Of a stretch of 64,000 nt of DNA, positions 1 through 64,000 are shown in pieces (positions within the stretch are counted from its first letter, which is position 1; each line of letters begins with the position of its first letter). The DNA is taken from assembly GCF_000332335.1 (NCBI RefSeq), contig NZ_KB235948.1, positions 2,740,513-2,804,512 of the forward strand, read 5' to 3'. The DNA comes from Oscillatoria sp. PCC 10802 (lineage in GTDB: Bacteria; Cyanobacteriota; Cyanobacteriia; Cyanobacteriales; Oscillatoriaceae). A program made the translations under genes and the position numbers. The notes beneath the pieces are model-generated. The model worked only from the letters and a program-made list of their open reading frames with translations. It did no database searches and was not told the origin of the DNA.

Positions 1-4
1 GCTG

Positions 5-45
5 AATCCCGGAAACGGGATTGAAACGATTTTTTTTCTCTGCCC
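5..45 (+). terminator. GNRA-loop hairpin (AATCCCGG-AAAC-GGGATT) followed by GAAACGA and a T8 tract. Possible rho-independent terminator of a gene upstream of the window, and copy 1 of a conserved 24-nt motif.
   Basis: Stem-loop plus U-tract read directly in sequence. The same 24-mer recurs at 27363..27386. Confidence 0.3.
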
Positions 46-228
46 CGCTCCCGAAGAACCCCTCTTCCCCCGCCACAACATTTTTGCTTGAGTGAGATTG
101 TGCCGTGCTCTGCTCTCGCACGCACCCTTTGCCAATCTGCAGGTACTGTAACATAGAGTGCGACAGTTTTTGTTTGCCGGTGCTAGCTTAAAGATATAGC
201 GAACTTCTTTGCACTTATTCAAACTTCG

Positions 229-1281
229 ATGCACAAAGTTGTGGTGGGCCTCTCCGGTGGGGTCGATAGTTCAGTGGCGGCTGCAACCCTCCACCACCAG
301 GGATATGAAGTGGTGGGACTGACTCTTTGGCTGATGAAGGGCAAAGGGCAGTGCTGCTCGGAGGGGATGGTTGACGCTGCCTACATCTGCGAACAGTTAG
401 GCATCCCCCATCACGTCGTCGATATCCGAGAGGTCTTCCAAACCCATATCGTCGATTACTTGGTTGCCGGGTACAGTGCCGGTGTGACGCCCCTGCCCTG
501 CTCGCAGTGCAACAAAACGGTAAAATTTGGCCCGATGCTGCAGTATGCTTCGGAAAAGCTGGGCGCAGACAGAGTTGCCACCGGCCACTACGCCCGCGTC
601 AAATTTGACCCAGCCAGCGGGCGCTACCAGCTCAGCCGCGCCCTTGACCGCAACAAAGACCAGTCCTACTTCCTGTACGACTTGACCCAGGACTTGCTGG
701 CAGGGTGCGTCTTCCCCCTCGGCGAACTTTGCAAGACCGAAACCCGCCGGCTCGCCGCTGAGTTCGGGCTCAAGACTGCTGACAAGCCAGAAAGTCAAGA
801 CCTGTGCTTGGTGGAAGCCAGCGGCTCCATGCGGGCGTTTCTGGACAAATACCTGGCCCCGGCAAAAGGCGACATTGTGGACTCGGACGGGCGAGTCCTC
901 GGACAGCACGACGGCATCCACCACTACACGATTGGCCAGCGCAAAGGGCTGGGCGTCGCCGCTAGCGAGCCGCTGTATGTGATTGGGCTGGACGCCGCGC
1001 GCAACCGGGTGATTGTCGGCAATCGCGCCAGCGCCCACCAGTCCGAGTGCGGCGTCCACCGGCTCAATTGGGTGTCCATCCCAGACGCTTCCGCCCCCAT
1101 CCGGGCCCAAGTCCAAGTCCGCTACCGCACCCCCGCCGTGCCCGCCACCGTCATTCCCCTGGAAGGTGCCGGTGCTCGCATCGTCTTCGACGAGCCCCAG
1201 TTCGGGATGACCCCCGGTCAAGCCGCCGTTTGGTACGACGGCGAGGTCCTGCTTGGCGGCGGCATTATAACACAAGCCTGA
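229..1281 (+). CDS. mnmA: tRNA-specific 2-thiouridylase MnmA
   Basis: N-terminal PP-loop SGGVDSS and catalytic Cys motifs. The 350-aa length is typical for MnmA/TrmU. Confidence 0.9.
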
Positions 1282-1321
1282 TTAAACGTCAAGGGCGGCG
1301 CGCGACAGCGCGATTTGATTT

Positions 1322-1428
1322 TATAGCAGTAGCCAGTTAGGTTAGGACGTAGGACAGGCGTCTCGCCTGTCCCTGTCCTTACTAAAAAGTGAGATGCCCT
1401 GTCCTAAACTGACTGTGTGCTGCTGTAT
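1322..1428. mobile_element. MITE-like element, family R3. Terminal inverted repeats (TIRs) TATAGCAGTAGCCAGTTAGGTTAGGAC ... GTCCTAA..CTGCTGTATA. Copy A.
   Basis: About 25-bp terminal inverted repeats. Related copies at 19119..19288 and 30300..30435. Confidence 0.6.
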
Positions 1429-1440
1429 CGACAAGGGACA

Positions 1441-1476
1441 GGAACCGGGGTTCCAGAAAAGAAACCCGGTTTCTTT
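1441..1476. repeat. GGAACCGGGGTTCC palindrome followed by an AGAAACCCGGTTTCT-type palindrome (family R7).
   Basis: Perfect palindromes read directly. The R7 palindrome recurs at least 8 times in the window. Confidence 0.6.
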
Positions 1477-1574
1477 GGCGCTGCTGTCGCGAACGCCCCC
1501 AAGAGCAGTAGGATAAAAGATCGGGAAAATCGCAAAATTATAACCAGTCGCAGTCAACGCAAAGAGGGATTGCT

Positions 1575-2756
1575 TTGAGCTACCATCCAGACGGTATCGC
1601 GCCTCACGGGGGCCACCTGATCAATCGCACAGCCACAGCGGCTATGCGGCAAGAATTTCTCCAGCAAGCAGACGTTTTACCCCGCGTCGGGCTTGACGAG
1701 CGCAGTCTCTCGGATCTGATCCTGATCGCGATTGGCGGGTTCAGTCCGCTCACCGGCTTCATGGGGCAAGCGGACTACGCCTCAGTGGTGACTGACATGC
1801 GGCTAACCAGTGGGCTGCCTTGGTCTATTCCAATCACGCTCTCCGTCAGCGAAGAAGTGGCCCAAAACCTGAAAGAGGGGAGCTGGGTGCGCTTGGATGA
1901 CCCCAATGGCCGGTTTGCCGGCGTCCTGGAGCTGACCCAAAAATATCGCTACAACAAAGCTCACGAGGCGATTAACGTCTACCGCACCGATGATTTCAAG
2001 CACCCCGGTGTGAGGGTCGTGTACGAGCAAGGGCCAGTCAATTTAGCCGGGCCGGTGTGGCTGCTGCAGCGGGACGCCCACCCTCTATTTCCGAAATACC
2101 AGATTGACCCAGCCGAGTCGAGGACGCTGTTCAAGCAGCGGGGGTGGAAAACAATCGTGGGCTTCCAAACCCGCAACCCCATCCACCGCGCCCACGAGTA
2201 CATCCAGAAGTGCGCCCTAGAAGTGGTGGACGGCCTGTTCCTGCACCCGCTGGTGGGCGCGACGAAAGAAGACGACATCGCAGCAGACGTGCGCATGCGC
2301 TGCTACGAAATCATGCTGGATCGCTACTTCCCCAAAGACCGGGTGATCATGGCCATCAACCCGGCGGCCATGCGCTACGCCGGCCCGCGCGAGGCGATTT
2401 TCCACGCTATAGTGCGCAGGAACTACGGCTGCACTCACTTTATCGTCGGGCGCGACCATGCCGGTGTGGGGGACTACTACGGCACCTATGACGCTCAGAA
2501 GATTTTTGATGAGTTTGAGCCAGGAGAGCTGGGCATCGTGCCGATGAAGTTCGAGCACGCCTTCTACTGCAAGGTAACTCAGGGCATGGCCACCACCAAG
2601 ACCAGCCCCAGCACCCCCGAACAGCGCATTCACCTGTCCGGAACAAAAGTGCGGGAGCTGCTGCGCCGGGGTGAGCTGCCGCCGCCGGAGTTTTCCCGTC
2701 CGGAGGTGGCCCTAGAGCTCGCCAAGGCTATGAACGTGATGACTTATGAAATCTGA
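1575..2756 (+). CDS. sat: sulfate adenylyltransferase (ATP sulfurylase)
   Basis: [11 protein letters not shown] and GRDHAG motifs of ATP sulfurylase. 393 aa. Confidence 0.9.
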
Positions 2757-2777
2757 AATCAGGGAAAAAGTCTCTTT

Positions 2778-3225
2778 CCGATACATTTTTGCTAACAACC
2801 TTTAACAGTTGCCAACAAATACTGTAGGGGCGGGTTTATCCAAAATGTCTCTGGGAAGTAGCTCCTGACTGAGCCGCTGCGCTATCAGATGCTGGTAAAC
2901 CCGCCCCTACTTTAGCTCTCAACCAAGGCGTATCAACCAATGCCCACAGGTAAATCCCGCGAGCACAACAGCCAAGTTCATGATATTGCCTACTTGCTTT
3001 TAAGAAGAAGTCACTTGAAGCAGCTTGAAGGCCACTCATGCCTGAGTTTCAGGCTTTGTGGCATTTTTTAGAGCAGCCACAAAGCCTTTGCTTCTCAGGT
3101 TCAGATGACTGTCTTGAGCCTTTCAGATCAGCCACCCGCCTTTGGTTTTCAGGTTTGGGTGCCTGTCTTGAGTAAAGTATAGCATAGATTGGAAGATGTT
3201 AGCAAATCACTTGCTGTTGCCAACC
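2778..3225. repeat. About 450-bp dispersed repeat, family R5, copy 1. It carries a nested 87-bp R4 hairpin element at 2824..2910.
   Basis: Collinear with 21628..21996 at roughly 85% identity by eye. Copy 2 lacks the GTAGGGGCGGGTTTAT...ATAAACCCGCCCCTAC insert. Confidence 0.65.
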
Positions 3226-3401
3226 TCTCTCGTTCCGATCCCGCGCCCGGTCAGGCCCGCACTTTGGGGGGCTGCCGGGCGGCGATCTCACAAGGAATCT
3301 CCTACCGAAAATCTATTAGTTTCCGGTAAATTCCGGTCAGCCAAGGCAGGATGCAAAGTCAGTCCCAGCAATGGGACTCCGTTGGGGAGAGCCCACAGAT
3401 T

Positions 3402-5666
3402 ATGAAGCGGCGGGAATTTTTGCAACGAACTGGCTGGGCGCTGGCAGCCCTGGGAATGACTGAGGCGGGCCTGTCCCGCTTGACCGATCGCTATTACCGA
3501 GCCCTGGCACAACCGAGCGCGCGCAAGTTGGCCCTGCTCGTGGGCATTAATCAATACGGCACCGGCAGCCCCCTCAGCGGCTGCCTCACGGATGTGGAGC
3601 TGCAGCGGCAACTTTTGATTCACCGGTTTGGCTTCAAGCCGGCTGATATCCTGACGCTGACCGACAGCCAAGCCACTCGCAAAAATATTCAGGACGCCCT
3701 CACCAGCCACCTGCGTGAGGCGGGTGCCGGGGATGTCGCTGTCTTCCACTTCAGCGGCTACGGTCGCGCCCTCAACTCGCCCCACTCCTCAGGGGCGGCT
3801 GGGGCGAGGCAAAATACCTTGGTGCCCGCAGATGGCGGGCTCGCCCCAGACGCGAACACCGCCAGCGACCTGCCGGAAGAAACCCTGCTGCTGCTGCTGC
3901 GCGAGCTGCCAGCAGAGCGGGTGCTGGCTGTCCTCGACACCAGCTACACCTATACCGGCACCAATTTGCTGGGCAATCTGCGGATTCGCTCTCGCCCCAG
4001 CCCGCCGGCGGTGGCCCTCGCCCCAGAGGAACTGGCTTGGCAAGAGCAGCTGCGGCGTCAAACCCCCGACCGGCGCAGCGGTGAGATGCCCGTCGCTATC
4101 TTTAGCGCAGCCCGGCCAAACCAGCAAGCCGCAGAAATGCAGTGGAATGGCTTCAGCTGCGGTCTGCTCACCTACGCCCTCACCCAAAACCTTTGGTCGG
4201 CCACACCGGCAGCAACCCTGCTTTTCACCCTCCAGCAGGCGGCTTGCTCCATTGAGCAAATGGCCGGTTTTGAGCAGCCGCCGCAGTTTATGGCGGAAGG
4301 CGGAACGCAGAACGCAGAATTCATTCCTGTGTCCTCCTTGCTATTTGACGCTTCTGATGTTGGGGCGGATGGCGCAGTGACTGCTGTGGGCGAGGACGGC
4401 AAAACCGCACAGCTGTGGCTGGGGGGACTCCCCGCCCAGGTGCTCGATTCCTACGGGGTGAATTCCCTGCTCAGCCCGGTTCAGGAGGCCGGCACTGCCG
4501 GTGCGCCGGCTCTCTCGCTCAGCGACACAAATCCCTCCGCGATCCTCCAGATTCGCTCCCGCACCGGATTGGCGGCGCAGGCGCAATTTTTGGGTGCCGG
4601 CAGCGCCACAAAGCCCCTGCAGGTGGGACAGTTGCTTCAGGAAGCTGTCCGGGTTTTGCCTCGCAATACCGGCCTGACCGTGGCCCTCGACACCAGCTTG
4701 GAGAGAATTGAGCGCGTGGACGCGACCAGCGCCTTTGCCAGCATTCCCTACGTCTCGCCGGTGGTGGGGGGCGATCAGCCGGCTGACTGTCTTTTCGGTC
4801 GCGCCCGGGAGATGCTGCTCGCCCAGACGCCCTCGGCTGCTCTGCCATCCCTCTCGCCGGCTAGCTACGGCTTGTTTTCTCTCGGTCAAGATTTAATCCC
4901 CAATACGGTTGGGGAGGGCGGAGAGGCGGTGCGCAGTGCCGTGCGCCGGCTCCTCCCGCAACTGCAAACCCTTCTGGCAGCTAAGCTGTGGCGCTTGACC
5001 GGCAATGAGGGCTCGTCGCGTCTGGGAGTGCGAGCCACTCTGGTGATGGTGGAGGGAAGCAAAGAGCGCGTGCTGGTAGAACGCGCCACTCTCCGGGGCA
5101 CAGGCGAGGGCGCGGTTGCCGCACCGGCAGAGCAAACAGACTCTCCGGTTGGGCTCCTGACTGTACCCGCCGGCAGCCGCATCCAATACCGGCTGCGCAA
5201 CGAGAGCAACCGCCCTATCTATTTTGTCCTTCTGGGCACAGACAGCAGGGGTCGGGCTCACGCCGGCTCTGGATCGGAAGCCATTGACCGGAAAGATGTA
5301 GCCCAAAACCTTCCGAGAAGCGAACAGAGTGCGATTTTACCCGGTGAAACGGTGATGATTCCCGCAGCAGCTTCTGCCTCGGCTTGGGTGATTGGCAGCA
5401 CTGCTGGACTTGCGCAAACCCAACTGATCTGCAGCGCCGCCCCCCTCACCCGAACATGGGCGTCTCTGGCTGCCGCAATGCCCCAACGGGGTGACTACCG
5501 GTCTGTTAGTGTGCTGTCCAATCCTTTGCCGGTGGCGCAAGCTCTCCTGCAAGATTTGCACCAAGCCAGCTCGGGCGGCTCCCTCCAGGCTGCTATGCCG
5601 GCAGATGTCTACGCTCTCGATGCCAGCACTTGGGCAACTCTCAGTTTTATCTATCGGGTGGTGTGA
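3402..5666 (+). CDS. Tat-signal caspase-domain (peptidase C14, orthocaspase-like) protein with a long C-terminal region.
   Basis: KRREFLQ twin-arginine signal. Caspase His/Cys dyad region HFSGYG...D(A/T)SY. The ORF-track start at 3351 is probably 51 nt too long. Confidence 0.7.
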   Translation: MKRREFLQRTGWALAALGMTEAGLSRLTDRYYRALAQPSARKLALLVGINQYGTGSPLSGCLTDVELQRQLLIHRFGFKPADILTLTDSQATRKNIQDALTSHLREAGAGDVAVFHFSGYGRALNSPHSSGAAGARQNTLVPADGGLAPDANTASDLPEETLLLLLRELPAERVLAVLDTSYTYTGTNLLGNLRIRSRPSPPAVALAPEELAWQEQLRRQTPDRRSGEMPVAIFSAARPNQQAAEMQWNGFSCGLLTYALTQNLWSATPAATLLFTLQQAACSIEQMAGFEQPPQFMAEGGTQNAEFIPVSSLLFDASDVGADGAVTAVGEDGKTAQLWLGGLPAQVLDSYGVNSLLSPVQEAGTAGAPALSLSDTNPSAILQIRSRTGLAAQAQFLGAGSATKPLQVGQLLQEAVRVLPRNTGLTVALDTSLERIERVDATSAFASIPYVSPVVGGDQPADCLFGRAREMLLAQTPSAALPSLSPASYGLFSLGQDLIPNTVGEGGEAVRSAVRRLLPQLQTLLAAKLWRLTGNEGSSRLGVRATLVMVEGSKERVLVERATLRGTGEGAVAAPAEQTDSPVGLLTVPAGSRIQYRLRNESNRPIYFVLLGTDSRGRAHAGSGSEAIDRKDVAQNLPRSEQSAILPGETVMIPAAASASAWVIGSTAGLAQTQLICSAAPLTRTWASLAAAMPQRGDYRSVSVLSNPLPVAQALLQDLHQASSGGSLQAAMPADVYALDASTWATLSFIYRVV

Positions 5667-5877
5667 GAAGTTATGAAATTTTAATTGTTAGAGCGCTCCG
5701 GTTTTGATCTGTGATTTCTTTGTTTATAAACCGCCAAGACGCCATAGACGCGCCAGCGGCTTGCCCGTTGGGGAGAGCGCCAAGGAAGAGGATCGCTAGA
5801 ATTTCACAAATCAGTTAGGCCGGCTATAGAATTTTGAAGAAATTGAGAATGCCCACTTAAGAAGTGAGAGTTTTTCG

Positions 5878-6720
5878 ATGAGTTCGCAATGGGATAACTT
5901 TTTGCAAAATCTTGGGGAGTGGCGGGGCTCTTTCACCAAAATCTCACCGGCAGGTGAGGTTTTGGGGAACTCTCCCACGATCCTTTCTCTGGAAGGTTTG
6001 GACTCAAACGAGACGGTTCGCCTGACGCTGCGCTATTTCTCGCCGGCAGATGAAAATTACGCCCAACCCCCGGTTAGGGAGCTAGTGCGGGAATACCGCT
6101 CTATCGGACGGGACATGCTGTATTTTGAGACCGGCGCTTTCTCTCAGGGCACGATTCAGCTGGCACCTTTTTCCGAGTTTGGCGGGGAGTTCTGTTTGAT
6201 TGCCGGCAACCGCCGCCTGCGTCTGGTGCAGCTCTTTAACCCCGATGGGGAGTTGGCTTCTTTGACTCTGATTCGGGAAAAGCGAGCGGGATCTGATGCT
6301 GCGGAACGCCCGCCCCTGACTCTCGACGGGCTGCTTGGCGAGTGGCGCGGAGAGGCGATTACTCTCTACCCAGACTGGCGGTCACCTGACACTTATTCGA
6401 CTGTACTGAAATTGCAGGATTTAGGTGCCGGTCGGGTGGCGCAGCAGCTGAGTTTCGGCACCGGCTCTGTCAGCTCGACGGGTCGGGTTGAGGGGAATAT
6501 GATTAAGTTTGAGGACTTGGCTGCTGTGCCGGTGCGCGTGTTGCTGCTCCCGGATGGGGCTTCCGCGACTTGCCCGCAAAAGGTTCAGCTGCGCCAGCCC
6601 CTGTTTCTGGAGTTGGGCTGGCTGATTGAACCCAATCTCCGCCAGCGCCTGATTCGCCGGTATAGCGAAAAAGGGGAATGGGTTAGCCTGACTCTGGTCA
6701 CTGAGCGCAAAGTGGGGTAA
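5878..6720 (+). CDS. Conserved hypothetical protein with two internal LGEWRG-containing repeats. Resembles cyanobacterial/plastid DUF3598-type lipocalin-like proteins.
   Basis: Internal duplication: LGEWRGSF... and LGEWRGEA... The family assignment is from memory only. Confidence 0.45.
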   Translation: MSSQWDNFLQNLGEWRGSFTKISPAGEVLGNSPTILSLEGLDSNETVRLTLRYFSPADENYAQPPVRELVREYRSIGRDMLYFETGAFSQGTIQLAPFSEFGGEFCLIAGNRRLRLVQLFNPDGELASLTLIREKRAGSDAAERPPLTLDGLLGEWRGEAITLYPDWRSPDTYSTVLKLQDLGAGRVAQQLSFGTGSVSSTGRVEGNMIKFEDLAAVPVRVLLLPDGASATCPQKVQLRQPLFLELGWLIEPNLRQRLIRRYSEKGEWVSLTLVTERKVG

Positions 6721-6781
6721 TACTAATTTTGGATTAAAATAGCTATCAGCTATGGGCCAGTGGCGACTGGCCGGCGAGCCC

Positions 6782-7363
6782 TCAGTGAAGGAAGCACCTG
6801 CGTCTCAATGCTTTTTTGAGCAGGGTTTTATATTCTCGGTCGCTCACAATGTAAGATCCAAATCGCTCGAGATGGGGGTTGCTCATTTGGGCGTCGAAGA
6901 AGATAAACTGGCGCTCTCGCAGTCGCTCGACTAATTTCACCATTGCGACTTTCGAGCCTTCGGGAATCCGATAGAACATGGATTCGCCAATGAAGGCTCC
7001 GCCGATGACAATTCCCAGGATACCGCCGGCAAGTTCATTTCCCCGCCAGGTTTCAAAGCTGTGAGCTATGCCGGCGAGGTGCAGCTCCCGATAAATCTCT
7101 TTGAGTTCTGGGGATATCCAGGTCGTTTCCCGGTTGGCGCAGCCTTCCACTACGGCGGGGAAGTCCCGGCTGACCGCAACCGTAAAGCGCTCCTGGTTGA
7201 GGACGCGCTGCAGCGAGCGCGGGTAGCGAAATCGCTCGTCCAGGGGAATCAGCGCTCGCTCCCGGCTGGAATACCAGCCCAATTTGCCGTCAGAGCCATT
7301 GGCCATCAGGAAGTAGCCATGTGCGTACCCCTGGACAATCGCCGGAATGTCAAATTGCAGCAT
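6782..7363 (-). CDS. aat: leucyl/phenylalanyl-tRNA--protein transferase
   Basis: 193 aa. Conserved GGIxG and GESMF motifs typical of L/F-transferase. Confidence 0.85.
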
Positions 7364-7452
7364 CAGACAAATATGGTATTATTTTTACAAAGTTCCAGTA
7401 ACTTTATAGCGTTTCTCATATTACGTGAGGGACTGAGAAACCCGGTGAGCGT

Positions 7453-7668
7453 AGGGGCGGGTCCGAGTGCCACTGGTGTCAACTTAAGCTCCCGGCGATT
7501 GGAAATCGCGGCTACACAAACCAAGTCCGCCTGCGCGGACTTAAGAGAAGAGCTAGAATCTTAAAACCCAAGCCGAAGCGGGTGCAAGTCTGTATAGCTG
7601 CGGTTTCAACCGCCTAGAGACTGCGGGACACAGCTTAAGTTGACACCAATGGTCCCCGTGCCCGCCCC
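7453..7668. mobile_element. MITE-like element, family R1, copy 1. About 37-bp TIRs: GGGGCGGGTCCGAGTGCCACTGGTGTCAACTTAAGCT / AGCTTAAGTTGACACCAATGGTCCCCGTGCCCGCCCC.
   Basis: Perfect-looking TIRs. The internal segment is related to that of 52113..52315 but in inverted orientation. It is inserted inside a GAGAAACCCGG...CCGGGTTTCTGGG palindromic element. Confidence 0.7.
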
Positions 7669-7730
7669 CTTCCGGGTTTCTGGGCAATAGTTCATCGAAC
7701 TGAGAGCCGCTATCTCTATTAAACGCTATT

Positions 7731-8192
7731 TTGAAGCCATTCTGGGGGTCTATGGAAGAATTTGAGAATTGTCCGCTGCTTGAGAGTACCTTAAGCAAAC
7801 TCCTCAATAAAACCGAAAAAAACTGGGGCTATCTACAGATTGAAAAAAAAGAGGAGAATATCTATGTCTTGCGCCTTGCTGGCAGCGACGAAAATATGCT
7901 AACCCTGTATTTTGATGAAAATCATCTTTTTCGTTTGTACTGGTATAGCAGCTCTCAGTCCTCAGTATCTGTAGAGGCTAAAATTAACAGATTTTATAAC
8001 AAAACCACCGGAAAATATAGGACAGAAAAAGTATACAAGGTGGGCTATAAAGAAACCACCCATCCCATCCAGACTGCGATTAATAAAAGGTTCGCTCAAC
8101 TCATCCGAGAGAAAATCACAGATTACTTTCGCTCTCAACTGTCAGAAAAAGACACTCAAAAAATCCCATCTGTTCTATTGGTCGCACTGTAA
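7731..8192 (+). CDS. Hypothetical protein in an AT-rich islet. The alternative start at 7752 (MEEFEN) is more plausible.
   Basis: Long ORF in an AT-rich segment with distinct composition. No recognisable motifs. Confidence 0.4.
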   Translation: MKPFWGSMEEFENCPLLESTLSKLLNKTEKNWGYLQIEKKEENIYVLRLAGSDENMLTLYFDENHLFRLYWYSSSQSSVSVEAKINRFYNKTTGKYRTEKVYKVGYKETTHPIQTAINKRFAQLIREKITDYFRSQLSEKDTQKIPSVLLVAL

Positions 8193-8246
8193 TATCAGTA
8201 AGGCTACCCACAAGAGACACTGCCCTTGAAACAGTAAATTAAGAGG

Positions 8247-8582
8247 ATGATTATGCCTGAAGCCATTCCACCCGTCACACTGCCTCCTGCTGAAAATCCC
8301 CAGCAGGAAGGCCAATGGTTGCAACATGCTTTGCATAACTGGCTCGACCGGGAGTTTATCCCAGAGGCAGTCAACCAGGAGATTGCCCGCCGAGCTGCCC
8401 AAATCTATGTCCGGCACCGGATGGAAGGGGAAAATGATGTTGGCGCTCTCACGATCGCGATAGTCACGGAAATGCAGGCGTTTGACTTTTCTAAAAGTTT
8501 CTATGGCGAGTTTGCCGTTGCCAATGCGGTGAGCGACTTGCTGCTGGAGAGCTTGGGCATAGACCGGTGCTGCGGACAGTAA
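8247..8582 (+). CDS. Hypothetical protein in the same AT-rich islet.
   Basis: ORF with a plausible RBS (AAGAGGA) 7 nt upstream. No recognisable motifs. Confidence 0.4.
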   Translation: MIMPEAIPPVTLPPAENPQQEGQWLQHALHNWLDREFIPEAVNQEIARRAAQIYVRHRMEGENDVGALTIAIVTEMQAFDFSKSFYGEFAVANAVSDLLLESLGIDRCCGQ

Positions 8583-8636
8583 GATTTTAGATTTTAGATT
8601 TTAGATTCCCAATCCAAAATCCAAAATCCAAAATCC
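8583..8636. repeat. Tandem (GATTTTA)x3.5 followed by (AATCCAAA/AAAATCC)x3.5. An inverted heptanucleotide tandem-repeat block (family R6).
   Basis: Read directly. A second AAAATCC array lies at 19998..20030, and an in-frame copy sits inside cobK at about 28960..29020. Confidence 0.7.
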
Positions 8637-8647
8637 TTGCATCCCAA

Positions 8648-8950
8648 CTACCAGCTGGACTTGACAACGCCTGGGAGCAACCCTTTGTGGGCCATTTCGC
8701 GAATGGCGTGGCGGGAAAGGCCAAAGTCCCGATAGTAGCCTCTGGGCCGGCCACTGAGCCAGCAGCGGTTGCGCAGGCGGTGGCGGCTGCTGTTGCGAGG
8801 CAGCTGTTGCAGCTGCCGGTGCAGTTCAATTTTATCGTCCAGCGTTTCGGCTTGGGAGAACTGTTCCTTGAGATCTTCCCGCTTTTGAGCGTACTTCTCC
8901 ACCAGTTTCTGGCGTTTCTTTTCCCGCTCAATCATGCTCTTTTTGGCCAT
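8648..8950 (-). CDS. rpsN: 30S ribosomal protein S14
   Basis: 100 aa. [20 protein letters not shown]... with the C-terminal RG(L/Y)xR...W typical of S14. Confidence 0.9.
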
Positions 8951-9091
8951 GAATGACTTTCTCAGCCTCGATTAAAGACACCATTCTCTATGGTATCAGG
9001 TTTGGGGGGGTGATGAACCGCCCCCGTGAAGAGTCGCCAAGGAAGAGGAAGAGAGGGGGCGGGGGGAGCGGGGGTTTGGGCACCGGCACCT

Positions 9092-9745
9092 TCAGCGAAG
9101 GGCAGAGGGGCACAAATCAGCGAGGGCGCAAGTCTGGCAGGCCGGCTTGCGGGCGTTACAGACGGCTCGCCCGTGGTAAATCAGCCGAATTGACCAATTT
9201 TCCCAGTCTTCTTGGGGGAGAAGCGGCATTAAGTCTCGCTCGACGCGCACCGGATCGTCGTGTTCAGTCAAGCCCAAGCGCTGGCTGAGGCGCTTGACGT
9301 GGGTGTCCACGGTGACGCCCTGATTGATGCCGAAGGCGTGGGCCATCACCACATTGGCGGTTTTTCTGGCCACTCCGGGCAATTCCAGCAGCTGTTCCAT
9401 CCGTTTGGGCACTTGACCGCCATATTTCTCAACAATCATCTGGCAAGCGCCCTGGATGTTTTTGGCCTTGTTGCGGTAGAAGCCGGTGGAGCGGATTAAG
9501 GTTTCCAGTTCTGCTAAACCGGCACCGGCAATGGCGGCGGCGTCGGGGAAGCGCGCGAAAAGTGCCGGTGTCACCTGATTCACCCGCTCATCTGTGCACT
9601 GGGCCGAGAGGATAGTGGCCACCAGCAGCTGCACCGGCGTCTCGTAGTTGAGCGTGCATGTGGCGTCTGGATACAGGCGCTTCAGGCGAATCAGGATTTC
9701 ATTAGCCCGCTGCTTTTTTGCAGACCATTTATCAGTGACGCTCAC
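9092..9745 (-). CDS. nth: endonuclease III (DNA-(apurinic or apyrimidinic site) lyase)
   Basis: HhH-GPD motif (VDTHVKRLSQRLGL) and the C-terminal 4Fe-4S Cys cluster CNARKPACQTCALADLC. Confidence 0.9.
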   Translation of the reverse strand: MSVTDKWSAKKQRANEILIRLKRLYPDATCTLNYETPVQLLVATILSAQCTDERVNQVTPALFARFPDAAAIAGAGLAELETLIRSTGFYRNKAKNIQGACQMIVEKYGGQVPKRMEQLLELPGVARKTANVVMAHAFGINQGVTVDTHVKRLSQRLGLTEHDDPVRVERDLMPLLPQEDWENWSIRLIYHGRAVCNARKPACQTCALADLCPSALR

Positions 9746-10836
9746 TGGAATAACTTCTGAATTGCCTCCAACTGGGTGGTGTCGCGGATGATCAAAAAGA
9801 TGCCCAACCCCAGCAGCAGCATTAATCCCGTCTGCATGACCCCGTCTTGAATGTGGGTGGGCAGGGGTTTGCCGCGCAGCCCTTCAATCAGCAGGAAGGC
9901 CAGCTGCCCGCCGTCCAGTGCCGGCAGGGGCAAGATATTGATAATCGCCAAGTTGACGCTGATAATCGCCGCAAACAGGAACAGGTTGCCGGTGTCACTT
10001 TGGGCGACTTTGGCACCTTCCTCTACAATTTTCACCGGCCCGGCGACCTGGCCGACGGTTTCTTTAAAGTGGGTGATCAGCTGGTAAAACCCCTGCACCG
10101 TGCCGACAACGATCGCCTGAAACCTGTCAGCGGCCAGGCTCAACACCTCGAAAGTGCTGTTGGCCCGCCGGTAGGTGGCCGTGCCGTTGGGAGCGAGCTG
10201 GACACCAATGCGACCTGTGCCGTCTGGTGCCGGTTGCGGCGTCACCCTCACGGACAGCTTGGCCTTGTTCCGCTCCAGGGTCAGTTCCAGAGGCCGGTCG
10301 GCATGGGATTGGATGGCTTCCTTCAGGACGGGGATGGCCTCTTTGGAGGAGCCCAGTTCCTTCCCGCCCACTGCTATAATAATGTCTCCTGATTTAATCC
10401 CCGCTCTAGCTGCAGCGGAGTCTTGCGAAACCACTTGGGGCACGAGAACCCCAGGCTGGTAGTTAAATCCCGCCGGCACGCCGTAAGTGCCGAACTGAGC
10501 GACTAGCACCAGATAGGCAAAGATTAAATTGGCAATCACCCCAGCGCTAATGACAATGGCTCGGTCTAGGATGGGCCGGTTGCGCAACAGATTGGGGTCA
10601 TTTTCAGGAATGTTGCTCTCCTCGGGATCGTCATCCGGGAAGCCGACAAAGCCACCCAGAGGGATCGCCCGAATCGCATACTCGGTTTCTGGCCCTTGAT
10701 ATTTCCACAGAATGGGGCCAAACCCGATAGAGAAGCGATTGACGTGAATTTTCTGCAGGCGAGCCGCCATGAAGTGGCCCAGTTCGTGTACCACAATCAA
10801 AAGCGCCAGAACCGCGATCGCTGCCAAAACTGACAT
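9742..10836 (-). CDS. rseP: RIP metalloprotease RseP (site-2 protease, M50 family with a PDZ domain)
   Basis: HELGHF zinc motif at the N-terminus. PDZ region. C-terminal LDGG motif. Confidence 0.85.
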   Translation of the reverse strand: MSVLAAIAVLALLIVVHELGHFMAARLQKIHVNRFSIGFGPILWKYQGPETEYAIRAIPLGGFVGFPDDDPEESNIPENDPNLLRNRPILDRAIVISAGVIANLIFAYLVLVAQFGTYGVPAGFNYQPGVLVPQVVSQDSAAARAGIKSGDIIIAVGGKELGSSKEAIPVLKEAIQSHADRPLELTLERNKAKLSVRVTPQPAPDGTGRIGVQLAPNGTATYRRANSTFEVLSLAADRFQAIVVGTVQGFYQLITHFKETVGQVAGPVKIVEEGAKVAQSDTGNLFLFAAIISVNLAIINILPLPALDGGQLAFLLIEGLRGKPLPTHIQDGVMQTGLMLLLGLGIFLIIRDTTQLEAIQKLFQ

Positions 10837-10997
10837 GTACTAATCCAGTGATACTACGCTATATGTGCTGCCGGCTCCCGCATTCGGGAACCTTTAATTA
10901 TTGTGACGTATTCTACGGTTCTGCGCCTGTTTCCAGTCCGGACAGACTAAAGAAGGGACTATAGCATATTAATGTTCTTTTGTCAAGGGATTTTTTT

Positions 10998-11036
10998 CTC
11001 GTTCCCAGGCTTCCCGTAAGGGTGCCTGGGAACGAG
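10998..11036. repeat. Hairpin fragment of repeat family R2 (CTCGTTCCCAGGC...GCCTGGGAACGAG), located just 3' of the serS stop.
   Basis: A 13-bp stem shared with the R2 copies at 30110, 37409, 43139 and 46761. Confidence 0.5.
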
Positions 11037-11055
11037 GGGAATTTCTTGACCGGCG

Positions 11056-12378
<1,323 letters not shown>

Positions 12379-12606
12379 TTACAAGGATTATCGTATCGCG
12401 CCTGCCGGCGGACCCTCACGCCCCGCTCGCTCAGGATGGGACGAGCCGGCAGGCAAGCCGGCTTCCGGGGCTCCCACGAGATAATAACCCATTTTGGGTT
12501 TATCCCGCATTGGGTTTTAGCATCGAATTCGCACATTAGTCAGCCAGAGGGACGCGCCCGCTATCGAAACCGAGGAAACCGTCGCGGCAAACAAGGCATC
12601 CGTCAA

Positions 12607-12855
12607 GTGACCAAATCTGTCTTTAGCGAGGAATACTACCGGTTTCGCCGCCTGCTTATCGAGGCTCGCCAAGCCGCTCAGCTCACCCAAGCCCAGCTTT
12701 CCGCCAAGCTTTCGCGTCCGCAGTCCTACGTTTCCAAGTATGAACGCGGCGAGCGCCGGCTAGATTTAATCGAGTTCTTGGAAGTGGCACAAGCCCTGGA
12801 GCTTGACCCGATAAGGTTCATCGAAAAATTGCTTAGAGAAAAAGAGGGTGAGTAG
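12607..12855 (+). CDS. XRE-family HTH protein. Probable controller (C) protein of the BglII-like R-M cassette. GTG start is inferred.
   Basis: HTH LTQAQLSAKLSRPQSYVSKYERGERR. Its stop lies 2 nt before the endonuclease ATG. The long ORF-track N-terminal extension is low-complexity and overlaps the serS promoter, so it is likely spurious. Confidence 0.5.
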   Translation: MTKSVFSEEYYRFRRLLIEARQAAQLTQAQLSAKLSRPQSYVSKYERGERRLDLIEFLEVAQALELDPIRFIEKLLREKEGE

Positions 12856-12857
12856 CC

Positions 12858-13520
12858 ATGCTCATTCAGTTTACAGATTTCAACAATGCCGATCTAGTCA
12901 TCAATACCCACTGCAACGCTGAATGGAATGATATTGAAAGCGTACTAACCGCCATGCCATTACACCTTAAAGCTTCCCGTCAGGCTGGGATTGAGGGAAA
13001 TCCAGTCTTTGACCCCGTAGGAACGAACCAATACATCAAAGCTGCCTTGGTCAAGATCGGGTGGCAATCTAACCTGCCGATTCCAGCACCATACAGATTT
13101 TTGGGCACAGACATTGACCTTGGCAAATCGGGTGTGCTTGTCGAGGTTCAGTTTTCCCACTAAGCGTTCCTGCCAAACAACACCTTACGCTCCGAGTTGT
13201 TTTTCAACGCTCAGACCCTACTAACAGGGCAGCCCACTAGGCTTGTGGTTCTGATTGCGAAAGCCCAGATGTTTCCGGCTTCCAACAGCAGTCTCTACTA
13301 CGAGACTGCCGTCCAGCAGCTGACAGCTTTAGCCGGTTATGCGTTCAAGGTGCCAATGAGAGTTGTAGGGTTATTCGAGCCAAAGAATACAACCGTACAA
13401 GTCAAATGCACTGTGTATGAGCAAGCTACCTCTCGAAAGATTGTAACTCAGGAAGACAGGCAATGTCAAATAATTGCGGGTCGTTCAGCACGCAGCCGCT
13501 GTCTTCTTCGCCTCCTGTGA
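12858..13520 (+). pseudogene. BglII-like type II restriction endonuclease, interrupted by an in-frame TAA at 13161..13163.
   Basis: Both halves (12858..13163 and 13197..13520) are in the same frame. The N-terminal half matches R.BglII (MPLH(L/V)KAS, FDPVGTNQYIK, FLGTDID.GK, LVEVQFS). The C-terminal half matches it too (ITKGHMFPASNSSLYYE-like: AKAQMFPASNSSLYYE). The stop replaces the Tyr of the BglII SNYPF segment. Confidence 0.7.
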
Positions 13521-13531
13521 GGAGTAATCGG

Positions 13532-14619
13532 TTAGAGCGACAAGTCGAGTTCCATTTGCTCCCCTATTTGAGCCGGCACCGGCTTTTTCTTTCCCTTGCC
13601 GTTGAGCTTAGCATCCACAGGACGCTCCTCCCCCCGAATACCAGCCCCAAAAGCCGCTTCCTCATACAGCAATCGCTCCTGCATCTCCTGCAAGTGGTAT
13701 TCTTCCGAGCAGATTTTTGCCTCACTCCGTTCTGTCGCTCTTTTTCCCACTTGCACGTCAAACCGGAATTTTTCGATTGGCTCGCCGGTCCGCCCCACAT
13801 AATCCCGCAGAGTTTTCAAATTGGGAAAACAGCCGCTCTCATCCGGCTCCCCACTCAGACGCCGCAGCGCAACTTGATGGTATCTCGGCTCCAGTTCCGC
13901 CCCCATGAAATGCCGCCCGAACTCTCTCGCCACAACCGCCACAGTGCCGGCTCCCATGTACGGGTCAAAAACCACCTCACCTTGATTCGTTGTCGCTAAA
14001 ATAATTCTAGCGACCAAATCTTCCGGAAATTGGCAGGGATGTATGGTTTGCTCCTCATGGTTGTGCTTGACGTTGCGAAACAGCCAGATGTCGCCAGGAT
14101 TTTTCCCGTCTGGGTTGCAGGATAGCTGCCCTTTGCGTTCGCCCCGGTAGTGCTTCTTGTTCTGGTACTTTTGCGGCACCCTGATAGCATCTAGGTTAAA
14201 GGTATAATCATCGGATTTGGTAAACCACAGCAGGGTTTCATGCCGGCAAGAGAATTTCTTTTGCGCGTGAAGTCCGTGCTGTCTCGCCCACACAATCCGG
14301 TTGCGGGAAGCCCACAAGATTCTAAAATAGGAAAGAAGCGAATGTCAAGGGTAATCAGCATCCCCCGGTCGGAAAAAGCCCCGACTTGCCAGAACAGCGA
14401 GCCGGTCTTTTTCAGAATGCGGCTGCACTCCCGCAGCACGGCTGTCTGTTCTTCCAGGTAAATCTCCAGCGCCTTCTTAGCTTCGTACTCTTTCCCCAGA
14501 TTGTACGGGGGCGAGGAGACAACCAAGTCAGCACATTCCGCCGGCAAGCCGGTCAGCAACTTCCGACAGTCCCCCAAGAAGATACTATTCAAGGGGAGAT
14601 TCTCTCTATTTCCTCTCAC
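13532..14619 (-). pseudogene. N4/N6 DNA methyltransferase (beta class; SPPY motif IV at the N-terminus, FDPYMGAGT motif I at the C-terminus), split by a frameshift near 14260..14320.
   Basis: Two overlapping ORFs in different frames (14191..14619 and 13532..14317) together make one canonical beta-class MTase. The C-terminal piece has no proper ATG. Confidence 0.7.
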
Positions 14620-14661
14620 TCAAACACCTGCCCACTACACTCCTGAAACTTGGTCGCACGC

Positions 14662-14697
14662 CAGAAACCGGGTTTCTTTTAGAAACCCGGTTTCTCC
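14662..14697. repeat. Double AGAAACCGGGTTTCT / AGAAACCCGGTTTCT palindrome (family R7).
   Basis: Read directly. Confidence 0.6.
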
Positions 14698-14784
14698 CCC
14701 AGCGGTAAAGAGAACATCTTAACACAAAATATGCTATCTGTCAACTGTGCTATCACTGATTTTTAGCCCCGCTGTTTTATGCGA

Positions 14785-14846
14785 GGGGGCGGGTTTATTC
14801 ATAGTCTGCCCTGTGCCAGAAATATCTTGGCTGAACCCGCCCCTAC
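14785..14846. mobile_element. Mini hairpin element, family R4 (GGGGGCGGGTTTAT ... AACCCGCCCCTAC). It overlaps the mntC stop.
   Basis: Inverted termini identical to 2824..2910 and 19163..19227. Confidence 0.55.
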
Positions 14847-15811
14847 TTATTAGGTGCAGCCACCGGCTCAAAGGGCACGCTCTTCCCGCCCAAAGCGTCC
14901 ACAATCGCCCGCGTATTCGCTACCATCATCTTAATATAAGAATCCCCCTCACTGCCGGCAGCGCCAATTGAGTCAGAATACAGCGGTTTCGGCGCTAATT
15001 TCACCGAAGCTTCCTCAGCCACAGTCTTAATCAGGGCTGGGTTAATCGTGGTTTCCGCAAAAATTGCCGGCACCCCCGCCGCCTTGACCGCCTCTACAAG
15101 TTTGCGCACGGTTTGAGCGCTAGGTTGCTCCTCGGTACTGATTCCTATCAAAGTTCCAACGACTTCCAGCCCATAAGCGCTTGCGTAATATTGAAACGCA
15201 TCGTGCGTGGTCACCAACCGGCGCTTGTCTGCAGGGAGAGTTTCCAGCTGCTGGCTTATCCAAGTGTCCAGCAGCATCAGTTCGCCGGTCAGTCGCGCCG
15301 CATTCTCGGTAAATTCCTCCCTATCTTCTGGCGACAGCTCAATTAAAGCATCCCGAATAGCACTCACCATCGCTATCGCATTTCCCACATCCCCCCAAAC
15401 GTGCGGATCTGGCACTTTTTCGCCTTTTTTTTCCATCTGCAGGGGCTTGACGGTTTCTCCCACCGGCACCTGACGCGCCCTCACCCCAGCAGCTTTCATC
15501 AATTTAATCAGTCCGGGTTCCAAATTGTAGCCATTATACAGAATTAGCTTTGCTTTTTCCAGGGCGATGCTGTCCGCCGGCACCGGCTCGTAAACATGGG
15601 GATCTGCGCCCGGTTTGAGAATGCCGGTGAGCTGAATCTCATCCCCCCCGACACGCTCAGCCAAGTCCTCGATGATGGTGCTCGTGGCCACCACACTGGG
15701 CTTGTCCGGCGATTCTGGACTGGTGCGGTTGGGTGCCGGTGGCGCACACCCGCTCAAAACCGCCAGCAGCAAGACAAAGCCCAGCTTCAGGGGGTGAGTT
15801 TCCAGCCTCAT
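14843..15811 (-). CDS. mntC: Metal (Mn/Zn) ABC transporter substrate-binding lipoprotein, TroA/ZnuA/MntC family.
   Basis: LSGC lipobox after a signal peptide at the inferred start 15811. Metal-binding His/Asp positions of the cluster-9 SBP family. The ORF-track 5' extension has no signal peptide and is likely spurious. Confidence 0.8.
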   Translation of the reverse strand: MRLETHPLKLGFVLLLAVLSGCAPPAPNRTSPESPDKPSVVATSTIIEDLAERVGGDEIQLTGILKPGADPHVYEPVPADSIALEKAKLILYNGYNLEPGLIKLMKAAGVRARQVPVGETVKPLQMEKKGEKVPDPHVWGDVGNAIAMVSAIRDALIELSPEDREEFTENAARLTGELMLLDTWISQQLETLPADKRRLVTTHDAFQYYASAYGLEVVGTLIGISTEEQPSAQTVRKLVEAVKAAGVPAIFAETTINPALIKTVAEEASVKLAPKPLYSDSIGAAGSEGDSYIKMMVANTRAIVDALGGKSVPFEPVAAPNK

Positions 15812-15847
15812 ACTTGGAGCGAGAAGCGTCAAGAACCCCACCCCCAA

Positions 15848-15874
15848 CCCCCTCCCCGCGAGCGGGGAGGGGGC
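15848..15874. repeat. GC hairpin CCCCCTCCCCGC-GAGC-GGGGAGGGGGC (family R8), in the mntC/mntA divergent intergenic region.
   Basis: Related hairpins at 28503..28530, 43229..43254 and 20758..20787. Confidence 0.5.
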
Positions 15875-16168
15875 TGTGTTGCTCGTCGTCGGGTGCGTTG
15901 CGCCGTCGGAAACGCACCCTGCAGCAGCAAGATCAGGCTCTGCCTCAGGGTGCCCATTCCCAGGCTCCATTTGGGAACGAGTCTTGCAAGGGGAGAGGAG
16001 ATTAGCTCCCCCAACCCTTTTAGCAAAGGGGGTTAGGGGGTTAGGTCTGCTGCTAGAGCTGTGAGCCATCACCATTGCCTATCTTTAGTATTATTCCCAC
16101 TTATAGATTTTTTCATATTTCTTTCATTTTTAGAGTACGCTGGAAAAAAGCCAACCCAAGAAGAGCCT

Positions 16169-16990
16169 ATGAACACCCTCAAGCTGTCGTCCAGTGCCGG
16201 TGAGCCAAGTCACCCCGAACCCCTTCGCAACCCGCACCCAGCCGGTCTTGAGAGAGGGGAGCCAGCGATTGCCGTCAGCCATCTAGGGGTGAAATACCGC
16301 AGCGTAGAGGCGCTGCGGGATGTCAGCGCCGTGGCCCACAGCGGCAGGCTCACCGGCATTATCGGGCCCAACGGTGCCGGGAAAAGCACCCTCCTGAAAG
16401 CCATGCTGGGATTAATTCCCACCAGCAGCGGACAGGTGCTGTGCGGCGGGAAACCGCTGTCTGAGCAGCTGGAGCGGGTGGCTTATGTGCCGCAGCGCTC
16501 GCAAATTGACTGGACCTACCCCGCCACTGTCTGGGATGTGGTGATGATGGGGCGGGTGAGGAAAACCGGCTGGTTCCGCCGCTTCAGTGCGTTGAGCCGG
16601 CGCACTGCCGCCGCAGCGCTAGAGCGCGTGGGCATGAGCGACTGCCGCCACCGGCGCATTGGCGAACTCTCTGGCGGACAGCAGCAGCGGGTATTTCTCG
16701 CTAGATCGCTGGCGCAGGAAGCGGATATCTTCTGCTTTGACGAGCCCTTTGCCGGCATTGACCAAAAAACCCAAAGCGTCATTTTCAACATTTTCCACGA
16801 ACTCGCCGCAGCCGGCAAAATCGTCCTAGTAGTCAACCACGACTTAGGAGAATCCATCACCCACTTTGACGACCTAATCTTACTCCATACAGAAATAATC
16901 GCCACCGGCCACCGGCAGCAAGTCCTAACACCAGAAAACCTTTACCGCGCCTACGGAGGTCAGGTCATGTTCTTTGACGACGCTGCATAA
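16169..16990 (+). CDS. mntA: Metal ABC transporter ATP-binding protein
   Basis: Walker A GPNGAGKST, LSGGQ signature, Walker B FDEP. Confidence 0.85.
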   Translation: MNTLKLSSSAGEPSHPEPLRNPHPAGLERGEPAIAVSHLGVKYRSVEALRDVSAVAHSGRLTGIIGPNGAGKSTLLKAMLGLIPTSSGQVLCGGKPLSEQLERVAYVPQRSQIDWTYPATVWDVVMMGRVRKTGWFRRFSALSRRTAAAALERVGMSDCRHRRIGELSGGQQQRVFLARSLAQEADIFCFDEPFAGIDQKTQSVIFNIFHELAAAGKIVLVVNHDLGESITHFDDLILLHTEIIATGHRQQVLTPENLYRAYGGQVMFFDDAA

Positions 16991-17175
16991 GAAAGCGTGT
17001 TTGTCAAGTATCTTTTCTCTCTTTATCTCTCATTCTCAGCCCGAAGCTGGGAATGAGAATTAACTCTGCGCCTCTGCGCCCTCTGCGGTAAAAAAATATT
17101 CCTCTTGCTTCTTGGCGTCCTTGGCGTCTTGGCGGTTCATTCTTAAGTTCATTCTTAAGCCAAAAAAACATTCCC

Positions 17176-18078
17176 ATGCTAGAATCCTTAATAGAGCCGC
17201 TGCAGTACGGCTTCATGCAGCGCTCACTGATCGTAGCCATCCTAGTCGGACTGATCTGCGCCGTCACCGGCAGCTACTTAATGGTGCAGAGACTGGCGCT
17301 CCTCGGTGACGCCATCAGCCACTCGGTACTTCCCGGATTAGCCATCGCCTTTCTCCTGGGAGCCAATATCTTCCTGGGCGCTTTCATTGCCGGTGTTCTC
17401 AGCACAATGGCGATTGCCTGGATACGAACGCGCTCGCCCATTAAAGAAGACGCGGCAATGGGGATTGTCTTTTCTGCCTTTTTCGCCCTGGGCATTACTT
17501 TAATTACCATTATCCAAAAAGACAACAAAATCGACCTGAATCACTTTTTGTTTGGCAACATTCTGGGGGTTACGGCTGAGGAAGTGCGCGACACCGGCAT
17601 GATTGCGGCGGTGGTGCTGCTCGTGGTGGTGCTGCTGTACAAAGAATTGCTGTTTTACACGTTTGACCCCACGGGAGCTCAGGCGGCGGGGCTGCCGGTG
17701 AACCTGCTCAATTTTGGCCTGATGGTGCTGATCGCTCTCACGGTTGTGGCGAGCATGAAAGCTGTCGGCGTCATCCTGGTCCTGTCGCTGCTGATCGCGC
17801 CGGGAGCGACTGCTTATCTGCTGGTTCCGCGCCTGCACCAGGTGATGGTTTTAGGTGCCGGTATTGGGATTTTTTCCAGCATTGCCGGCATGTACCTCAG
17901 CTATTTCTACAATCTTCCTTCCGGCCCCGCTATTGTATTAGTAGTGTCGGGATTATTTGTGCTGGCGCTGCTGTTCAGTCCCAGTCATGGAGTCTTCACC
18001 CACCGCAGGTCAGGTTCTGGGAATTCCCAGATTTGGCGGGAGCTGAAGGGTTTGATGCGGTGGCATTCCTCAAGGTAA
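17176..18078 (+). CDS. mntB: Metal ABC transporter permease (ABC-3 family)
   Basis: About 8 TM helices. ABC-3 permease signature region. Confidence 0.85.
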   Translation: MLESLIEPLQYGFMQRSLIVAILVGLICAVTGSYLMVQRLALLGDAISHSVLPGLAIAFLLGANIFLGAFIAGVLSTMAIAWIRTRSPIKEDAAMGIVFSAFFALGITLITIIQKDNKIDLNHFLFGNILGVTAEEVRDTGMIAAVVLLVVVLLYKELLFYTFDPTGAQAAGLPVNLLNFGLMVLIALTVVASMKAVGVILVLSLLIAPGATAYLLVPRLHQVMVLGAGIGIFSSIAGMYLSYFYNLPSGPAIVLVVSGLFVLALLFSPSHGVFTHRRSGSGNSQIWRELKGLMRWHSSR

Positions 18079-18105
18079 TAGGTTGGGCGGACGCCCAACC
18101 CTGTT

Positions 18106-18876
18106 TTATGCTTTTTTCACGGCTTTCTTTCTTTGCAAAGCTATCCCACCCAGTACCCCAGCTAGACCTAGCATGGTGCTGGGTTCCGGTACTGGCTTCG
18201 GATCGTAGTCGTAGGTAATGTTGAGATCCGCTTTGGCAAATGTGTCGATAAAAGAGTTGATGTTGCCCGGTCCTGTAACCGCTGATTGAGCTGTAGCGGT
18301 GAACAAAAAGTCGAGCATGCCACTGCCGGTGAACCACTGCAAGATGCTGGCATCGGTGAAAACTTGCGTTCCGGATGTTTCGGCTGTCAGTCCTTCAAAC
18401 GTCCGCCCACTCGCGCCGGCGTAATCTAGTCTGCCATCGTATCGAGCGACACTGTAAGTGACATTCTTTTGCGGGTTTAACTCAAACAGATTCGCACTAT
18501 TTTGCCCACTCAATGAAAGCAAACCGCTGAGATTCACTGACACTGCTCTCGCTGTGGCTGAGCGGTTTTCAAAGGCCCCCTGTCCCTTCAGGCTGCCGGT
18601 AAATGACAGCGTTACACTCTTGAGCGTGCCCAGAGCGGAGTCGAACTTTTCGATGCTGATAGGCGCTTCGATATCTGTGAGGCCATACCCCTGACTCAGG
18701 TAAGGGTCAGGCACGTAATCTCTGTCAAAATCAGTCTGTTGATACGAAGCCGAACGCGAGAGGCTCGCCGCGTTAGCGATGCCGGCAGTAGATACAATCC
18801 CTGTGAACAGGGTTGCGGCGGCAATCCCCGTTAAACCTTGCACTTTCATTGAATAAGCCCAGTTTATAGTTATCAT
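18106..18876 (-). CDS. PEP-CTERM sorting-domain secreted protein
   Basis: C-terminal VPEPSTMLGLAGVLGGIAL-QRKKAVKK (PEP-CTERM, TM helix, basic tail). N-terminal signal peptide. Confidence 0.7.
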   Translation of the reverse strand: MITINWAYSMKVQGLTGIAAATLFTGIVSTAGIANAASLSRSASYQQTDFDRDYVPDPYLSQGYGLTDIEAPISIEKFDSALGTLKSVTLSFTGSLKGQGAFENRSATARAVSVNLSGLLSLSGQNSANLFELNPQKNVTYSVARYDGRLDYAGASGRTFEGLTAETSGTQVFTDASILQWFTGSGMLDFLFTATAQSAVTGPGNINSFIDTFAKADLNITYDYDPKPVPEPSTMLGLAGVLGGIALQRKKAVKKA

Positions 18877-19118
18877 TGCATTTGGCTATGATTTGGCAAT
18901 CAATCTCTGGGAGAGTCAGAATATTCTATGCGGTTTCACAGCCCACCCATATCACTACTATAAGGACGGGTAGCCTTGATTTCAAGCGTTTTAATTTAAA
19001 GATTTGGTAAAGTTAGCCCAGCTCTCCTGGGAATTTTTAGGGTTTATAGGCTGGAAGCCAATCTTTACAAGCCTTTGGGCGATCTCAGCTTTGCCCGCTG
19101 GCCAGTTCCCCCAGTCGT

Positions 19119-19288
19119 TATAGCAGTAGGCACTTAGGTTAGGACAAGGGGTTTAAGATGATGTAGGGGCGGGAACACCGACAAAGAGTGCCACACAGCT
19201 ACAACACTGATAAACCCGCCCCTAACCTCTGATATAGCAGCCGGCAATTGGGCCATAGCGTGTCCTAACCAATATGACTGCTGCTATA
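19119..19288. mobile_element. MITE-like element family R3, copy B, carrying a nested R4 hairpin element at 19163..19227.
   Basis: TIRs TATAGCAGTAGGCACTTAGGTTAGGAC ... GTCCTAACC..CTGCTGCTATA. The internal insert has GTAGGGGCGGG...CCCGCCCCTA termini. Confidence 0.6.
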
Positions 19289-19392
19289 AAGGCCAAGACC
19301 GGCGCGGGCCTGCGGGGCCGCGCAGATGGCCCGAGTTGCGCTAGCATAACAAAAGTTAACATTCCGCTCAGGATGAGTTGCAGCTACCCGCG

Positions 19393-19854
19393 ATGACAGT
19401 CAAAATAGGAGACAGCGCCCCCGATTTCACCCTGCCGTCCCAGAGCGGCGAGCCGGTCAGCCTCAAGGATTTCCGGGGCAAAAAGGCCGTGGTCCTGTAT
19501 TTTTACCCAAAAGACGACACGCCGGGATGTACGGCGGAGTCTTGCGCCTTCCGGGACAGTTACGAAACGTTCACGGATGCCGGTGCTGAGGTGATAGGCA
19601 TCAGCGGCGACTCACCGGCGTCGCACCAGCAATTTGCTGCCAAGTACAAGTTGCCGTTTACCCTGTTGAGCGACACCGGCAACGAGGTGCGGAAGCTGTA
19701 CGGAGTGCCGGCGGCGGCTTTCGGCTTGCTTCCCGGGAGAGTGACCTATGTCATTGACCGGGAGGGAGTTGTCCAGCACATCTTTAACTCGATGATGAAC
19801 TTCAGCGCTCACGTTCAGGAGTCGCTGAAAACCCTGCAAGCGCTAAAAAACTAG
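19393..19854 (+). CDS. bcp: Thioredoxin-dependent peroxiredoxin Bcp/PrxQ
   Basis: FYPKDDTPGCT peroxidatic Cys motif and a resolving Cys 5 residues later. Confidence 0.85.
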   Translation: MTVKIGDSAPDFTLPSQSGEPVSLKDFRGKKAVVLYFYPKDDTPGCTAESCAFRDSYETFTDAGAEVIGISGDSPASHQQFAAKYKLPFTLLSDTGNEVRKLYGVPAAAFGLLPGRVTYVIDREGVVQHIFNSMMNFSAHVQESLKTLQALKN

Positions 19855-19997
19855 CAGCCAAGCGGCATGTAGGAAAAACCAAACCCCCCTCTCCCGCCGT
19901 CCCGGTGTGGGGAAGGGGGCTGGGGGGTGGGGCTATACCAAGTTGGCATAAATAGTATTTTTTGGGGGATCTGAAAAGGGTTTACAGCAGCCTTTTT

Positions 19998-20030
19998 CAA
20001 TCCAAAATCCAAAATCCAAAATCCAAAATT
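19998..20030. repeat. (AAAATCC)x4.5 heptanucleotide tandem repeat (family R6).
   Basis: Read directly. Confidence 0.7.
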
Positions 20031-20056
20031 GGTATTAACTGCCGGTTGGGCTTAGC

Positions 20057-20713
20057 TCAGGCGAGCCCGGACTTGGACTTTTCTGGCACCGCAGCGCTGC
20101 TGGCCATCTTGCCATTTTTGCTGCTGGTGTGGCCATTGCCGTTACGGGGTAAAATCAGCCCGTAACCGCCGTGGTGTTTGCGCTCGTAGATCACGTTAAT
20201 CTCGCCGGTTTCGGCATTCCGGAACATGTAGAAGTCGTGATCGATCAGCTGTAGCTGTTCCAAGGCTTCTTGAACGCTCATCGGCGGCATCGCGAAATAC
20301 TTGGTTCGCACCACTTCGCTGGGAAGTTCCGGGGTGCGGTTGCCAATTATATCGGTCGCCACTGGCTGTTCGGCTGCAACCACAGTGGGTGTGGGCTGGG
20401 CCTGGGTCTTTTGGTCGTGGCGCTTTTCTTTGTATTTGCGCAGCTGACGAGCAATTTTATCCGCGACTAGGTCGATGCTGGCGTACAGGTTTTCGCTGCT
20501 TTCTTCGGCACGGATGACAGTACCGTTGGCGTAAATAGTGACTTCAGCCGCCTGCTTGGGGTTGATCCGAGGATTGCGAGCCACTGACAGGTGCACGTCA
20601 ACTTCCATCGTCAAATTTTGAAAGTGGCTGACCGCTTTCTCAATTTTTTGATTGACGTACTCGCGAATCGCATCGGTGATTTCAATATTTTTGCCGTGGA
20701 TAACAAGCTTCAT
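20057..20713 (-). CDS. hpf: Ribosome hibernation promoting factor, long form (LrtA/HPF)
   Basis: [20 protein letters not shown]... start verified at 20713. The upstream ORF-track extension is spurious. Confidence 0.85.
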
Positions 20714-21627
20714 AACTGATTGTCCCGCTGAAAACGCCCACTTGTCAAAAAGGTGGAAGGCTCTCCTCCCCACTTCGGGGGGAGGGCGTTGGGTGGGAAG
20801 GGAAGGTGGAATTAGTTCATCCCATATCGCTGTATCCTTCATCCTTTCAGAGTGGGGGGAAAGCGGGGCGGGGATTGCCGCTTTCCTCAAACCAATCGTG
20901 GAGCCCGTTTTTAGCTTAGCCCCTTACAGCAATTTACCCTGACTTTTGGTTGGTGGTTGCTGGCGGGAGCGCAGATCCCAAGAACGGAGCCGAAACTTTT
21001 CAGGATTGACTGCTCTTTGCGCTAAAGCGACGAAGATTCCCCGGAGGGATTTCAGAACTTCCAGTCAGACTGGATTCCTAGGCGAAGTCAATACGCCCCT
21101 ATGGTTTGCCCGAGGGCTTCCCTTTACTTTTAGTTTTAAGCTCATGCATGTCTCTCGTCGATGGAACGCCATAGCTTACCGACATTTTTGCGCCTGCTTT
21201 TTGCTACGCACCTCTGTCCTCACGGGATGTTAAGCCCCTTCCATTCGAGTCAATGAGAAGGCTCTTAAATTATAACGGTTCACAGAGGCTAAAGCCGCCG
21301 TGTCGCTTTTCCGCCCCGCTCGCTCACCAGACGCGGCGTGACGCGAGCTCCCGCGCTATTTTTCGTGTGGGCCACTCACTGTTTTAAGGCCCTGCCTCTT
21401 CTGCCCGTTTGTCCGGGGGAACAGCCCCTAGCGGTCTGAGGGTTGGCCCGCACTTCCGGAAATAGTGTTCCCGGCTGCACTCCGCTCTCAGGCACTCTCG
21501 GGATTTGTCCCAAAAGGGTTATGGAACCAATTCTACATAACTATCTCGCTGCGAAAGCCACTCTCACCGCCTTGAGATGGGGCTGTTGAAACTTTCTCCT
21601 CCCCTGGAATTATTGCCTCTACTATCA

Positions 21628-21996
21628 CCGATACATTTTTGCTATCAACTGCTGTCAATTGGTAACAAATACATAAGCTGGGAGGCTAGCTCTCAGCCAA
21701 GGCGTATCAACCAATGCCCGCAGGGAACCCGCGAGCACAACGTCCAAACTCCAGACAAAGTGACTTCCTTTGAGAAAGAAGCTGTCTCCATCAAGTCTAA
21801 AGGCCATTTGCCTTTGGGTTTCGGGCTTTCAGGCGATTTAGACACAGCCACCTACCGAGTGGAAATCGGATTTAGATAGCTGTTTTGGACTTTTCAGAGC
21901 AACCACCCGCCTTTGGTTTTCGGGTCGTGGTGGCTGTCTTGAGCAAAGTATAGCATAGATCAGCATATGGGGGCAAATCGCTTGCTGCTGCCAGCC
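21628..21996. repeat. Dispersed repeat family R5, copy 2, without the nested R4 insert.
   Basis: Collinear with 2778..3225. Confidence 0.65.
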
Positions 21997-22116
21997 CTAT
22001 CACTTCGTATTCTGGAGAACAGAGACTTTTGGCTTCTGTTTAAAATCTGTTGCATTCCTTGAAAATTCTTGATGTTACTCCCCCAGTCTTGGGGCTAAAA
22101 TTGCGTCTAATTACTC

Positions 22117-22860
22117 TTGATTTTTTGCAGGTTTTCGAGTATGTACCCCACTTCAGCGGCAGAGACCGGGCCGCACCGGCATCGCGGTAGGCTATACAAC
22201 CTAGGACAGGTGCCCTACACTGTAGCTTGGGCCTGGCAGCAGTCACTGGTGGCGGAACGCCAGAGGGCTCCCGAGTTAGAAGATGTTTTGATGTTGCTGG
22301 AACACCCGCCGGTATATACCTTGGGGCGGGGAGCCAGTCTGGAATTTCTCAAGTTCGACATAAGCCGTGCCGGTGTGGGAGTCCACCGAGTTGAGCGCGG
22401 GGGCGAAGTCACCTACCACTGTCCGGGCCAGCTGGTGGGCTACCCGATTTTGAATTTGCAAAGGCACCGGCAAGACTTGCACTGGTATTTGCGCCAGCTC
22501 GAAGAAGTCTTGCTGGAGGTGCTGGCATGTTGGGGGCTCGACGGTGAGCGCCTTGCGGGCAAAACCGGCGTTTGGCTGGAGGGGCGAAAGGTGGCGGCGA
22601 TCGGGATCAAGGTCAGCCGGTGGATTACCATGCACGGCTTTGCGTTAAATGTCTGTCCGGACTTGCAGGGATTTGAGCGCATTGTCCCTTGCGGGATTGC
22701 GGACAAGCCGGTGGGCAGTTTGGCGGAGTTTGTTCCGGGAATCGAGATCGACTCGGTGCGCCGGACCGTGGCTGAGGCTTTTGCCCGAGTGTTTGATGTC
22801 CAACTTGACTTTCAAGAGGGTTCCCCACTCCTGTCAAATCCGGTTGCGGCGGATTCGTAA
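22117..22860 (+). CDS. lipB: Lipoyl(octanoyl) transferase
   Basis: LipB motifs: RGG.VTYHGPGQLV.YPIL, K(V/I)AAIGIKV, active-site Cys in VPCG. Confidence 0.85.
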
Positions 22861-22957
22861 AAAATAGGGTCAGCCGGTCCGCCCCCTCTGGGCGGATCCC
22901 GCAAAAAAGAGGAGCCCGCTGGCTTATTGCCCGAGCGCCCGCAAGCAGCAAAACTTT

Positions 22958-23500
22958 TTAGAAGGGAATGTCATCGCGGTCCACTTCGTTCCCGGGGGGG
23001 CTGGGATCGTCGGGTGACTGCTGATAGGCTGAATAGGTTTGGGAGGCGGGAGGGGGGGACTGATACCTGGACTCCGCTGGGTCAGACTCAGCGGAGGTCT
23101 CAGTCAGCTTCCCCGTGCCAGCTTGGTTGCGAGAGGTAAAGGACACCACGTTACTGGGGGTGGGGGTTCGGGTGCTCGCCTGTGTCCTGCCGGCATTCCC
23201 CTGCAAGCTGTGTATCCGCTGAGCGGTTAATTCAGCGCGTTTTTCCTTGAACCCCTCGGGCCGGTCAACAGTATTCATGCTCAAGCGGCCTTCTATGACC
23301 ACCCGATCTCCTGGGCCATAGCGATCGTAAGTTTCTTGGGCGAGATTCCCCCACACCACCACCTTCAAGGTTTCCGGGGGGTCTTCCTCCTTTGGCCCTG
23401 GAAACTGAACCAGCATTTCAGTAATCTGAGTTTGGTTGTCTGCCGTATAGCGCAGTTGCGGTTCTTGGACAATTTCCGCCATTAAAATGCAGCTGTTCAT
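22958..23500 (-). CDS. ssb: Single-stranded DNA-binding protein
   Basis: OB-fold N-terminal domain, Gly/Pro/Gln-rich linker, acidic C-terminal tip DDIPF. Start verified at 23500. Confidence 0.85.
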   Translation of the reverse strand: MNSCILMAEIVQEPQLRYTADNQTQITEMLVQFPGPKEEDPPETLKVVVWGNLAQETYDRYGPGDRVVIEGRLSMNTVDRPEGFKEKRAELTAQRIHSLQGNAGRTQASTRTPTPSNVVSFTSRNQAGTGKLTETSAESDPAESRYQSPPPASQTYSAYQQSPDDPSPPGNEVDRDDIPF

Positions 23501-24317
23501 CTGAAAAACCCGCTGGATACTCCGTCTCAATCCGATATTTAGACGGTGAGGAAAGCGGGGCGGGGTTTGTCGGTTTGACCGCTTTCCTGGTGTGCGTTCG
23601 GAAAGCCCTCTCCCTGTGCGCCGGCAACCGGCTGGCACGAGGGCCGGACTGGCGTTGCGAGTCTGCCCGCTAGCCTGTTTGGGTGCTGTACTGGAGACAA
23701 CCACTGGGAGCCGGCTCTTTTTTGGGCGGTTTTTCCATCCTGCCACCGATATAATTTAGCTTTTCTTGCGGGGGGCTAACCAGTAGGCCAAAGCTCGCCC
23801 CCTGGCGGGCGCGTGCGGCAGCACCCACTTCCCACTGCGTTTCTCAGGGTTCCCAGCCGCACTGTCCGGGGTGAAACCGGCCCGGAGTGCGAGCCGAAAC
23901 ACTGTCATATCCTGACGTTTTCCAGCCCAAAACATTTCGGCTTGCCGCTGTTGCATGTCCCCCAAAGAGCGCTGGGGCTTGCCGCTTTAACTAACAATAT
24001 AACCTATTTTTCCCAGTGTTTAAAGAAAATAAGCTCCTCTGGAACTGCCTCTCTCAACAAAGCTTTGGCAGTCGCCCGTTTAAGTTTTTGGTTTCAGAGT
24101 GGTGAGCGTCTTACTTTCTTTTGCTCCGCCGCCTGAGGACAGCGAGGGCGTCAGACTTGGCAGGCGGGATTTTTTACAGTAGAGGTGGCAGCCAATAATT
24201 ACGAGAGATTAGCGATTAGCTAGCGTGCTGGCCTGGGAGCCCTACCTGGCGGCTGCGCCCTTGGGGCAACGGCTTTCGGAACCTCGCTCTTGCGGCACGG
24301 GAGCCGTGGTCTGCTGG

Positions 24318-26822
24318 CTACTGTTGCTCTACAAACCTTTGAATGCGGTTGCGGTAATCCCTCAAGTGGTAATCCACCCAGTCCCCATCATTACTGTTAG
24401 CAAAAATATGCACCAGGGGTTCTCCGGCATCGGGCAAAATTAACACCCAACTGTCGCTGCGCCGGTCAAATATCTTAACGCCATCCACTAACTCCAAATT
24501 ATCTGCCGGGTGGGTTTCTACGAGGTGGCGCATTAGGCCTCCCTTCACCGTCCAGGGGCAGCGCAGGGTGTAGGTGCGGTGGGAGACGCGGGGCAAGTCG
24601 GCGCGAAGTTGAGCCAGGGAGCGCTCCTGCAGCGTCAGCATCTCAATGATCTTGGCGATGCAGAACATGCCGTCAAATCCCGGATGCAGCTGCGGGAAAA
24701 TAAAGCCCATCTCCCCACTGCCCCCCAGAACGACATTGGCATGGGTGTGAGAGGCTTCCATCAGGGCTGTGGGGTTGGCCTTGGTGCGAATCACCCTGCC
24801 GTCGTGGCGGCGGGCGATCTGCTCAACCGCACTGGAAGCGTGCACCGGCACCACCACCGTGCCTCTGGGATTGGAGGTGAGAATCAGGTTGACCATCAGG
24901 GCGGTCAGGGTTTCGCCGCGAATGGCGCTGCCGGATTCATCCACTAATATCATCTGCTCCCCGTTTCCCGACACCTGGACGCCAAAGGTGGCCCTGAGAG
25001 CCTCGACGACGTGACCGAGCTGCAGCAGCAGGCTCTCCCGCTCGTCTGTGGAGGGTGCCGTCTGGTTGAGACTAGCGTTGAGGACTACGGCGTCACAGCC
25101 ATACTTGGCGAGCAGCTGTGGCAGCACCGCTCCCGAAACCGCATACACATAGTCTATTACAACTTTGGCGCGACTGTGACGAATCGCCTGGATGTGAAGA
25201 TTTTTTTCAAAGGCGGTGCTGTACAGATCGAGCACCTGGCTGGGGTAAGCCATATTGCCTATTTCCTGTATCTGAGCCCGGCGGAAGTCTTCTTTAAAAT
25301 AAGCCCCCTCAATTTTTTTCTCTAAAGATTTAGAGATATTAATTCCCTTGCCATCAAAAAATTCAATCAGGATCGAATCGTGCCGGTCGGGGTGGACGCG
25401 CACGTGGACGCCACCGGCCACCGACAGGGTGGGGGCAACGGTGCGAGCGATGGGAATTGCCGTGGATTCTAAGTTCTGAACGTGTGTCCCTACTGACATC
25501 AGCCCGGCAATCAGGGACCGGGTGACCATGCGGGAGATATTGCGCTGGTCGCGGGAAACGGTGACTTGGGAGCCCGGTTTCAGGGTGGAGCCATAAGCCG
25601 CCCCCAATTTGACGGCGAATTCTGGGGTGATGTCGATATTTGCCAGTCCGGACACGCCCCGCTGGCCAAACAGGTTGCGCTGCGCCGCTTGCCCCCAGAT
25701 CAGGTTGATGTTCAAAGTCGCCCCAGATTCAACCTTTTTACTGGGCCACACTCTCACGTCGGGGCTGATTTGGGCTTCTTCTCCTATGCTGGACAGGGCA
25801 CCCACTACGGCTCCTTCCAAGACGTGGGCTCGCCGGTCTATCCGCACCCCTCTGGCGGTGACGCAGGCCCTCAGGTGGGCCTCTTCGCCGACGATCACCC
25901 CATTCCAGACGATCGGTCGCTTGATGTCTGCGTCAGCGCCAATCGTAACGTTGTCCCCTATTGAGGTTCCCGCTTCGATCTGCACCCGAGAGCCAATGCG
26001 GCAGTTGTGGCCAATCAGAACTGGGGTTTCTATTTTTGCGCTCGGATCGATATATGTGTTTTGACCCACCCACAGTCCGGGGGAGCGCTCTTCGTAAGGA
26101 AATTCCAGTTTTACTTTGCCGTACAAGCCGTCGTACTGGGCGTCGCGGTAGGCGTCGAGGTGGCCCACATCGCACCAGTACCCCTCGGCGATGAAGCCGT
26201 ACATGGGCTCACCTTTTTCCAGCAGCAGGGGGAACAGGTCTTTGGAAAAGTCACACTCTTTGTTTTCTGGCAGGTAGTCCAGGACTTCCGGCTCTAAGAT
26301 GTAGATGCCGGTGTTGACTGTATCGGAAAAAATCTCGCTGGTCGATGGCTTTTCCAAAAACCGCCGAATGCGGCTGTCTTTATCGGTAATCACGACGCCG
26401 AATTCTATTGGATTGGGGACGTGCGTCAAAACTATCGTCGCTTTGGAGCGCTTGTGCTTGTGAAAGGCCATAGCGGCGCTCAAATTAAAGTCGGTGATGC
26501 TGTCTCCGCTAATCACCAGAAAGGTTTGGTCGAGCAGTTCGGCAATATTTTTGACGCAGCCAGCCGTCCCCAGGGGCTGGTCTTCCTCCACCGCATAGGT
26601 CATCTGCACGCCAAAGTCACTGCCGTCTTGGAAGTAGTCGCGCATCACGTCCGGCAGATAGTGCAGCGTGGCAATGATTTCTGTAATCTGGTGCCGTCTG
26701 AGAAGATTGATGATGTGCTCAGCAATCGGGCGATTCAAAATCGGCACCATCGGTTTGGGCAGATCGCAAGTCAGCGGTCTGAGCCGCGTCCCCGATCCTC
26801 CAGCCATCAGCACTGCTCGCAT
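24318..26822 (-). CDS. Bifunctional nucleotidyltransferase (mannose-1-phosphate guanylyltransferase-like) / phosphomannomutase-phosphoglucomutase protein.
   Basis: N-terminal [11 protein letters not shown] nucleotidyltransferase motif. Left-handed beta-helix hexapeptide region. C-terminal alpha-D-phosphohexomutase domains. 834 aa. Confidence 0.8.
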
Positions 26823-27362
26823 AAGTCCTCCTTAGCTTTTCGCACGCTTGGTTGCATCGAGCGCGATTCCTGCGCGTTCGGCTTGTCTCTACTCTAGTTT
26901 CCTATGATGCTGGGTCTTGTGGCATGCCGCTCAAATGCGCCCTTGCGCCAGAACTGAGTTGCTTTCAGCCCCGCCAAACTGCTGTGGATAAGTAAATCTA
27001 CTTAAAACAAGCTGACAGTTGATGGCTCGAAGATGGCTCCCGCAACCAGCCGCACGACCGCAGCGTCTGGGGAAAGAGAATTTTGTCGGTGCGCCAAAAG
27101 CTATCCATAGCATAAAACTGAATCTATGATATTTCCAGAATCTTGAGGAGGGTTTAACCTCGCTGCTGCGGGGGCTTTCCATCTGCCCAAAGCTCGCCCT
27201 TGCGCCGGCGGCACCCAAGGGGTGGCAAAGTACGCACAGCCCCCCCCCAAAGCGTGCCGGTGGCCGGCAGACCGGACCGGAACATCAAGGGTTGCGCAAA
27301 AAAGCTCAAAGGAATGCGATAATGATTTCAGCAGGCGGCAGGAAAAGAATATTTTTGGCCAT

Positions 27363-27386
27363 GAATCCCGGCAACGGGATTGAAAC
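27363..27386 (+). promoter_or_regulatory. Conserved 24-nt hairpin motif GAATCCCGGCAACGGGATTGAAAC (copy 2), 20 nt upstream of a small membrane-protein ORF.
   Basis: Identical except for the loop to 6..29 (GAATCCCGGAAACGGGATTGAAAC). Confidence 0.35.
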
Positions 27387-27406
27387 AGTTGCTTCGAGAA
27401 TCGATC

Positions 27407-27598
27407 ATGAATTTAATCTTATTGGCGTTGGTGGTCGGTTATGGAGTCGGGATCTGGAAGTTCTGGAGTGGGTTTGAGCGGACGAACTTCGAGCGAAGTC
27501 TGCCCAACCGGCTGAAGCTGTCCGTGCTGTGGCCGGTACTGTGGGTGGCCAACCAGAGCTATCGCAAAAACTTTACCAAAGCTCTCAAGGGGCGCTAG
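27407..27598 (+). CDS. Small (63 aa) predicted membrane protein
   Basis: A single hydrophobic helix LILLALVVGYGVGIW. Weak support. Confidence 0.3.
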   Translation: MNLILLALVVGYGVGIWKFWSGFERTNFERSLPNRLKLSVLWPVLWVANQSYRKNFTKALKGR

Positions 27599-27605
27599 GG
27601 GCTGA

Positions 27606-28322
27606 ATGTCTAAAAAGCCCGCTCCCGGCAACCTCTTTGCTGCCGGCACCTCCGACCGCTGGCAGCCAACAGTGGCCCAGGTCGCCTCTCGCTTTAACCG
27701 GCAGTATGCCGGCGAGCCCTTCGACCTGCCCTCCGAAGTCGAGGCTATGCCCATCTTTCGCGACTGGGCTGCCGGCACGCTCCAATCAAAAATTGCTTCC
27801 CCTTTCTGGGAGATCGCCCAACCCCAAAAAAACCAGCGCTGTTTGGATATCGGCTGCGGTGCCAGCTTTCTCATCTATCCCTGGCGCGACTGGGGCGCTT
27901 TCTTTTACGGTCACGAAATCAGCTCCGTGGCGCGCGACACCCTCAACGCTCGCGGACCCCAGCTCAACTCCAAGCTCTTTAAAGGAGTGGAACTCGCACC
28001 GGCTCACCAGCTCCACTGCGAGCCGGCTCAGTTCGATCTGGCTATCGCCACCGGCTTGAGCTGCTATTTCCCTCTCGATTACTGGGCTGCTGTTATGGCT
28101 GAGGTGCAGCGGGCTCTCAAACCGGCAGGCGAGTTCGTTTTTGATGTCCTCGACCCCGATCCCCCCTTAGCGGAAAACTGGGCCATCCTGGAAACCTATA
28201 TGGGCGCTGAGGTGTTCCTCGAACCTCTGCCCGCTTGGGAAAAGCTGATTAAGGCTGCCGGTGCTAAGGTGGTTAAACGTCAGCCGGGCGAGCTTTTCGG
28301 GCTTTATAAAGTCCGATTTTGA
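27606..28322 (+). CDS. Class I SAM-dependent methyltransferase
   Basis: Motif I LDIGCGASF. Confidence 0.65.
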   Translation: MSKKPAPGNLFAAGTSDRWQPTVAQVASRFNRQYAGEPFDLPSEVEAMPIFRDWAAGTLQSKIASPFWEIAQPQKNQRCLDIGCGASFLIYPWRDWGAFFYGHEISSVARDTLNARGPQLNSKLFKGVELAPAHQLHCEPAQFDLAIATGLSCYFPLDYWAAVMAEVQRALKPAGEFVFDVLDPDPPLAENWAILETYMGAEVFLEPLPAWEKLIKAAGAKVVKRQPGELFGLYKVRF

Positions 28323-28628
28323 GAGAAAAACTTGTTGACATATTTGCTTTTTTGTGGTAAGGGAAACGAACCGCCACAGAGGCGATAGCGGCTTCCCGCA
28401 GTGCAGACGCCAAGGACGCCAAGAATAGAAGAATGCCTGACGCTGCACAATGCCTGGATGAACCCCACCCCCGAACCCCTGCCCCTTATCCCCAGAGGGG
28501 CCCCCCCTTCCCCGCTGGCGGGGAGGGGGAGTAAGAGCAAATAAACATAAGAGTGGAAAAAATTTCAATCATTCTTCTACTATCCAACGCCCCATGCCCC
28601 ACGCCCCATGCCCAATGCTCAATGCCCC

Positions 28629-29462
28629 ATGCCCAACTATCAGCGCGTCTGGCTGATTGGCGGGACGAGCGAAAGTGCCCTGCTGGCAAGCGCGATGGTG
28701 GCGGCACAGTTGCCCTGCACGATTTCTGTTACCACAGAAGCGGCTAGGGCCCTCTACCCACCGGCACCTGTGCTGCGGGTGTGGGTGGGGCGGCTCGATG
28801 CCGGTCAAATCCGGCAGTTTTTGCAACAGCAGGGAATTGTTGCGATTTTGGACGCCTCCCACCCCTATGCGGTGGAGATTTCCAAGCTGGCGGTGGCGGC
28901 GGCGAGGGAGTGTCACATCCCTTACCTGCGCTACGAACGCCCGGCGAGTTCCGACGGGCCATCCCAAATCCCCAAATCCCCCAATCCCGGCACCCAAAAT
29001 CCCGAATCCCCAATCATTATAGAAGTGGACAGTTTTGAGACGCTGCTGGCGGGCGAGTGTCTGGCGGGAGAGCGGGTGCTGCTGGTTGCCGGCTACCGGC
29101 CCCTGCCGCTGTTCCGCCCCTGGCAAGAGCGCTGCACCCTGTTCGCCCGCATCCTGCCTTCGCTGCCGGCGCTGCAAGCGGCTCTGGATGCGGGGTTCAC
29201 GCCTGACCGGCTAGTGGCCTTGCGCCCGCCGGTGTCGCCTGAGCTGGAACGGGCGCTGTGGCAACAGTGGCAAATTTCGCTCGTGGTGGCGAAGGCGTCT
29301 GGAACTGCGGGGGGAGAGGATGTCAAGCGGGCGGTTGCGGCTGAGTTGGGGGTGCCGGTGGTGCTGATAAAGCGACCGGCTGTTGAGTACCCCCAGCAAA
29401 CCAGTCAGGTGGCGGTTGCTGTGGAGTTTTGCCGGCGGTCCCTTTCAGGCGAAGCGCAATAA
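28629..29462 (+). CDS. cobK: Precorrin-6A / cobalt-precorrin-6A reductase
   Basis: N-terminal VWLIGGTSES typical of CobK/CbiJ. The ATGs at 28608 and 28629 are both in frame, inside a CCCATGCCCCA tandem repeat. There is an in-frame PQIPKSPNPGTQNPESP low-complexity insert. Confidence 0.75.
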   Translation: MPNYQRVWLIGGTSESALLASAMVAAQLPCTISVTTEAARALYPPAPVLRVWVGRLDAGQIRQFLQQQGIVAILDASHPYAVEISKLAVAAARECHIPYLRYERPASSDGPSQIPKSPNPGTQNPESPIIIEVDSFETLLAGECLAGERVLLVAGYRPLPLFRPWQERCTLFARILPSLPALQAALDAGFTPDRLVALRPPVSPELERALWQQWQISLVVAKASGTAGGEDVKRAVAAELGVPVVLIKRPAVEYPQQTSQVAVAVEFCRRSLSGEAQ

Positions 29463-29583
29463 TCTTCAAGACGCAGCACGAGCGCCTGCGCCCACTGTGC
29501 CGGTGTCTGGGGGCGTGGGTGGGGAAATATGATAGAGTTAACCTGCAATCCAAAAAAACTGGCAAGTTTTTCATTAGGAACGA

Positions 29584-30087
29584 TTGGATATGAGGCATTT
29601 TCTGCGATTTGCGGCCATTGCTCTGGCAATTTTTATTCTTGTTTCCCCCCTGCCGGCACAAGCGGCAAGTTCTTCTTCCATCAGAGCGGGCAAAATCGAC
29701 TTAGAGGAAATCGGAAAGGATTTTTCCGGCCAAACTTTAATAGGGGCAGAGTTTGGAAATGCCTATCTGGAGGGGGCGAACTTTAGCAATGCTGACTTGC
29801 GCGGTGCGGTTTTTAACGGTGCGCAACTGATTCAGGCGAATCTGCAGGGCGCGGATTTTACCAATGGAATAGCCTATTTGGTTAACTTCACCGGCGCTGA
29901 TTTAAGGGATGCGGTTTTGGTGGAAGCGATTATGATGCGCTCTAAGTTTGAGGGGTCTGATATTACCGGAGCTGACTTCACTGATGCGGTTTTGGATCGC
30001 GAGCAACTGAGTAAACTCTGCGCCAGAGCGGCGGGTGTCAATTCCCAAACGGGAGTGGCGACTCGCGAGTCTTTGGGATGCCGGTAA
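29584..30087 (+). CDS. Pentapeptide-repeat protein with a signal peptide (lumenal/periplasmic)
   Basis: Signal peptide ending AQA. Tandem A(D/N)LxG pentapeptide repeats. Confidence 0.8.
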
Positions 30088-30109
30088 AGAAATTGGGCGT
30101 CGCACAATA

Positions 30110-30185
30110 CCTCGTTCCCAGGCGGAGCCTGGGAGCGCGCGTCTGGAGGCTCTGCCCCCTCTCTACAAGAAGCATTTTAGAGCGG
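30110..30185. mobile_element. Repeat family R2, copy a (CCTCGTTCCCAGGCGGAGCCTGGGAGCG ... GAGGCTCTGCC...).
   Basis: Shares the hairpin plus GGAGGCTCTGCC core with 37409..37499, 43139..43228, 52321..52392 and inverted 46720..46787. Confidence 0.55.
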
Positions 30186-30299
30186 ATCTCAGTTATATGA
30201 ATTACGCATAAGAGCCCCGGTTTCTTTAAGAAACCGGGGTTTTCAGTACCTCACTAATATGAGAAACGGTATCAAAGCGTAACAGCTTGTCAGAGCGGA

Positions 30300-30435
30300 T
30301 ATAGCAGCAGTCATATTGGTTAGGACGTAGGACAGGCGTCTCACCTGTCAAGCGAGACCTTGAGGCCCGGCGAACGCCGTACCTACGTCTATACGTCGTA
30401 TCAAGCGTGTCCTAATCTAACTGGCTACTGCTATA
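30300..30435. mobile_element. MITE-like element family R3, copy C
   Basis: TIRs TATAGCAGCAGTCATATTGGTTAGGAC ... GTCCTAATCTAACTGGCTACTGCTATA. Confidence 0.6.
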
Positions 30436-30551
30436 GATGTCAGTGATTTGTATCACTATTTGTGCTTAACATCATCCCTAGCAGCGATCTGAATCAACTT
30501 TCAGGCTAGGAAAAAGTTTATATAGCGCGTCCTATACCTTCGCGAAAATTT

Positions 30552-30588
30552 CAGAAACCCGGTTTCTTCAAGAAACCGGGTTTCTGGG
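30552..30588. repeat. Double R7 palindrome AGAAACCCGGTTTCT-TCA-AGAAACCGGGTTTCT
   Basis: Read directly. A second copy lies at 30213..30244. Confidence 0.6.
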
Positions 30589-30667
30589 CTTAAGCGCGGT
30601 TGCGCAAATCATTTATAACTGCTATAATAAGAAAAATGGCAGGAATAACTTCTGGGAGGTATTTTCA

Positions 30668-42300: not shown

Positions 42301-43097
42301 CCATAGAAGCTGTGAGCGTAGGAAGCAGCTTGGATTAATTTGGCGCTTTCTTTGTCCTCCCGCTTAAAGGCGGTGAAGTACAGCTTCAAGTCCTCGGAAA
42401 ACTCCACCCCCAAGTTGCCGGTGGAGCCGGTGTCTATCCGCAGTTTGGAGAAAAAGCTTTTGGAGCGCAAATAGCTAATCTCGCGCAGCAACATGCGCCG
42501 CTGATTCTCCAGTTCTCTGTCTTCCAAGTCTAAGAGGTCTTGTGCGGACTTGACAGAAAATACGGATAAGTCTAGGGAAAGAATCCTGTACTTATCTCGG
42601 TTTTTCAAGAGCATCAGGGTGTCCGCTTTCAAAAACTCTCCCTTGTTTTTGTGCCGGCGAATCACCGTATCCAGGTTATCTAGAGTGCCAAACTGAGACA
42701 GGAACTCGGCATATTCTTTATCATCAGGATTTTTGGAATAGGTTTTGATGCTGTTCTCCCCACAAAAGCTGCACTGGTAATAGAGAATTTCGGTATTTGG
42801 CAAGTGCCGGTCGTCCCAACCGGCAGCTTTGATGTACTCCCCGAAGAAGTTTAACCCAGAGAGGAAGCCTTTCTGGATCGTGTACAGGCTCCACTTTTCT
42901 ACAATCCCGATATTCTCAGTGCTGATCAGTTCTTCATCCTCAACCATCCGCTTCAGCATTGCGGGGAAGTGCAAGTGCTGCAAATCGTGCCGGTACAGGT
43001 TGCCAAAGTTGTGCTTGATCTGGTGGTGTTCGATAAAGGCGAGGATGCCAATATTGAACCCCACCTCAAAGAGCCGGCCTAAGTTTTCTGCTATCAT
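39363..43097 (-). CDS. Large (1244 aa) uncharacterised protein with an SF2-helicase-like P-loop NTPase core (gene B of a two-gene island)
   Basis: Walker A GNPGIGKTT, Walker B FIMVDEITGDD, motif V-like TSSASRGLSFP (compare DEAD-box TDVAARGLDIP), motif VI-like QVIYRARG. An N-terminal region of about 400 aa has no recognisable motif. Lower GC than its flanks. Confidence 0.6.
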   Translation of the reverse strand: MIAENLGRLFEVGFNIGILAFIEHHQIKHNFGNLYRHDLQHLHFPAMLKRMVEDEELISTENIGIVEKWSLYTIQKGFLSGLNFFGEYIKAAGWDDRHLPNTEILYYQCSFCGENSIKTYSKNPDDKEYAEFLSQFGTLDNLDTVIRRHKNKGEFLKADTLMLLKNRDKYRILSLDLSVFSVKSAQDLLDLEDRELENQRRMLLREISYLRSKSFFSKLRIDTGSTGNLGVEFSEDLKLYFTAFKREDKESAKLIQAASYAHSFYGFLLQTCILTESAPVVFNAVGYSDRGISAMSLRPENLNVLATCAKIYKNEAKKPEINIARREVLGIIQRNANRSFTDGKLFVEALSEKPLSLREDGIAEITHTERMDGFLNSIDTISADLASQLDISPKSHLRDAHAELIRKALVSDDTYIFLTGNPGIGKTTAIANFLQAHLDEGFLFFYVSPRKQVNLDIIEKFKSPDTEQLSDSRLFCINTNASIIKENGGKPTVEYHSNQRQDDFTAKSIHFLNATRERQRREQQPQRLKQETEDTFRDIGERTAGVLSSICEGIHALIDSKSCNNIVATASIQSLRITPNGANTLEHLDKIFKGAYNKREGKVIPSAMRQISQRIKHVFIMVDEITGDDSGVNFLKGISQFLSRFQLAKHGFNTKVIVADASIVDPEVITQHLSEASPEPDKIYFRMAKQTAAPISVSRFPFKRAGAIAINANSYPARSLSITYKVFVECLKYSEEAFSYKGNSLVKAVQSKIAEDISAYLEHPDADQLLVYIQDKKRLQELIEKLRSRREKFKENEDYLEIHANLSEEAKKNIHRHKNNVKVIFMTSSASRGLSFPKAKRILAEIPRFQVERNLMEVIQVIYRARGEYWENGESKTLDGEDKELIFYLSDRALYYPKERDMSFEDYAKERQLSIQESVLSLLNILLILKISVMTRIVGAWRLGRKEFMMIPIGGKSVSAAGDTFTSQMTNLIRELKNEHRRRPSNLTLQQVYTSLQEILSRAEFTLLDADKPRKPVSPRNRLSEQLSYLSLRDLFNRQFSQLCGSFDKLLDYGKIEPGHISGSLLVVPVGEKTLEETYQIRLEQQIRKHATPELIAKMRAISHSLEYPENLRTALRGGAMELVKLLSGEVTRTQWFEQSSQRDDQYYALPLFAFIAGEAMRDYFKTNPEEEEDTEFRTLMSRYVHSLYPAYNTLPIGRKYGEFPFLIFRSYSLEEMREKIFTDKYLLTSSELNVLNLILSKEK

Positions 43098-43138
43098 ATT
43101 TTACTGCTTTGCTACGTTTATTATTTTACTCCAATTCC

Positions 43139-43228
43139 CCTCGTTCCCAGCCTGAGGCTGGGAACGCTGCTCGCTTAGGCTCTGCCTCCTTTTTACAACA
43201 AGCAGATTAAAAGCGTAATAGCTTATAG
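43139..43228. mobile_element. Repeat family R2, copy c, in the 180-bp spacer between the two large genes. It is followed by an R8 GC hairpin at 43229..43254.
   Basis: CCTCGTTCCCAGCCTGAGGCTGGGAACGCTGCTCGCTTAGGCTCTGCCTCC... Confidence 0.55.
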
Positions 43229-43277
43229 TCCTTCCCTCTTGGAGGGGAGGAGGGCTAAAGCCCTACTACGAACCTTT

Positions 43278-46200
43278 TTATCTAGATGCCTCCTCTATTA
43301 ATGCTTTCTTAATCTCGGTCATAAAGGCCAAAGCGTTAAACTCAATCTCCCCTCTCATGTGGTTAAATATAGACAGCTTCCCAAAGGAATCATCCCCGAT
43401 GATATTCTCGTAAGGGTCGAGTTTTAAACTGATGTTGCTGTTTTTCTCGAACCTCGAAAAGTGAAACAGCGTCAGGTATTGCAGCAAGTCAGCTTTCAGG
43501 GGAGTGTCCTCCAGCAATCCCCGCCGGATATCCATGTCATCGAGAATGCCTTCATAGATATTCACCAGTGTGGCGTAAGAAACAACGCCATTGTAAAAGC
43601 GCTCCTCGCTGCTCCCTACCGTAATCCCATTAAACAGGTTGAAAAACACAACAGCTTGCTGCTGGGGATCTCTGGACACACTTGTTAGCTGCTCGGTGTC
43701 TGTGACATACAGGGATTTAGCACGCCGTTCTCTTCTCTCCTTGTTGATGACGTAGTATTTATCAAAAAACACCGGGTATATCTTAATGTCCTGACGCTCT
43801 CCCTTCAACTCCTTGATTAGTTTGGGCGACATAAAATACAGTTCCTCTTCCCCCTGACTCCGGGTGATGTGCAGGGTGCTGGAATAGGGAGCTTGCGCGA
43901 TATACAAAAAGTGCCGGTAGCCCTCACGATAAAGATTGTCCACCGTATTGATGAGCACCGGCGCGTCGCGATAGATCCGCCAATTCGGGTAATTGTCAGA
44001 GAAAGTCTTGAGAATCTCCAGCCGAACAGTACCGTCCGCTTGGCGCGTGACGCTCACCACTTCTCCCAGCAAATTGGAAATGCGGCTGTTCCGGTTCCTG
44101 CTCCCTGTCCTAGCGTCGCTCTCTACGCTGGATACTATAATAATAGCAAGTTTTTCTAGCGTTGGAAACTCATCGACGAAACGAAACTTTTTCGGAAGCA
44201 CAGAGTACAGGGAACTCAGACCATTAGCAATGGTGTACCCTTTCAGGTTCTTCACCCGGAACCCTTGCGAACTGCACCGGCATTTCTCATTCAGCAGGTG
44301 GGACAGCCCTTTAGAAAGGTTTGCCAAAAACTTCTCAACCGGAAAAGGATTATTGTCGTCGCCCTCGTGCAACCGCAGCATCGGGACAAATAAATTGTCC
44401 GGAGCATTTTCCAGCAGAAGGTTCAGGCATATAAGCGCCAGCACGACCCAGGTGAACTGGTAAACAAAAGCCTGAGAGATGTCCAACCGATTCGGGTTAT
44501 TCTCGTTTAGATGCCGGTTGTCGTAGGGAAACAGGATTAGCTTGTGATGCTGCAAATTTTTGGTGTATTTTTCCCAGCAGGGATCTTGTTTGGGAACCCA
44601 AGCCACCGCCAGCGCACTTACCCCTTTTATATCATATTCCCAGCTGAACTTTTCCCGCTCTTCAGCCGGAAAGTAGCGGATATCTTCTATCGTAATGCTA
44701 GCCGGCAGCTGGCAGAGAGCGCCCTCATCCACATGCGCCCCGCCAATCGAGATATATCTCAAGCATTCCTTGGGATTGCGCCCCAAAACCTCCCTTAAAA
44801 AAGCCCCGTTAATCATGCTGTCGATCTCCCCTGGCGGGTTCAGGATGCCTTTCCTCACCGCAATCTGGATGGGATAGGTTCGGGTTGCCAAAATCGTCTG
44901 TCTCTCCAGAAAGTTTTTCAGCAGTTCCTTCAGCCGGCTTATCTTGTGGCGCACATTATACTCATTGAAGCCTCGCACAATTCCCCGAAATAGTTTCTTT
45001 TTCGCCTCCTCATTATCCCCCCGCAACACCGGCAAAACTTTTTCAAAGCCGGCAATTGGATCGTACTCCAGCTCGGAGTCAGGACTGTAATTGGGGTCTA
45101 AAGGATTGCTGCGAGAAGCAAAGACAAAAAAGTACAGGAGCACTCGCCTCAACACCCGTTTAGCAAAGCTTTCCTGCTTAGAAGAGTCCCCGATTTCCTC
45201 CTGATGTTTCTTGCTGTCTGGATTGATGATATCCAGATTGTAGTCAAAGACTTCATCCCCTCCCAGCGCTTGCACCTTGCCGGCCAACTTCAATTTTAGG
45301 CCAAAAACAAACTGAATCTCTCCCCCGCTCCTGTCCGTATTTTCTCCCAAATACCCGCCTACAATAGGAATGATCGGAAGGGAGTCCAGAGCTTCAGCGC
45401 GGGAAAACGCATCTTTATAGTTAACCGTCGCCCCAGCATAGCTCACTTCATAATGGCCATCCGGTCTGTCAGCGCTGATATACTCTTCTATCAGCCTCAG
45501 ACGCCGAATTAAATCTCGCAGATATATAAGTCCGGCGGTGTCTTGCGTCTCGATGCTGTCTCGCAGATACTCCAAATAAGTAATTTCCGCTTCCTTCTTC
45601 AGCTTCCCCAGAGTTTCTGTATCGACAATTTCCTGCAGCTGGTAAAATTCAGAAAATTCAGCGATTTCCAGACGGTCGAGAGCGCTATACAAATCTGCCC
45701 TGTCCTCTTCACTTTCCCAAGGCACTTCTTGCTCAATGTAGTTTTCCAATCCCCGCTTGAGATTTTCTTGAAACTCATCGATATTCCGCACCGCAATTGT
45801 GAGTTTGTGGAATTTCAGCAGGGACTCACCACCGGGACGGTCGAATTCTAGACTGAGTTTCTGTTTCACCAGGTTATCATACCGCTTGCCAAAGTCGTAG
45901 GCCAAACCCAACTGATCTGGTTTTCTCGTCGGAAAAGATTGCAAATCGCGCGTGATTAAACCGGCAACCAGTTCCTGAATAGAGCCGGTTTCTCCCAGTG
46001 CGGATTCTAGCTTCTCCCTCAAACACTCTCTTATCTCCCGCACCTTACCCGGAAAGACTTCTCGAAACCCCCGGCTAAAGTTGACACTTGCGGAGCGAAC
46101 ACTTTGCGAAGACTCCAGGGGATTCTGCACCTGCGCCGAAGTCGCGAGAGAGGCGGCTAATTCATCAATATCAACAAGCAACTTGCGGCGATCTCCCGAT

Positions 46201-46304
46201 ATCCTGAACGGATTGTGATTCCGCAAAGCCCGTAAAATCTTGTCCAGCAAATCGCTGTAGTTCACGGCGACTAAATCGCCGTCCCCCTGCTGTAAGATGT
46301 TCAC
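43278..46304 (-). CDS. Large (1008 aa) uncharacterised protein (gene A of the two-gene island)
   Basis: Single uninterrupted ORF. I recognise no catalytic motifs. Compositionally matched to gene B. Confidence 0.5.
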   Translation of the reverse strand: MNILQQGDGDLVAVNYSDLLDKILRALRNHNPFRISGDRRKLLVDIDELAASLATSAQVQNPLESSQSVRSASVNFSRGFREVFPGKVREIRECLREKLESALGETGSIQELVAGLITRDLQSFPTRKPDQLGLAYDFGKRYDNLVKQKLSLEFDRPGGESLLKFHKLTIAVRNIDEFQENLKRGLENYIEQEVPWESEEDRADLYSALDRLEIAEFSEFYQLQEIVDTETLGKLKKEAEITYLEYLRDSIETQDTAGLIYLRDLIRRLRLIEEYISADRPDGHYEVSYAGATVNYKDAFSRAEALDSLPIIPIVGGYLGENTDRSGGEIQFVFGLKLKLAGKVQALGGDEVFDYNLDIINPDSKKHQEEIGDSSKQESFAKRVLRRVLLYFFVFASRSNPLDPNYSPDSELEYDPIAGFEKVLPVLRGDNEEAKKKLFRGIVRGFNEYNVRHKISRLKELLKNFLERQTILATRTYPIQIAVRKGILNPPGEIDSMINGAFLREVLGRNPKECLRYISIGGAHVDEGALCQLPASITIEDIRYFPAEEREKFSWEYDIKGVSALAVAWVPKQDPCWEKYTKNLQHHKLILFPYDNRHLNENNPNRLDISQAFVYQFTWVVLALICLNLLLENAPDNLFVPMLRLHEGDDNNPFPVEKFLANLSKGLSHLLNEKCRCSSQGFRVKNLKGYTIANGLSSLYSVLPKKFRFVDEFPTLEKLAIIIVSSVESDARTGSRNRNSRISNLLGEVVSVTRQADGTVRLEILKTFSDNYPNWRIYRDAPVLINTVDNLYREGYRHFLYIAQAPYSSTLHITRSQGEEELYFMSPKLIKELKGERQDIKIYPVFFDKYYVINKERRERRAKSLYVTDTEQLTSVSRDPQQQAVVFFNLFNGITVGSSEERFYNGVVSYATLVNIYEGILDDMDIRRGLLEDTPLKADLLQYLTLFHFSRFEKNSNISLKLDPYENIIGDDSFGKLSIFNHMRGEIEFNALAFMTEIKKALIEEASR

Positions 46305-46316
46305 TCCGTTCCCTCT

Positions 46317-46586
46317 TCAGAACACTTGAATCCACTCTTTCACATTATACTCCGTCCAGATGCCGTTTTGCCAGTACGGATCTGCCTCAACCAGCCGGCG
46401 CACCGTAGCTTCATCTTCCGCCTCGTAGATGCCAAACACCTTGGTCACATCCTTAGTTGGGCCAACTGTAATTATAACACCGGCTTCTTTTAGCTTCTTC
46501 AGCCCATCCAAGTGAGCTTGCCGGAAAGGCTCCCGCTTTTCCAGCACATTCTCACAGTAACTTCCCCACATCACATACTTAGCCAT
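46317..46586 (-). CDS. YciI-like small protein
   Basis: 89 aa. YciI-family pattern with conserved His and Asp. 12 nt upstream of gene A on the same strand. Confidence 0.55.
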   Translation of the reverse strand: MAKYVMWGSYCENVLEKREPFRQAHLDGLKKLKEAGVIITVGPTKDVTKVFGIYEAEDEATVRRLVEADPYWQNGIWTEYNVKEWIQVF

Positions 46587-46681
46587 ACTTAATACAAAAT
46601 TTAGATTTCCCCTAGCGGGGGCGTCTGGAATTGCCGCCGGTACTATCCTACCACCCCCTCACCGGCAAGAAGTCACCCTTC

Positions 46682-46706
46682 CTGTAAAATTAACAAAAAT
46701 TTACAG
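46682..46706. promoter_or_regulatory. Near-perfect palindrome CTGTAAAATT-AACAA-AAATTTACAG in the promoter region of the yciI-like / large-gene operon
   Basis: Read directly. It lies about 100 nt upstream of the yciI-like start. Confidence 0.35.
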
Positions 46707-46719
46707 AAGTTTAGCATTT

Positions 46720-46838
46720 CCCCCAACACTGTCGCAGGAGGCAGAGCCTCTGATAGATGCGTTCCCAGCCTGAGGCTGGGAACGAGGAAGTCCGCGAAGG
46801 CGGACTTCGTTTGTATAGCCGCGATTTCAATCGCCAGG
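46720..46838. mobile_element. Mosaic repeat: an inverted R2 copy (GGAGGCAGAGCCTC...GTTCCCAGCCTGAGGCTGGGAACGAGG) fused to an R1-internal-like segment (GGACTTCGTTTGT...TTTCAATCGCCAGG)
   Basis: Both segments recur elsewhere (43139.. and 52230..52280 respectively). Confidence 0.5.
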
Positions 46839-46841
46839 TAG

Positions 46842-49271
46842 CTAACTTCTCAAACTAACATCAAACTGTTTAACCAGAGCCTCCCGAACCTTTTGGTGCA
46901 CCGGCTCAACATCAGAATCAGTCAGCGTGCGGTCGCCCACCCGATAAACCAGGCGAAACGCCAAACTTCGCTGACCCGAAGGCACATGCTCCCCGCGATA
47001 CTCATCAAACACCTCAACCGACTCCAGAAGCGAACCCGCAGCCTTAACAATTGCCCCCTCAAATTCCGCCACAGACACCCCAACCGGCGCGAAAAACGCA
47101 ATATCCCGGTCAGAAGCAGGATAGCTCGAATAAGCGCGGAACCTGCGTCCCAGCGCCCCCTCACCCACAGCAGCCAAAAGCACAGCTAAATCCAGCTGGA
47201 ACACATACACCGCATCTGGCAAATCCCGCTCTTGGCGCAACTCCGGATGCAGCTGGCCAAAAATCCCCAACCGGCTGTCTCCCACCCACAGAGACGCCGT
47301 GCGTCCGGGGTGCAAGCGCTCTTCAGAACTCTCCTGTTTCCACTCCACCGGCACATTAAAGCGCCCAAACACACTTTCCAGCACACCCTTCGCCTCAAAC
47401 CAGCTCAGCGCCTGCTCGCGACCGCCGCGCACCCACCGGCCCACTTCCGGATCGCCCCCAATAACGCCCGCCAGCGCCGAAGCTTCCTTCAAAACATCCC
47501 CGTCCTTCCAGAAAATGCGGCCAATTTCAAACCCATTCAGAGCGCCATTTCCTTGCTGCAAATTGTACTGAAAAGCGTCAATAAGCCCCGACAGCATCTC
47601 ACTCCGCAGCCCCGAATATTCCACAAACAAAGGATTCGCCAGCGCCACCTGATTTTCCGACACCGGCTTCACCAGAGAATAGTGCATCAGTTCCGTCAAA
47701 CCCGCAGCGCGGAAAGCCGATCGCAGCTCGCGAGTCAGCTGCTCCTCCACCGGCAAATAGCCCAACATCGCACTGCCCGGAAGCGTCTCGCAGAAATTAT
47801 CATAGCCGTACAAACGGGCAATTTCCTCAATCAAATCGATTTCCCGCTCCAAATCCCGATAGCGATACGCCGGCACCGTCACCGCCCACACCCGCTCTTG
47901 CGTGCGCTCCACACAGCAACCCAGCGCCGTCAGGATGCGCTCCATTTCCTCCGGTTGCAACTCGCCGGTGGCATCTCCCCGCTTCACCTTTCCCAAAAGC
48001 TGATTAACTCGGTCAAGACGCAACTCCACAGAGCGAGTGAAACTCGTCGGTCCCGTGCGGGAAATCGCCTGAGACACCGGCACCCCCCCAGCCAATTCAG
48101 CAATCAACTTCAGAGCTCGCCGGCACGCCACCGGCAATTCCGCCTGATTCACCCCCCGCTCATAGCGAGTGGACGACTCAGAGCGCAACCCCTGACTGCG
48201 AGACGACCGGCGGATCGCCGCCCCCTCAAAAATCGCTGCTTCCAGCACCAAATTTTGCGTCCCGTCACCGACTTCTGTTTCCTCACCGCCCATAACGCCG
48301 GCGAGCGCCACCGGCTTGTCATTGGCCACAATCAGCAGATTTTGTTCTTGCAGCGCCCGCAGCTGACCGTCCAGCGTTTTCAGGGATTCCCCAGCCTTAG
48401 CATATCGCACGCCAATTGTCAAGCTCTCGCTGCCGGCGACAGATTGCAAGCGCTCGCGGTCAAAAGCGTGCAGCGGCTGCCCCCACTCCAGCAAAATGTA
48501 ATTCGTGACATCCACCACATTATTAATAGGGCGAATCCCAGCAGCTTGCAGCCGGCGCTGCAGCCACTCTGGAGACGGGCCAATTTTCACCCCTTCAATC
48601 GCCGTACCGATATAAATCGGGCACGATTGCAGTGAATTGTCAACCCTCAAATTGGAACCTTCAGACAGGGTTTCCCCCAGCTCACCCGCTTCTGGAAGCC
48701 GCACAGTCGAGCCGGTCAGCGCCGCCACTTCCCGCGCCACCCCCACCATACTGAGAGCGTCAGCACGATTTGCCGTTGCTGTCAAGTCCAGAATCACATC
48801 ATCCAGACCCAGCAGAGGGCGGACATCGCTGCCCAGTTGGGGGTTTTCCAGCTCAAAAATGTGAATGCCGGCGGACTCCTTAGTCAAACCGAGTTCAGCC
48901 AGAGAGCAAATCATCCCTGCCGAAGGCACCCCGCGCAGTTTAGCCGGTTTAATTTTCAAATCCACATTAGGCAGATAAGTGCCAACAGTCGCCACAGCCA
49001 CATAGATATCAGCCCGAGCGTTAGGCGCGCCGCAGACAATATTGAGCGGTTCGTCCCCCGCCCCAATATCAACCTGGCACACCCGCAGCTTGTCCGCGTT
49101 CGGGTGTTGGGCGCAGCTGATCACCTTCCCAAGCACCACGCCATCAGCCCAAGTGCGCCGGTCTTCAATATCTTCCACCTCAAACCCAGCCATTGTTAGC
49201 GTTTCCGCCAACTGTTCCGGGCTCATCGTAATGTCTGTCAGTTCCCGCAGCCAATTCAGAGAGATACGCAT
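46842..49271 (-). CDS. pheT: Phenylalanyl-tRNA synthetase beta subunit
   Basis: 809 aa. N-terminal tRNA-binding domain ([10 protein letters not shown]...). B3/4, B5 and FDX-ACB domains. Confidence 0.95.
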
Positions 49272-49797
49272 TTACAGAGATGCCTTTACCTATATCAGCC
49301 TGAATCATTTTACCGAATCCGCTGCTAAAATCTCGGGGCGGGTTTCTGAACGCCCGAGCCGGCGGGCAAAAGTCTGTCGCAGTGGACACCCCCTCCCAGC
49401 ACGCGCCCAACGCCTACCGACTTCTAATTGAGGTGGGAAAATTTTTTTTATTAAGGTTCATTCTTAAACCTCAATTCCGCCGAATTAATATTTCCATACC
49501 CCCGACTAATTCTCTCACATTTTTGCACATTTTTGGCGTCCCTTCACGGAGGCGGTTCATTCTTAAAACCCACAGATTGCCCGCCGGCAAGCGCAAGTCC
49601 AGCACCCGCCAGCCCGCAACCGGCACCCCCAGAAACTGGACGGCGGCCCGCCGCACAGCCTCTCACCGCCGGCACCCCGGCATCAAACGCCTTAAGATTC
49701 GCGATAAAGTGGATAGTGACCAACCAGAAAAAACCTGCTAGATTGTGGCATATATCTGCTGCCGGTTGTGCTGCTGCCGATCTAACCCAAACATCTC

Positions 49798-52011
49798 ATG
49801 GACACTATACTGGGACAAACACTAGGTGGACGCTACAAAATCATCAGCTCCTTGGGAGGCGGGGCGTTTGGCCAGACCTATATTGCCGAAGACCACCAAC
49901 TGCCTGACCACCCTCGGTGCGTCGTCAAGCAGCTCAAACCGCAGGCGAAAGACGAACTGACACTCAAGACAGCCAGACGTTTATTCGACACCGAAGCCAA
50001 AGTCCTGCACCGGTTGGGAAGCCACGACCTGATCCCGCGCTTGCTAGCGCACTTTGAGGAACAGCAGGAATTTTATCTCGTGCAGGATTGTATAGAAGGA
50101 GAGCCTCTCAGTCAAGAGATTCAACCGGGCAAGCAGCTGAGTGAAGCCTTTGCCGTCGCCCTGCTGAACGATGTTTTGCCGGCACTAGCGTTTGTCCACC
50201 GGCAGAACGTCATCCATCGCGACCTCAAACCCTCCAACTTAATCAGACGCGCCGGTGACGGGAAATTAGTCCTCATTGACTTTGGCGCAGTCAAACAAGT
50301 CAGCAGCCAGGGGATCAGCGAAGGTGTTACCGTTGCCATTGGCACTCCCGGCTACATGCCCAGCGAACAGCTAGCCGGCAGTCCCCGCCCCAACAGCGAC
50401 ATTTATGCCTTGGGCGCGATTGCCATCCACGCCTTAACCGGCATTGCGCCATCCCGATTGCCGCAAGATCCGGTTTCCGGCGAGCTCGTCTGGCGCGACA
50501 GAGCCCGGGTGAGCGAACCGCTGGCCCAGATTTTGGACAAAATGGTGCGCTCGCACTTCAGGGACCGCTACCCGTCCGCAGAGGAAGTCCTCGCCGACCT
50601 GGCCAACCTGCCCCAAGGGGACCGCACCGAAAACCAAGGGGAGCCCACCCCCTCCCAAATCAGACCGCCCAACCGCTCAACACCCACCGGCGGTGCGCCC
50701 GACACCCCCACTGGGACGGTAGTGCCCCCCCCTGTGCCGCGCCGGTTCAAGCTTTGGCACGTCGGGGCGATAGTGGCGGTGTTGGGATTAGCCGCCGGCA
50801 GCCTAGCGTTTTTCCTGCGCCCAGATCCGCTCAGCCAAGCCAATAAATTAATCGACGCCCAGCAGCCAGAAGCAGCGCTCACTATCGCTGACGGGGTGCT
50901 CAAAAACCGGCCCGATGACGCAAAAGCCTGGAAAATTCAAGGCGATGCCTACTTTTTTTTAGAGCGCTACGAGCAAGCGCTCCTCGCTTATGACAGAGCG
51001 CTGAAAATCCAGCCCGATGACCCCAAAATTTGGAATAACCGGGGCAAGACCCTGTATCAATTGCAGCGCTACGACGAAGCCCTAAAATCTCATGACAAAG
51101 CCCTCGAACTCAATCCGAGTGACGTGCAAGCCTTGAACGGTCGGGGACGCGCCCTGATTGGCATGAAGCGCTTTCAAGAAGCGCTCGACGCCTTTGACAA
51201 AGCCCGCCAAATCCAGCCGAAAGAGCCCAAATCTTGGGAGAACCAAGCTTTTGCCTTAGAGTATTTGCAGCGCTCGCAAGAGGCGCGCCAAGCCTATCAA
51301 GAAGCCCTGGCCTCCTACAGCGACACCCTCAAAGCCAATCCCAAGGATATCCAAGCCCTGGTTGACCGGGGGAATGTGTTAAGTAAATTGCAGCGCTTCC
51401 CAGAGGCGCTCAATTCTTTTGAGGGGGCGATTGCCACCGACCCAAACTACTATCCCGCTTGGGTTGGCAAAGGCAGTGCGCTGTTTTTCTTGCAGCGCCC
51501 GGATGACGCGCTCAAAGCCTACGACAGGGCGCTGGAAATCAGGCCGAAATTCCATATCGCTTGGCACAACCGAGCCTCTTTGCTCGCTGAATTGCAGCGC
51601 TTTGAAGAGGCCATCAAGGATTATGACAGGGCGCGGGAATTCAACCCAGACTTCTATCAGGCGTGGCGAGACAGGGGATTTGCTCTCTTGCAATTGCAGC
51701 GCCAGCAAGAGGCAATCGTTTCTTTTGACAGAGCCCTGAGAACCGAACCCAATGACCCTAAATCTTGGGTGGGTCGGGGCATCGCCCTCACCGTCAGCAA
51801 GCGCTACGACGAAGCCCTAGCCGCCCTTGACAGAGCCATAAAAATCGCTCCCAGCGATCCGGTTGCCCTGTTGAACCGAGGTGTTGCCCTGGAGGGTTTG
51901 GGACGGAACGAGGACGCGCTGGAAGTCTATAACAAAGTGATTGAAATTCAGCCCAACTTCTTGCCGGCTATCCAGCAGCGCAAGCAGTTGCAGGAGAAGT
52001 TAGGGCGCTAG
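49798..52011 (+). CDS. Serine/threonine protein kinase with a TM segment and a C-terminal TPR-repeat array
   Basis: GxGxxG, VAIK-like K, HRDLKPSNL, DFG, APE motifs. At least 12 TPR repeats. Confidence 0.85.
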   Translation: MDTILGQTLGGRYKIISSLGGGAFGQTYIAEDHQLPDHPRCVVKQLKPQAKDELTLKTARRLFDTEAKVLHRLGSHDLIPRLLAHFEEQQEFYLVQDCIEGEPLSQEIQPGKQLSEAFAVALLNDVLPALAFVHRQNVIHRDLKPSNLIRRAGDGKLVLIDFGAVKQVSSQGISEGVTVAIGTPGYMPSEQLAGSPRPNSDIYALGAIAIHALTGIAPSRLPQDPVSGELVWRDRARVSEPLAQILDKMVRSHFRDRYPSAEEVLADLANLPQGDRTENQGEPTPSQIRPPNRSTPTGGAPDTPTGTVVPPPVPRRFKLWHVGAIVAVLGLAAGSLAFFLRPDPLSQANKLIDAQQPEAALTIADGVLKNRPDDAKAWKIQGDAYFFLERYEQALLAYDRALKIQPDDPKIWNNRGKTLYQLQRYDEALKSHDKALELNPSDVQALNGRGRALIGMKRFQEALDAFDKARQIQPKEPKSWENQAFALEYLQRSQEARQAYQEALASYSDTLKANPKDIQALVDRGNVLSKLQRFPEALNSFEGAIATDPNYYPAWVGKGSALFFLQRPDDALKAYDRALEIRPKFHIAWHNRASLLAELQRFEEAIKDYDRAREFNPDFYQAWRDRGFALLQLQRQQEAIVSFDRALRTEPNDPKSWVGRGIALTVSKRYDEALAALDRAIKIAPSDPVALLNRGVALEGLGRNEDALEVYNKVIEIQPNFLPAIQQRKQLQEKLGR

Positions 52012-52112
52012 TCTAGAAACCGGGTTTCGCAGCAGAAACCCGGTTTCTTATAGCGTTTCTCATAAGCTATAGCGCAGATAATTTGCACTACCCATCTCTA
52101 TTCTCTCGTTCC

Positions 52113-52315
52113 GGGGCGGGCACGGGGACCATTGGTGTCAACTTAAGCTGTGTCCCATAGCGGTTGAAACCGCAGCTACACAGACCAAACCCGCCTGCGC
52201 GGGTTTTAAAATTGTAGCTATTCTCTTAAGTCCTTGTCATGCGGACTTCGTTTGTCGCAGTGAGTTTCAATCGCCAGGAGCTTAAGTTGACACCAGTGGC
52301 ACGGGAACCCGCCCC
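52113..52315. mobile_element. MITE-like element family R1, copy 2, with its interior inverted relative to copy 1. It is flanked by an R2 fragment (52321..52392) and a palindromic GAGAAACCCGG...CCGGGTTTCTGGG element (52394..52463).
   Basis: TIRs GGGGCGGGCACGGGGACCATTGGTGTCAACTTAAGCT / AGCTTAAGTTGACACCAGTGGCACGGGAACCCGCCCC. Confidence 0.7.
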
Positions 52316-52470
52316 TACCGCCTGGGAACGCAATCTGGAGGCTCTGCCTCTTTTCAACGTAAAAGCAGGTTAAAAGCCAAAGAGCTTATTAGTGAGGGAC
52401 TGAGAAACCCGGAAGAGGGTGGTCTCCGTGGGTGGCCCGCCCCTACGAAACCGGGTTTCTGGGCCACAGT

Positions 52471-53079
52471 TCACCACACAGAACTTTCTTGCAGCCCGAT
52501 CGAGTCCGGGGGGATAAGCACCTTGTCAATCACAATAATCACGCCATTGGTAGCAGGAATAGACGGCGGATTGAGGGTGGCCTGATTAAACTTGATTTGA
52601 TTGCCCGGCTGGTCAACGGTAATTTTAACTGAATTGCCTTCGACAGTTTTTACTTCCCCTTTCTGGAAGTCACTCTCACTAACCTTGCCGGCAATCACAT
52701 GGTAATTAAGAATCTTCAGCAGTTTTTCTTTATTCTGCGGCTTCAGCAACTCCTCAACCGCCCCCGGTGGCAAAGCCTCAAAGGCTCGATCCGTCGGAGC
52801 TAAAATGGTGAAGTTGCCTTTTCCAGCCAGAGTATCAGTAAGTCCGGCCACTTGCAAGGCTCTAGCAAGCGTTTTGAGTGAATTATTAGCCGTAACTAGC
52901 TCCACAACACTGGGCTCTTCATCAGAAGACTCCAGCAATGGTCGCGAACTCGGGTTGAAAAGACTGTACGGATAGTAATACTGCCCCAAGGCGGGCAGAC
53001 CGATCAGCAAGCTGGCACCGGCAGCGCCCACCAGTCCAGCCAGCATTTTAAAACGGTTTGGGCGATTCTGTGTTTTCAT
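52471..53079 (-). CDS. Fasciclin (FAS1) domain protein with an N-terminal TM/signal anchor
   Basis: FAS1 motifs FTILAPTD.AF and (V/I)IDKVL(I/V)PP. Start verified at 53079. Confidence 0.75.
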   Translation of the reverse strand: MKTQNRPNRFKMLAGLVGAAGASLLIGLPALGQYYYPYSLFNPSSRPLLESSDEEPSVVELVTANNSLKTLARALQVAGLTDTLAGKGNFTILAPTDRAFEALPPGAVEELLKPQNKEKLLKILNYHVIAGKVSESDFQKGEVKTVEGNSVKITVDQPGNQIKFNQATLNPPSIPATNGVIIVIDKVLIPPDSIGLQESSVW

Positions 53080-53596
53080 ATTGATATCCCTTTGGAAACC
53101 CCCTGTTTTTACACCGGGGCGGAAAACGGGGCGGCGTGCCCCTTCCATGAGTGAATCGCATTCATGCCTGGTTTTTAAGTGCCGGCCAGCCTGGAACCTG
53201 GCCAAACCTGCTGCTAGTCCCTAAGCGATTCGCGACTTGCCAGCCCTTTGCCACCAAGAGCTCCCCTCTCAAGGCCCCCGAAACCAGTATAGCAAATACC
53301 CCCTATATTTTATTGAAGCTCGCTTCCGGGAAAAGTGCCCACTCTGTTTCGCTTTCTTAACTTTTCCCGAAACGCTGCCACTGCGGGGCAGCGGGCGATG
53401 GGACAGGGGGCGCTCGGGCATTGGGCACGCTGGCACGGAGAGCGCCAGCTTTCGGACTCAACTGTGCAATAAAGATGCCACTGGACTCGCCCCTAATGAT
53501 AGGACTGCCGGACAGAAGTGGGGTGCGTCACGCCAGCACCTCACGCACCCCACTAAACCCGAAACCGCCTATCTAACCGGATTTCATCTTACATGC

Positions 53597-53630
53597 CAGA
53601 AACCCGGTTTCTTTAAGAAACCGGGTTTCT
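53597..53630. repeat. Double R7 palindrome AGAAACCCGGTTTCT-TTA-AGAAACCGGGTTTCT, 3' of the FHA-ABC gene
   Basis: Read directly. No U-tract follows, so it is not a canonical terminator. Confidence 0.55.
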
Positions 53631-53673
53631 ACCTTTTCACAACTCGAATAGAAACCCTAGAGAGAATTTCATC

Positions 53674-56600
53674 CTAGAGAACGTCTTTCCGCTTCTGCAC
53701 CACCAACAGGAGGCCAAACATGCCCGCCATCAGCAAGCCCAGGGAACTCCAGTGCTGAGTCACATCTACATTGAAAGTGCGGCCATAATCTTTATTGAAC
53801 CGTTCGAGAGTGCCTTCCGCTTCCCCAATAGCGCTTTCGTATTTCCCTTTCCAATCGCTGTACTTCTCCTGCCAGCTGTCGATGGCTTTTTTGTATTCAT
53901 CCACCTTCTGATTGTAAGCATTAATATCCTGCCTGAAATTGTCCATTTCCTGCTGGTATTCCGGTGTGGGAATTTCCGGCGCTGTGGGCTGGGGTGGCGG
54001 ATTCCCCGGATCTTGTGGCTTCTCAGGTTCTGGCTCGTCTACGGCTTGGTTGTATTTACCGCGAATCCCAGGAAACTGACAGCTTTTGAAAATCCTCGGC
54101 CCGATACAGGCGCATTTCTTCTGTTCCGAGTCGCTGAGTTTCTTGCGCTCCTCCTCCGGCAGCTGCCAGCACTGGTCATTGGCCACATCTTTGCCCAAGC
54201 CGGTGAGCGTCACCAGCGACTCAAACGGCCATTTGCTGAGGGTGAGCTGGTTGATCGCTTTCCCCGGCGGGCCAAAGTTTTCCACGGACAGCATGCCGCC
54301 GCCAAAGGTAATCTGCGGCACCAGGAAAACAATCGTCAGCAAAGGAGCCACATTCTGATTTGGGGAAATCGCCGAAACCAGCAAACCCATTACCATACCG
54401 GCAATCGTCGCCAGGAACAGCGTCACATACATGCCGGCCAGCACTTCTGTCCCGCCGGGAATGTCCACCGCCAGAACCTTAAACAGCAAGAAAACCGCCG
54501 CCTGATACATAGCCAGCACGACGCTAACCCACACCTTTGACAGGATATAAGGAAGGAGCTGCAAACCAATGGTTCGCTCCCGGCGATAGATTTCCTGCTC
54601 CTTAACAATTTCCCGCATCGTCGCCAGACTGCCAACCATCACCGCAATCAGAGCAGCCGTGAACAGCATCGTGATCGCCTGACGCGGATCTCCTTGCCCG
54701 GCATCGAACAAATCGCGCTTCCAAGTGACAAAATCCAGCAGTCCCAACACCGGCGCGATGGCCAGCATCAAAATCAGGCTAGACCGGTCGCGCATCAAAA
54801 TCGCCAAATTGCGCTCAGACAGAATCAGGAACTGACCCAAAGCCGAGATGCGCTTCACCTTAGCCCCTGGTCGCTGTTTCTGCGGGCGCGGGCTTTGCCC
54901 CCCTGTCGCAGGCGCTTGCAAAGATTGCTGCCGGCGCACCACATATTTCTGATATTGTGGCGAATTGAGGTAGCGCTGCTGCCATTTTTCGGGCGAGATT
55001 TCACGCTCAACCAGACGGTAAATTTCATCAAAATCTCCCACCCCAAAGTAGGCGGGGGCTTCTGCCGGCGGCCCGAAGTAGGCCACATACCCTCCCTTCG
55101 CCAGAAACACCACTAAATCGCACATTTTGACATTTTTAGTGGCGTGAGTGATCAGCAGGATGGTGCGCCCTTGATCCGCTAGTTGGCGCAGCAACTCCAT
55201 AATCTCTAGCTCTGTCCCCGGATCGAGGCCAGAAGTCGCTTCGTCGAGAAAGAAAAGGCTGGGTTTAGTGAGCAGTTCCACCCCCATCGACACCCGCTTC
55301 AGCTGACCGCCGCTGAGGTCTTTCACCGGCACGTCCTTGCGGTGAGTCAGTCGCAGCTCTTCGATCACCTCCGCCACCCGCTTCTTGCGCTCCGCCCGCG
55401 TCGTGTCCGCCGGCATCCGCAACCGGGCTGCGTAGTCCAGAGCTTGCTCTACGGTCAGCTCTGTATGAACAATGTCCTTCTGGGGCACATAGCCCAGTTC
55501 TGTGCGGTAAGCGTTAAAGTTCTTGTACAGGTCTGTGCCGTTCACCAGCACCGTGCCGCTAGTTGCCGGTCGGAAACCATTGAGGGCGTCGAGCAGGGTG
55601 GACTTGCCGCCGCCACTGACGCCGGCAATCACCACAAACTCCCGCGCTTCGATTGACAGAGATATGTCATTTAAAAGGTTAACGTCCTTGGCGACGACCT
55701 TATTCAAGTGCACGGCGTCCAGGCGCAGGTTGCCCTGTTCGTTTTTGCGGACGAGGGTTTCATCGACGTTGAAGACTAAGCTGCATGGCCCGATGCGGAT
55801 GGTGTCCCCGGCCATCAGCACGCGCTCGGCGTCAATCTGCTTGCCGTTGACGAAGGTGCCGTTTGTCGAGTTGAGATCGGTAATGGTCCAGGAGCCGGCT
55901 TGCTTGACAATTTTGGCGTGGAACCGGGACACTGCAGGGTGGTCGATGGCCGTGTCGTTTTGGGGGTCGCGCCCCAAGCTGAGGCTGGTGCGCCCGCGCA
56001 AGTCCAGCTGCTCGACTGCAGTTGGCATTACGGTTGCCGGTGCTAGCTCGTAGGTGAGGGTGACTTCCCCACCAATTTGCAATACGTCCCCATCTGCCAA
56101 GACCTTGCGGTCGATGCGGTGGCCTTCGCTTAGCAGGCCGTTGGTGCTGCCGAGATCGACGATTTCATAGCCGTTTGACCTCCGTCGCAATTCGGCGTGC
56201 CGGCTCGAAATCACCGACGCATCAATGCGAATGTCACAATTGGGGGCGCGACCGATAACGATGGTGTCTTTTGACAGGGGGAAATTCCTCGTCCCCTGCG
56301 GCGTTTGCACTCTCAGCACCGACGCGCCGGAGGCTGCGGCTACAACCGTGTCTGGTAAAGTGGAGGAAACATATACTTCGGTCTTTTCTTCTTGTGCGGC
56401 CACCGGGCAGAATCGCAGTTCAAATATGTCGATGGCGATTCTGTCACTGTCGGCTAAGGGGTGGGGTTTGTCAGGTTGCAGTTTAATGTCATTGAGCAGC
56501 GTGCCCTTTGAGCTCCCTTTGTCGGCTATTGTATAGCCGTCTGCTTTCCGGACAATCTGAGCGTGGTGGCGCGAGACGGTGGGCTCGTTGAGGACAAGGG

Positions 56601-56706
56601 CGTTTTCCGGTGCCCGACCGATGTCGGTCAGGTCGCGGTCAAGCAGGAACTCTCGCTCAAGGTTGCCGCCTCGATAAATTTCCAATTTGGCAGAGGGTGG
56701 GGACAT
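53674..56706 (-). CDS. FHA-domain-containing ABC transporter (three N-terminal FHA domains, ABC ATPase, ABC-2-type permease) with a coiled-coil C-terminus
   Basis: Three repeats of G(R/S)....D..(L/I).........S..HA.I. Walker A GVSGGGKST, LSGGQ, Walker B FLDEATSGLD. Six TM helices. Confidence 0.85.
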   Translation of the reverse strand: MSPPSAKLEIYRGGNLEREFLLDRDLTDIGRAPENALVLNEPTVSRHHAQIVRKADGYTIADKGSSKGTLLNDIKLQPDKPHPLADSDRIAIDIFELRFCPVAAQEEKTEVYVSSTLPDTVVAAASGASVLRVQTPQGTRNFPLSKDTIVIGRAPNCDIRIDASVISSRHAELRRRSNGYEIVDLGSTNGLLSEGHRIDRKVLADGDVLQIGGEVTLTYELAPATVMPTAVEQLDLRGRTSLSLGRDPQNDTAIDHPAVSRFHAKIVKQAGSWTITDLNSTNGTFVNGKQIDAERVLMAGDTIRIGPCSLVFNVDETLVRKNEQGNLRLDAVHLNKVVAKDVNLLNDISLSIEAREFVVIAGVSGGGKSTLLDALNGFRPATSGTVLVNGTDLYKNFNAYRTELGYVPQKDIVHTELTVEQALDYAARLRMPADTTRAERKKRVAEVIEELRLTHRKDVPVKDLSGGQLKRVSMGVELLTKPSLFFLDEATSGLDPGTELEIMELLRQLADQGRTILLITHATKNVKMCDLVVFLAKGGYVAYFGPPAEAPAYFGVGDFDEIYRLVEREISPEKWQQRYLNSPQYQKYVVRRQQSLQAPATGGQSPRPQKQRPGAKVKRISALGQFLILSERNLAILMRDRSSLILMLAIAPVLGLLDFVTWKRDLFDAGQGDPRQAITMLFTAALIAVMVGSLATMREIVKEQEIYRRERTIGLQLLPYILSKVWVSVVLAMYQAAVFLLFKVLAVDIPGGTEVLAGMYVTLFLATIAGMVMGLLVSAISPNQNVAPLLTIVFLVPQITFGGGMLSVENFGPPGKAINQLTLSKWPFESLVTLTGLGKDVANDQCWQLPEEERKKLSDSEQKKCACIGPRIFKSCQFPGIRGKYNQAVDEPEPEKPQDPGNPPPQPTAPEIPTPEYQQEMDNFRQDINAYNQKVDEYKKAIDSWQEKYSDWKGKYESAIGEAEGTLERFNKDYGRTFNVDVTQHWSSLGLLMAGMFGLLLVVQKRKDVL

Positions 56707-57182
56707 GGCTGGTCTGGCAGTAGTGTTACAATTTTATCCGAGCGGTCAGGATAGCTTTAAGTTATATTTTCACCCCGGGCATTTTCGCCAATGTCAGAGT
56801 GAATGGCGCTATCCTATCACCATACCCGGGAAATTGCAAGTCAGCCGCACCAGCAAACCGGACTCTTCGCGCCTCTGTTCCCGACAGACCTTATTTATAA
56901 GATTTATTACGCTATGTTAATTTATGTTGATTTCGCCAAAAAGAACATAAAAGATTTTGAAGGGTGAATTTAAACTCGTGAATTCTGTGTTTTATTGACT
57001 TTTAATTTCTGACAGTTTATACTTGAGAATAGCACCCGGCATCCGCTTGAACTCGCAGCTGAGTTGTGCCGGCGAGGTCCAGAAAGTCGGAACCTTCAGC
57101 CCGGCGCTGGTGTCTGGGAGGATAAGCTTCCTGTGAGGGCGGAACAGCACGGGGAGACGGGATTGGAATTTGGTACTGACTT

Positions 57183-57761
57183 ATGAAATGGCAAACTTTT
57201 TTGTGGCTGAGTCGCCGGTTAATGCCACCGGCAGCCAGCAGCATTATATTATATAGCCTGTGGGCGGTGTTTGGGGGGAGCGGCGCACTCGCCGCCGAAA
57301 AGATTGTGTTCAATGCTAGCAGGGGGCAGCTATCCCTGTCTGCCGGCGAGCTAGAAACCTTCGCGCAAACCGGCGAAGTTTCGGCTGCAGTTAGAGATTT
57401 GCTCAAAGCGACGCGACAAGAGCCTGAAATTGTGCGTCAGGCGCTGACGAAAGAAGTGCCGGTGAGTCTGCGGATTGCCGATCGGGCGCTCAACAGCCAG
57501 ATTGGGGAAGCTGTGCTGGATAAAGTGGGCGAGGTGGTGCACACTCCCTCGGGAGGAGCGGACCGGCAAGCTTTGCGGGCGGCGTTTGTCCTGTCGGCGA
57601 GTGGGGATAATAAAATCAGCCTGCTGGAAGTTATTAAAAATTATCCCACATCGGAGGTGGAAGTAGAAGCCGACCGGCTCGCGGACGGCTTTAAGCAACT
57701 GAGCCGGTTTGGGGAAACCCTGCAAAAGTGGAGAGATAGGTTGCCAAAGATAGTCCGCTGA
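57183..57761 (+). CDS. Hypothetical secreted protein
   Basis: Signal peptide ending ALAAEK. No further motifs. Confidence 0.4.
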   Translation: MKWQTFLWLSRRLMPPAASSIILYSLWAVFGGSGALAAEKIVFNASRGQLSLSAGELETFAQTGEVSAAVRDLLKATRQEPEIVRQALTKEVPVSLRIADRALNSQIGEAVLDKVGEVVHTPSGGADRQALRAAFVLSASGDNKISLLEVIKNYPTSEVEVEADRLADGFKQLSRFGETLQKWRDRLPKIVR

Positions 57762-57823
57762 ACCACTTGACTGTCACCGGAGAAGTAGGGTGCGTGCCGG
57801 TGAGCGCGGAACGCACCCTACTG

Positions 57824-59068
57824 TTAAGGCTTAATCCCATCACAAAGGTGCCGGTCGCTCTCAGGGAGAGTGGCATTGGTTTTCAGATAGTCACGCGCCC
57901 AATCGCAACCGTAACGCAGCAGATCATTTGCCTTCAAGTCCAAATTCCACAGAATCAATCTTCCAGCTTTGTCAGCGGAAGCAAGAGTGTGGCCATCAGG
58001 GCTGAAATTGACGCTGAAGACATAATCGTCGTGACCCTTGTAGGTTTTCAGTTCCGTACCATCCAAGCTCCAGAGTTTGACAGTGTTGTCTAAACTGGCA
58101 GTGGCAAGGGTAAGGCCATCGGGGCTGAACCTGACTCTGAAGACACCAGCATTATGACCTGTGAGGGTTCTAATTTTTTTACCTTCAGAAGTCCAAAGCA
58201 CGACAGTTTTATCCTCGCTGGCAGTGGCAATTATTTTGCCGTTAGGGCTGAAAGTGATGCTATGGACTGCATCGGTATGCTCCGTGAGGGTTTTGATTAG
58301 CTTACCTTCACGAGTCCAAAGTTTGGCAGTCTTGTCCCAACTGGCAGTAGCAATTGTCTTGCCATCGGGGCTAAAAGTGACGCTATTAACTTTATCGCTA
58401 TGCCCATTGAGGGTTTTGAGCTCTTTTCCATCTCGGCTCCAGAGTTTGACAGTTTTGTCAGCACTGGCGGTGGCAATCGTCTCACCGTTGGGACTGAAAG
58501 TGACCCTCCAGACCCAATCTGTATGACTGTCGAGGGTGCTGATTTCCTTACCTGAGGGATGCAAAAGTTTGACAGTCCCATCAGCAGTGGCAGTAGCAAT
58601 CATCTTGTTGTCGGGGCTGAAACTGACGTCAGTGACCTCACTGTTATACCCCTTAAGAGTTTTGAGTATTTTCCCATCCAGGCTCCAGAGTTTGACAGTT
58701 TTGTCAGCACTGGCGGTGGCAATCGTCTCACCGTTGGAACTGAAACTAACGCTATATATCGCATTTTTGTGCGCCGGAATGATTGGCAGTTCCTTACCTG
58801 CCACCTTCCAGAGTTTGACGGTTTTGTCCTTACTAGCAGAGGCAATCATCGTCCCGTCAGGGCTGAAACTGACGCTCCAAACCCAATCCTTGTGTCCGGT
58901 CAGGGTTTGGAGGTTATCGCCGTCTAAGCTCCAGAGTTTGACGTAACCGGCTCTTTGGGTTCGGTCTCCCACCGACTCCAAGTTGATAAAGAAAAGCGAT
59001 GGTTCATTTGAACCGACAGCTCCTCTCTGGAAAGCCCCACGCGCTCTCGCAGGAAGCGGAGCATGCAA
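57824..59068 (-). CDS. WD40-repeat protein (about 8 repeats). The N-terminus begins mid-repeat, so this is a likely 5'-truncated remnant.
   Basis: Repeats of GH.D.V.SV.FSPDG..IA(S/T)AS.DKTVKLW. The first recognisable segment is only the tail (...YVKLWSLDG) of a repeat. Confidence 0.7.
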   Translation of the reverse strand: MHAPLPARARGAFQRGAVGSNEPSLFFINLESVGDRTQRAGYVKLWSLDGDNLQTLTGHKDWVWSVSFSPDGTMIASASKDKTVKLWKVAGKELPIIPAHKNAIYSVSFSSNGETIATASADKTVKLWSLDGKILKTLKGYNSEVTDVSFSPDNKMIATATADGTVKLLHPSGKEISTLDSHTDWVWRVTFSPNGETIATASADKTVKLWSRDGKELKTLNGHSDKVNSVTFSPDGKTIATASWDKTAKLWTREGKLIKTLTEHTDAVHSITFSPNGKIIATASEDKTVVLWTSEGKKIRTLTGHNAGVFRVRFSPDGLTLATASLDNTVKLWSLDGTELKTYKGHDDYVFSVNFSPDGHTLASADKAGRLILWNLDLKANDLLRYGCDWARDYLKTNATLPESDRHLCDGIKP

Positions 59069-59393
59069 ATTTGCTCGGAAGGTGACGGCATAGATCCCTC
59101 TGATCTAAATCTAAATTTGACTGCATGGCCTAGGTGCGAGCATGGGCCATAACGCTAACTTATCGCTTTAGTGTAAATTTGGGTAGTCAAATTTGCTTGA
59201 AAAGTTCGCAAATCAAGAACTATCTGGCCCATCTTTTACGATTTTGCGAGGTTCTAGCCTTGAAAAGGGAGGAAATAAAAGAGCAATGGCTTGCTTGGGG
59301 CTCCCCCGCGTGCTACTCTTTTGGTTTAAGGCTGCTGGCATCTTGAAGTGCGGTAGGTGCTGGCGGCCATTAATAGAGGAAGGAGACAATCAG

Positions 59394-59921
59394 ATGCAAT
59401 ATTGGGCTTGGGCTTGGACAAAAGGCGCTATTGCGCTCTCTGCTCTTCTGTGGGGAGTGTCTTGGGGCAGCACCAGCGCATTTGCGCAGCGCATCTGCCC
59501 AACTGCTAAGTCCTGCTACGATCGCGGGACTCAAAGCATGATCAGTAAAGAATGGGGGGCAGCAGCCCTTTTCTTTGGAGAGGCGCGCGAGCTTATGAAG
59601 CCTAGGTGCGATTCCAGCGTTGAGCACCGGCTGGCGATTTCAGAAGTGCATTCTATACGGGAGGCGTATCAGAGAGAAAAAGCAGGAGGTTCCCCTAGAG
59701 CAGAACAGTTTTTCCAGGAGCTGCAGCAGGCGTATCTCGGCAGCTCCAATTTTTGCCCAACCCATGCCGCTTGCATCCGAATTGCGGGGCTGGCTAGAGA
59801 GAAAGGAGACTTTCAGACTGCTTTGGTAAATGCCAAGCGCGCGCTGTTTCGCGATCCTGGGAGCAAAGAAGCAAATGGAGAGATCCTTGTTGCAACAATC
59901 AAAATTTGCAACAGCAGGTAA
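59394..59921 (+). CDS. Hypothetical secreted protein (175 aa)
   Basis: SD AGGAGA 7 nt upstream. Signal peptide ending AFAQ. The ORF-track N-terminal extension is unsupported. Confidence 0.4.
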   Translation: MQYWAWAWTKGAIALSALLWGVSWGSTSAFAQRICPTAKSCYDRGTQSMISKEWGAAALFFGEARELMKPRCDSSVEHRLAISEVHSIREAYQREKAGGSPRAEQFFQELQQAYLGSSNFCPTHAACIRIAGLAREKGDFQTALVNAKRALFRDPGSKEANGEILVATIKICNSR

Positions 59922-59922
59922 C

Positions 59923-62448
59923 TTACACCGGCACCATTCTGGGCATCTGTACTTTGGCCGAGCTTGCAACGCTCTCTTTGATGTCCTCGAACCAGACGCA
60001 CCAAAGCTGGCCGTAGGGGTAGAACTGTGTGTGCCGGCTGCCCCCGTCTGACTTTGCAATAACTCCATTTGGCCCTGCGGTTACTATCCTGAGCAGGCTG
60101 GATGTCCCCGCTCGCCGGCAGAGCTGCGCCGATTCTGCCATTTCTTGTGTCAGAGGGGATGGCGTCAGAAACCCTTGGAGCCCTCCCCACCCATTCTCTA
60201 CCGCCCAAAGGTGCGCGGCAACTCTGTGCCTGCACGCATTTCCTGTCTTGCTACTACAAGAGGAACACCAGCGCGAGCCTACCTCTCCGTCCGCCGCGCT
60301 GCTCGCTTTTACGCGAAGCAGCCGAGGTTCGTGAGATTTGATCGCAACCGGAAGCTGCCTGGCCTCTCCCCACGTTTCTAGAAACTCAAGGAAGTTTGAC
60401 GTTTTTGCGTAGAGCGGCTCCCCGTCTTTTTTCTCCGCTCGCAAGTAAAGGCCATTAGTGAAGGCAACCGAATTTAAGTTTGATGTGAGGGCCGTCCCTT
60501 TCTTCCGAAAGTAGAAGTAAGAAGCAGCAGCCTGGCGGAGCAGCCCCTCTTCTCTCCCCCCAGCCCACAGAGCTGTTAGCAGCGCTGTCACCCTTCCCCT
60601 GTTGACAACCAATGGAGCGAGAGGAGACGTGTCTACGATCTGGACATTCCCATCGGTCACGCTCATACCCGCCACTTGACCCTGCCCTTCTGAGGCAAGA
60701 AAGATTTGCCCTATTTCTTGAACTGCAGCGGTCTTGAGAAAGGTGCAGCACTTTCCTCTCTTAACTGCAGTTAGCAATGCATCCAAGAAAGGCTGGCGTT
60801 CGGACTCTGGATTTTGGGTGTAGAGTTCCTCAAACTGGTCGGCGATTAAGATTAGGCGAGTGCCCGGGTTTTGCTGCACGAGGCTTTCGATGATTTTGTA
60901 TAAGGCTCGCGGATCTTGCTTCAGTGAGATGGCCAATTCCAGTTCAATTAACCGGCGGGCATTTTCACCGTCACCGCTTTCCCCCGGCTGCTGCAGGCGC
61001 TCCCAGCTAGGGGCGAGCGCGACCGCCAAGGCATCAAAAGGATTTTTCCCCGGACGAAAAGAGACAATCTGCCAGTGAACAAGAGTGTCTTTTCGCAATT
61101 TGGGCAGGGTGCCGGCAAACATCACGCTAGACTTGCCACTCCCACTGGCACCGATGGCAGCCACCAGCGGCTTTTTTTTCACCGCCGCCACCAAATCCTC
61201 GGCGAACGGCTCCCGCCCAAAGAAGAGGTGGGCGTCTTCTTCTCGGAAAGCAAATAAACCCCGATAGGGACAGGGGGGAATCCCGCCCAACTGCAGCCAA
61301 GTTGCCGGTTCTACTGCTGGATTTTGGCAAATTACAGGCAGCCAAGAAGCGCCGGGGAAGTCATTTTCTAAACCTTGTAGCTTTCTTCGCGCTTGCTGCG
61401 CGGCGAGATATAAAGGAAGTCGCTTTTGTGCGAAGGCTTCCAGAAAATGCTTGCAAAATTCCTGCGCCACGCGATTCGGCACCGGCTCCCGCATGACAAT
61501 CACTGCGGGAAGGTTCAATTTCTCCAGAGCGAGAGCCAGTCCTAGCCCGTCGCAGGAGTTGAAAATCGCCAGCTTTAAACCGTTTTCAATGGCTTGTGTG
61601 AGAGCTTCTTCTAACTGTCCGACGGTCAGGCTATTGTTGGTTTTGTTTTCATTGATATAAAGTCTGCCGGTTTCGCCCTCGGTTTGGCTGTGACCGGCAA
61701 AAAAGAGGATGTCCCAGCCCTGGTCGTTCCAAAGCTGGGTGTTCAGTTGCTGGCGCGAGGGCTTGACAAGAAATTCGACTTCTGCATCTGGCAAGTTTTT
61801 CAGAAACCGGCTCTCTGTCTCCAGATTGATGCCAGAGCTATTGCCGAGAACGGCCAAGATCCTGACTTTTTCGCGGGGGGCTTTTGGCTGTGAGGGTTGG
61901 GTGCGTTTGTACTCGGGTCTGCTCAGAGCCATTTCTGCTTTGGGATAATCGCTAAAGAAATCCCAGCAATGCCAGGGGAATCGCCGCAGCAATTCATCGC
62001 CGGTTTCGACAATGACCCGAATTTCTTCTGCTGTGTTGAGTTGCGCTCTCAGTTGCTGTTCAATATGGATAAAGTCTTTAGACTTGAGCCAAGCATTGAG
62101 GCTCTCTTCTAACTTTTTGCAGACCTCCTCGAAACCGAGCTGAGAGACGTTGGTTATTCCCCCTTCGTCGATTTCCAGCTCATCGTCATCTTCCTCGCGA
62201 GCCGGTGGGGAAAGCAGCTCTTTGCGAGCGCTGAGACTCCTATAAACTAACTGCCAGTTCTGGTACAGTTCAGCCAGAACCGGCGCTGGGGGCAAACTGC
62301 CGGTGAATTGCTGCGGCAGGGGGTGGCCCGCTTCTCGCAGCTGAGCGGTAACTCTGGGAAATCCGCTGTTTAAATCGCCGGCTCCCAGATTGATGACCAC
62401 TGACTTGATCATTTCAGAGTTCAAAATCTTCCTTAACGCTGACATCAC
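59923..62448 (-). CDS. CHAT-domain (caspase-like protease) / P-loop NTPase fusion protein. The true start is probably at 62412.
   Basis: CHAT His/Cys dyad (LFFAGHS ... AIFNSCDG) in the N-terminal third. Walker A GASGSGKSS and Walker B LILIADQFEE follow. The ATG at 62412 lies 1 nt after the upstream gene's stop (TGA-A-ATG). Confidence 0.65.
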   Translation of the reverse strand: MMSALRKILNSEMIKSVVINLGAGDLNSGFPRVTAQLREAGHPLPQQFTGSLPPAPVLAELYQNWQLVYRSLSARKELLSPPAREEDDDELEIDEGGITNVSQLGFEEVCKKLEESLNAWLKSKDFIHIEQQLRAQLNTAEEIRVIVETGDELLRRFPWHCWDFFSDYPKAEMALSRPEYKRTQPSQPKAPREKVRILAVLGNSSGINLETESRFLKNLPDAEVEFLVKPSRQQLNTQLWNDQGWDILFFAGHSQTEGETGRLYINENKTNNSLTVGQLEEALTQAIENGLKLAIFNSCDGLGLALALEKLNLPAVIVMREPVPNRVAQEFCKHFLEAFAQKRLPLYLAAQQARRKLQGLENDFPGASWLPVICQNPAVEPATWLQLGGIPPCPYRGLFAFREEDAHLFFGREPFAEDLVAAVKKKPLVAAIGASGSGKSSVMFAGTLPKLRKDTLVHWQIVSFRPGKNPFDALAVALAPSWERLQQPGESGDGENARRLIELELAISLKQDPRALYKIIESLVQQNPGTRLILIADQFEELYTQNPESERQPFLDALLTAVKRGKCCTFLKTAAVQEIGQIFLASEGQGQVAGMSVTDGNVQIVDTSPLAPLVVNRGRVTALLTALWAGGREEGLLRQAAASYFYFRKKGTALTSNLNSVAFTNGLYLRAEKKDGEPLYAKTSNFLEFLETWGEARQLPVAIKSHEPRLLRVKASSAADGEVGSRWCSSCSSKTGNACRHRVAAHLWAVENGWGGLQGFLTPSPLTQEMAESAQLCRRAGTSSLLRIVTAGPNGVIAKSDGGSRHTQFYPYGQLWCVWFEDIKESVASSAKVQMPRMVPV

Positions 62449-63499
62449 TCAGACTGACTTCAAGACTGAAGCGGGTTGCCGGTTTAGCTTTAAAGGATTT
62501 CAGCTGAATGTAGTTATCTTGACTTCTGGAAGTGACTTCCTGAAGAGTTTTCCCCGCTTTCGACAGCAAAGTCAATTTGAGATTGGCCGGCAAATACTTT
62601 TTCCCGCCCGCCGGATGCAACTGCACCAAAACACCTAATTTCTCCTCAGCCTCTTCTGTGACAGTCACCAGCAGCGCCACGGTTTGACTGCCCAGTTGCA
62701 TTCCCAGGTTAATGAGTTTACCTCGCTTCGCACCCGACTCAGCATTGCTGGCTCTCAGAGCTAAATTGGCTTCTGGGCTTATCAGTGCGTCAATCGCCTG
62801 CCAGTTTTTGTCAAAAACGCCCTGCAACCACTGGCTCAACTTGGTTCTGGTTTCTTCCAGGTATTCCAGCAAGTTTTCTGCCGCCCCTGTTAAGGATGAC
62901 ATGGCTTGACCCTCGGCTGTGGCAGAAAGAGGAATAGCAGCCGGTTCCAAGAAGCGACAGTAGAACAGCAGGTGATTTGGCTCCGCATCAAATTCTGATA
63001 GCGGCAGCCTGTAACAGCCATCTCGTGAGGGCTTTAAATTAGCTATACTTAGATAATTAAGCAGCTGGTCGCAACGCTGAAAGCCTCTCACAAGAACTTG
63101 TTCCTGTTCGTCCAATACCTCAAGCAACACATAGAAATGAGCTGCCAAGTCCGGTCTGTCGATGGCATCTGCCGGCAGGCTCACCACTTCATCAAGCACG
63201 TGTTCTGTCGCAAGCAGATAGAACTTAAATTTGCCAACCATGAGATGGCAAACAGCCTCACTGACCGCAGGATCTCGATTTAATATTTTATCCGGCATGC
63301 GGTCACTTAGCCATTCTTCAAAGCCAAGACTCGCCAGTGCGTTCAGATAGGTTTGCCACTGCTCGGCTTCTCCTGTCACCCGCTCGCTAATCTCTCTCGC
63401 CCGCTCGAAATGTTCTGGTTCAAGGTCTACGGTTTCAGGCAGCCACACCCTCAAATCCGTTGAATCTACCGGAAAAAACACCATAACCCCATTCCTCAT
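62414..63499 (-). CDS. DUF1822-like hypothetical protein
   Basis: 361 aa, acidic. The family assignment is from memory of cyanobacterial CHAT-gene neighbourhoods. It overlaps the upstream gene by 4 nt. Confidence 0.45.
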   Translation of the reverse strand: MRNGVMVFFPVDSTDLRVWLPETVDLEPEHFERAREISERVTGEAEQWQTYLNALASLGFEEWLSDRMPDKILNRDPAVSEAVCHLMVGKFKFYLLATEHVLDEVVSLPADAIDRPDLAAHFYVLLEVLDEQEQVLVRGFQRCDQLLNYLSIANLKPSRDGCYRLPLSEFDAEPNHLLFYCRFLEPAAIPLSATAEGQAMSSLTGAAENLLEYLEETRTKLSQWLQGVFDKNWQAIDALISPEANLALRASNAESGAKRGKLINLGMQLGSQTVALLVTVTEEAEEKLGVLVQLHPAGGKKYLPANLKLTLLSKAGKTLQEVTSRSQDNYIQLKSFKAKPATRFSLEVSLSDVSVKEDFEL

Positions 63500-64000
63500 G
63501 TTCTTTTTTCAAAATAAATCCGAAGTTGCTGGGCGTAAAAGCTGTTCATCGACCGGCTCTTCCCCGCCCGGATTTCTTCTGCAGCTTCTTGGAAGATTTC
63601 TCGATCCGCAAAAGCTTCGATTTGCTCCGCCAGGGTTTTCAGATAGTCCGGTTCAGGGGGAATCTTGGTCAGACCCATACCTTGAGCCTTTTCTAACGTC
63701 CTGTCGAGAAATTGCTGCACAGTCCGCTCGCGCACCTTTTTGAGAAGGTCCCCCGGATTCAACACCCGCCTGGCTTGATCCCAACTTGTCATTGCCAACA
63801 GGGGAGCAATCTCCCTAAGAGACATGCCCTGACCGTAATAGAGTTGCAAACCAGGAAGGAAGTTTGCTGCTATATTAGCATACCTTTTGCTTTTTTGCAA
63901 GTGGGTGAGGCGAGAGGCAATCTCTCGCTCTATTGCTTGGGCCAAAGCTAACTTGAGTTGCTCGTGCAAGAACTCCTGAAGTTCCCGCTGTTCGACATGT
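63496..64000 (-). CDS. Sigma-70 region-4-like HTH protein, partial (5' end outside the window)
   Basis: ANFLPGLQLYYGQGMSLREIAPLLAMTSWDQARRVL matches the sigma region-4 pattern L..LP...R.V..L.Y..G.S..EIA..LG.S..TV. The ORF stays open to the window edge. Confidence 0.45.
   Translation of the reverse strand, partial: HVEQRELQEFLHEQLKLALAQAIEREIASRLTHLQKSKRYANIAANFLPGLQLYYGQGMSLREIAPLLAMTSWDQARRVLNPGDLLKKVRERTVQQFLDRTLEKAQGMGLTKIPPEPDYLKTLAEQIEAFADREIFQEAAEEIRAGKSRSMNSFYAQQLRIYFEKRT

What the first reader, a model, noticed from the sequence alone, without database searches (positions are those of the whole stretch)
12858..13520. BglII-like restriction endonuclease inactivated by a single in-frame TAA
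ORFs 12858..13163 and 13197..13520 are in the same frame and together align end to end with R.BglII (223 aa) as I recall it. The stop at 13161..13163 sits exactly where BglII has Tyr in ...VEVQFSNYPF..., so it is consistent with a TAY to TAA point mutation. The N-terminal 101-aa fragment would retain part of the active site but lack half the fold. Unless the codon is read through, this is a restriction gene pseudogenised inside an otherwise intact-looking cassette.
Basis: partly seen in the sequence, partly recalled or inferred. Interest (0 to 1): 0.55.

Follow-up and report, generated by a model that had tools for sequence, protein, structure and literature searches.

The report
Dead BglII-type restriction-modification gene cassette
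This is a BglII-type restriction enzyme gene in a cyanobacterium that was knocked out by one stop codon, and its partner methylase gene is broken too, so it is an ordinary, recently dead defence cassette, not a new system.

Summary
Window 12858..13520 (+) is one reading frame interrupted only by TAA at 13161..13163. The joined product aligns end to end with the solved BglII endonuclease (E 7.6e-56, 50% identity). The stop falls on BglII Tyr99, which is Tyr in 120 of 120 homologues and TAT in five related loci. Logan assemblies of other sequencing runs give the same 101-aa product, and one contig is 100% identical over 6086 bases, so an assembly error is unlikely.

The convergent methyltransferase gene (13532..14619, -) is frameshifted by a net 4-base loss at 14305..14310. 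Two sister genomes and eight intact homologues keep the frame there. Only the small HTH controller gene (about 12607..12855) looks intact.

The window is from Oscillatoria sp. PCC 10802. Two sister genomes carry a more eroded remnant of the same cassette at the same serS–mntC site, so the cassette is ancestral and decaying. The R gene has lost only 2 of 53 highly conserved positions, against about 9 expected if it had drifted since the lineages split, so the inactivation is recent. AGATCT is depleted 12-fold, but about 20 other palindromes are equally depleted. Verdict: an ordinary pseudogenised type II R-M system of low interest.

The parts
12858..13520 (+). R pseudogene: a BglII/BstYI-family type II restriction endonuclease, 220 codons with one internal stop
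   Evidence: Single-frame translation. PDB BglII E 7.6e-56 over 1-201 against 1-199. Pfam PF09195 above cut-off. 60-69% identical to intact cyanobacterial homologues.
13161..13163 (+). The disabling TAA, replacing the conserved Tyr (BglII Tyr99), three codons after the catalytic E-x-Q
   Evidence: Tyr in 120 of 120 homologues. TAT in loci L001-L005. Reproduced in other assemblies.
12858..13163 (+). The only translatable product: a 101-aa N-terminal fragment that keeps D87, E96 and Q98 (BglII D84, E93, Q95) but lacks the C-terminal half
   Evidence: Annotated as hypothetical protein WP_017716967.1.
13532..14619 (-). M pseudogene: a beta-class N4/N6 DNA methyltransferase with SPPY in the 5' part and the FDPYMGAGT AdoMet motif in the 3' part, split over two frames
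   Evidence: PF01555 hits cover profile 2-57 in one frame and 72-219 in the other. The repaired product is 73-81% identical, in one uninterrupted match, to the methyltransferases next to eight intact R homologues.
14305..14310 (-). Frameshift lesion in M: the window has GGGCTTCCCGC where the sister genomes have GGGCTGATTCCCCGC, a net loss of 4 bases
   Evidence: DNA alignment A2 with L008, L012 and Tychonema L001. The same split gene calls appear in the Logan contig.
12607..12855 (+). Controller (C) protein gene, about 82 aa, HTH_3. The start is uncertain: GTG 12607 is preferred, and gene callers use ATG 12436. Its stop lies 2 bases before the R start.
   Evidence: Pfam HTH_3 6.5e-10. PDB matches to an 83-aa XRE-family protein (4.5e-17) and to C.AhdI, C.BclI and C.Esp1396I. 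BglII is a C-dependent system (PMC2632904).
12485..12516 (+). Candidate C-box: two adjacent 16-base imperfect palindromes, TAACCCATTTTGGGTT and TATCCCGCATTGGGTT
   Evidence: It is unique in the window. It lies in the cassette-specific DNA that starts at 12473. Function is inferred only.
12473..13620 (.). DNA present in PCC 10802 but absent from the sister genomes (C gene, R gene and the last ~90 bases of M), which carry two Ser/Thr kinase genes in its place
   Evidence: blastn of the window against L008 and L012. Gene tables. tblastn finds only an M remnant there.

Best explanation
This is a decaying type IIP restriction-modification cassette of the BglII kind in Oscillatoria sp. PCC 10802. 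It lies between serS and the Mn/Zn ABC-transporter binding-protein gene. Its layout is controller gene, then R gene, facing a convergent M gene.

When intact, it would work as the BglII system does. The methyltransferase marks the host's sites, probably AGATCT. The homodimeric PD-(D/E)xK endonuclease, with Q in place of K, cuts unmarked incoming DNA. The C protein delays and limits R expression.

In this strain a single TAT to TAA change at the invariant Tyr ends R after 101 residues. That removes the C-terminal half of the fold, so no endonuclease is made. The M gene is also dead, from a net 4-base loss that shifts its frame.

The most likely order is R first and M second, because losing M while R is active kills the cell. 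Once R is gone, M is free to decay.

The cassette was inherited vertically and has decayed separately in sister lineages. The inactivation in PCC 10802 is recent.

Shown: homology, both lesions, their reproducibility, synteny, and the low level of decay. Inferred: AGATCT specificity, the order of events, and the C-box.
For: - **Homology.** R aligns end to end with solved BglII, E 7.6e-56, and passes PF09195. D87, E96 and Q98 are invariant across homologues and match the BglII motif. Q in place of K in BglII is stated in PMC4081073.
- **R lesion.** The stop replaces a Tyr that is invariant in 120 of 120 homologues and is TAT in five related loci. Other assemblies give the same sequence.
- **M lesion.** M is split over two frames. 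The lesion is defined against L008, L012 and L001. Methyltransferases next to eight intact homologues are uninterrupted.
- **C gene.** An HTH controller-like gene lies immediately upstream of R.
- **Ancestry.** Sister genomes (O. princeps RMCB-10 and a Prado101-like metagenome contig) have the same flanks at about 92-95% DNA identity. They keep only an M remnant: residues 1-119 at 94% identity plus a 56-base 3' piece.
- **Recency.** Only 2 of 53 positions conserved at 95% or more are changed in R. About 9.1 would be expected (P about 0.003) under neutral drift for half the serS dS of 0.16-0.19.
- **No suppressor seen.** No tRNA gene, and so no suppressor tRNA, lies in the window.
Against: - No direct functional data exist. 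Methylation state and endonuclease activity were not measured.
- The other read sets may come from the same culture. They exclude an assembly error but not a mutation acquired in culture.
- AGATCT specificity is unproven. The window's sub-clade has His where BglII has Asn98, and AGATCT depletion is not specific.
- The number of stop codons alone does not date the event. P(at most 1 stop) is 0.48 even for drift since the split.
- Low-level read-through of UAA, or assembly of the protein fragments, cannot be excluded from sequence alone.
Confidence: 0.9

Rival explanations
1. The overall picture is the same, but the order is reversed. The M gene frameshifted first, which is lethal with an active endonuclease. 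The TAA in R was then selected as the rescuing mutation in the survivors.
For: Both genes carry exactly one lesion site each and are otherwise well conserved. The two events therefore happened close together in time. Established knowledge of post-segregational killing by type II R-M systems says that loss of M selects strongly for R-null survivors.
Against: It needs a rescuing mutation to arise within the few generations before methylation is diluted out, which is much rarer than R loss followed by neutral M decay. Sequence cannot settle the order.
Confidence: 0.15
2. The stop and/or the frameshift are sequencing or assembly errors, and the genes are really intact.
For: Each lesion is small. 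One way to read the M lesion includes a 1-base loss in a run of four C, a classic error-prone context.
Against: A Logan assembly of SRR3926829 reads is 100% identical over 6086 bases spanning both lesions. The same 101-aa product is called in SRR29904083, and the contig recurs in 3 samples. A T-to-A substitution in non-repetitive sequence is not a typical systematic error.
Confidence: 0.03
3. The genes still function despite the lesions. This could happen by read-through of the UAA, by restart at TTG 13197 giving two fragments that assemble, or by the two methyltransferase fragments assembling into a split enzyme, as known for a few two-subunit methyltransferases.
For: The sequence on both sides of each lesion is still well conserved. 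Split methyltransferases exist elsewhere (from my own knowledge, e.g. M.AquI; not checked here).
Against: - UAA followed by G is an efficient terminator.
- No suppressor tRNA lies in the window.
- A restart at TTG 13197 would drop residues 102-113, which include the invariant F104, L105, N107 and E113, and no Shine-Dalgarno sequence precedes it.
- The M lesion is derived relative to sister genomes whose frame is continuous.
- No X XXY YYZ slippery site is visible at the shift.
- Sister lineages have deleted most of the cassette, so it is dispensable.
Confidence: 0.02

Closest known systems
BglII restriction-modification system of Bacillus (R.BglII, PDB 1D2I/1DFM/1ES8; M.BglII; C.BglII)
   Same: The R product is 50% identical over 198 aligned positions and collinear from end to end. 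It has the same D...E-x-Q catalytic motif (PMC4081073). An HTH controller gene sits directly upstream of R, as in the C-dependent BglII system (PMC2632904). The partner is an N4/N6-family methyltransferase with an SPPY motif.
   Different: R is cut short by TAA at the Tyr99 position and M is frameshifted, so neither enzyme can be made. The host is a cyanobacterium. His replaces BglII Asn98. AGATCT specificity was not shown.
Intact cyanobacterial BglII/BstYI-family R-M pairs (Tychonema sp. LEGE 07203, Microcoleus spp., Nostoc/Nodularia entries)
   Same: R is 60-69% identical and M 73-81% identical. They share the convergent R/M layout with an 11-base gap between the stop codons in Tychonema and Microcoleus L002, and the same FSHY(A/S)F motif around the lesion.
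   Different: Those copies have uninterrupted R and M genes and no C gene. Five of them appear to start R at ATT after a strong AAGGAGG. The window's copy has ATG, a C gene and two lesions.
M-gene remnant at the same locus in Oscillatoria princeps RMCB-10 and a Prado101-like contig
   Same: Same serS–mntC position and orientation. The 5' 119 codons of M are 94% identical, and the flanks are about 92-95% identical in DNA.
   Different: Those genomes have lost 587 bases inside M together with the 3' end of M, all of R and the C gene, and carry two Ser/Thr kinase genes there. They keep the correct frame at the site where the window has its 4-base loss.
BstYI (RGATCY), the other characterised member of Pfam PF09195
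   Same: Same Pfam family. The literature describes it as BglII-like (PMC2731914).
   Different: PDB sequence search at E 0.001 or better returned only BglII, not BstYI. The window's protein is therefore much closer to BglII.

Membership tests
BglII/BstYI restriction endonuclease family (Pfam PF09195) | Sequence match to the family profile above the curated threshold, over the whole domain | tested here: met
   The joined product scores 30.3 bits against a cut-off of 26, covering profile 1-161 of 163. The N-terminal fragment alone scores 19.3, below the cut-off.
BglII/BstYI restriction endonuclease family (Pfam PF09195) | Collinear homology to the solved BglII protein on both sides of the stop | tested here: met
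   phmmer E 7.6e-56, residues 1-201 against 1-199. Identity is 56% before the stop and 43% after it.
BglII/BstYI restriction endonuclease family (Pfam PF09195) | PD-(D/E)xK-type catalytic motif in the BglII form, D...E-x-Q | tested here: met
   D87, E96 and Q98 align with BglII D84, E93 and Q95 and are invariant in 19 sequences. Q replacing K in BglII is stated in PMC4081073.
Functional type II restriction endonuclease gene | Uninterrupted reading frame for the full-length protein | tested here: not met
   TAA at 13161..13163, reproduced in other assemblies.
Functional type II R-M system | Intact cognate methyltransferase gene next to R | tested here: not met
   M is split between two frames by a net 4-base loss relative to L008, L012 and L001.
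BglII isoschizomer (AGATCT specificity, m4C methylation) | Cleavage and methylation at AGATCT | not testable with these tools
   Support is indirect only: 50% identity to BglII, and AGATCT at 1 copy against 12.0 ± 3.4 expected in the window. About 20 other palindromic hexamers are depleted as much.
C-protein-controlled R-M system | Small HTH controller gene immediately upstream of, and co-oriented with, R | tested here: met
   HTH_3 6.5e-10. PDB matches to C.AhdI, C.BclI and C.Esp1396I. The C stop lies 2 bases before the R ATG.
C-protein-controlled R-M system | C-box operator (paired palindromic boxes) upstream of the C gene | tested here: inconclusive
   Two adjacent 16-base imperfect palindromes lie at 12485..12516 and are unique in the window. 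They sit about 90 bases before the preferred start. No consensus promoter was found on the + strand. No homologous C loci were available for comparison.

The most novel reading that the evidence does not exclude
The cassette may not be wholly inert. The C gene looks intact, and so does the candidate C-box. The C protein could be kept as an orphan regulator that triggers premature endonuclease expression, and so exclusion, from incoming R-M systems with the same C-box specificity. Alternatively, the 101-aa fragment, which keeps the complete catalytic motif, may have a residual role such as nicking, DNA binding or dominant-negative anti-restriction. Nothing here tests either idea. The evidence only shows that C has no visible lesion.
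Probability: 0.04. Interest if true: 0.45.

Novelty: new member of a known kind. Interest (0 to 1): 0.12.

Why it matters
It matters little beyond annotation. WP_017716967.1, now "hypothetical protein", is the N-terminal fragment of a BglII-family endonuclease pseudogene. The two adjacent methyltransferase ORFs are halves of one frameshifted gene.

For anyone transforming Oscillatoria sp. PCC 10802, this cassette should not be a restriction barrier. AGATCT sites are also probably unmethylated by it.

As a small evolutionary example, it shows one ancestral R-M cassette at a fixed chromosomal site decaying along different routes in sister lineages. One lineage has point lesions; the other has a large deletion and replacement. 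The host genome still carries the avoidance of the palindromic site.

Tried and rejected
- **Assembly error.** Rejected. The Logan contig of SRR3926829 is 100% identical over both lesions, and the same fragment is called in SRR29904083.
- **Closely related intact copy.** I looked for one that would show the ancestral codon directly. None exists in the collections searched. The best homologue is 69% identical, the 101-aa fragment's 90% cluster has one member, and the sister genomes have lost R.
- **Dating by stop codons.** Counting stops is not discriminating: P(at most 1 stop) is 0.48 for drift since the split. I replaced it with the conserved-position test.
- **AGATCT avoidance as proof of specificity.** The depletion is real but shared with about 20 other palindromes.
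- **Suppressor tRNA.** No tRNA gene lies in the window.
- **Rfam.** A scan of 11000..16500 found nothing.
- **BglII DNA-contact residues.** Two literature searches found no open text listing them. The meaning of His at the Asn98 position is left open.
- **NCBIfam.** It has no model that hits R, and M hits only generic adenine-methyltransferase models below their cut-offs. It adds nothing on specificity.
- **C genes next to the nearest R homologues.** None was found in eight loci, so the candidate C-box could not be tested by comparison. A look-up of P0016 found no contig.

Full report
**1. The observation**

The region was read directly and its ORFs were listed. ORF 12858..13163 (ATG, 101 aa) and ORF 13197..13520 (TTG, 107 aa) are in the same frame. 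Translating 12858..13520 as one frame gives 220 codons with a single internal stop, TAA at 13161..13163, in the context VEVQFSH*AFLPNNTLRSELF.

**2. Identity of the gene**

- With the stop masked, the product matches one set of solved structures, the BglII endonuclease (1d2i, 1dfm, 1es8). The match covers residues 1-201 against 1-199, with E 7.6e-56 and 192 bits.
- Identity is 50% over 198 aligned positions: 56% before the stop and 43% after it. Both halves therefore belong to one BglII-like protein.
- Pfam gives PF09195 (Endonuc-BglII) at 30.3 bits against a cut-off of 26, covering profile positions 1-161 of 163. The N-terminal fragment alone falls below the cut-off.
- A search of the large protein collection found 473 homologues, all with PF09195. 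The best is 69% identical, and many are cyanobacterial: Nostoc, Nodularia, Fischerella, Crocosphaera, Microcoleaceae.

**3. The stop codon**

- In the BglII alignment the stop falls on Tyr99 of FSNYPF.
- In an alignment with 18 homologues that column is Tyr in every one. The nearest relatives read FSHYAF or FSHYSF, matching the window's FSH*AF.
- Across the 120 best homologues the column is Tyr in 120 of 120.
- In five related genomic loci (Tychonema sp. LEGE 07203, three Microcoleus, one MAG) the codon is TAT. A single third-position change, TAT to TAA, accounts for the stop.
- The catalytic motif lies wholly upstream of the stop. D87, E96 and Q98 (BglII D84, E93, Q95) are invariant in the alignment. 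The review PMC4081073 states that BglII has Q in place of the usual K.
- The 101-aa product therefore keeps the catalytic motif but loses the C-terminal 119 residues. These hold many invariant positions, including F104, L105, N107, E113 and the MFPASNSSLYYE block.

**4. Is it an artefact?**

- An exact look-up of the 101-aa product found it in Logan assemblies of two sequencing runs, SRR3926829 (a contig seen in three samples) and SRR29904083. Both show the same neighbouring gene calls.
- The SRR3926829 contig is 100% identical to window 8607..14692. That stretch spans the stop and the methyltransferase lesion described below.
- The exact proteins identify the source as Oscillatoria sp. PCC 10802, filed by NCBI under Kamptonema formosum. 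The fragment is WP_017716967.1, "hypothetical protein".
- An assembly error is therefore very unlikely. A mutation that arose in the culture collection cannot be excluded.

**5. The rest of the cassette**

*Controller gene.* Directly upstream of R is a small HTH gene, which ends 2 bases before the R start.
- It matches Pfam HTH_3 at 6.5e-10.
- It resembles an 83-aa XRE-family protein (4.5e-17) and the R-M controller proteins C.AhdI, C.BclI and C.Esp1396I.
- BglII is one of the experimentally C-dependent systems (PMC2632904).
- The frame is open from 12301. I prefer GTG 12607 as the start, which gives about 82 aa, the usual size. Gene callers chose ATG 12436.

*Methyltransferase gene.* Downstream, converging on R with an 11-base gap, is an N4/N6-family methyltransferase gene (13532..14619, minus strand). 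It is not intact.
- The 5' part, which carries SPPY, matches PF01555 profile positions 2-57 in one frame.
- The 3' part, which carries the FDPYMGAGT AdoMet motif, matches positions 72-219 in another frame.
- DNA alignment with two sister genomes and Tychonema locates the lesion. They read TGTGGGCTGATTCCCCGCAACCGG (C-G-L-I-P-R-N-R), and the window reads TGTGGGCTTCCCGCAACCGG. This is a net loss of 4 bases at 14305..14310.
- The loss can be read as a 4-base deletion plus one substitution. It can also be read as an in-frame 3-base deletion followed by the loss of one C from a run of four.
- The methyltransferases next to eight intact R homologues align to the repaired window product in a single uninterrupted match, at 73-81% identity.
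Both enzymes are disabled.

**6. History of the locus**

Look-ups with RseP proteins of close relatives fetched the same chromosomal region from Oscillatoria princeps RMCB-10 (L008) and a Prado101-like metagenome contig (L012). The flanking genes (ABC transporter, mntC/ZnuA-type binding protein, serS, rseP, nth) match the window at about 92-95% DNA identity.

Between mntC and serS these genomes keep only two pieces of the cassette:
- the first 119 codons of the methyltransferase gene, at 94% amino-acid identity and in frame across the window's lesion site;
- a 56-base piece of its 3' region.

Window 13677..14263 (inside M) and 12473..13620 (the end of M, all of R, and the C gene) have no counterpart there. 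Two Ser/Thr kinase genes lie in that place instead.

The cassette was therefore already at this site in the common ancestor. It has been destroyed along two routes: large deletion and replacement in the princeps lineage, and two small lesions in PCC 10802.

**7. How recent**

- The serS dS between the window and the sister genomes is 0.16-0.19.
- If R had drifted neutrally for half of that (0.085 per site), about 9.1 of the 53 positions that are at least 95% conserved among homologues should have changed.
- Only 2 have changed: the stop itself and Q150T. In the simulation at most 2 changes has a probability of about 0.003. The observed count fits about 0.01-0.02 substitutions per site.
- Intact homologues deviate at 0.97 such positions on average. 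Apart from the stop, the gene looks like a working one.
- Counting stop codons alone cannot date the event.
- M carries a single lesion site and is otherwise collinear with intact relatives.
- Both inactivations are therefore recent compared with the split from the sister lineages. This rests on serS dS standing in for the neutral rate.

**8. Mechanism and order of events (inferred)**

When intact, this would be a standard type IIP system of the BglII kind:
- M methylates the host's sites.
- The R homodimer cuts unmethylated sites.
- C activates and then represses the C-R operon, so that R appears only after M has acted. The review PMC12707154 describes this circuit.

From established knowledge of post-segregational killing, losing M while R is active is lethal. 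The most likely sequence is therefore the nonsense mutation in R first, followed by neutral decay of M. The reverse order, with the R stop selected as a rescue, is possible but needs a rarer coincidence.

Read-through or fragment complementation is unlikely for several reasons:
- UAA followed by G is an efficient stop.
- No tRNA gene lies in the window.
- The TTG restart would omit invariant residues and has no ribosome-binding site.
- No X XXY YYZ slippery heptamer is visible at the M shift.
- Sister lineages have discarded most of the cassette.

**9. Specificity**

AGATCT occurs once in 64 kb, against 12.0 ± 3.4 expected from dinucleotide shuffles. This fits long exposure to an AGATCT-specific endonuclease. 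However, a survey of all 64 palindromic hexamers shows 12 with no copies at all. AGATCT ranks sixteenth for depletion, so the signal is not specific. Specificity remains inferred from 50% identity to BglII. The window's sub-clade has His where BglII has Asn98, as do 16 of 120 homologues. I could not find open literature listing the BglII base contacts.

**10. Candidate C-box**

Two adjacent 16-base imperfect palindromes, TAACCCATTTTGGGTT and TATCCCGCATTGGGTT, lie at 12485..12516. This is just inside the cassette-specific DNA that begins at 12473. The first of the two has no other close copy in the window. Their paired-box form resembles the double-box C-boxes described in PMC2632904. No consensus promoter was found beside them. 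None of the eight related loci has a C gene for comparison. This part is a suggestion only.

**11. Comparison with what is known, and verdict**

The gene is a member of the BglII/BstYI family by sequence, collinearity and catalytic motif. It fails the tests for a functional gene and a functional system. Pseudogenised restriction genes and eroded R-M cassettes are common in bacterial genomes (my own knowledge). Nothing here departs from that pattern.

The finding is real and well read by the first stage, but it is ordinary. Its value is a corrected annotation and a tidy example of lineage-specific decay of an inherited R-M cassette. Interest is 0.12.

Noticed in passing
L001:5990-6010, L002, L003:1780-1800, L004, L005 (aligned with window 12800-12900): In five related genomes the R gene has ATT where the window has its ATG start, 7 bases after a strong AAGGAGG. 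This suggests an ATT start codon, perhaps to keep endonuclease translation low in systems that lack a C gene. It would also explain the many 188-190-aa database entries that begin at the internal MPLH.
   Followed up: partly
L001-L005, L016-L018 versus window 12607-12855: None of eight loci with intact R and M homologues carries a controller gene. The window's cassette is the only one seen here with a C gene, so C was either gained in this lineage or lost in the others.
   Followed up: partly
window 14661-14696: A 36-base hairpin repeat (GAAACCGGGTTTCT..AGAAACCCGGTTTC) lies upstream of the M gene. Further copies occur at several places in the sister loci L008 and L012. The Logan contig ends inside it, as expected for a dispersed repeat.
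   Followed up: no
window 1-64000: Palindrome avoidance is very broad. Twelve palindromic hexamers have no copy in 64 kb (for example GGCGCC expected 36, CCGCGG 27, CGGCCG 27, CCATGG 20, TTCGAA 20). GCCGGC is three times over-represented, 108 against 36.
   Followed up: partly
L008:10433-14125 and L012:10251-13967, versus window 9742-9745: The sister genomes carry a gene of about 3.7 kb for a 1230-aa NHL-repeat protein between rseP and nth. In the window those two genes overlap by 4 bases.
   Followed up: no
L008:3905-6488 and L012:4089-6618: Two tandem Ser/Thr protein kinase genes occupy the place of the lost C and R genes in the sister genomes. How they came to be there was not examined.
   Followed up: no
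window 14843-16075 (-): The mntC/ZnuA-type ORF is 410 aa in the window, against 322-323 aa for the genes called in the sister genomes. DNA homology to the sister loci is interrupted between window 15806 and 16030. The N-terminal extension may just be an over-long ORF.
   Followed up: no
window 13158-13160 (His codon before the stop): His replaces BglII Asn98 in the window and in 16 of 120 homologues, all in the window's sub-clade. Whether this changes base recognition could not be checked.
   Followed up: partly

Follow-up and report, generated by a model that had tools for sequence, protein, structure and literature searches.

Probable decay of an EACC2-caspase/sigma-like/DUF1822 cassette in Kamptonema formosum, with phage-like DNA fused into its third gene

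At one end of the 64,000-nucleotide stretch of Kamptonema formosum DNA analysed here (the window), three minus-strand open reading frames stand in a row (63496..>64000, 62414..63499 and 59923..62412). The initial annotation read them as a sigma-like/DUF1822/CHAT-protease cassette whose last product carries, behind a protease and an NTPase, an uncharacterised C-terminal region of about 300 aa. Is this an intact cassette equipped with a new domain, or has its third gene been remodelled by foreign DNA? We consider it likely that an EACC2-caspase/sigma-like/DUF1822 cassette is seen here in decay, its third gene being a chimera with phage-like DNA. The features concerned are the following.

63496..64000, minus strand: sigma-like gene, 3' 167 codons and stop; its 5' part lies outside the window
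63679..63879, minus strand: putative sigma-70 region-4-like helix-turn-helix, aa ~397-463 of the 523-aa protein, motif LQLYYGQGMSLREIAPLLAMTSWDQARRVL
62414..63499, minus strand: DUF1822 gene (PF08852), maximal ORF 361 aa; probable start ATG 63484 (356 aa)
60768..62412, minus strand: native part of the chimeric ORF, 548 codons (Pfam and homologue alignment)
60760..60769, minus strand: junction A (base-by-base comparison; homology to the donor contig L001 starts at 60767)
59923..60767, minus strand: foreign gene fragment, 3' ~280 codons and stop of an orphan 317-aa gene (protein identity)
59394..59921, plus strand: foreign 175-aa gene, apparently intact, on the opposite strand (identity to contigs L001 and L002)
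58948..59091, minus strand: foreign XRE-type HTH repressor fragment, first ~48 codons, cut at junction B (58948)
57824..58947, minus strand: orphaned 3' end of the ancestral gene, 373 codons and stop (WD40 PF00400 and homologue alignment)

The tight linkage claimed for the three genes is borne out by the ORF coordinates. Between the second and the third, the reported TGA-A-ATG is found at 62410..62416, the DUF1822 stop standing 1 nt ahead of the CHAT ATG on the same strand, and ATG 62412 is the correct CHAT start because homologues open with MSKSVVINLG and the window protein with MIKSVVINLG. The 4-nt overlap proposed between the first two genes stood only in part. The letters ATGA are physically there at 63496..63499 and close linkage holds, but this is probably not the true DUF1822 start: in a 97%-identical relative (L085) the sigma-like stop is TAA and DUF1822 begins at a conserved Met, corresponding to window ATG 63484, that is preceded by an AAGGAG/GAGGA Shine-Dalgarno sequence. 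The two genes are thus probably separated by a 12-nt spacer, with no overlap.

The first gene had been described as cut by the window edge, and its full 523-aa coding sequence was recovered beyond position 64000 from L003:1353-2924, where the same sequence had been assembled independently. All 698 homologues of the protein are annotated 'hypothetical', and none contains a Pfam domain; nor did the window protein have a Pfam match at threshold or a sequence match in the PDB, and Sigma70_r2 gave no sequence match across 40 homologues. Foldseek aligned some ~390-470 columns with sigma-A and sigma-S chains, but only at E 0.013-0.3 and TM ~0.2. The region-4-like label is retained as a putative one on sub-threshold sequence and fold-level evidence, though not on a Pfam match at threshold. 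For the second gene the assignment is straightforward, since PF08852 (DUF1822) matches over its full length (profile 1-370/370, E 2.2e-73), as anticipated. Across 20 aligned DUF1822 orthologues the Met is conserved, the linker at aa ~190-215 varies and E.FEL at the C-terminus is invariant; no solved structure was matched by sequence, and the predicted structure reached a pLDDT of only 45.

The initial annotation had made its reading depend on conservation of the trio as a unit. Gene-neighbourhood comparison found adjacent sigma-like, DUF1822 and CHAT genes at 15 of 70 informative cyanobacterial loci, with an orthologue of the 523-aa protein (45-66% identity) directly upstream of DUF1822 in these 15, while DUF1822 lies directly upstream of a CHAT gene at 23 of the 70. 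In 11 of the 15 trio loci the protease gene is of the CHAT-nSTAND1(-TM-WD40) type, and those that could be read to the stop encode 1453-1592 aa; the C-terminal modules of intact relatives are nSTAND1-TM-WD40, CHASE2 or none. Two relatives, L084 and L085, are 97% identical to the window across the sigma-like and DUF1822 genes, but their homology to it is lost ~13 nt inside the CHAT ORF, and they have no CHAT gene beyond that point.

The third ORF starts out as a member of this family. Its 548 native codons encode an EACC2-like region and a CHAT protease, which together form the constant N-terminal module, and then the first ~40% of nSTAND1. CHAT PF12770 matches aa 173-351 (E 2.5e-13; 50.6 bits vs a cut-off of 24), and the His/Cys dyad recognised earlier, H241 in FAGHS (61692..61690) and C287 in FNSCDG (61554..61552, minus strand), is invariant in alignments of 8 and of 19 sequences. 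The P-loop STAND-type NTPase placed behind it corresponds to nSTAND1 PF20703 (E 1.9e-40; 140 bits vs a gathering cut-off of 27.1), a match that holds both Walker A (GASGSGKSS, 61152..61126) and Walker B (D525, 60840..60838), and NCBI names the protein 'nSTAND1 domain-containing NTPase [Kamptonema formosum]'. Across residues 1-385 the window protein shares 53-74% identity with 587 relatives from GTDB representative genomes; across residues 1-547 it is 57-70% identical to 12 intact homologues of 1450-1600 aa, over their first ~550-600 residues. As a STAND module (P-loop core plus helical/winged-helix arm) the window nSTAND1 is incomplete, covering profile positions 1-153/379 only, whereas intact homologues cover 1-378/379 at 392-417 bits.

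From codon ~549 onwards the ORF continues in frame into foreign DNA, which supplies the last 274-280 of its 829 aa. Among 5.8 billion proteins just two match the C-terminal 274 aa, P0001 (317 aa, 85% identity) and P0002 (322 aa, 62% identity), both with 100% coverage and both stand-alone ORFs whose first ~38-42 residues are absent from the fusion. This orphan protein forms one cluster only among 1.84 billion representatives, and searches of Pfam, PHROG and PADLOC returned nothing for the region. P0001 is encoded on the phage-like contig L001, whose positions 7658..9467 run colinear with window 58948..60767 through three genes, at 83% identity over 1824 nt. The first piece, 59923..60767, is what had been taken for the uncharacterised C-terminal region. 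The second is the 175-aa gene (86% identity over 176 aa to L001 8507-9034(-); 58% to the L002 counterpart), the product of which has a signal-peptide-like N-terminus and a weak TPR_2 match. The third is the repressor fragment, which matches a 193-aa HTH_31 protein of L001 at its N-terminus with 86% identity over 51 aa; nucleotide homology to that contig stops at 58948 (junction B). L001 encodes a phage-type ribonucleotide reductase (phrog_367, E 2e-148) as well as XRE repressors and a methyltransferase/radical-SAM giant protein. Because the donor contigs come from metagenome or SRA assemblies of uncultured material and were not detected in the viral collection, the donor is phage-like by gene content only. 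The open frame claimed for the C-terminal region thus exists, but it consists of foreign DNA outside the NTPase family; as the middle of a protease-sensor gene has been swapped for 1.8 kb of phage-like DNA, the apparent novel C-terminal domain is a fusion artefact.

Protein alignment places the end of family homology at LLTAVK (junction A). There the sequence is ...AV(K/R)LAPAF in the native family and ...PVKRGKC in the donor, which points to a microhomology, CAGTTAAG. The homology edges are sharp, without terminal repeats, and no transposon hallmarks were found at the replacement, which probably arose by illegitimate, microhomology-mediated recombination. Sharp boundaries lacking terminal repeats would also suit an assembly artefact in which chromosomal reads were misjoined with phage or plasmid reads. 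Yet GC content is unremarkable over both junctions, and a Logan contig (L003, run SRR3926829) matches 5293 nt, both junctions included, at 100% identity, although the two assemblies may share reads; we hold misassembly to be extremely improbable.

Downstream of the insert, 57824..58947 has no start codon of its own and encodes 8-9 WD40 repeats followed by a conserved family tail (LILWNL..LLRYGCDWARDYLKTN..DRHLCDGIKP). PF00400 matches it with 8 repeats (E 3e-98), its entire length aligns with the C-terminal ~375 residues of intact homologues (e.g. residues 1165-1539 of 1543 in L033), and the conserved tail matches 10 of 12 intact homologues (E 1e-11 to 1e-17). The 548-aa head and the 373-aa tail therefore match opposite ends of intact genes, with ~600 residues missing between them that occur nowhere else in the 64-kb window; in intact homologues (1450-1600 aa) the site of the insert is taken up by the remaining NTPase sequence, a transmembrane helix and the initial WD40 repeats. 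A native allele from before the disruption was not found at more than ~70% identity, so the breakpoints, the microhomology and the former union of head and tail in one ORF are all deduced from orthologues.

An unlikely alternative is that the WD40 fragment is the remnant of a separate neighbour and that the ancestral CHAT-nSTAND1 gene was short (~900 aa). The closest protein-database matches (66-68% identical) do measure 876-949 aa and have no WD40 Pfam domains, a Mastigocladopsis protein (P0005) ends just past the transmembrane helix, and such WD40 tails are common in cyanobacteria. However, many of the '~900-aa' matches come from short contigs of 3-7 kb, and the fragment is on the same strand, immediately adjacent, cut within a repeat at its 5' end, and furnished with the tail common to full-length trio-linked genes.

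The same evidence bears on whether the cassette might be an intact, novel NTP-dependent conflict or abortive-infection system with a genuine new ~300-aa C-terminal sensor or effector domain. Such a reading could appeal to the unbroken 829-codon ORF, annotated by NCBI as an ordinary protein, to the preserved catalytic dyad and Walker A/B motifs, and to the retention of the trio in other genomes. We nevertheless give it very little credence: the NTPase match breaks off 40% of the way through the profile; the C-terminal region derives from another gene, of which it has the 3' portion but not the first ~40 codons; two more colinear pieces of the foreign element come next, of which one is truncated and the other lies on the opposite strand; the combination of parts is unique among 5.8 billion proteins; and the ancestral 3' end lies stranded downstream. 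Neither the chimeric ORF (829 codons) nor the WD40 remnant (373 codons) has internal stops, which fits a recent event and would also fit retained function.

The cassette is an ordinary decaying member of a known, computationally predicted class. Kaur et al. 2021 (eLife e70394; PMC8195603) predicted computationally an EACC2-caspase system with hypervariable C-termini, coupled with an ECF-like sigma factor and DUF1822, and placed the emphasis on autoproteolysis. The window copy is like this class in its CHAT module, in the DUF1822 and sigma-like genes upstream and in its cyanobacterial distribution; it differs in its broken C-terminal module (nSTAND1 153/379, phage-like DNA fused), without the transmembrane helix and part of the WD40 array. 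The earlier framing as a biological-conflict or signal-transducing cassette agrees with that published computational reading. The statement that the cassette is not functionally described needs qualification, as the trio had been predicted by Kaur et al. 2021, but it stays true in that no experimental description of the system was found in the literature. In PADLOC-DB v2 the sigma-like protein, DUF1822, the chimera and the foreign protein had no match, and an intact orthologue matched a WD40/HEAT-repeat model and weak P-loop models only.

In its intact form the cassette has three co-oriented, closely spaced genes. They encode a divergent sigma-70-like protein of ~500 aa, a DUF1822 protein and a ~1500-aa protein in which EACC2 and the CHAT cysteine protease are followed by nSTAND1, a single transmembrane helix and a WD40 propeller array. 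A signal would be detected by the C-terminal sensor, which is CHASE2 in paralogues and otherwise WD40, probably across the membrane, whereupon the STAND NTPase would switch or oligomerise, and the activated CHAT protease might cut itself and/or the DUF1822 partner, so that the sigma-like protein would be released or activated and a response regulon turned on. The roles suggested for DUF1822, as binder of the sigma-like protein or as CHAT substrate, are drawn by analogy, and the inferred protease-DUF1822-sigma-like logic would parallel two experimental systems, Csx29-Csx30-CASP-sigma and CalpL-CalpT-CalpS. In Craspase of type III-E CRISPR (Strecker et al. 2022, PMC10028731), Cas7-11 with Csx29 (TPR-CHAT) cleaves Csx30, which inhibits the sigma factor CASP-sigma/RpoE. 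There too the genes for a CHAT-family protease, a sigma factor and a third protein are linked, and a sensor switches the protease on to control a transcriptional response; but the sensor is the RNA-guided Cas7-11 rather than a STAND NTPase/WD40, and the likeness is one of logic only. CalpL-CalpT-CalpS (10.1101/2024.05.08.593097 and work cited there), consisting of a type III CRISPR SAVED-Lon protease, an anti-sigma and an ECF-like sigma, is likewise a tripartite protease/sigma-partner/sigma cassette, in which proteolysis is activated by ligand-driven oligomerisation; it uses a Lon protease and the activator cA4 instead of CHAT and an NTPase switch, and the parallel is an analogy. With STAND/NLR-like conflict proteins (nSTAND1-6, Kaur et al. 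2020; Avs-type) the intact orthologues have in common the effector-NTPase-repeat sensor layout and differ by the transmembrane helix between NTPase and WD40 array; coupling to a sigma-like protein suggests a transcriptional, not purely suicidal, output.

In the window copy, 1.82 kb of DNA homologous to a phage-like element has taken the place of ~600 central codons of the third gene, those for the final ~60% of nSTAND1, for the transmembrane helix and for the initial WD40 repeats. By chance the left junction is in frame, which yields the annotated 829-aa chimera of EACC2-CHAT-P-loop stub and 280 aa of orphan phage-like protein, while the last 373 codons (WD40 and tail) are left stranded downstream of the insert. 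Since switch and sensor are lost, the ancestral regulation of the protease is gone and the cassette is most likely non-functional here.

Could the fusion instead function, the captured phage fragment serving as bait or sensor in an 'integrated decoy' and the truncated P-loop as a mere linker? The protease family often swaps its C-terminal modules (CHASE2, NB-ARC, nSTAND1, ANF receptor, PF26309 or bare; PMC8195603), the fusion is in frame and stop-free, and the donor appears phage-derived. Yet the breakpoint lies within the NTPase fold, whereas all other variants use a module boundary at ~aa 380; an opposite-strand gene and a truncated repressor came along, as random illegitimate recombination predicts; an in-frame junction has a 1 in 3 chance; and a sister lineage simply deleted its CHAT gene. 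A functional fusion of this kind is accordingly quite unlikely, and that the chimera is a newly made receptor, for which a module-swapping caspase-like protease took up a phage orphan fragment as decoy, is slightly more doubtful still. If true, it would be a natural snapshot of how NLR-like and caspase immune sensors gain specificities from the invaders that they detect.

On the minus strand at 59923..64000, three ORFs follow one another. Profile searches of their products place a DUF1822 domain (PF08852) in the second, and in the third a CHAT protease domain (PF12770, aa 173-351, E 2.5e-13) followed by an nSTAND1 NTPase domain (PF20703, E 1.9e-40), which confirms most of the domain calls in the initial annotation. 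The features of the trio are as follows.

63496..>64000, minus: sigma-like ORF, cut by the window edge
63679..63879, minus: helix-turn-helix (HTH) of the sigma-like protein, aa ~397-463
62414..63499, minus: DUF1822 ORF, PF08852 E 2.2e-73 over profile positions 1-370/370
ATG 62412 to stop 59923..59925, minus: CHAT-nSTAND1 ORF, 829 aa
61692..61690, minus: catalytic His H241 (FAGHS), invariant in alignments of 8 and 19 homologues
61554..61552, minus: catalytic Cys C287 (FNSCDG), invariant in the same alignments of 8 and 19 homologues
61152..61126, minus: Walker A motif GASGSGKSS, present in the third ORF
60840..60838, minus: Walker B D525, present in the third ORF

The third product is identical to the NCBI entry 'nSTAND1 domain-containing NTPase [Kamptonema formosum]'. 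The first observation of the locus was largely correct, and so was its domain interpretation. The claim of novelty does not hold: the trio had already been set out by Kaur, Iyer, Burroughs and Aravind (eLife 2021, PMC8195603), who predicted the class computationally. No experimental study of the cassette was found in a literature search, and PADLOC models gave no match to it. The window locus is a decayed member of this known, computationally predicted class, and its 829-aa protein is a gene-fusion artefact despite its ordinary public annotation.

The TGA-A-ATG noticed between the second and third genes (62410..62416) is real, ATG 62412 being the start that matches homologue N-termini in alignment. 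The ATGA at 63496..63499, read as a 4-nt overlap between the first two genes, is present in the sequence, but is probably not a true gene overlap. In L085, a metagenomic contig with 97% identity, the upstream gene stops at a TAA and the DUF1822 start corresponds to window ATG 63484, a Met conserved in the orthologue alignment and preceded by a Shine-Dalgarno sequence (AAGGAG in L085, GAGGAA in the window). Judged from these comparisons, the sigma-like and DUF1822 genes, tightly linked as they are, probably do not overlap, and the 12 nt between them would hold a separate Shine-Dalgarno sequence for DUF1822.

The DUF1822 product was assigned to 'TPR' by Kaur et al. (PMC8195603). Its family profile gave no meaningful match to PDB sequences, and the whole single-sequence AF2 model (pLDDT 45) was too poor for a structure search; within that model, beta strands were seen at aa 265-361 (pLDDT 60-87 there). 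Among 20 orthologues, a low-complexity linker of variable length (aa ~190-215), a candidate cleavage or hinge site, joins a helical N-terminal half to a beta-rich C-terminal domain. The C-terminus, E.F(E/Q)(L/I/F), lies directly before the CHAT start codon and is invariant in 20/20 orthologues (alignment A4).

Reading beyond position 64000 was possible on L003, an independently assembled contig (Logan run SRR3926829) from which the whole first gene, 523 aa, was recovered. Neither the protein nor any of its 698 detectable homologues has a Pfam domain, all being annotated as 'hypothetical', and the family profile found no meaningful match among PDB sequences. Against NCBIfam the protein matched sigma70-ECF (E 0.016), and the commonest sub-threshold Pfam families among 40 homologues were Sigma70_r4 (n=11) and Sigma70_r4_2 (n=7), with a best E of 0.0032. 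AlphaFold2, run on an alignment of 40 sequences, gave a model with a mean pLDDT of 77, and the best 17 Foldseek PDB matches of this model were all chains of the sigma-70 family (E 0.013-0.3), including sigma-A of Thermus, Mycobacterium and Streptomyces, and sigma-S. These profile and model matches are weak but consistent, and support the term 'sigma-region-4-like' for the first protein; they do not establish it as a full sigma factor that also has a region 2.

The proposal that the trio is a conserved unit was borne out in a neighbourhood survey, in which the conserved protease module was scanned against representative genomes (587 relatives; 79 loci kept, 70 informative). The sigma-like, DUF1822 and CHAT genes were adjacent, in this order and co-oriented, in 15 of the 70 informative loci; the sigma-like/DUF1822 pair, or DUF1822 alone, lay within 10 kb in 9 more, DUF1822 was directly upstream with no detectable sigma-like gene in 8, and neither gene was present in 38. 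The third gene of the 15 adjacent trios took the form nSTAND1(-TM-WD40) in 11, CHASE2 in 2 and the bare constant module (EACC2-like region and CHAT protease) in 2, and the cassette, whose caspase-like protease bears interchangeable sensors, is widespread among filamentous cyanobacteria. A class of six loci with a 'short C-terminal DUF1822' was dropped and the group reclassified, the one checked (L016) having a full, divergent 412-aa DUF1822 (E 1e-84).

It is common for a genome to have several paralogues of the protease close to a single sigma/DUF1822 pair, Mastigocladopsis being an example. In Mastigocladopsis repens (L004, 411-12682), one pair is followed within 12 kb by three different CHAT genes, encoding a TPR-CHAT protein of 903 aa, a CHAT-CHASE2 protein (with a DUF928 gene, on the opposite strand) and an 893-aa CHAT-nSTAND1 protein that ends just past the TM helix; one pair may thus serve several protease-sensors. 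In the window, the following genes neighbour the cassette and lie outside it.

53674..56706, minus: triple-FHA ABC-2 transporter fusion, 1010 aa
49798..52011, plus: Ser/Thr kinase with a long TPR array, 737 aa
57183..57761, plus: DUF1400 protein

Further off on the minus strand, a protein of 1244 aa in which Helicase_C and a weak nSTAND3/AAA_22 P-loop were matched (39363..43097) adjoins a 1008-aa protein without a Pfam match (43278..46304); the two could be another conflict-system pair.

The C-terminal region of the third protein, initially listed as uncharacterised, proved to be foreign. The nSTAND1 profile is covered only at positions 1-153 of 379 in the chimera, and at 1-378 with 392-417 bits in intact homologues. 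In the protein alignment, family homology stops at ...FLDALLTAVK, after which homologues continue with LAPAFTLVLTLRADFYG... and the window protein with RGKCCTFLK.... A search of 5.8 billion proteins with the last 274 aa returned two matches only, a 317-aa and a 322-aa stand-alone ORF that are 85% and 62% identical, each covering 100% of the query; their first ~38-42 residues are missing from the window copy. An exhaustive profile search of 1.84 billion representatives found the orphan family's single own cluster and three noise matches (E~1e-4). Neither the 274 aa nor the 317-aa relative matched Pfam, NCBIfam, PHROGs or PADLOC, and a SWIM-like reading by eye of a CxxC...CxH motif in the foreign protein was dropped for want of profile support.

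In nucleotides, window 58948..60767 aligns over 1824 nt with positions 7658..9467 of the donor-type contig L001 at 83% identity, with three genes colinear.

59923..60767, minus: 3' end of the orphan gene (280 codons), joined in frame to the NTPase stub
59394..59921, strand opposite to the orphan gene: complete 175-aa gene, 86% identical to its L001 counterpart
59091..58948, minus: first ~48 codons of an XRE-type repressor gene, 86% identical to its L001 counterpart

The segment is called phage-like because of the gene content of donor-like contigs, which encode a phage-type ribonucleotide reductase (phrog_367, E 2e-148), XRE repressors and a methyltransferase/radical-SAM giant protein; a scan of a viral contig collection found no relatives of the foreign protein. 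The giant protein of L001 (14242-18480, plus; >1413 aa) is an unusual fusion of methyltransferase-like regions (phrog_799, phrog_1008) and a C-terminal radical-SAM domain.

Both junctions are 100% identical in L003, a separate Logan assembly, which argues against misassembly. Transposon insertion was rejected as a model, since 58948/60767 show neither terminal inverted repeats nor a target-site duplication and no transposase lies in the segment. The lack of such repeats and duplication, together with a possible 8-nt microhomology at the left junction (CAGTTAAG), points to arrival by illegitimate recombination. The phage fragment is fused in frame, and might have been captured recently as a sensor or 'decoy'. 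Such a reading is unlikely, because the breakpoint falls within the NTPase fold and the swap brought unrelated gene pieces along.

What the fusion replaced can be read from intact relatives. Third genes in adjacent-trio loci usually encode 1450-1600 aa, in the order constant module, full nSTAND1, basic stretch with one hydrophobic helix, WD40 array and conserved tail (...VILWNL..L..GC.W..DYL..NP...R.LCD). Window ORF 57824..59068 encodes a WD40 protein with 8 repeats (E 3e-98); the first 40 of its codons come from reading through the foreign segment, and the WD40 remnant begins mid-repeat (VKLWSLDG) from 58947 and ends with the family tail (LILWNLDLKANDLLRYGCDWARDYLKTNATLPESDRHLCDGIKP). Since the 548-aa head of the window gene matches the first ~550-600 residues in twelve intact homologues, and the 373-aa tail their last ~375 residues (e.g. 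1165-1539 of 1543 in the Nostoc parmelioides locus L033), ~600 codons (~1.8 kb) appear to have been exchanged for 1.82 kb of foreign DNA, with loss of the TM helix and the leading WD40 repeats as well as the remainder of nSTAND1. A search of the 64-kb window did not find this lost stretch elsewhere.

A sister lineage is represented by the metagenomic contigs L084 and L085, 97% identical in nucleotides to window 62400..64000 (sigma-like 93% and DUF1822 95% in amino acids). Their homology ends ~13 nt into the CHAT ORF and gives way to repeat-bearing DNA without a CHAT gene, indicating that the lineage is losing the cassette and that the sister lineage deleted the protease gene. In the replacing DNA of L085, a ~170-nt element occurs twice in direct orientation (~6830-7000 and ~7115-7290; 12836-13008 in L084), one copy being 91% identical to window 19119..19291, which suggests a dispersed MITE-like repeat in the lineage. 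In Microcoleus sp. CSU_2_2 (L006:393-3404), a 1003-aa homologue lacks WD40 repeats and joins nSTAND1 and TM helix straight to the conserved tail (RDYLQNNP..RHFCDGI). An in-frame loss of the entire array seems to have occurred there, which again suggests recombinational instability at the sensor end of these protease genes. As switch and sensor are gone, we consider the K. formosum cassette non-functional or at best deregulated.

For the intact system, a mechanism can be proposed from the gene order and tight spacing, the intact dyad, the P-loop, the sensor-type C-termini of orthologues and the sigma-region-4-like fold. The C-terminal module (a WD40 array beyond the TM helix, or extracytoplasmic CHASE2 in paralogues) would sense a signal, and the STAND NTPase would switch and activate the CHAT protease. 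By cleaving itself, the option put forward by Kaur et al. (PMC8195603), and/or DUF1822, the protease would then free or activate the sigma-like protein for a transcriptional response. In type III-E CRISPR, the TPR-CHAT protease Csx29 cleaves Csx30, a sigma factor inhibitor (PMC10028731), and CalpL-CalpT-CalpS is a second experimental precedent for protease/sigma logic; the relation of the cassette to these systems is one of analogy, not membership.

The main value of the locus is one of annotation correction, the C-terminal 280 aa of the 829-aa protein not to be read as a new CHAT-STAND domain; the window copy is otherwise of low intrinsic interest, and with the protease deletion in the sister lineage it illustrates the speed of cassette decay. 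The class itself merits experimental work on intact orthologues, and those of the Nostoc parmelioides and Leptolyngbya PCC 7375 loci would be good entry points, because the class parallels the chain from protease to sigma inhibitor to sigma factor that was recently proven in the case of CRISPR-associated proteases.
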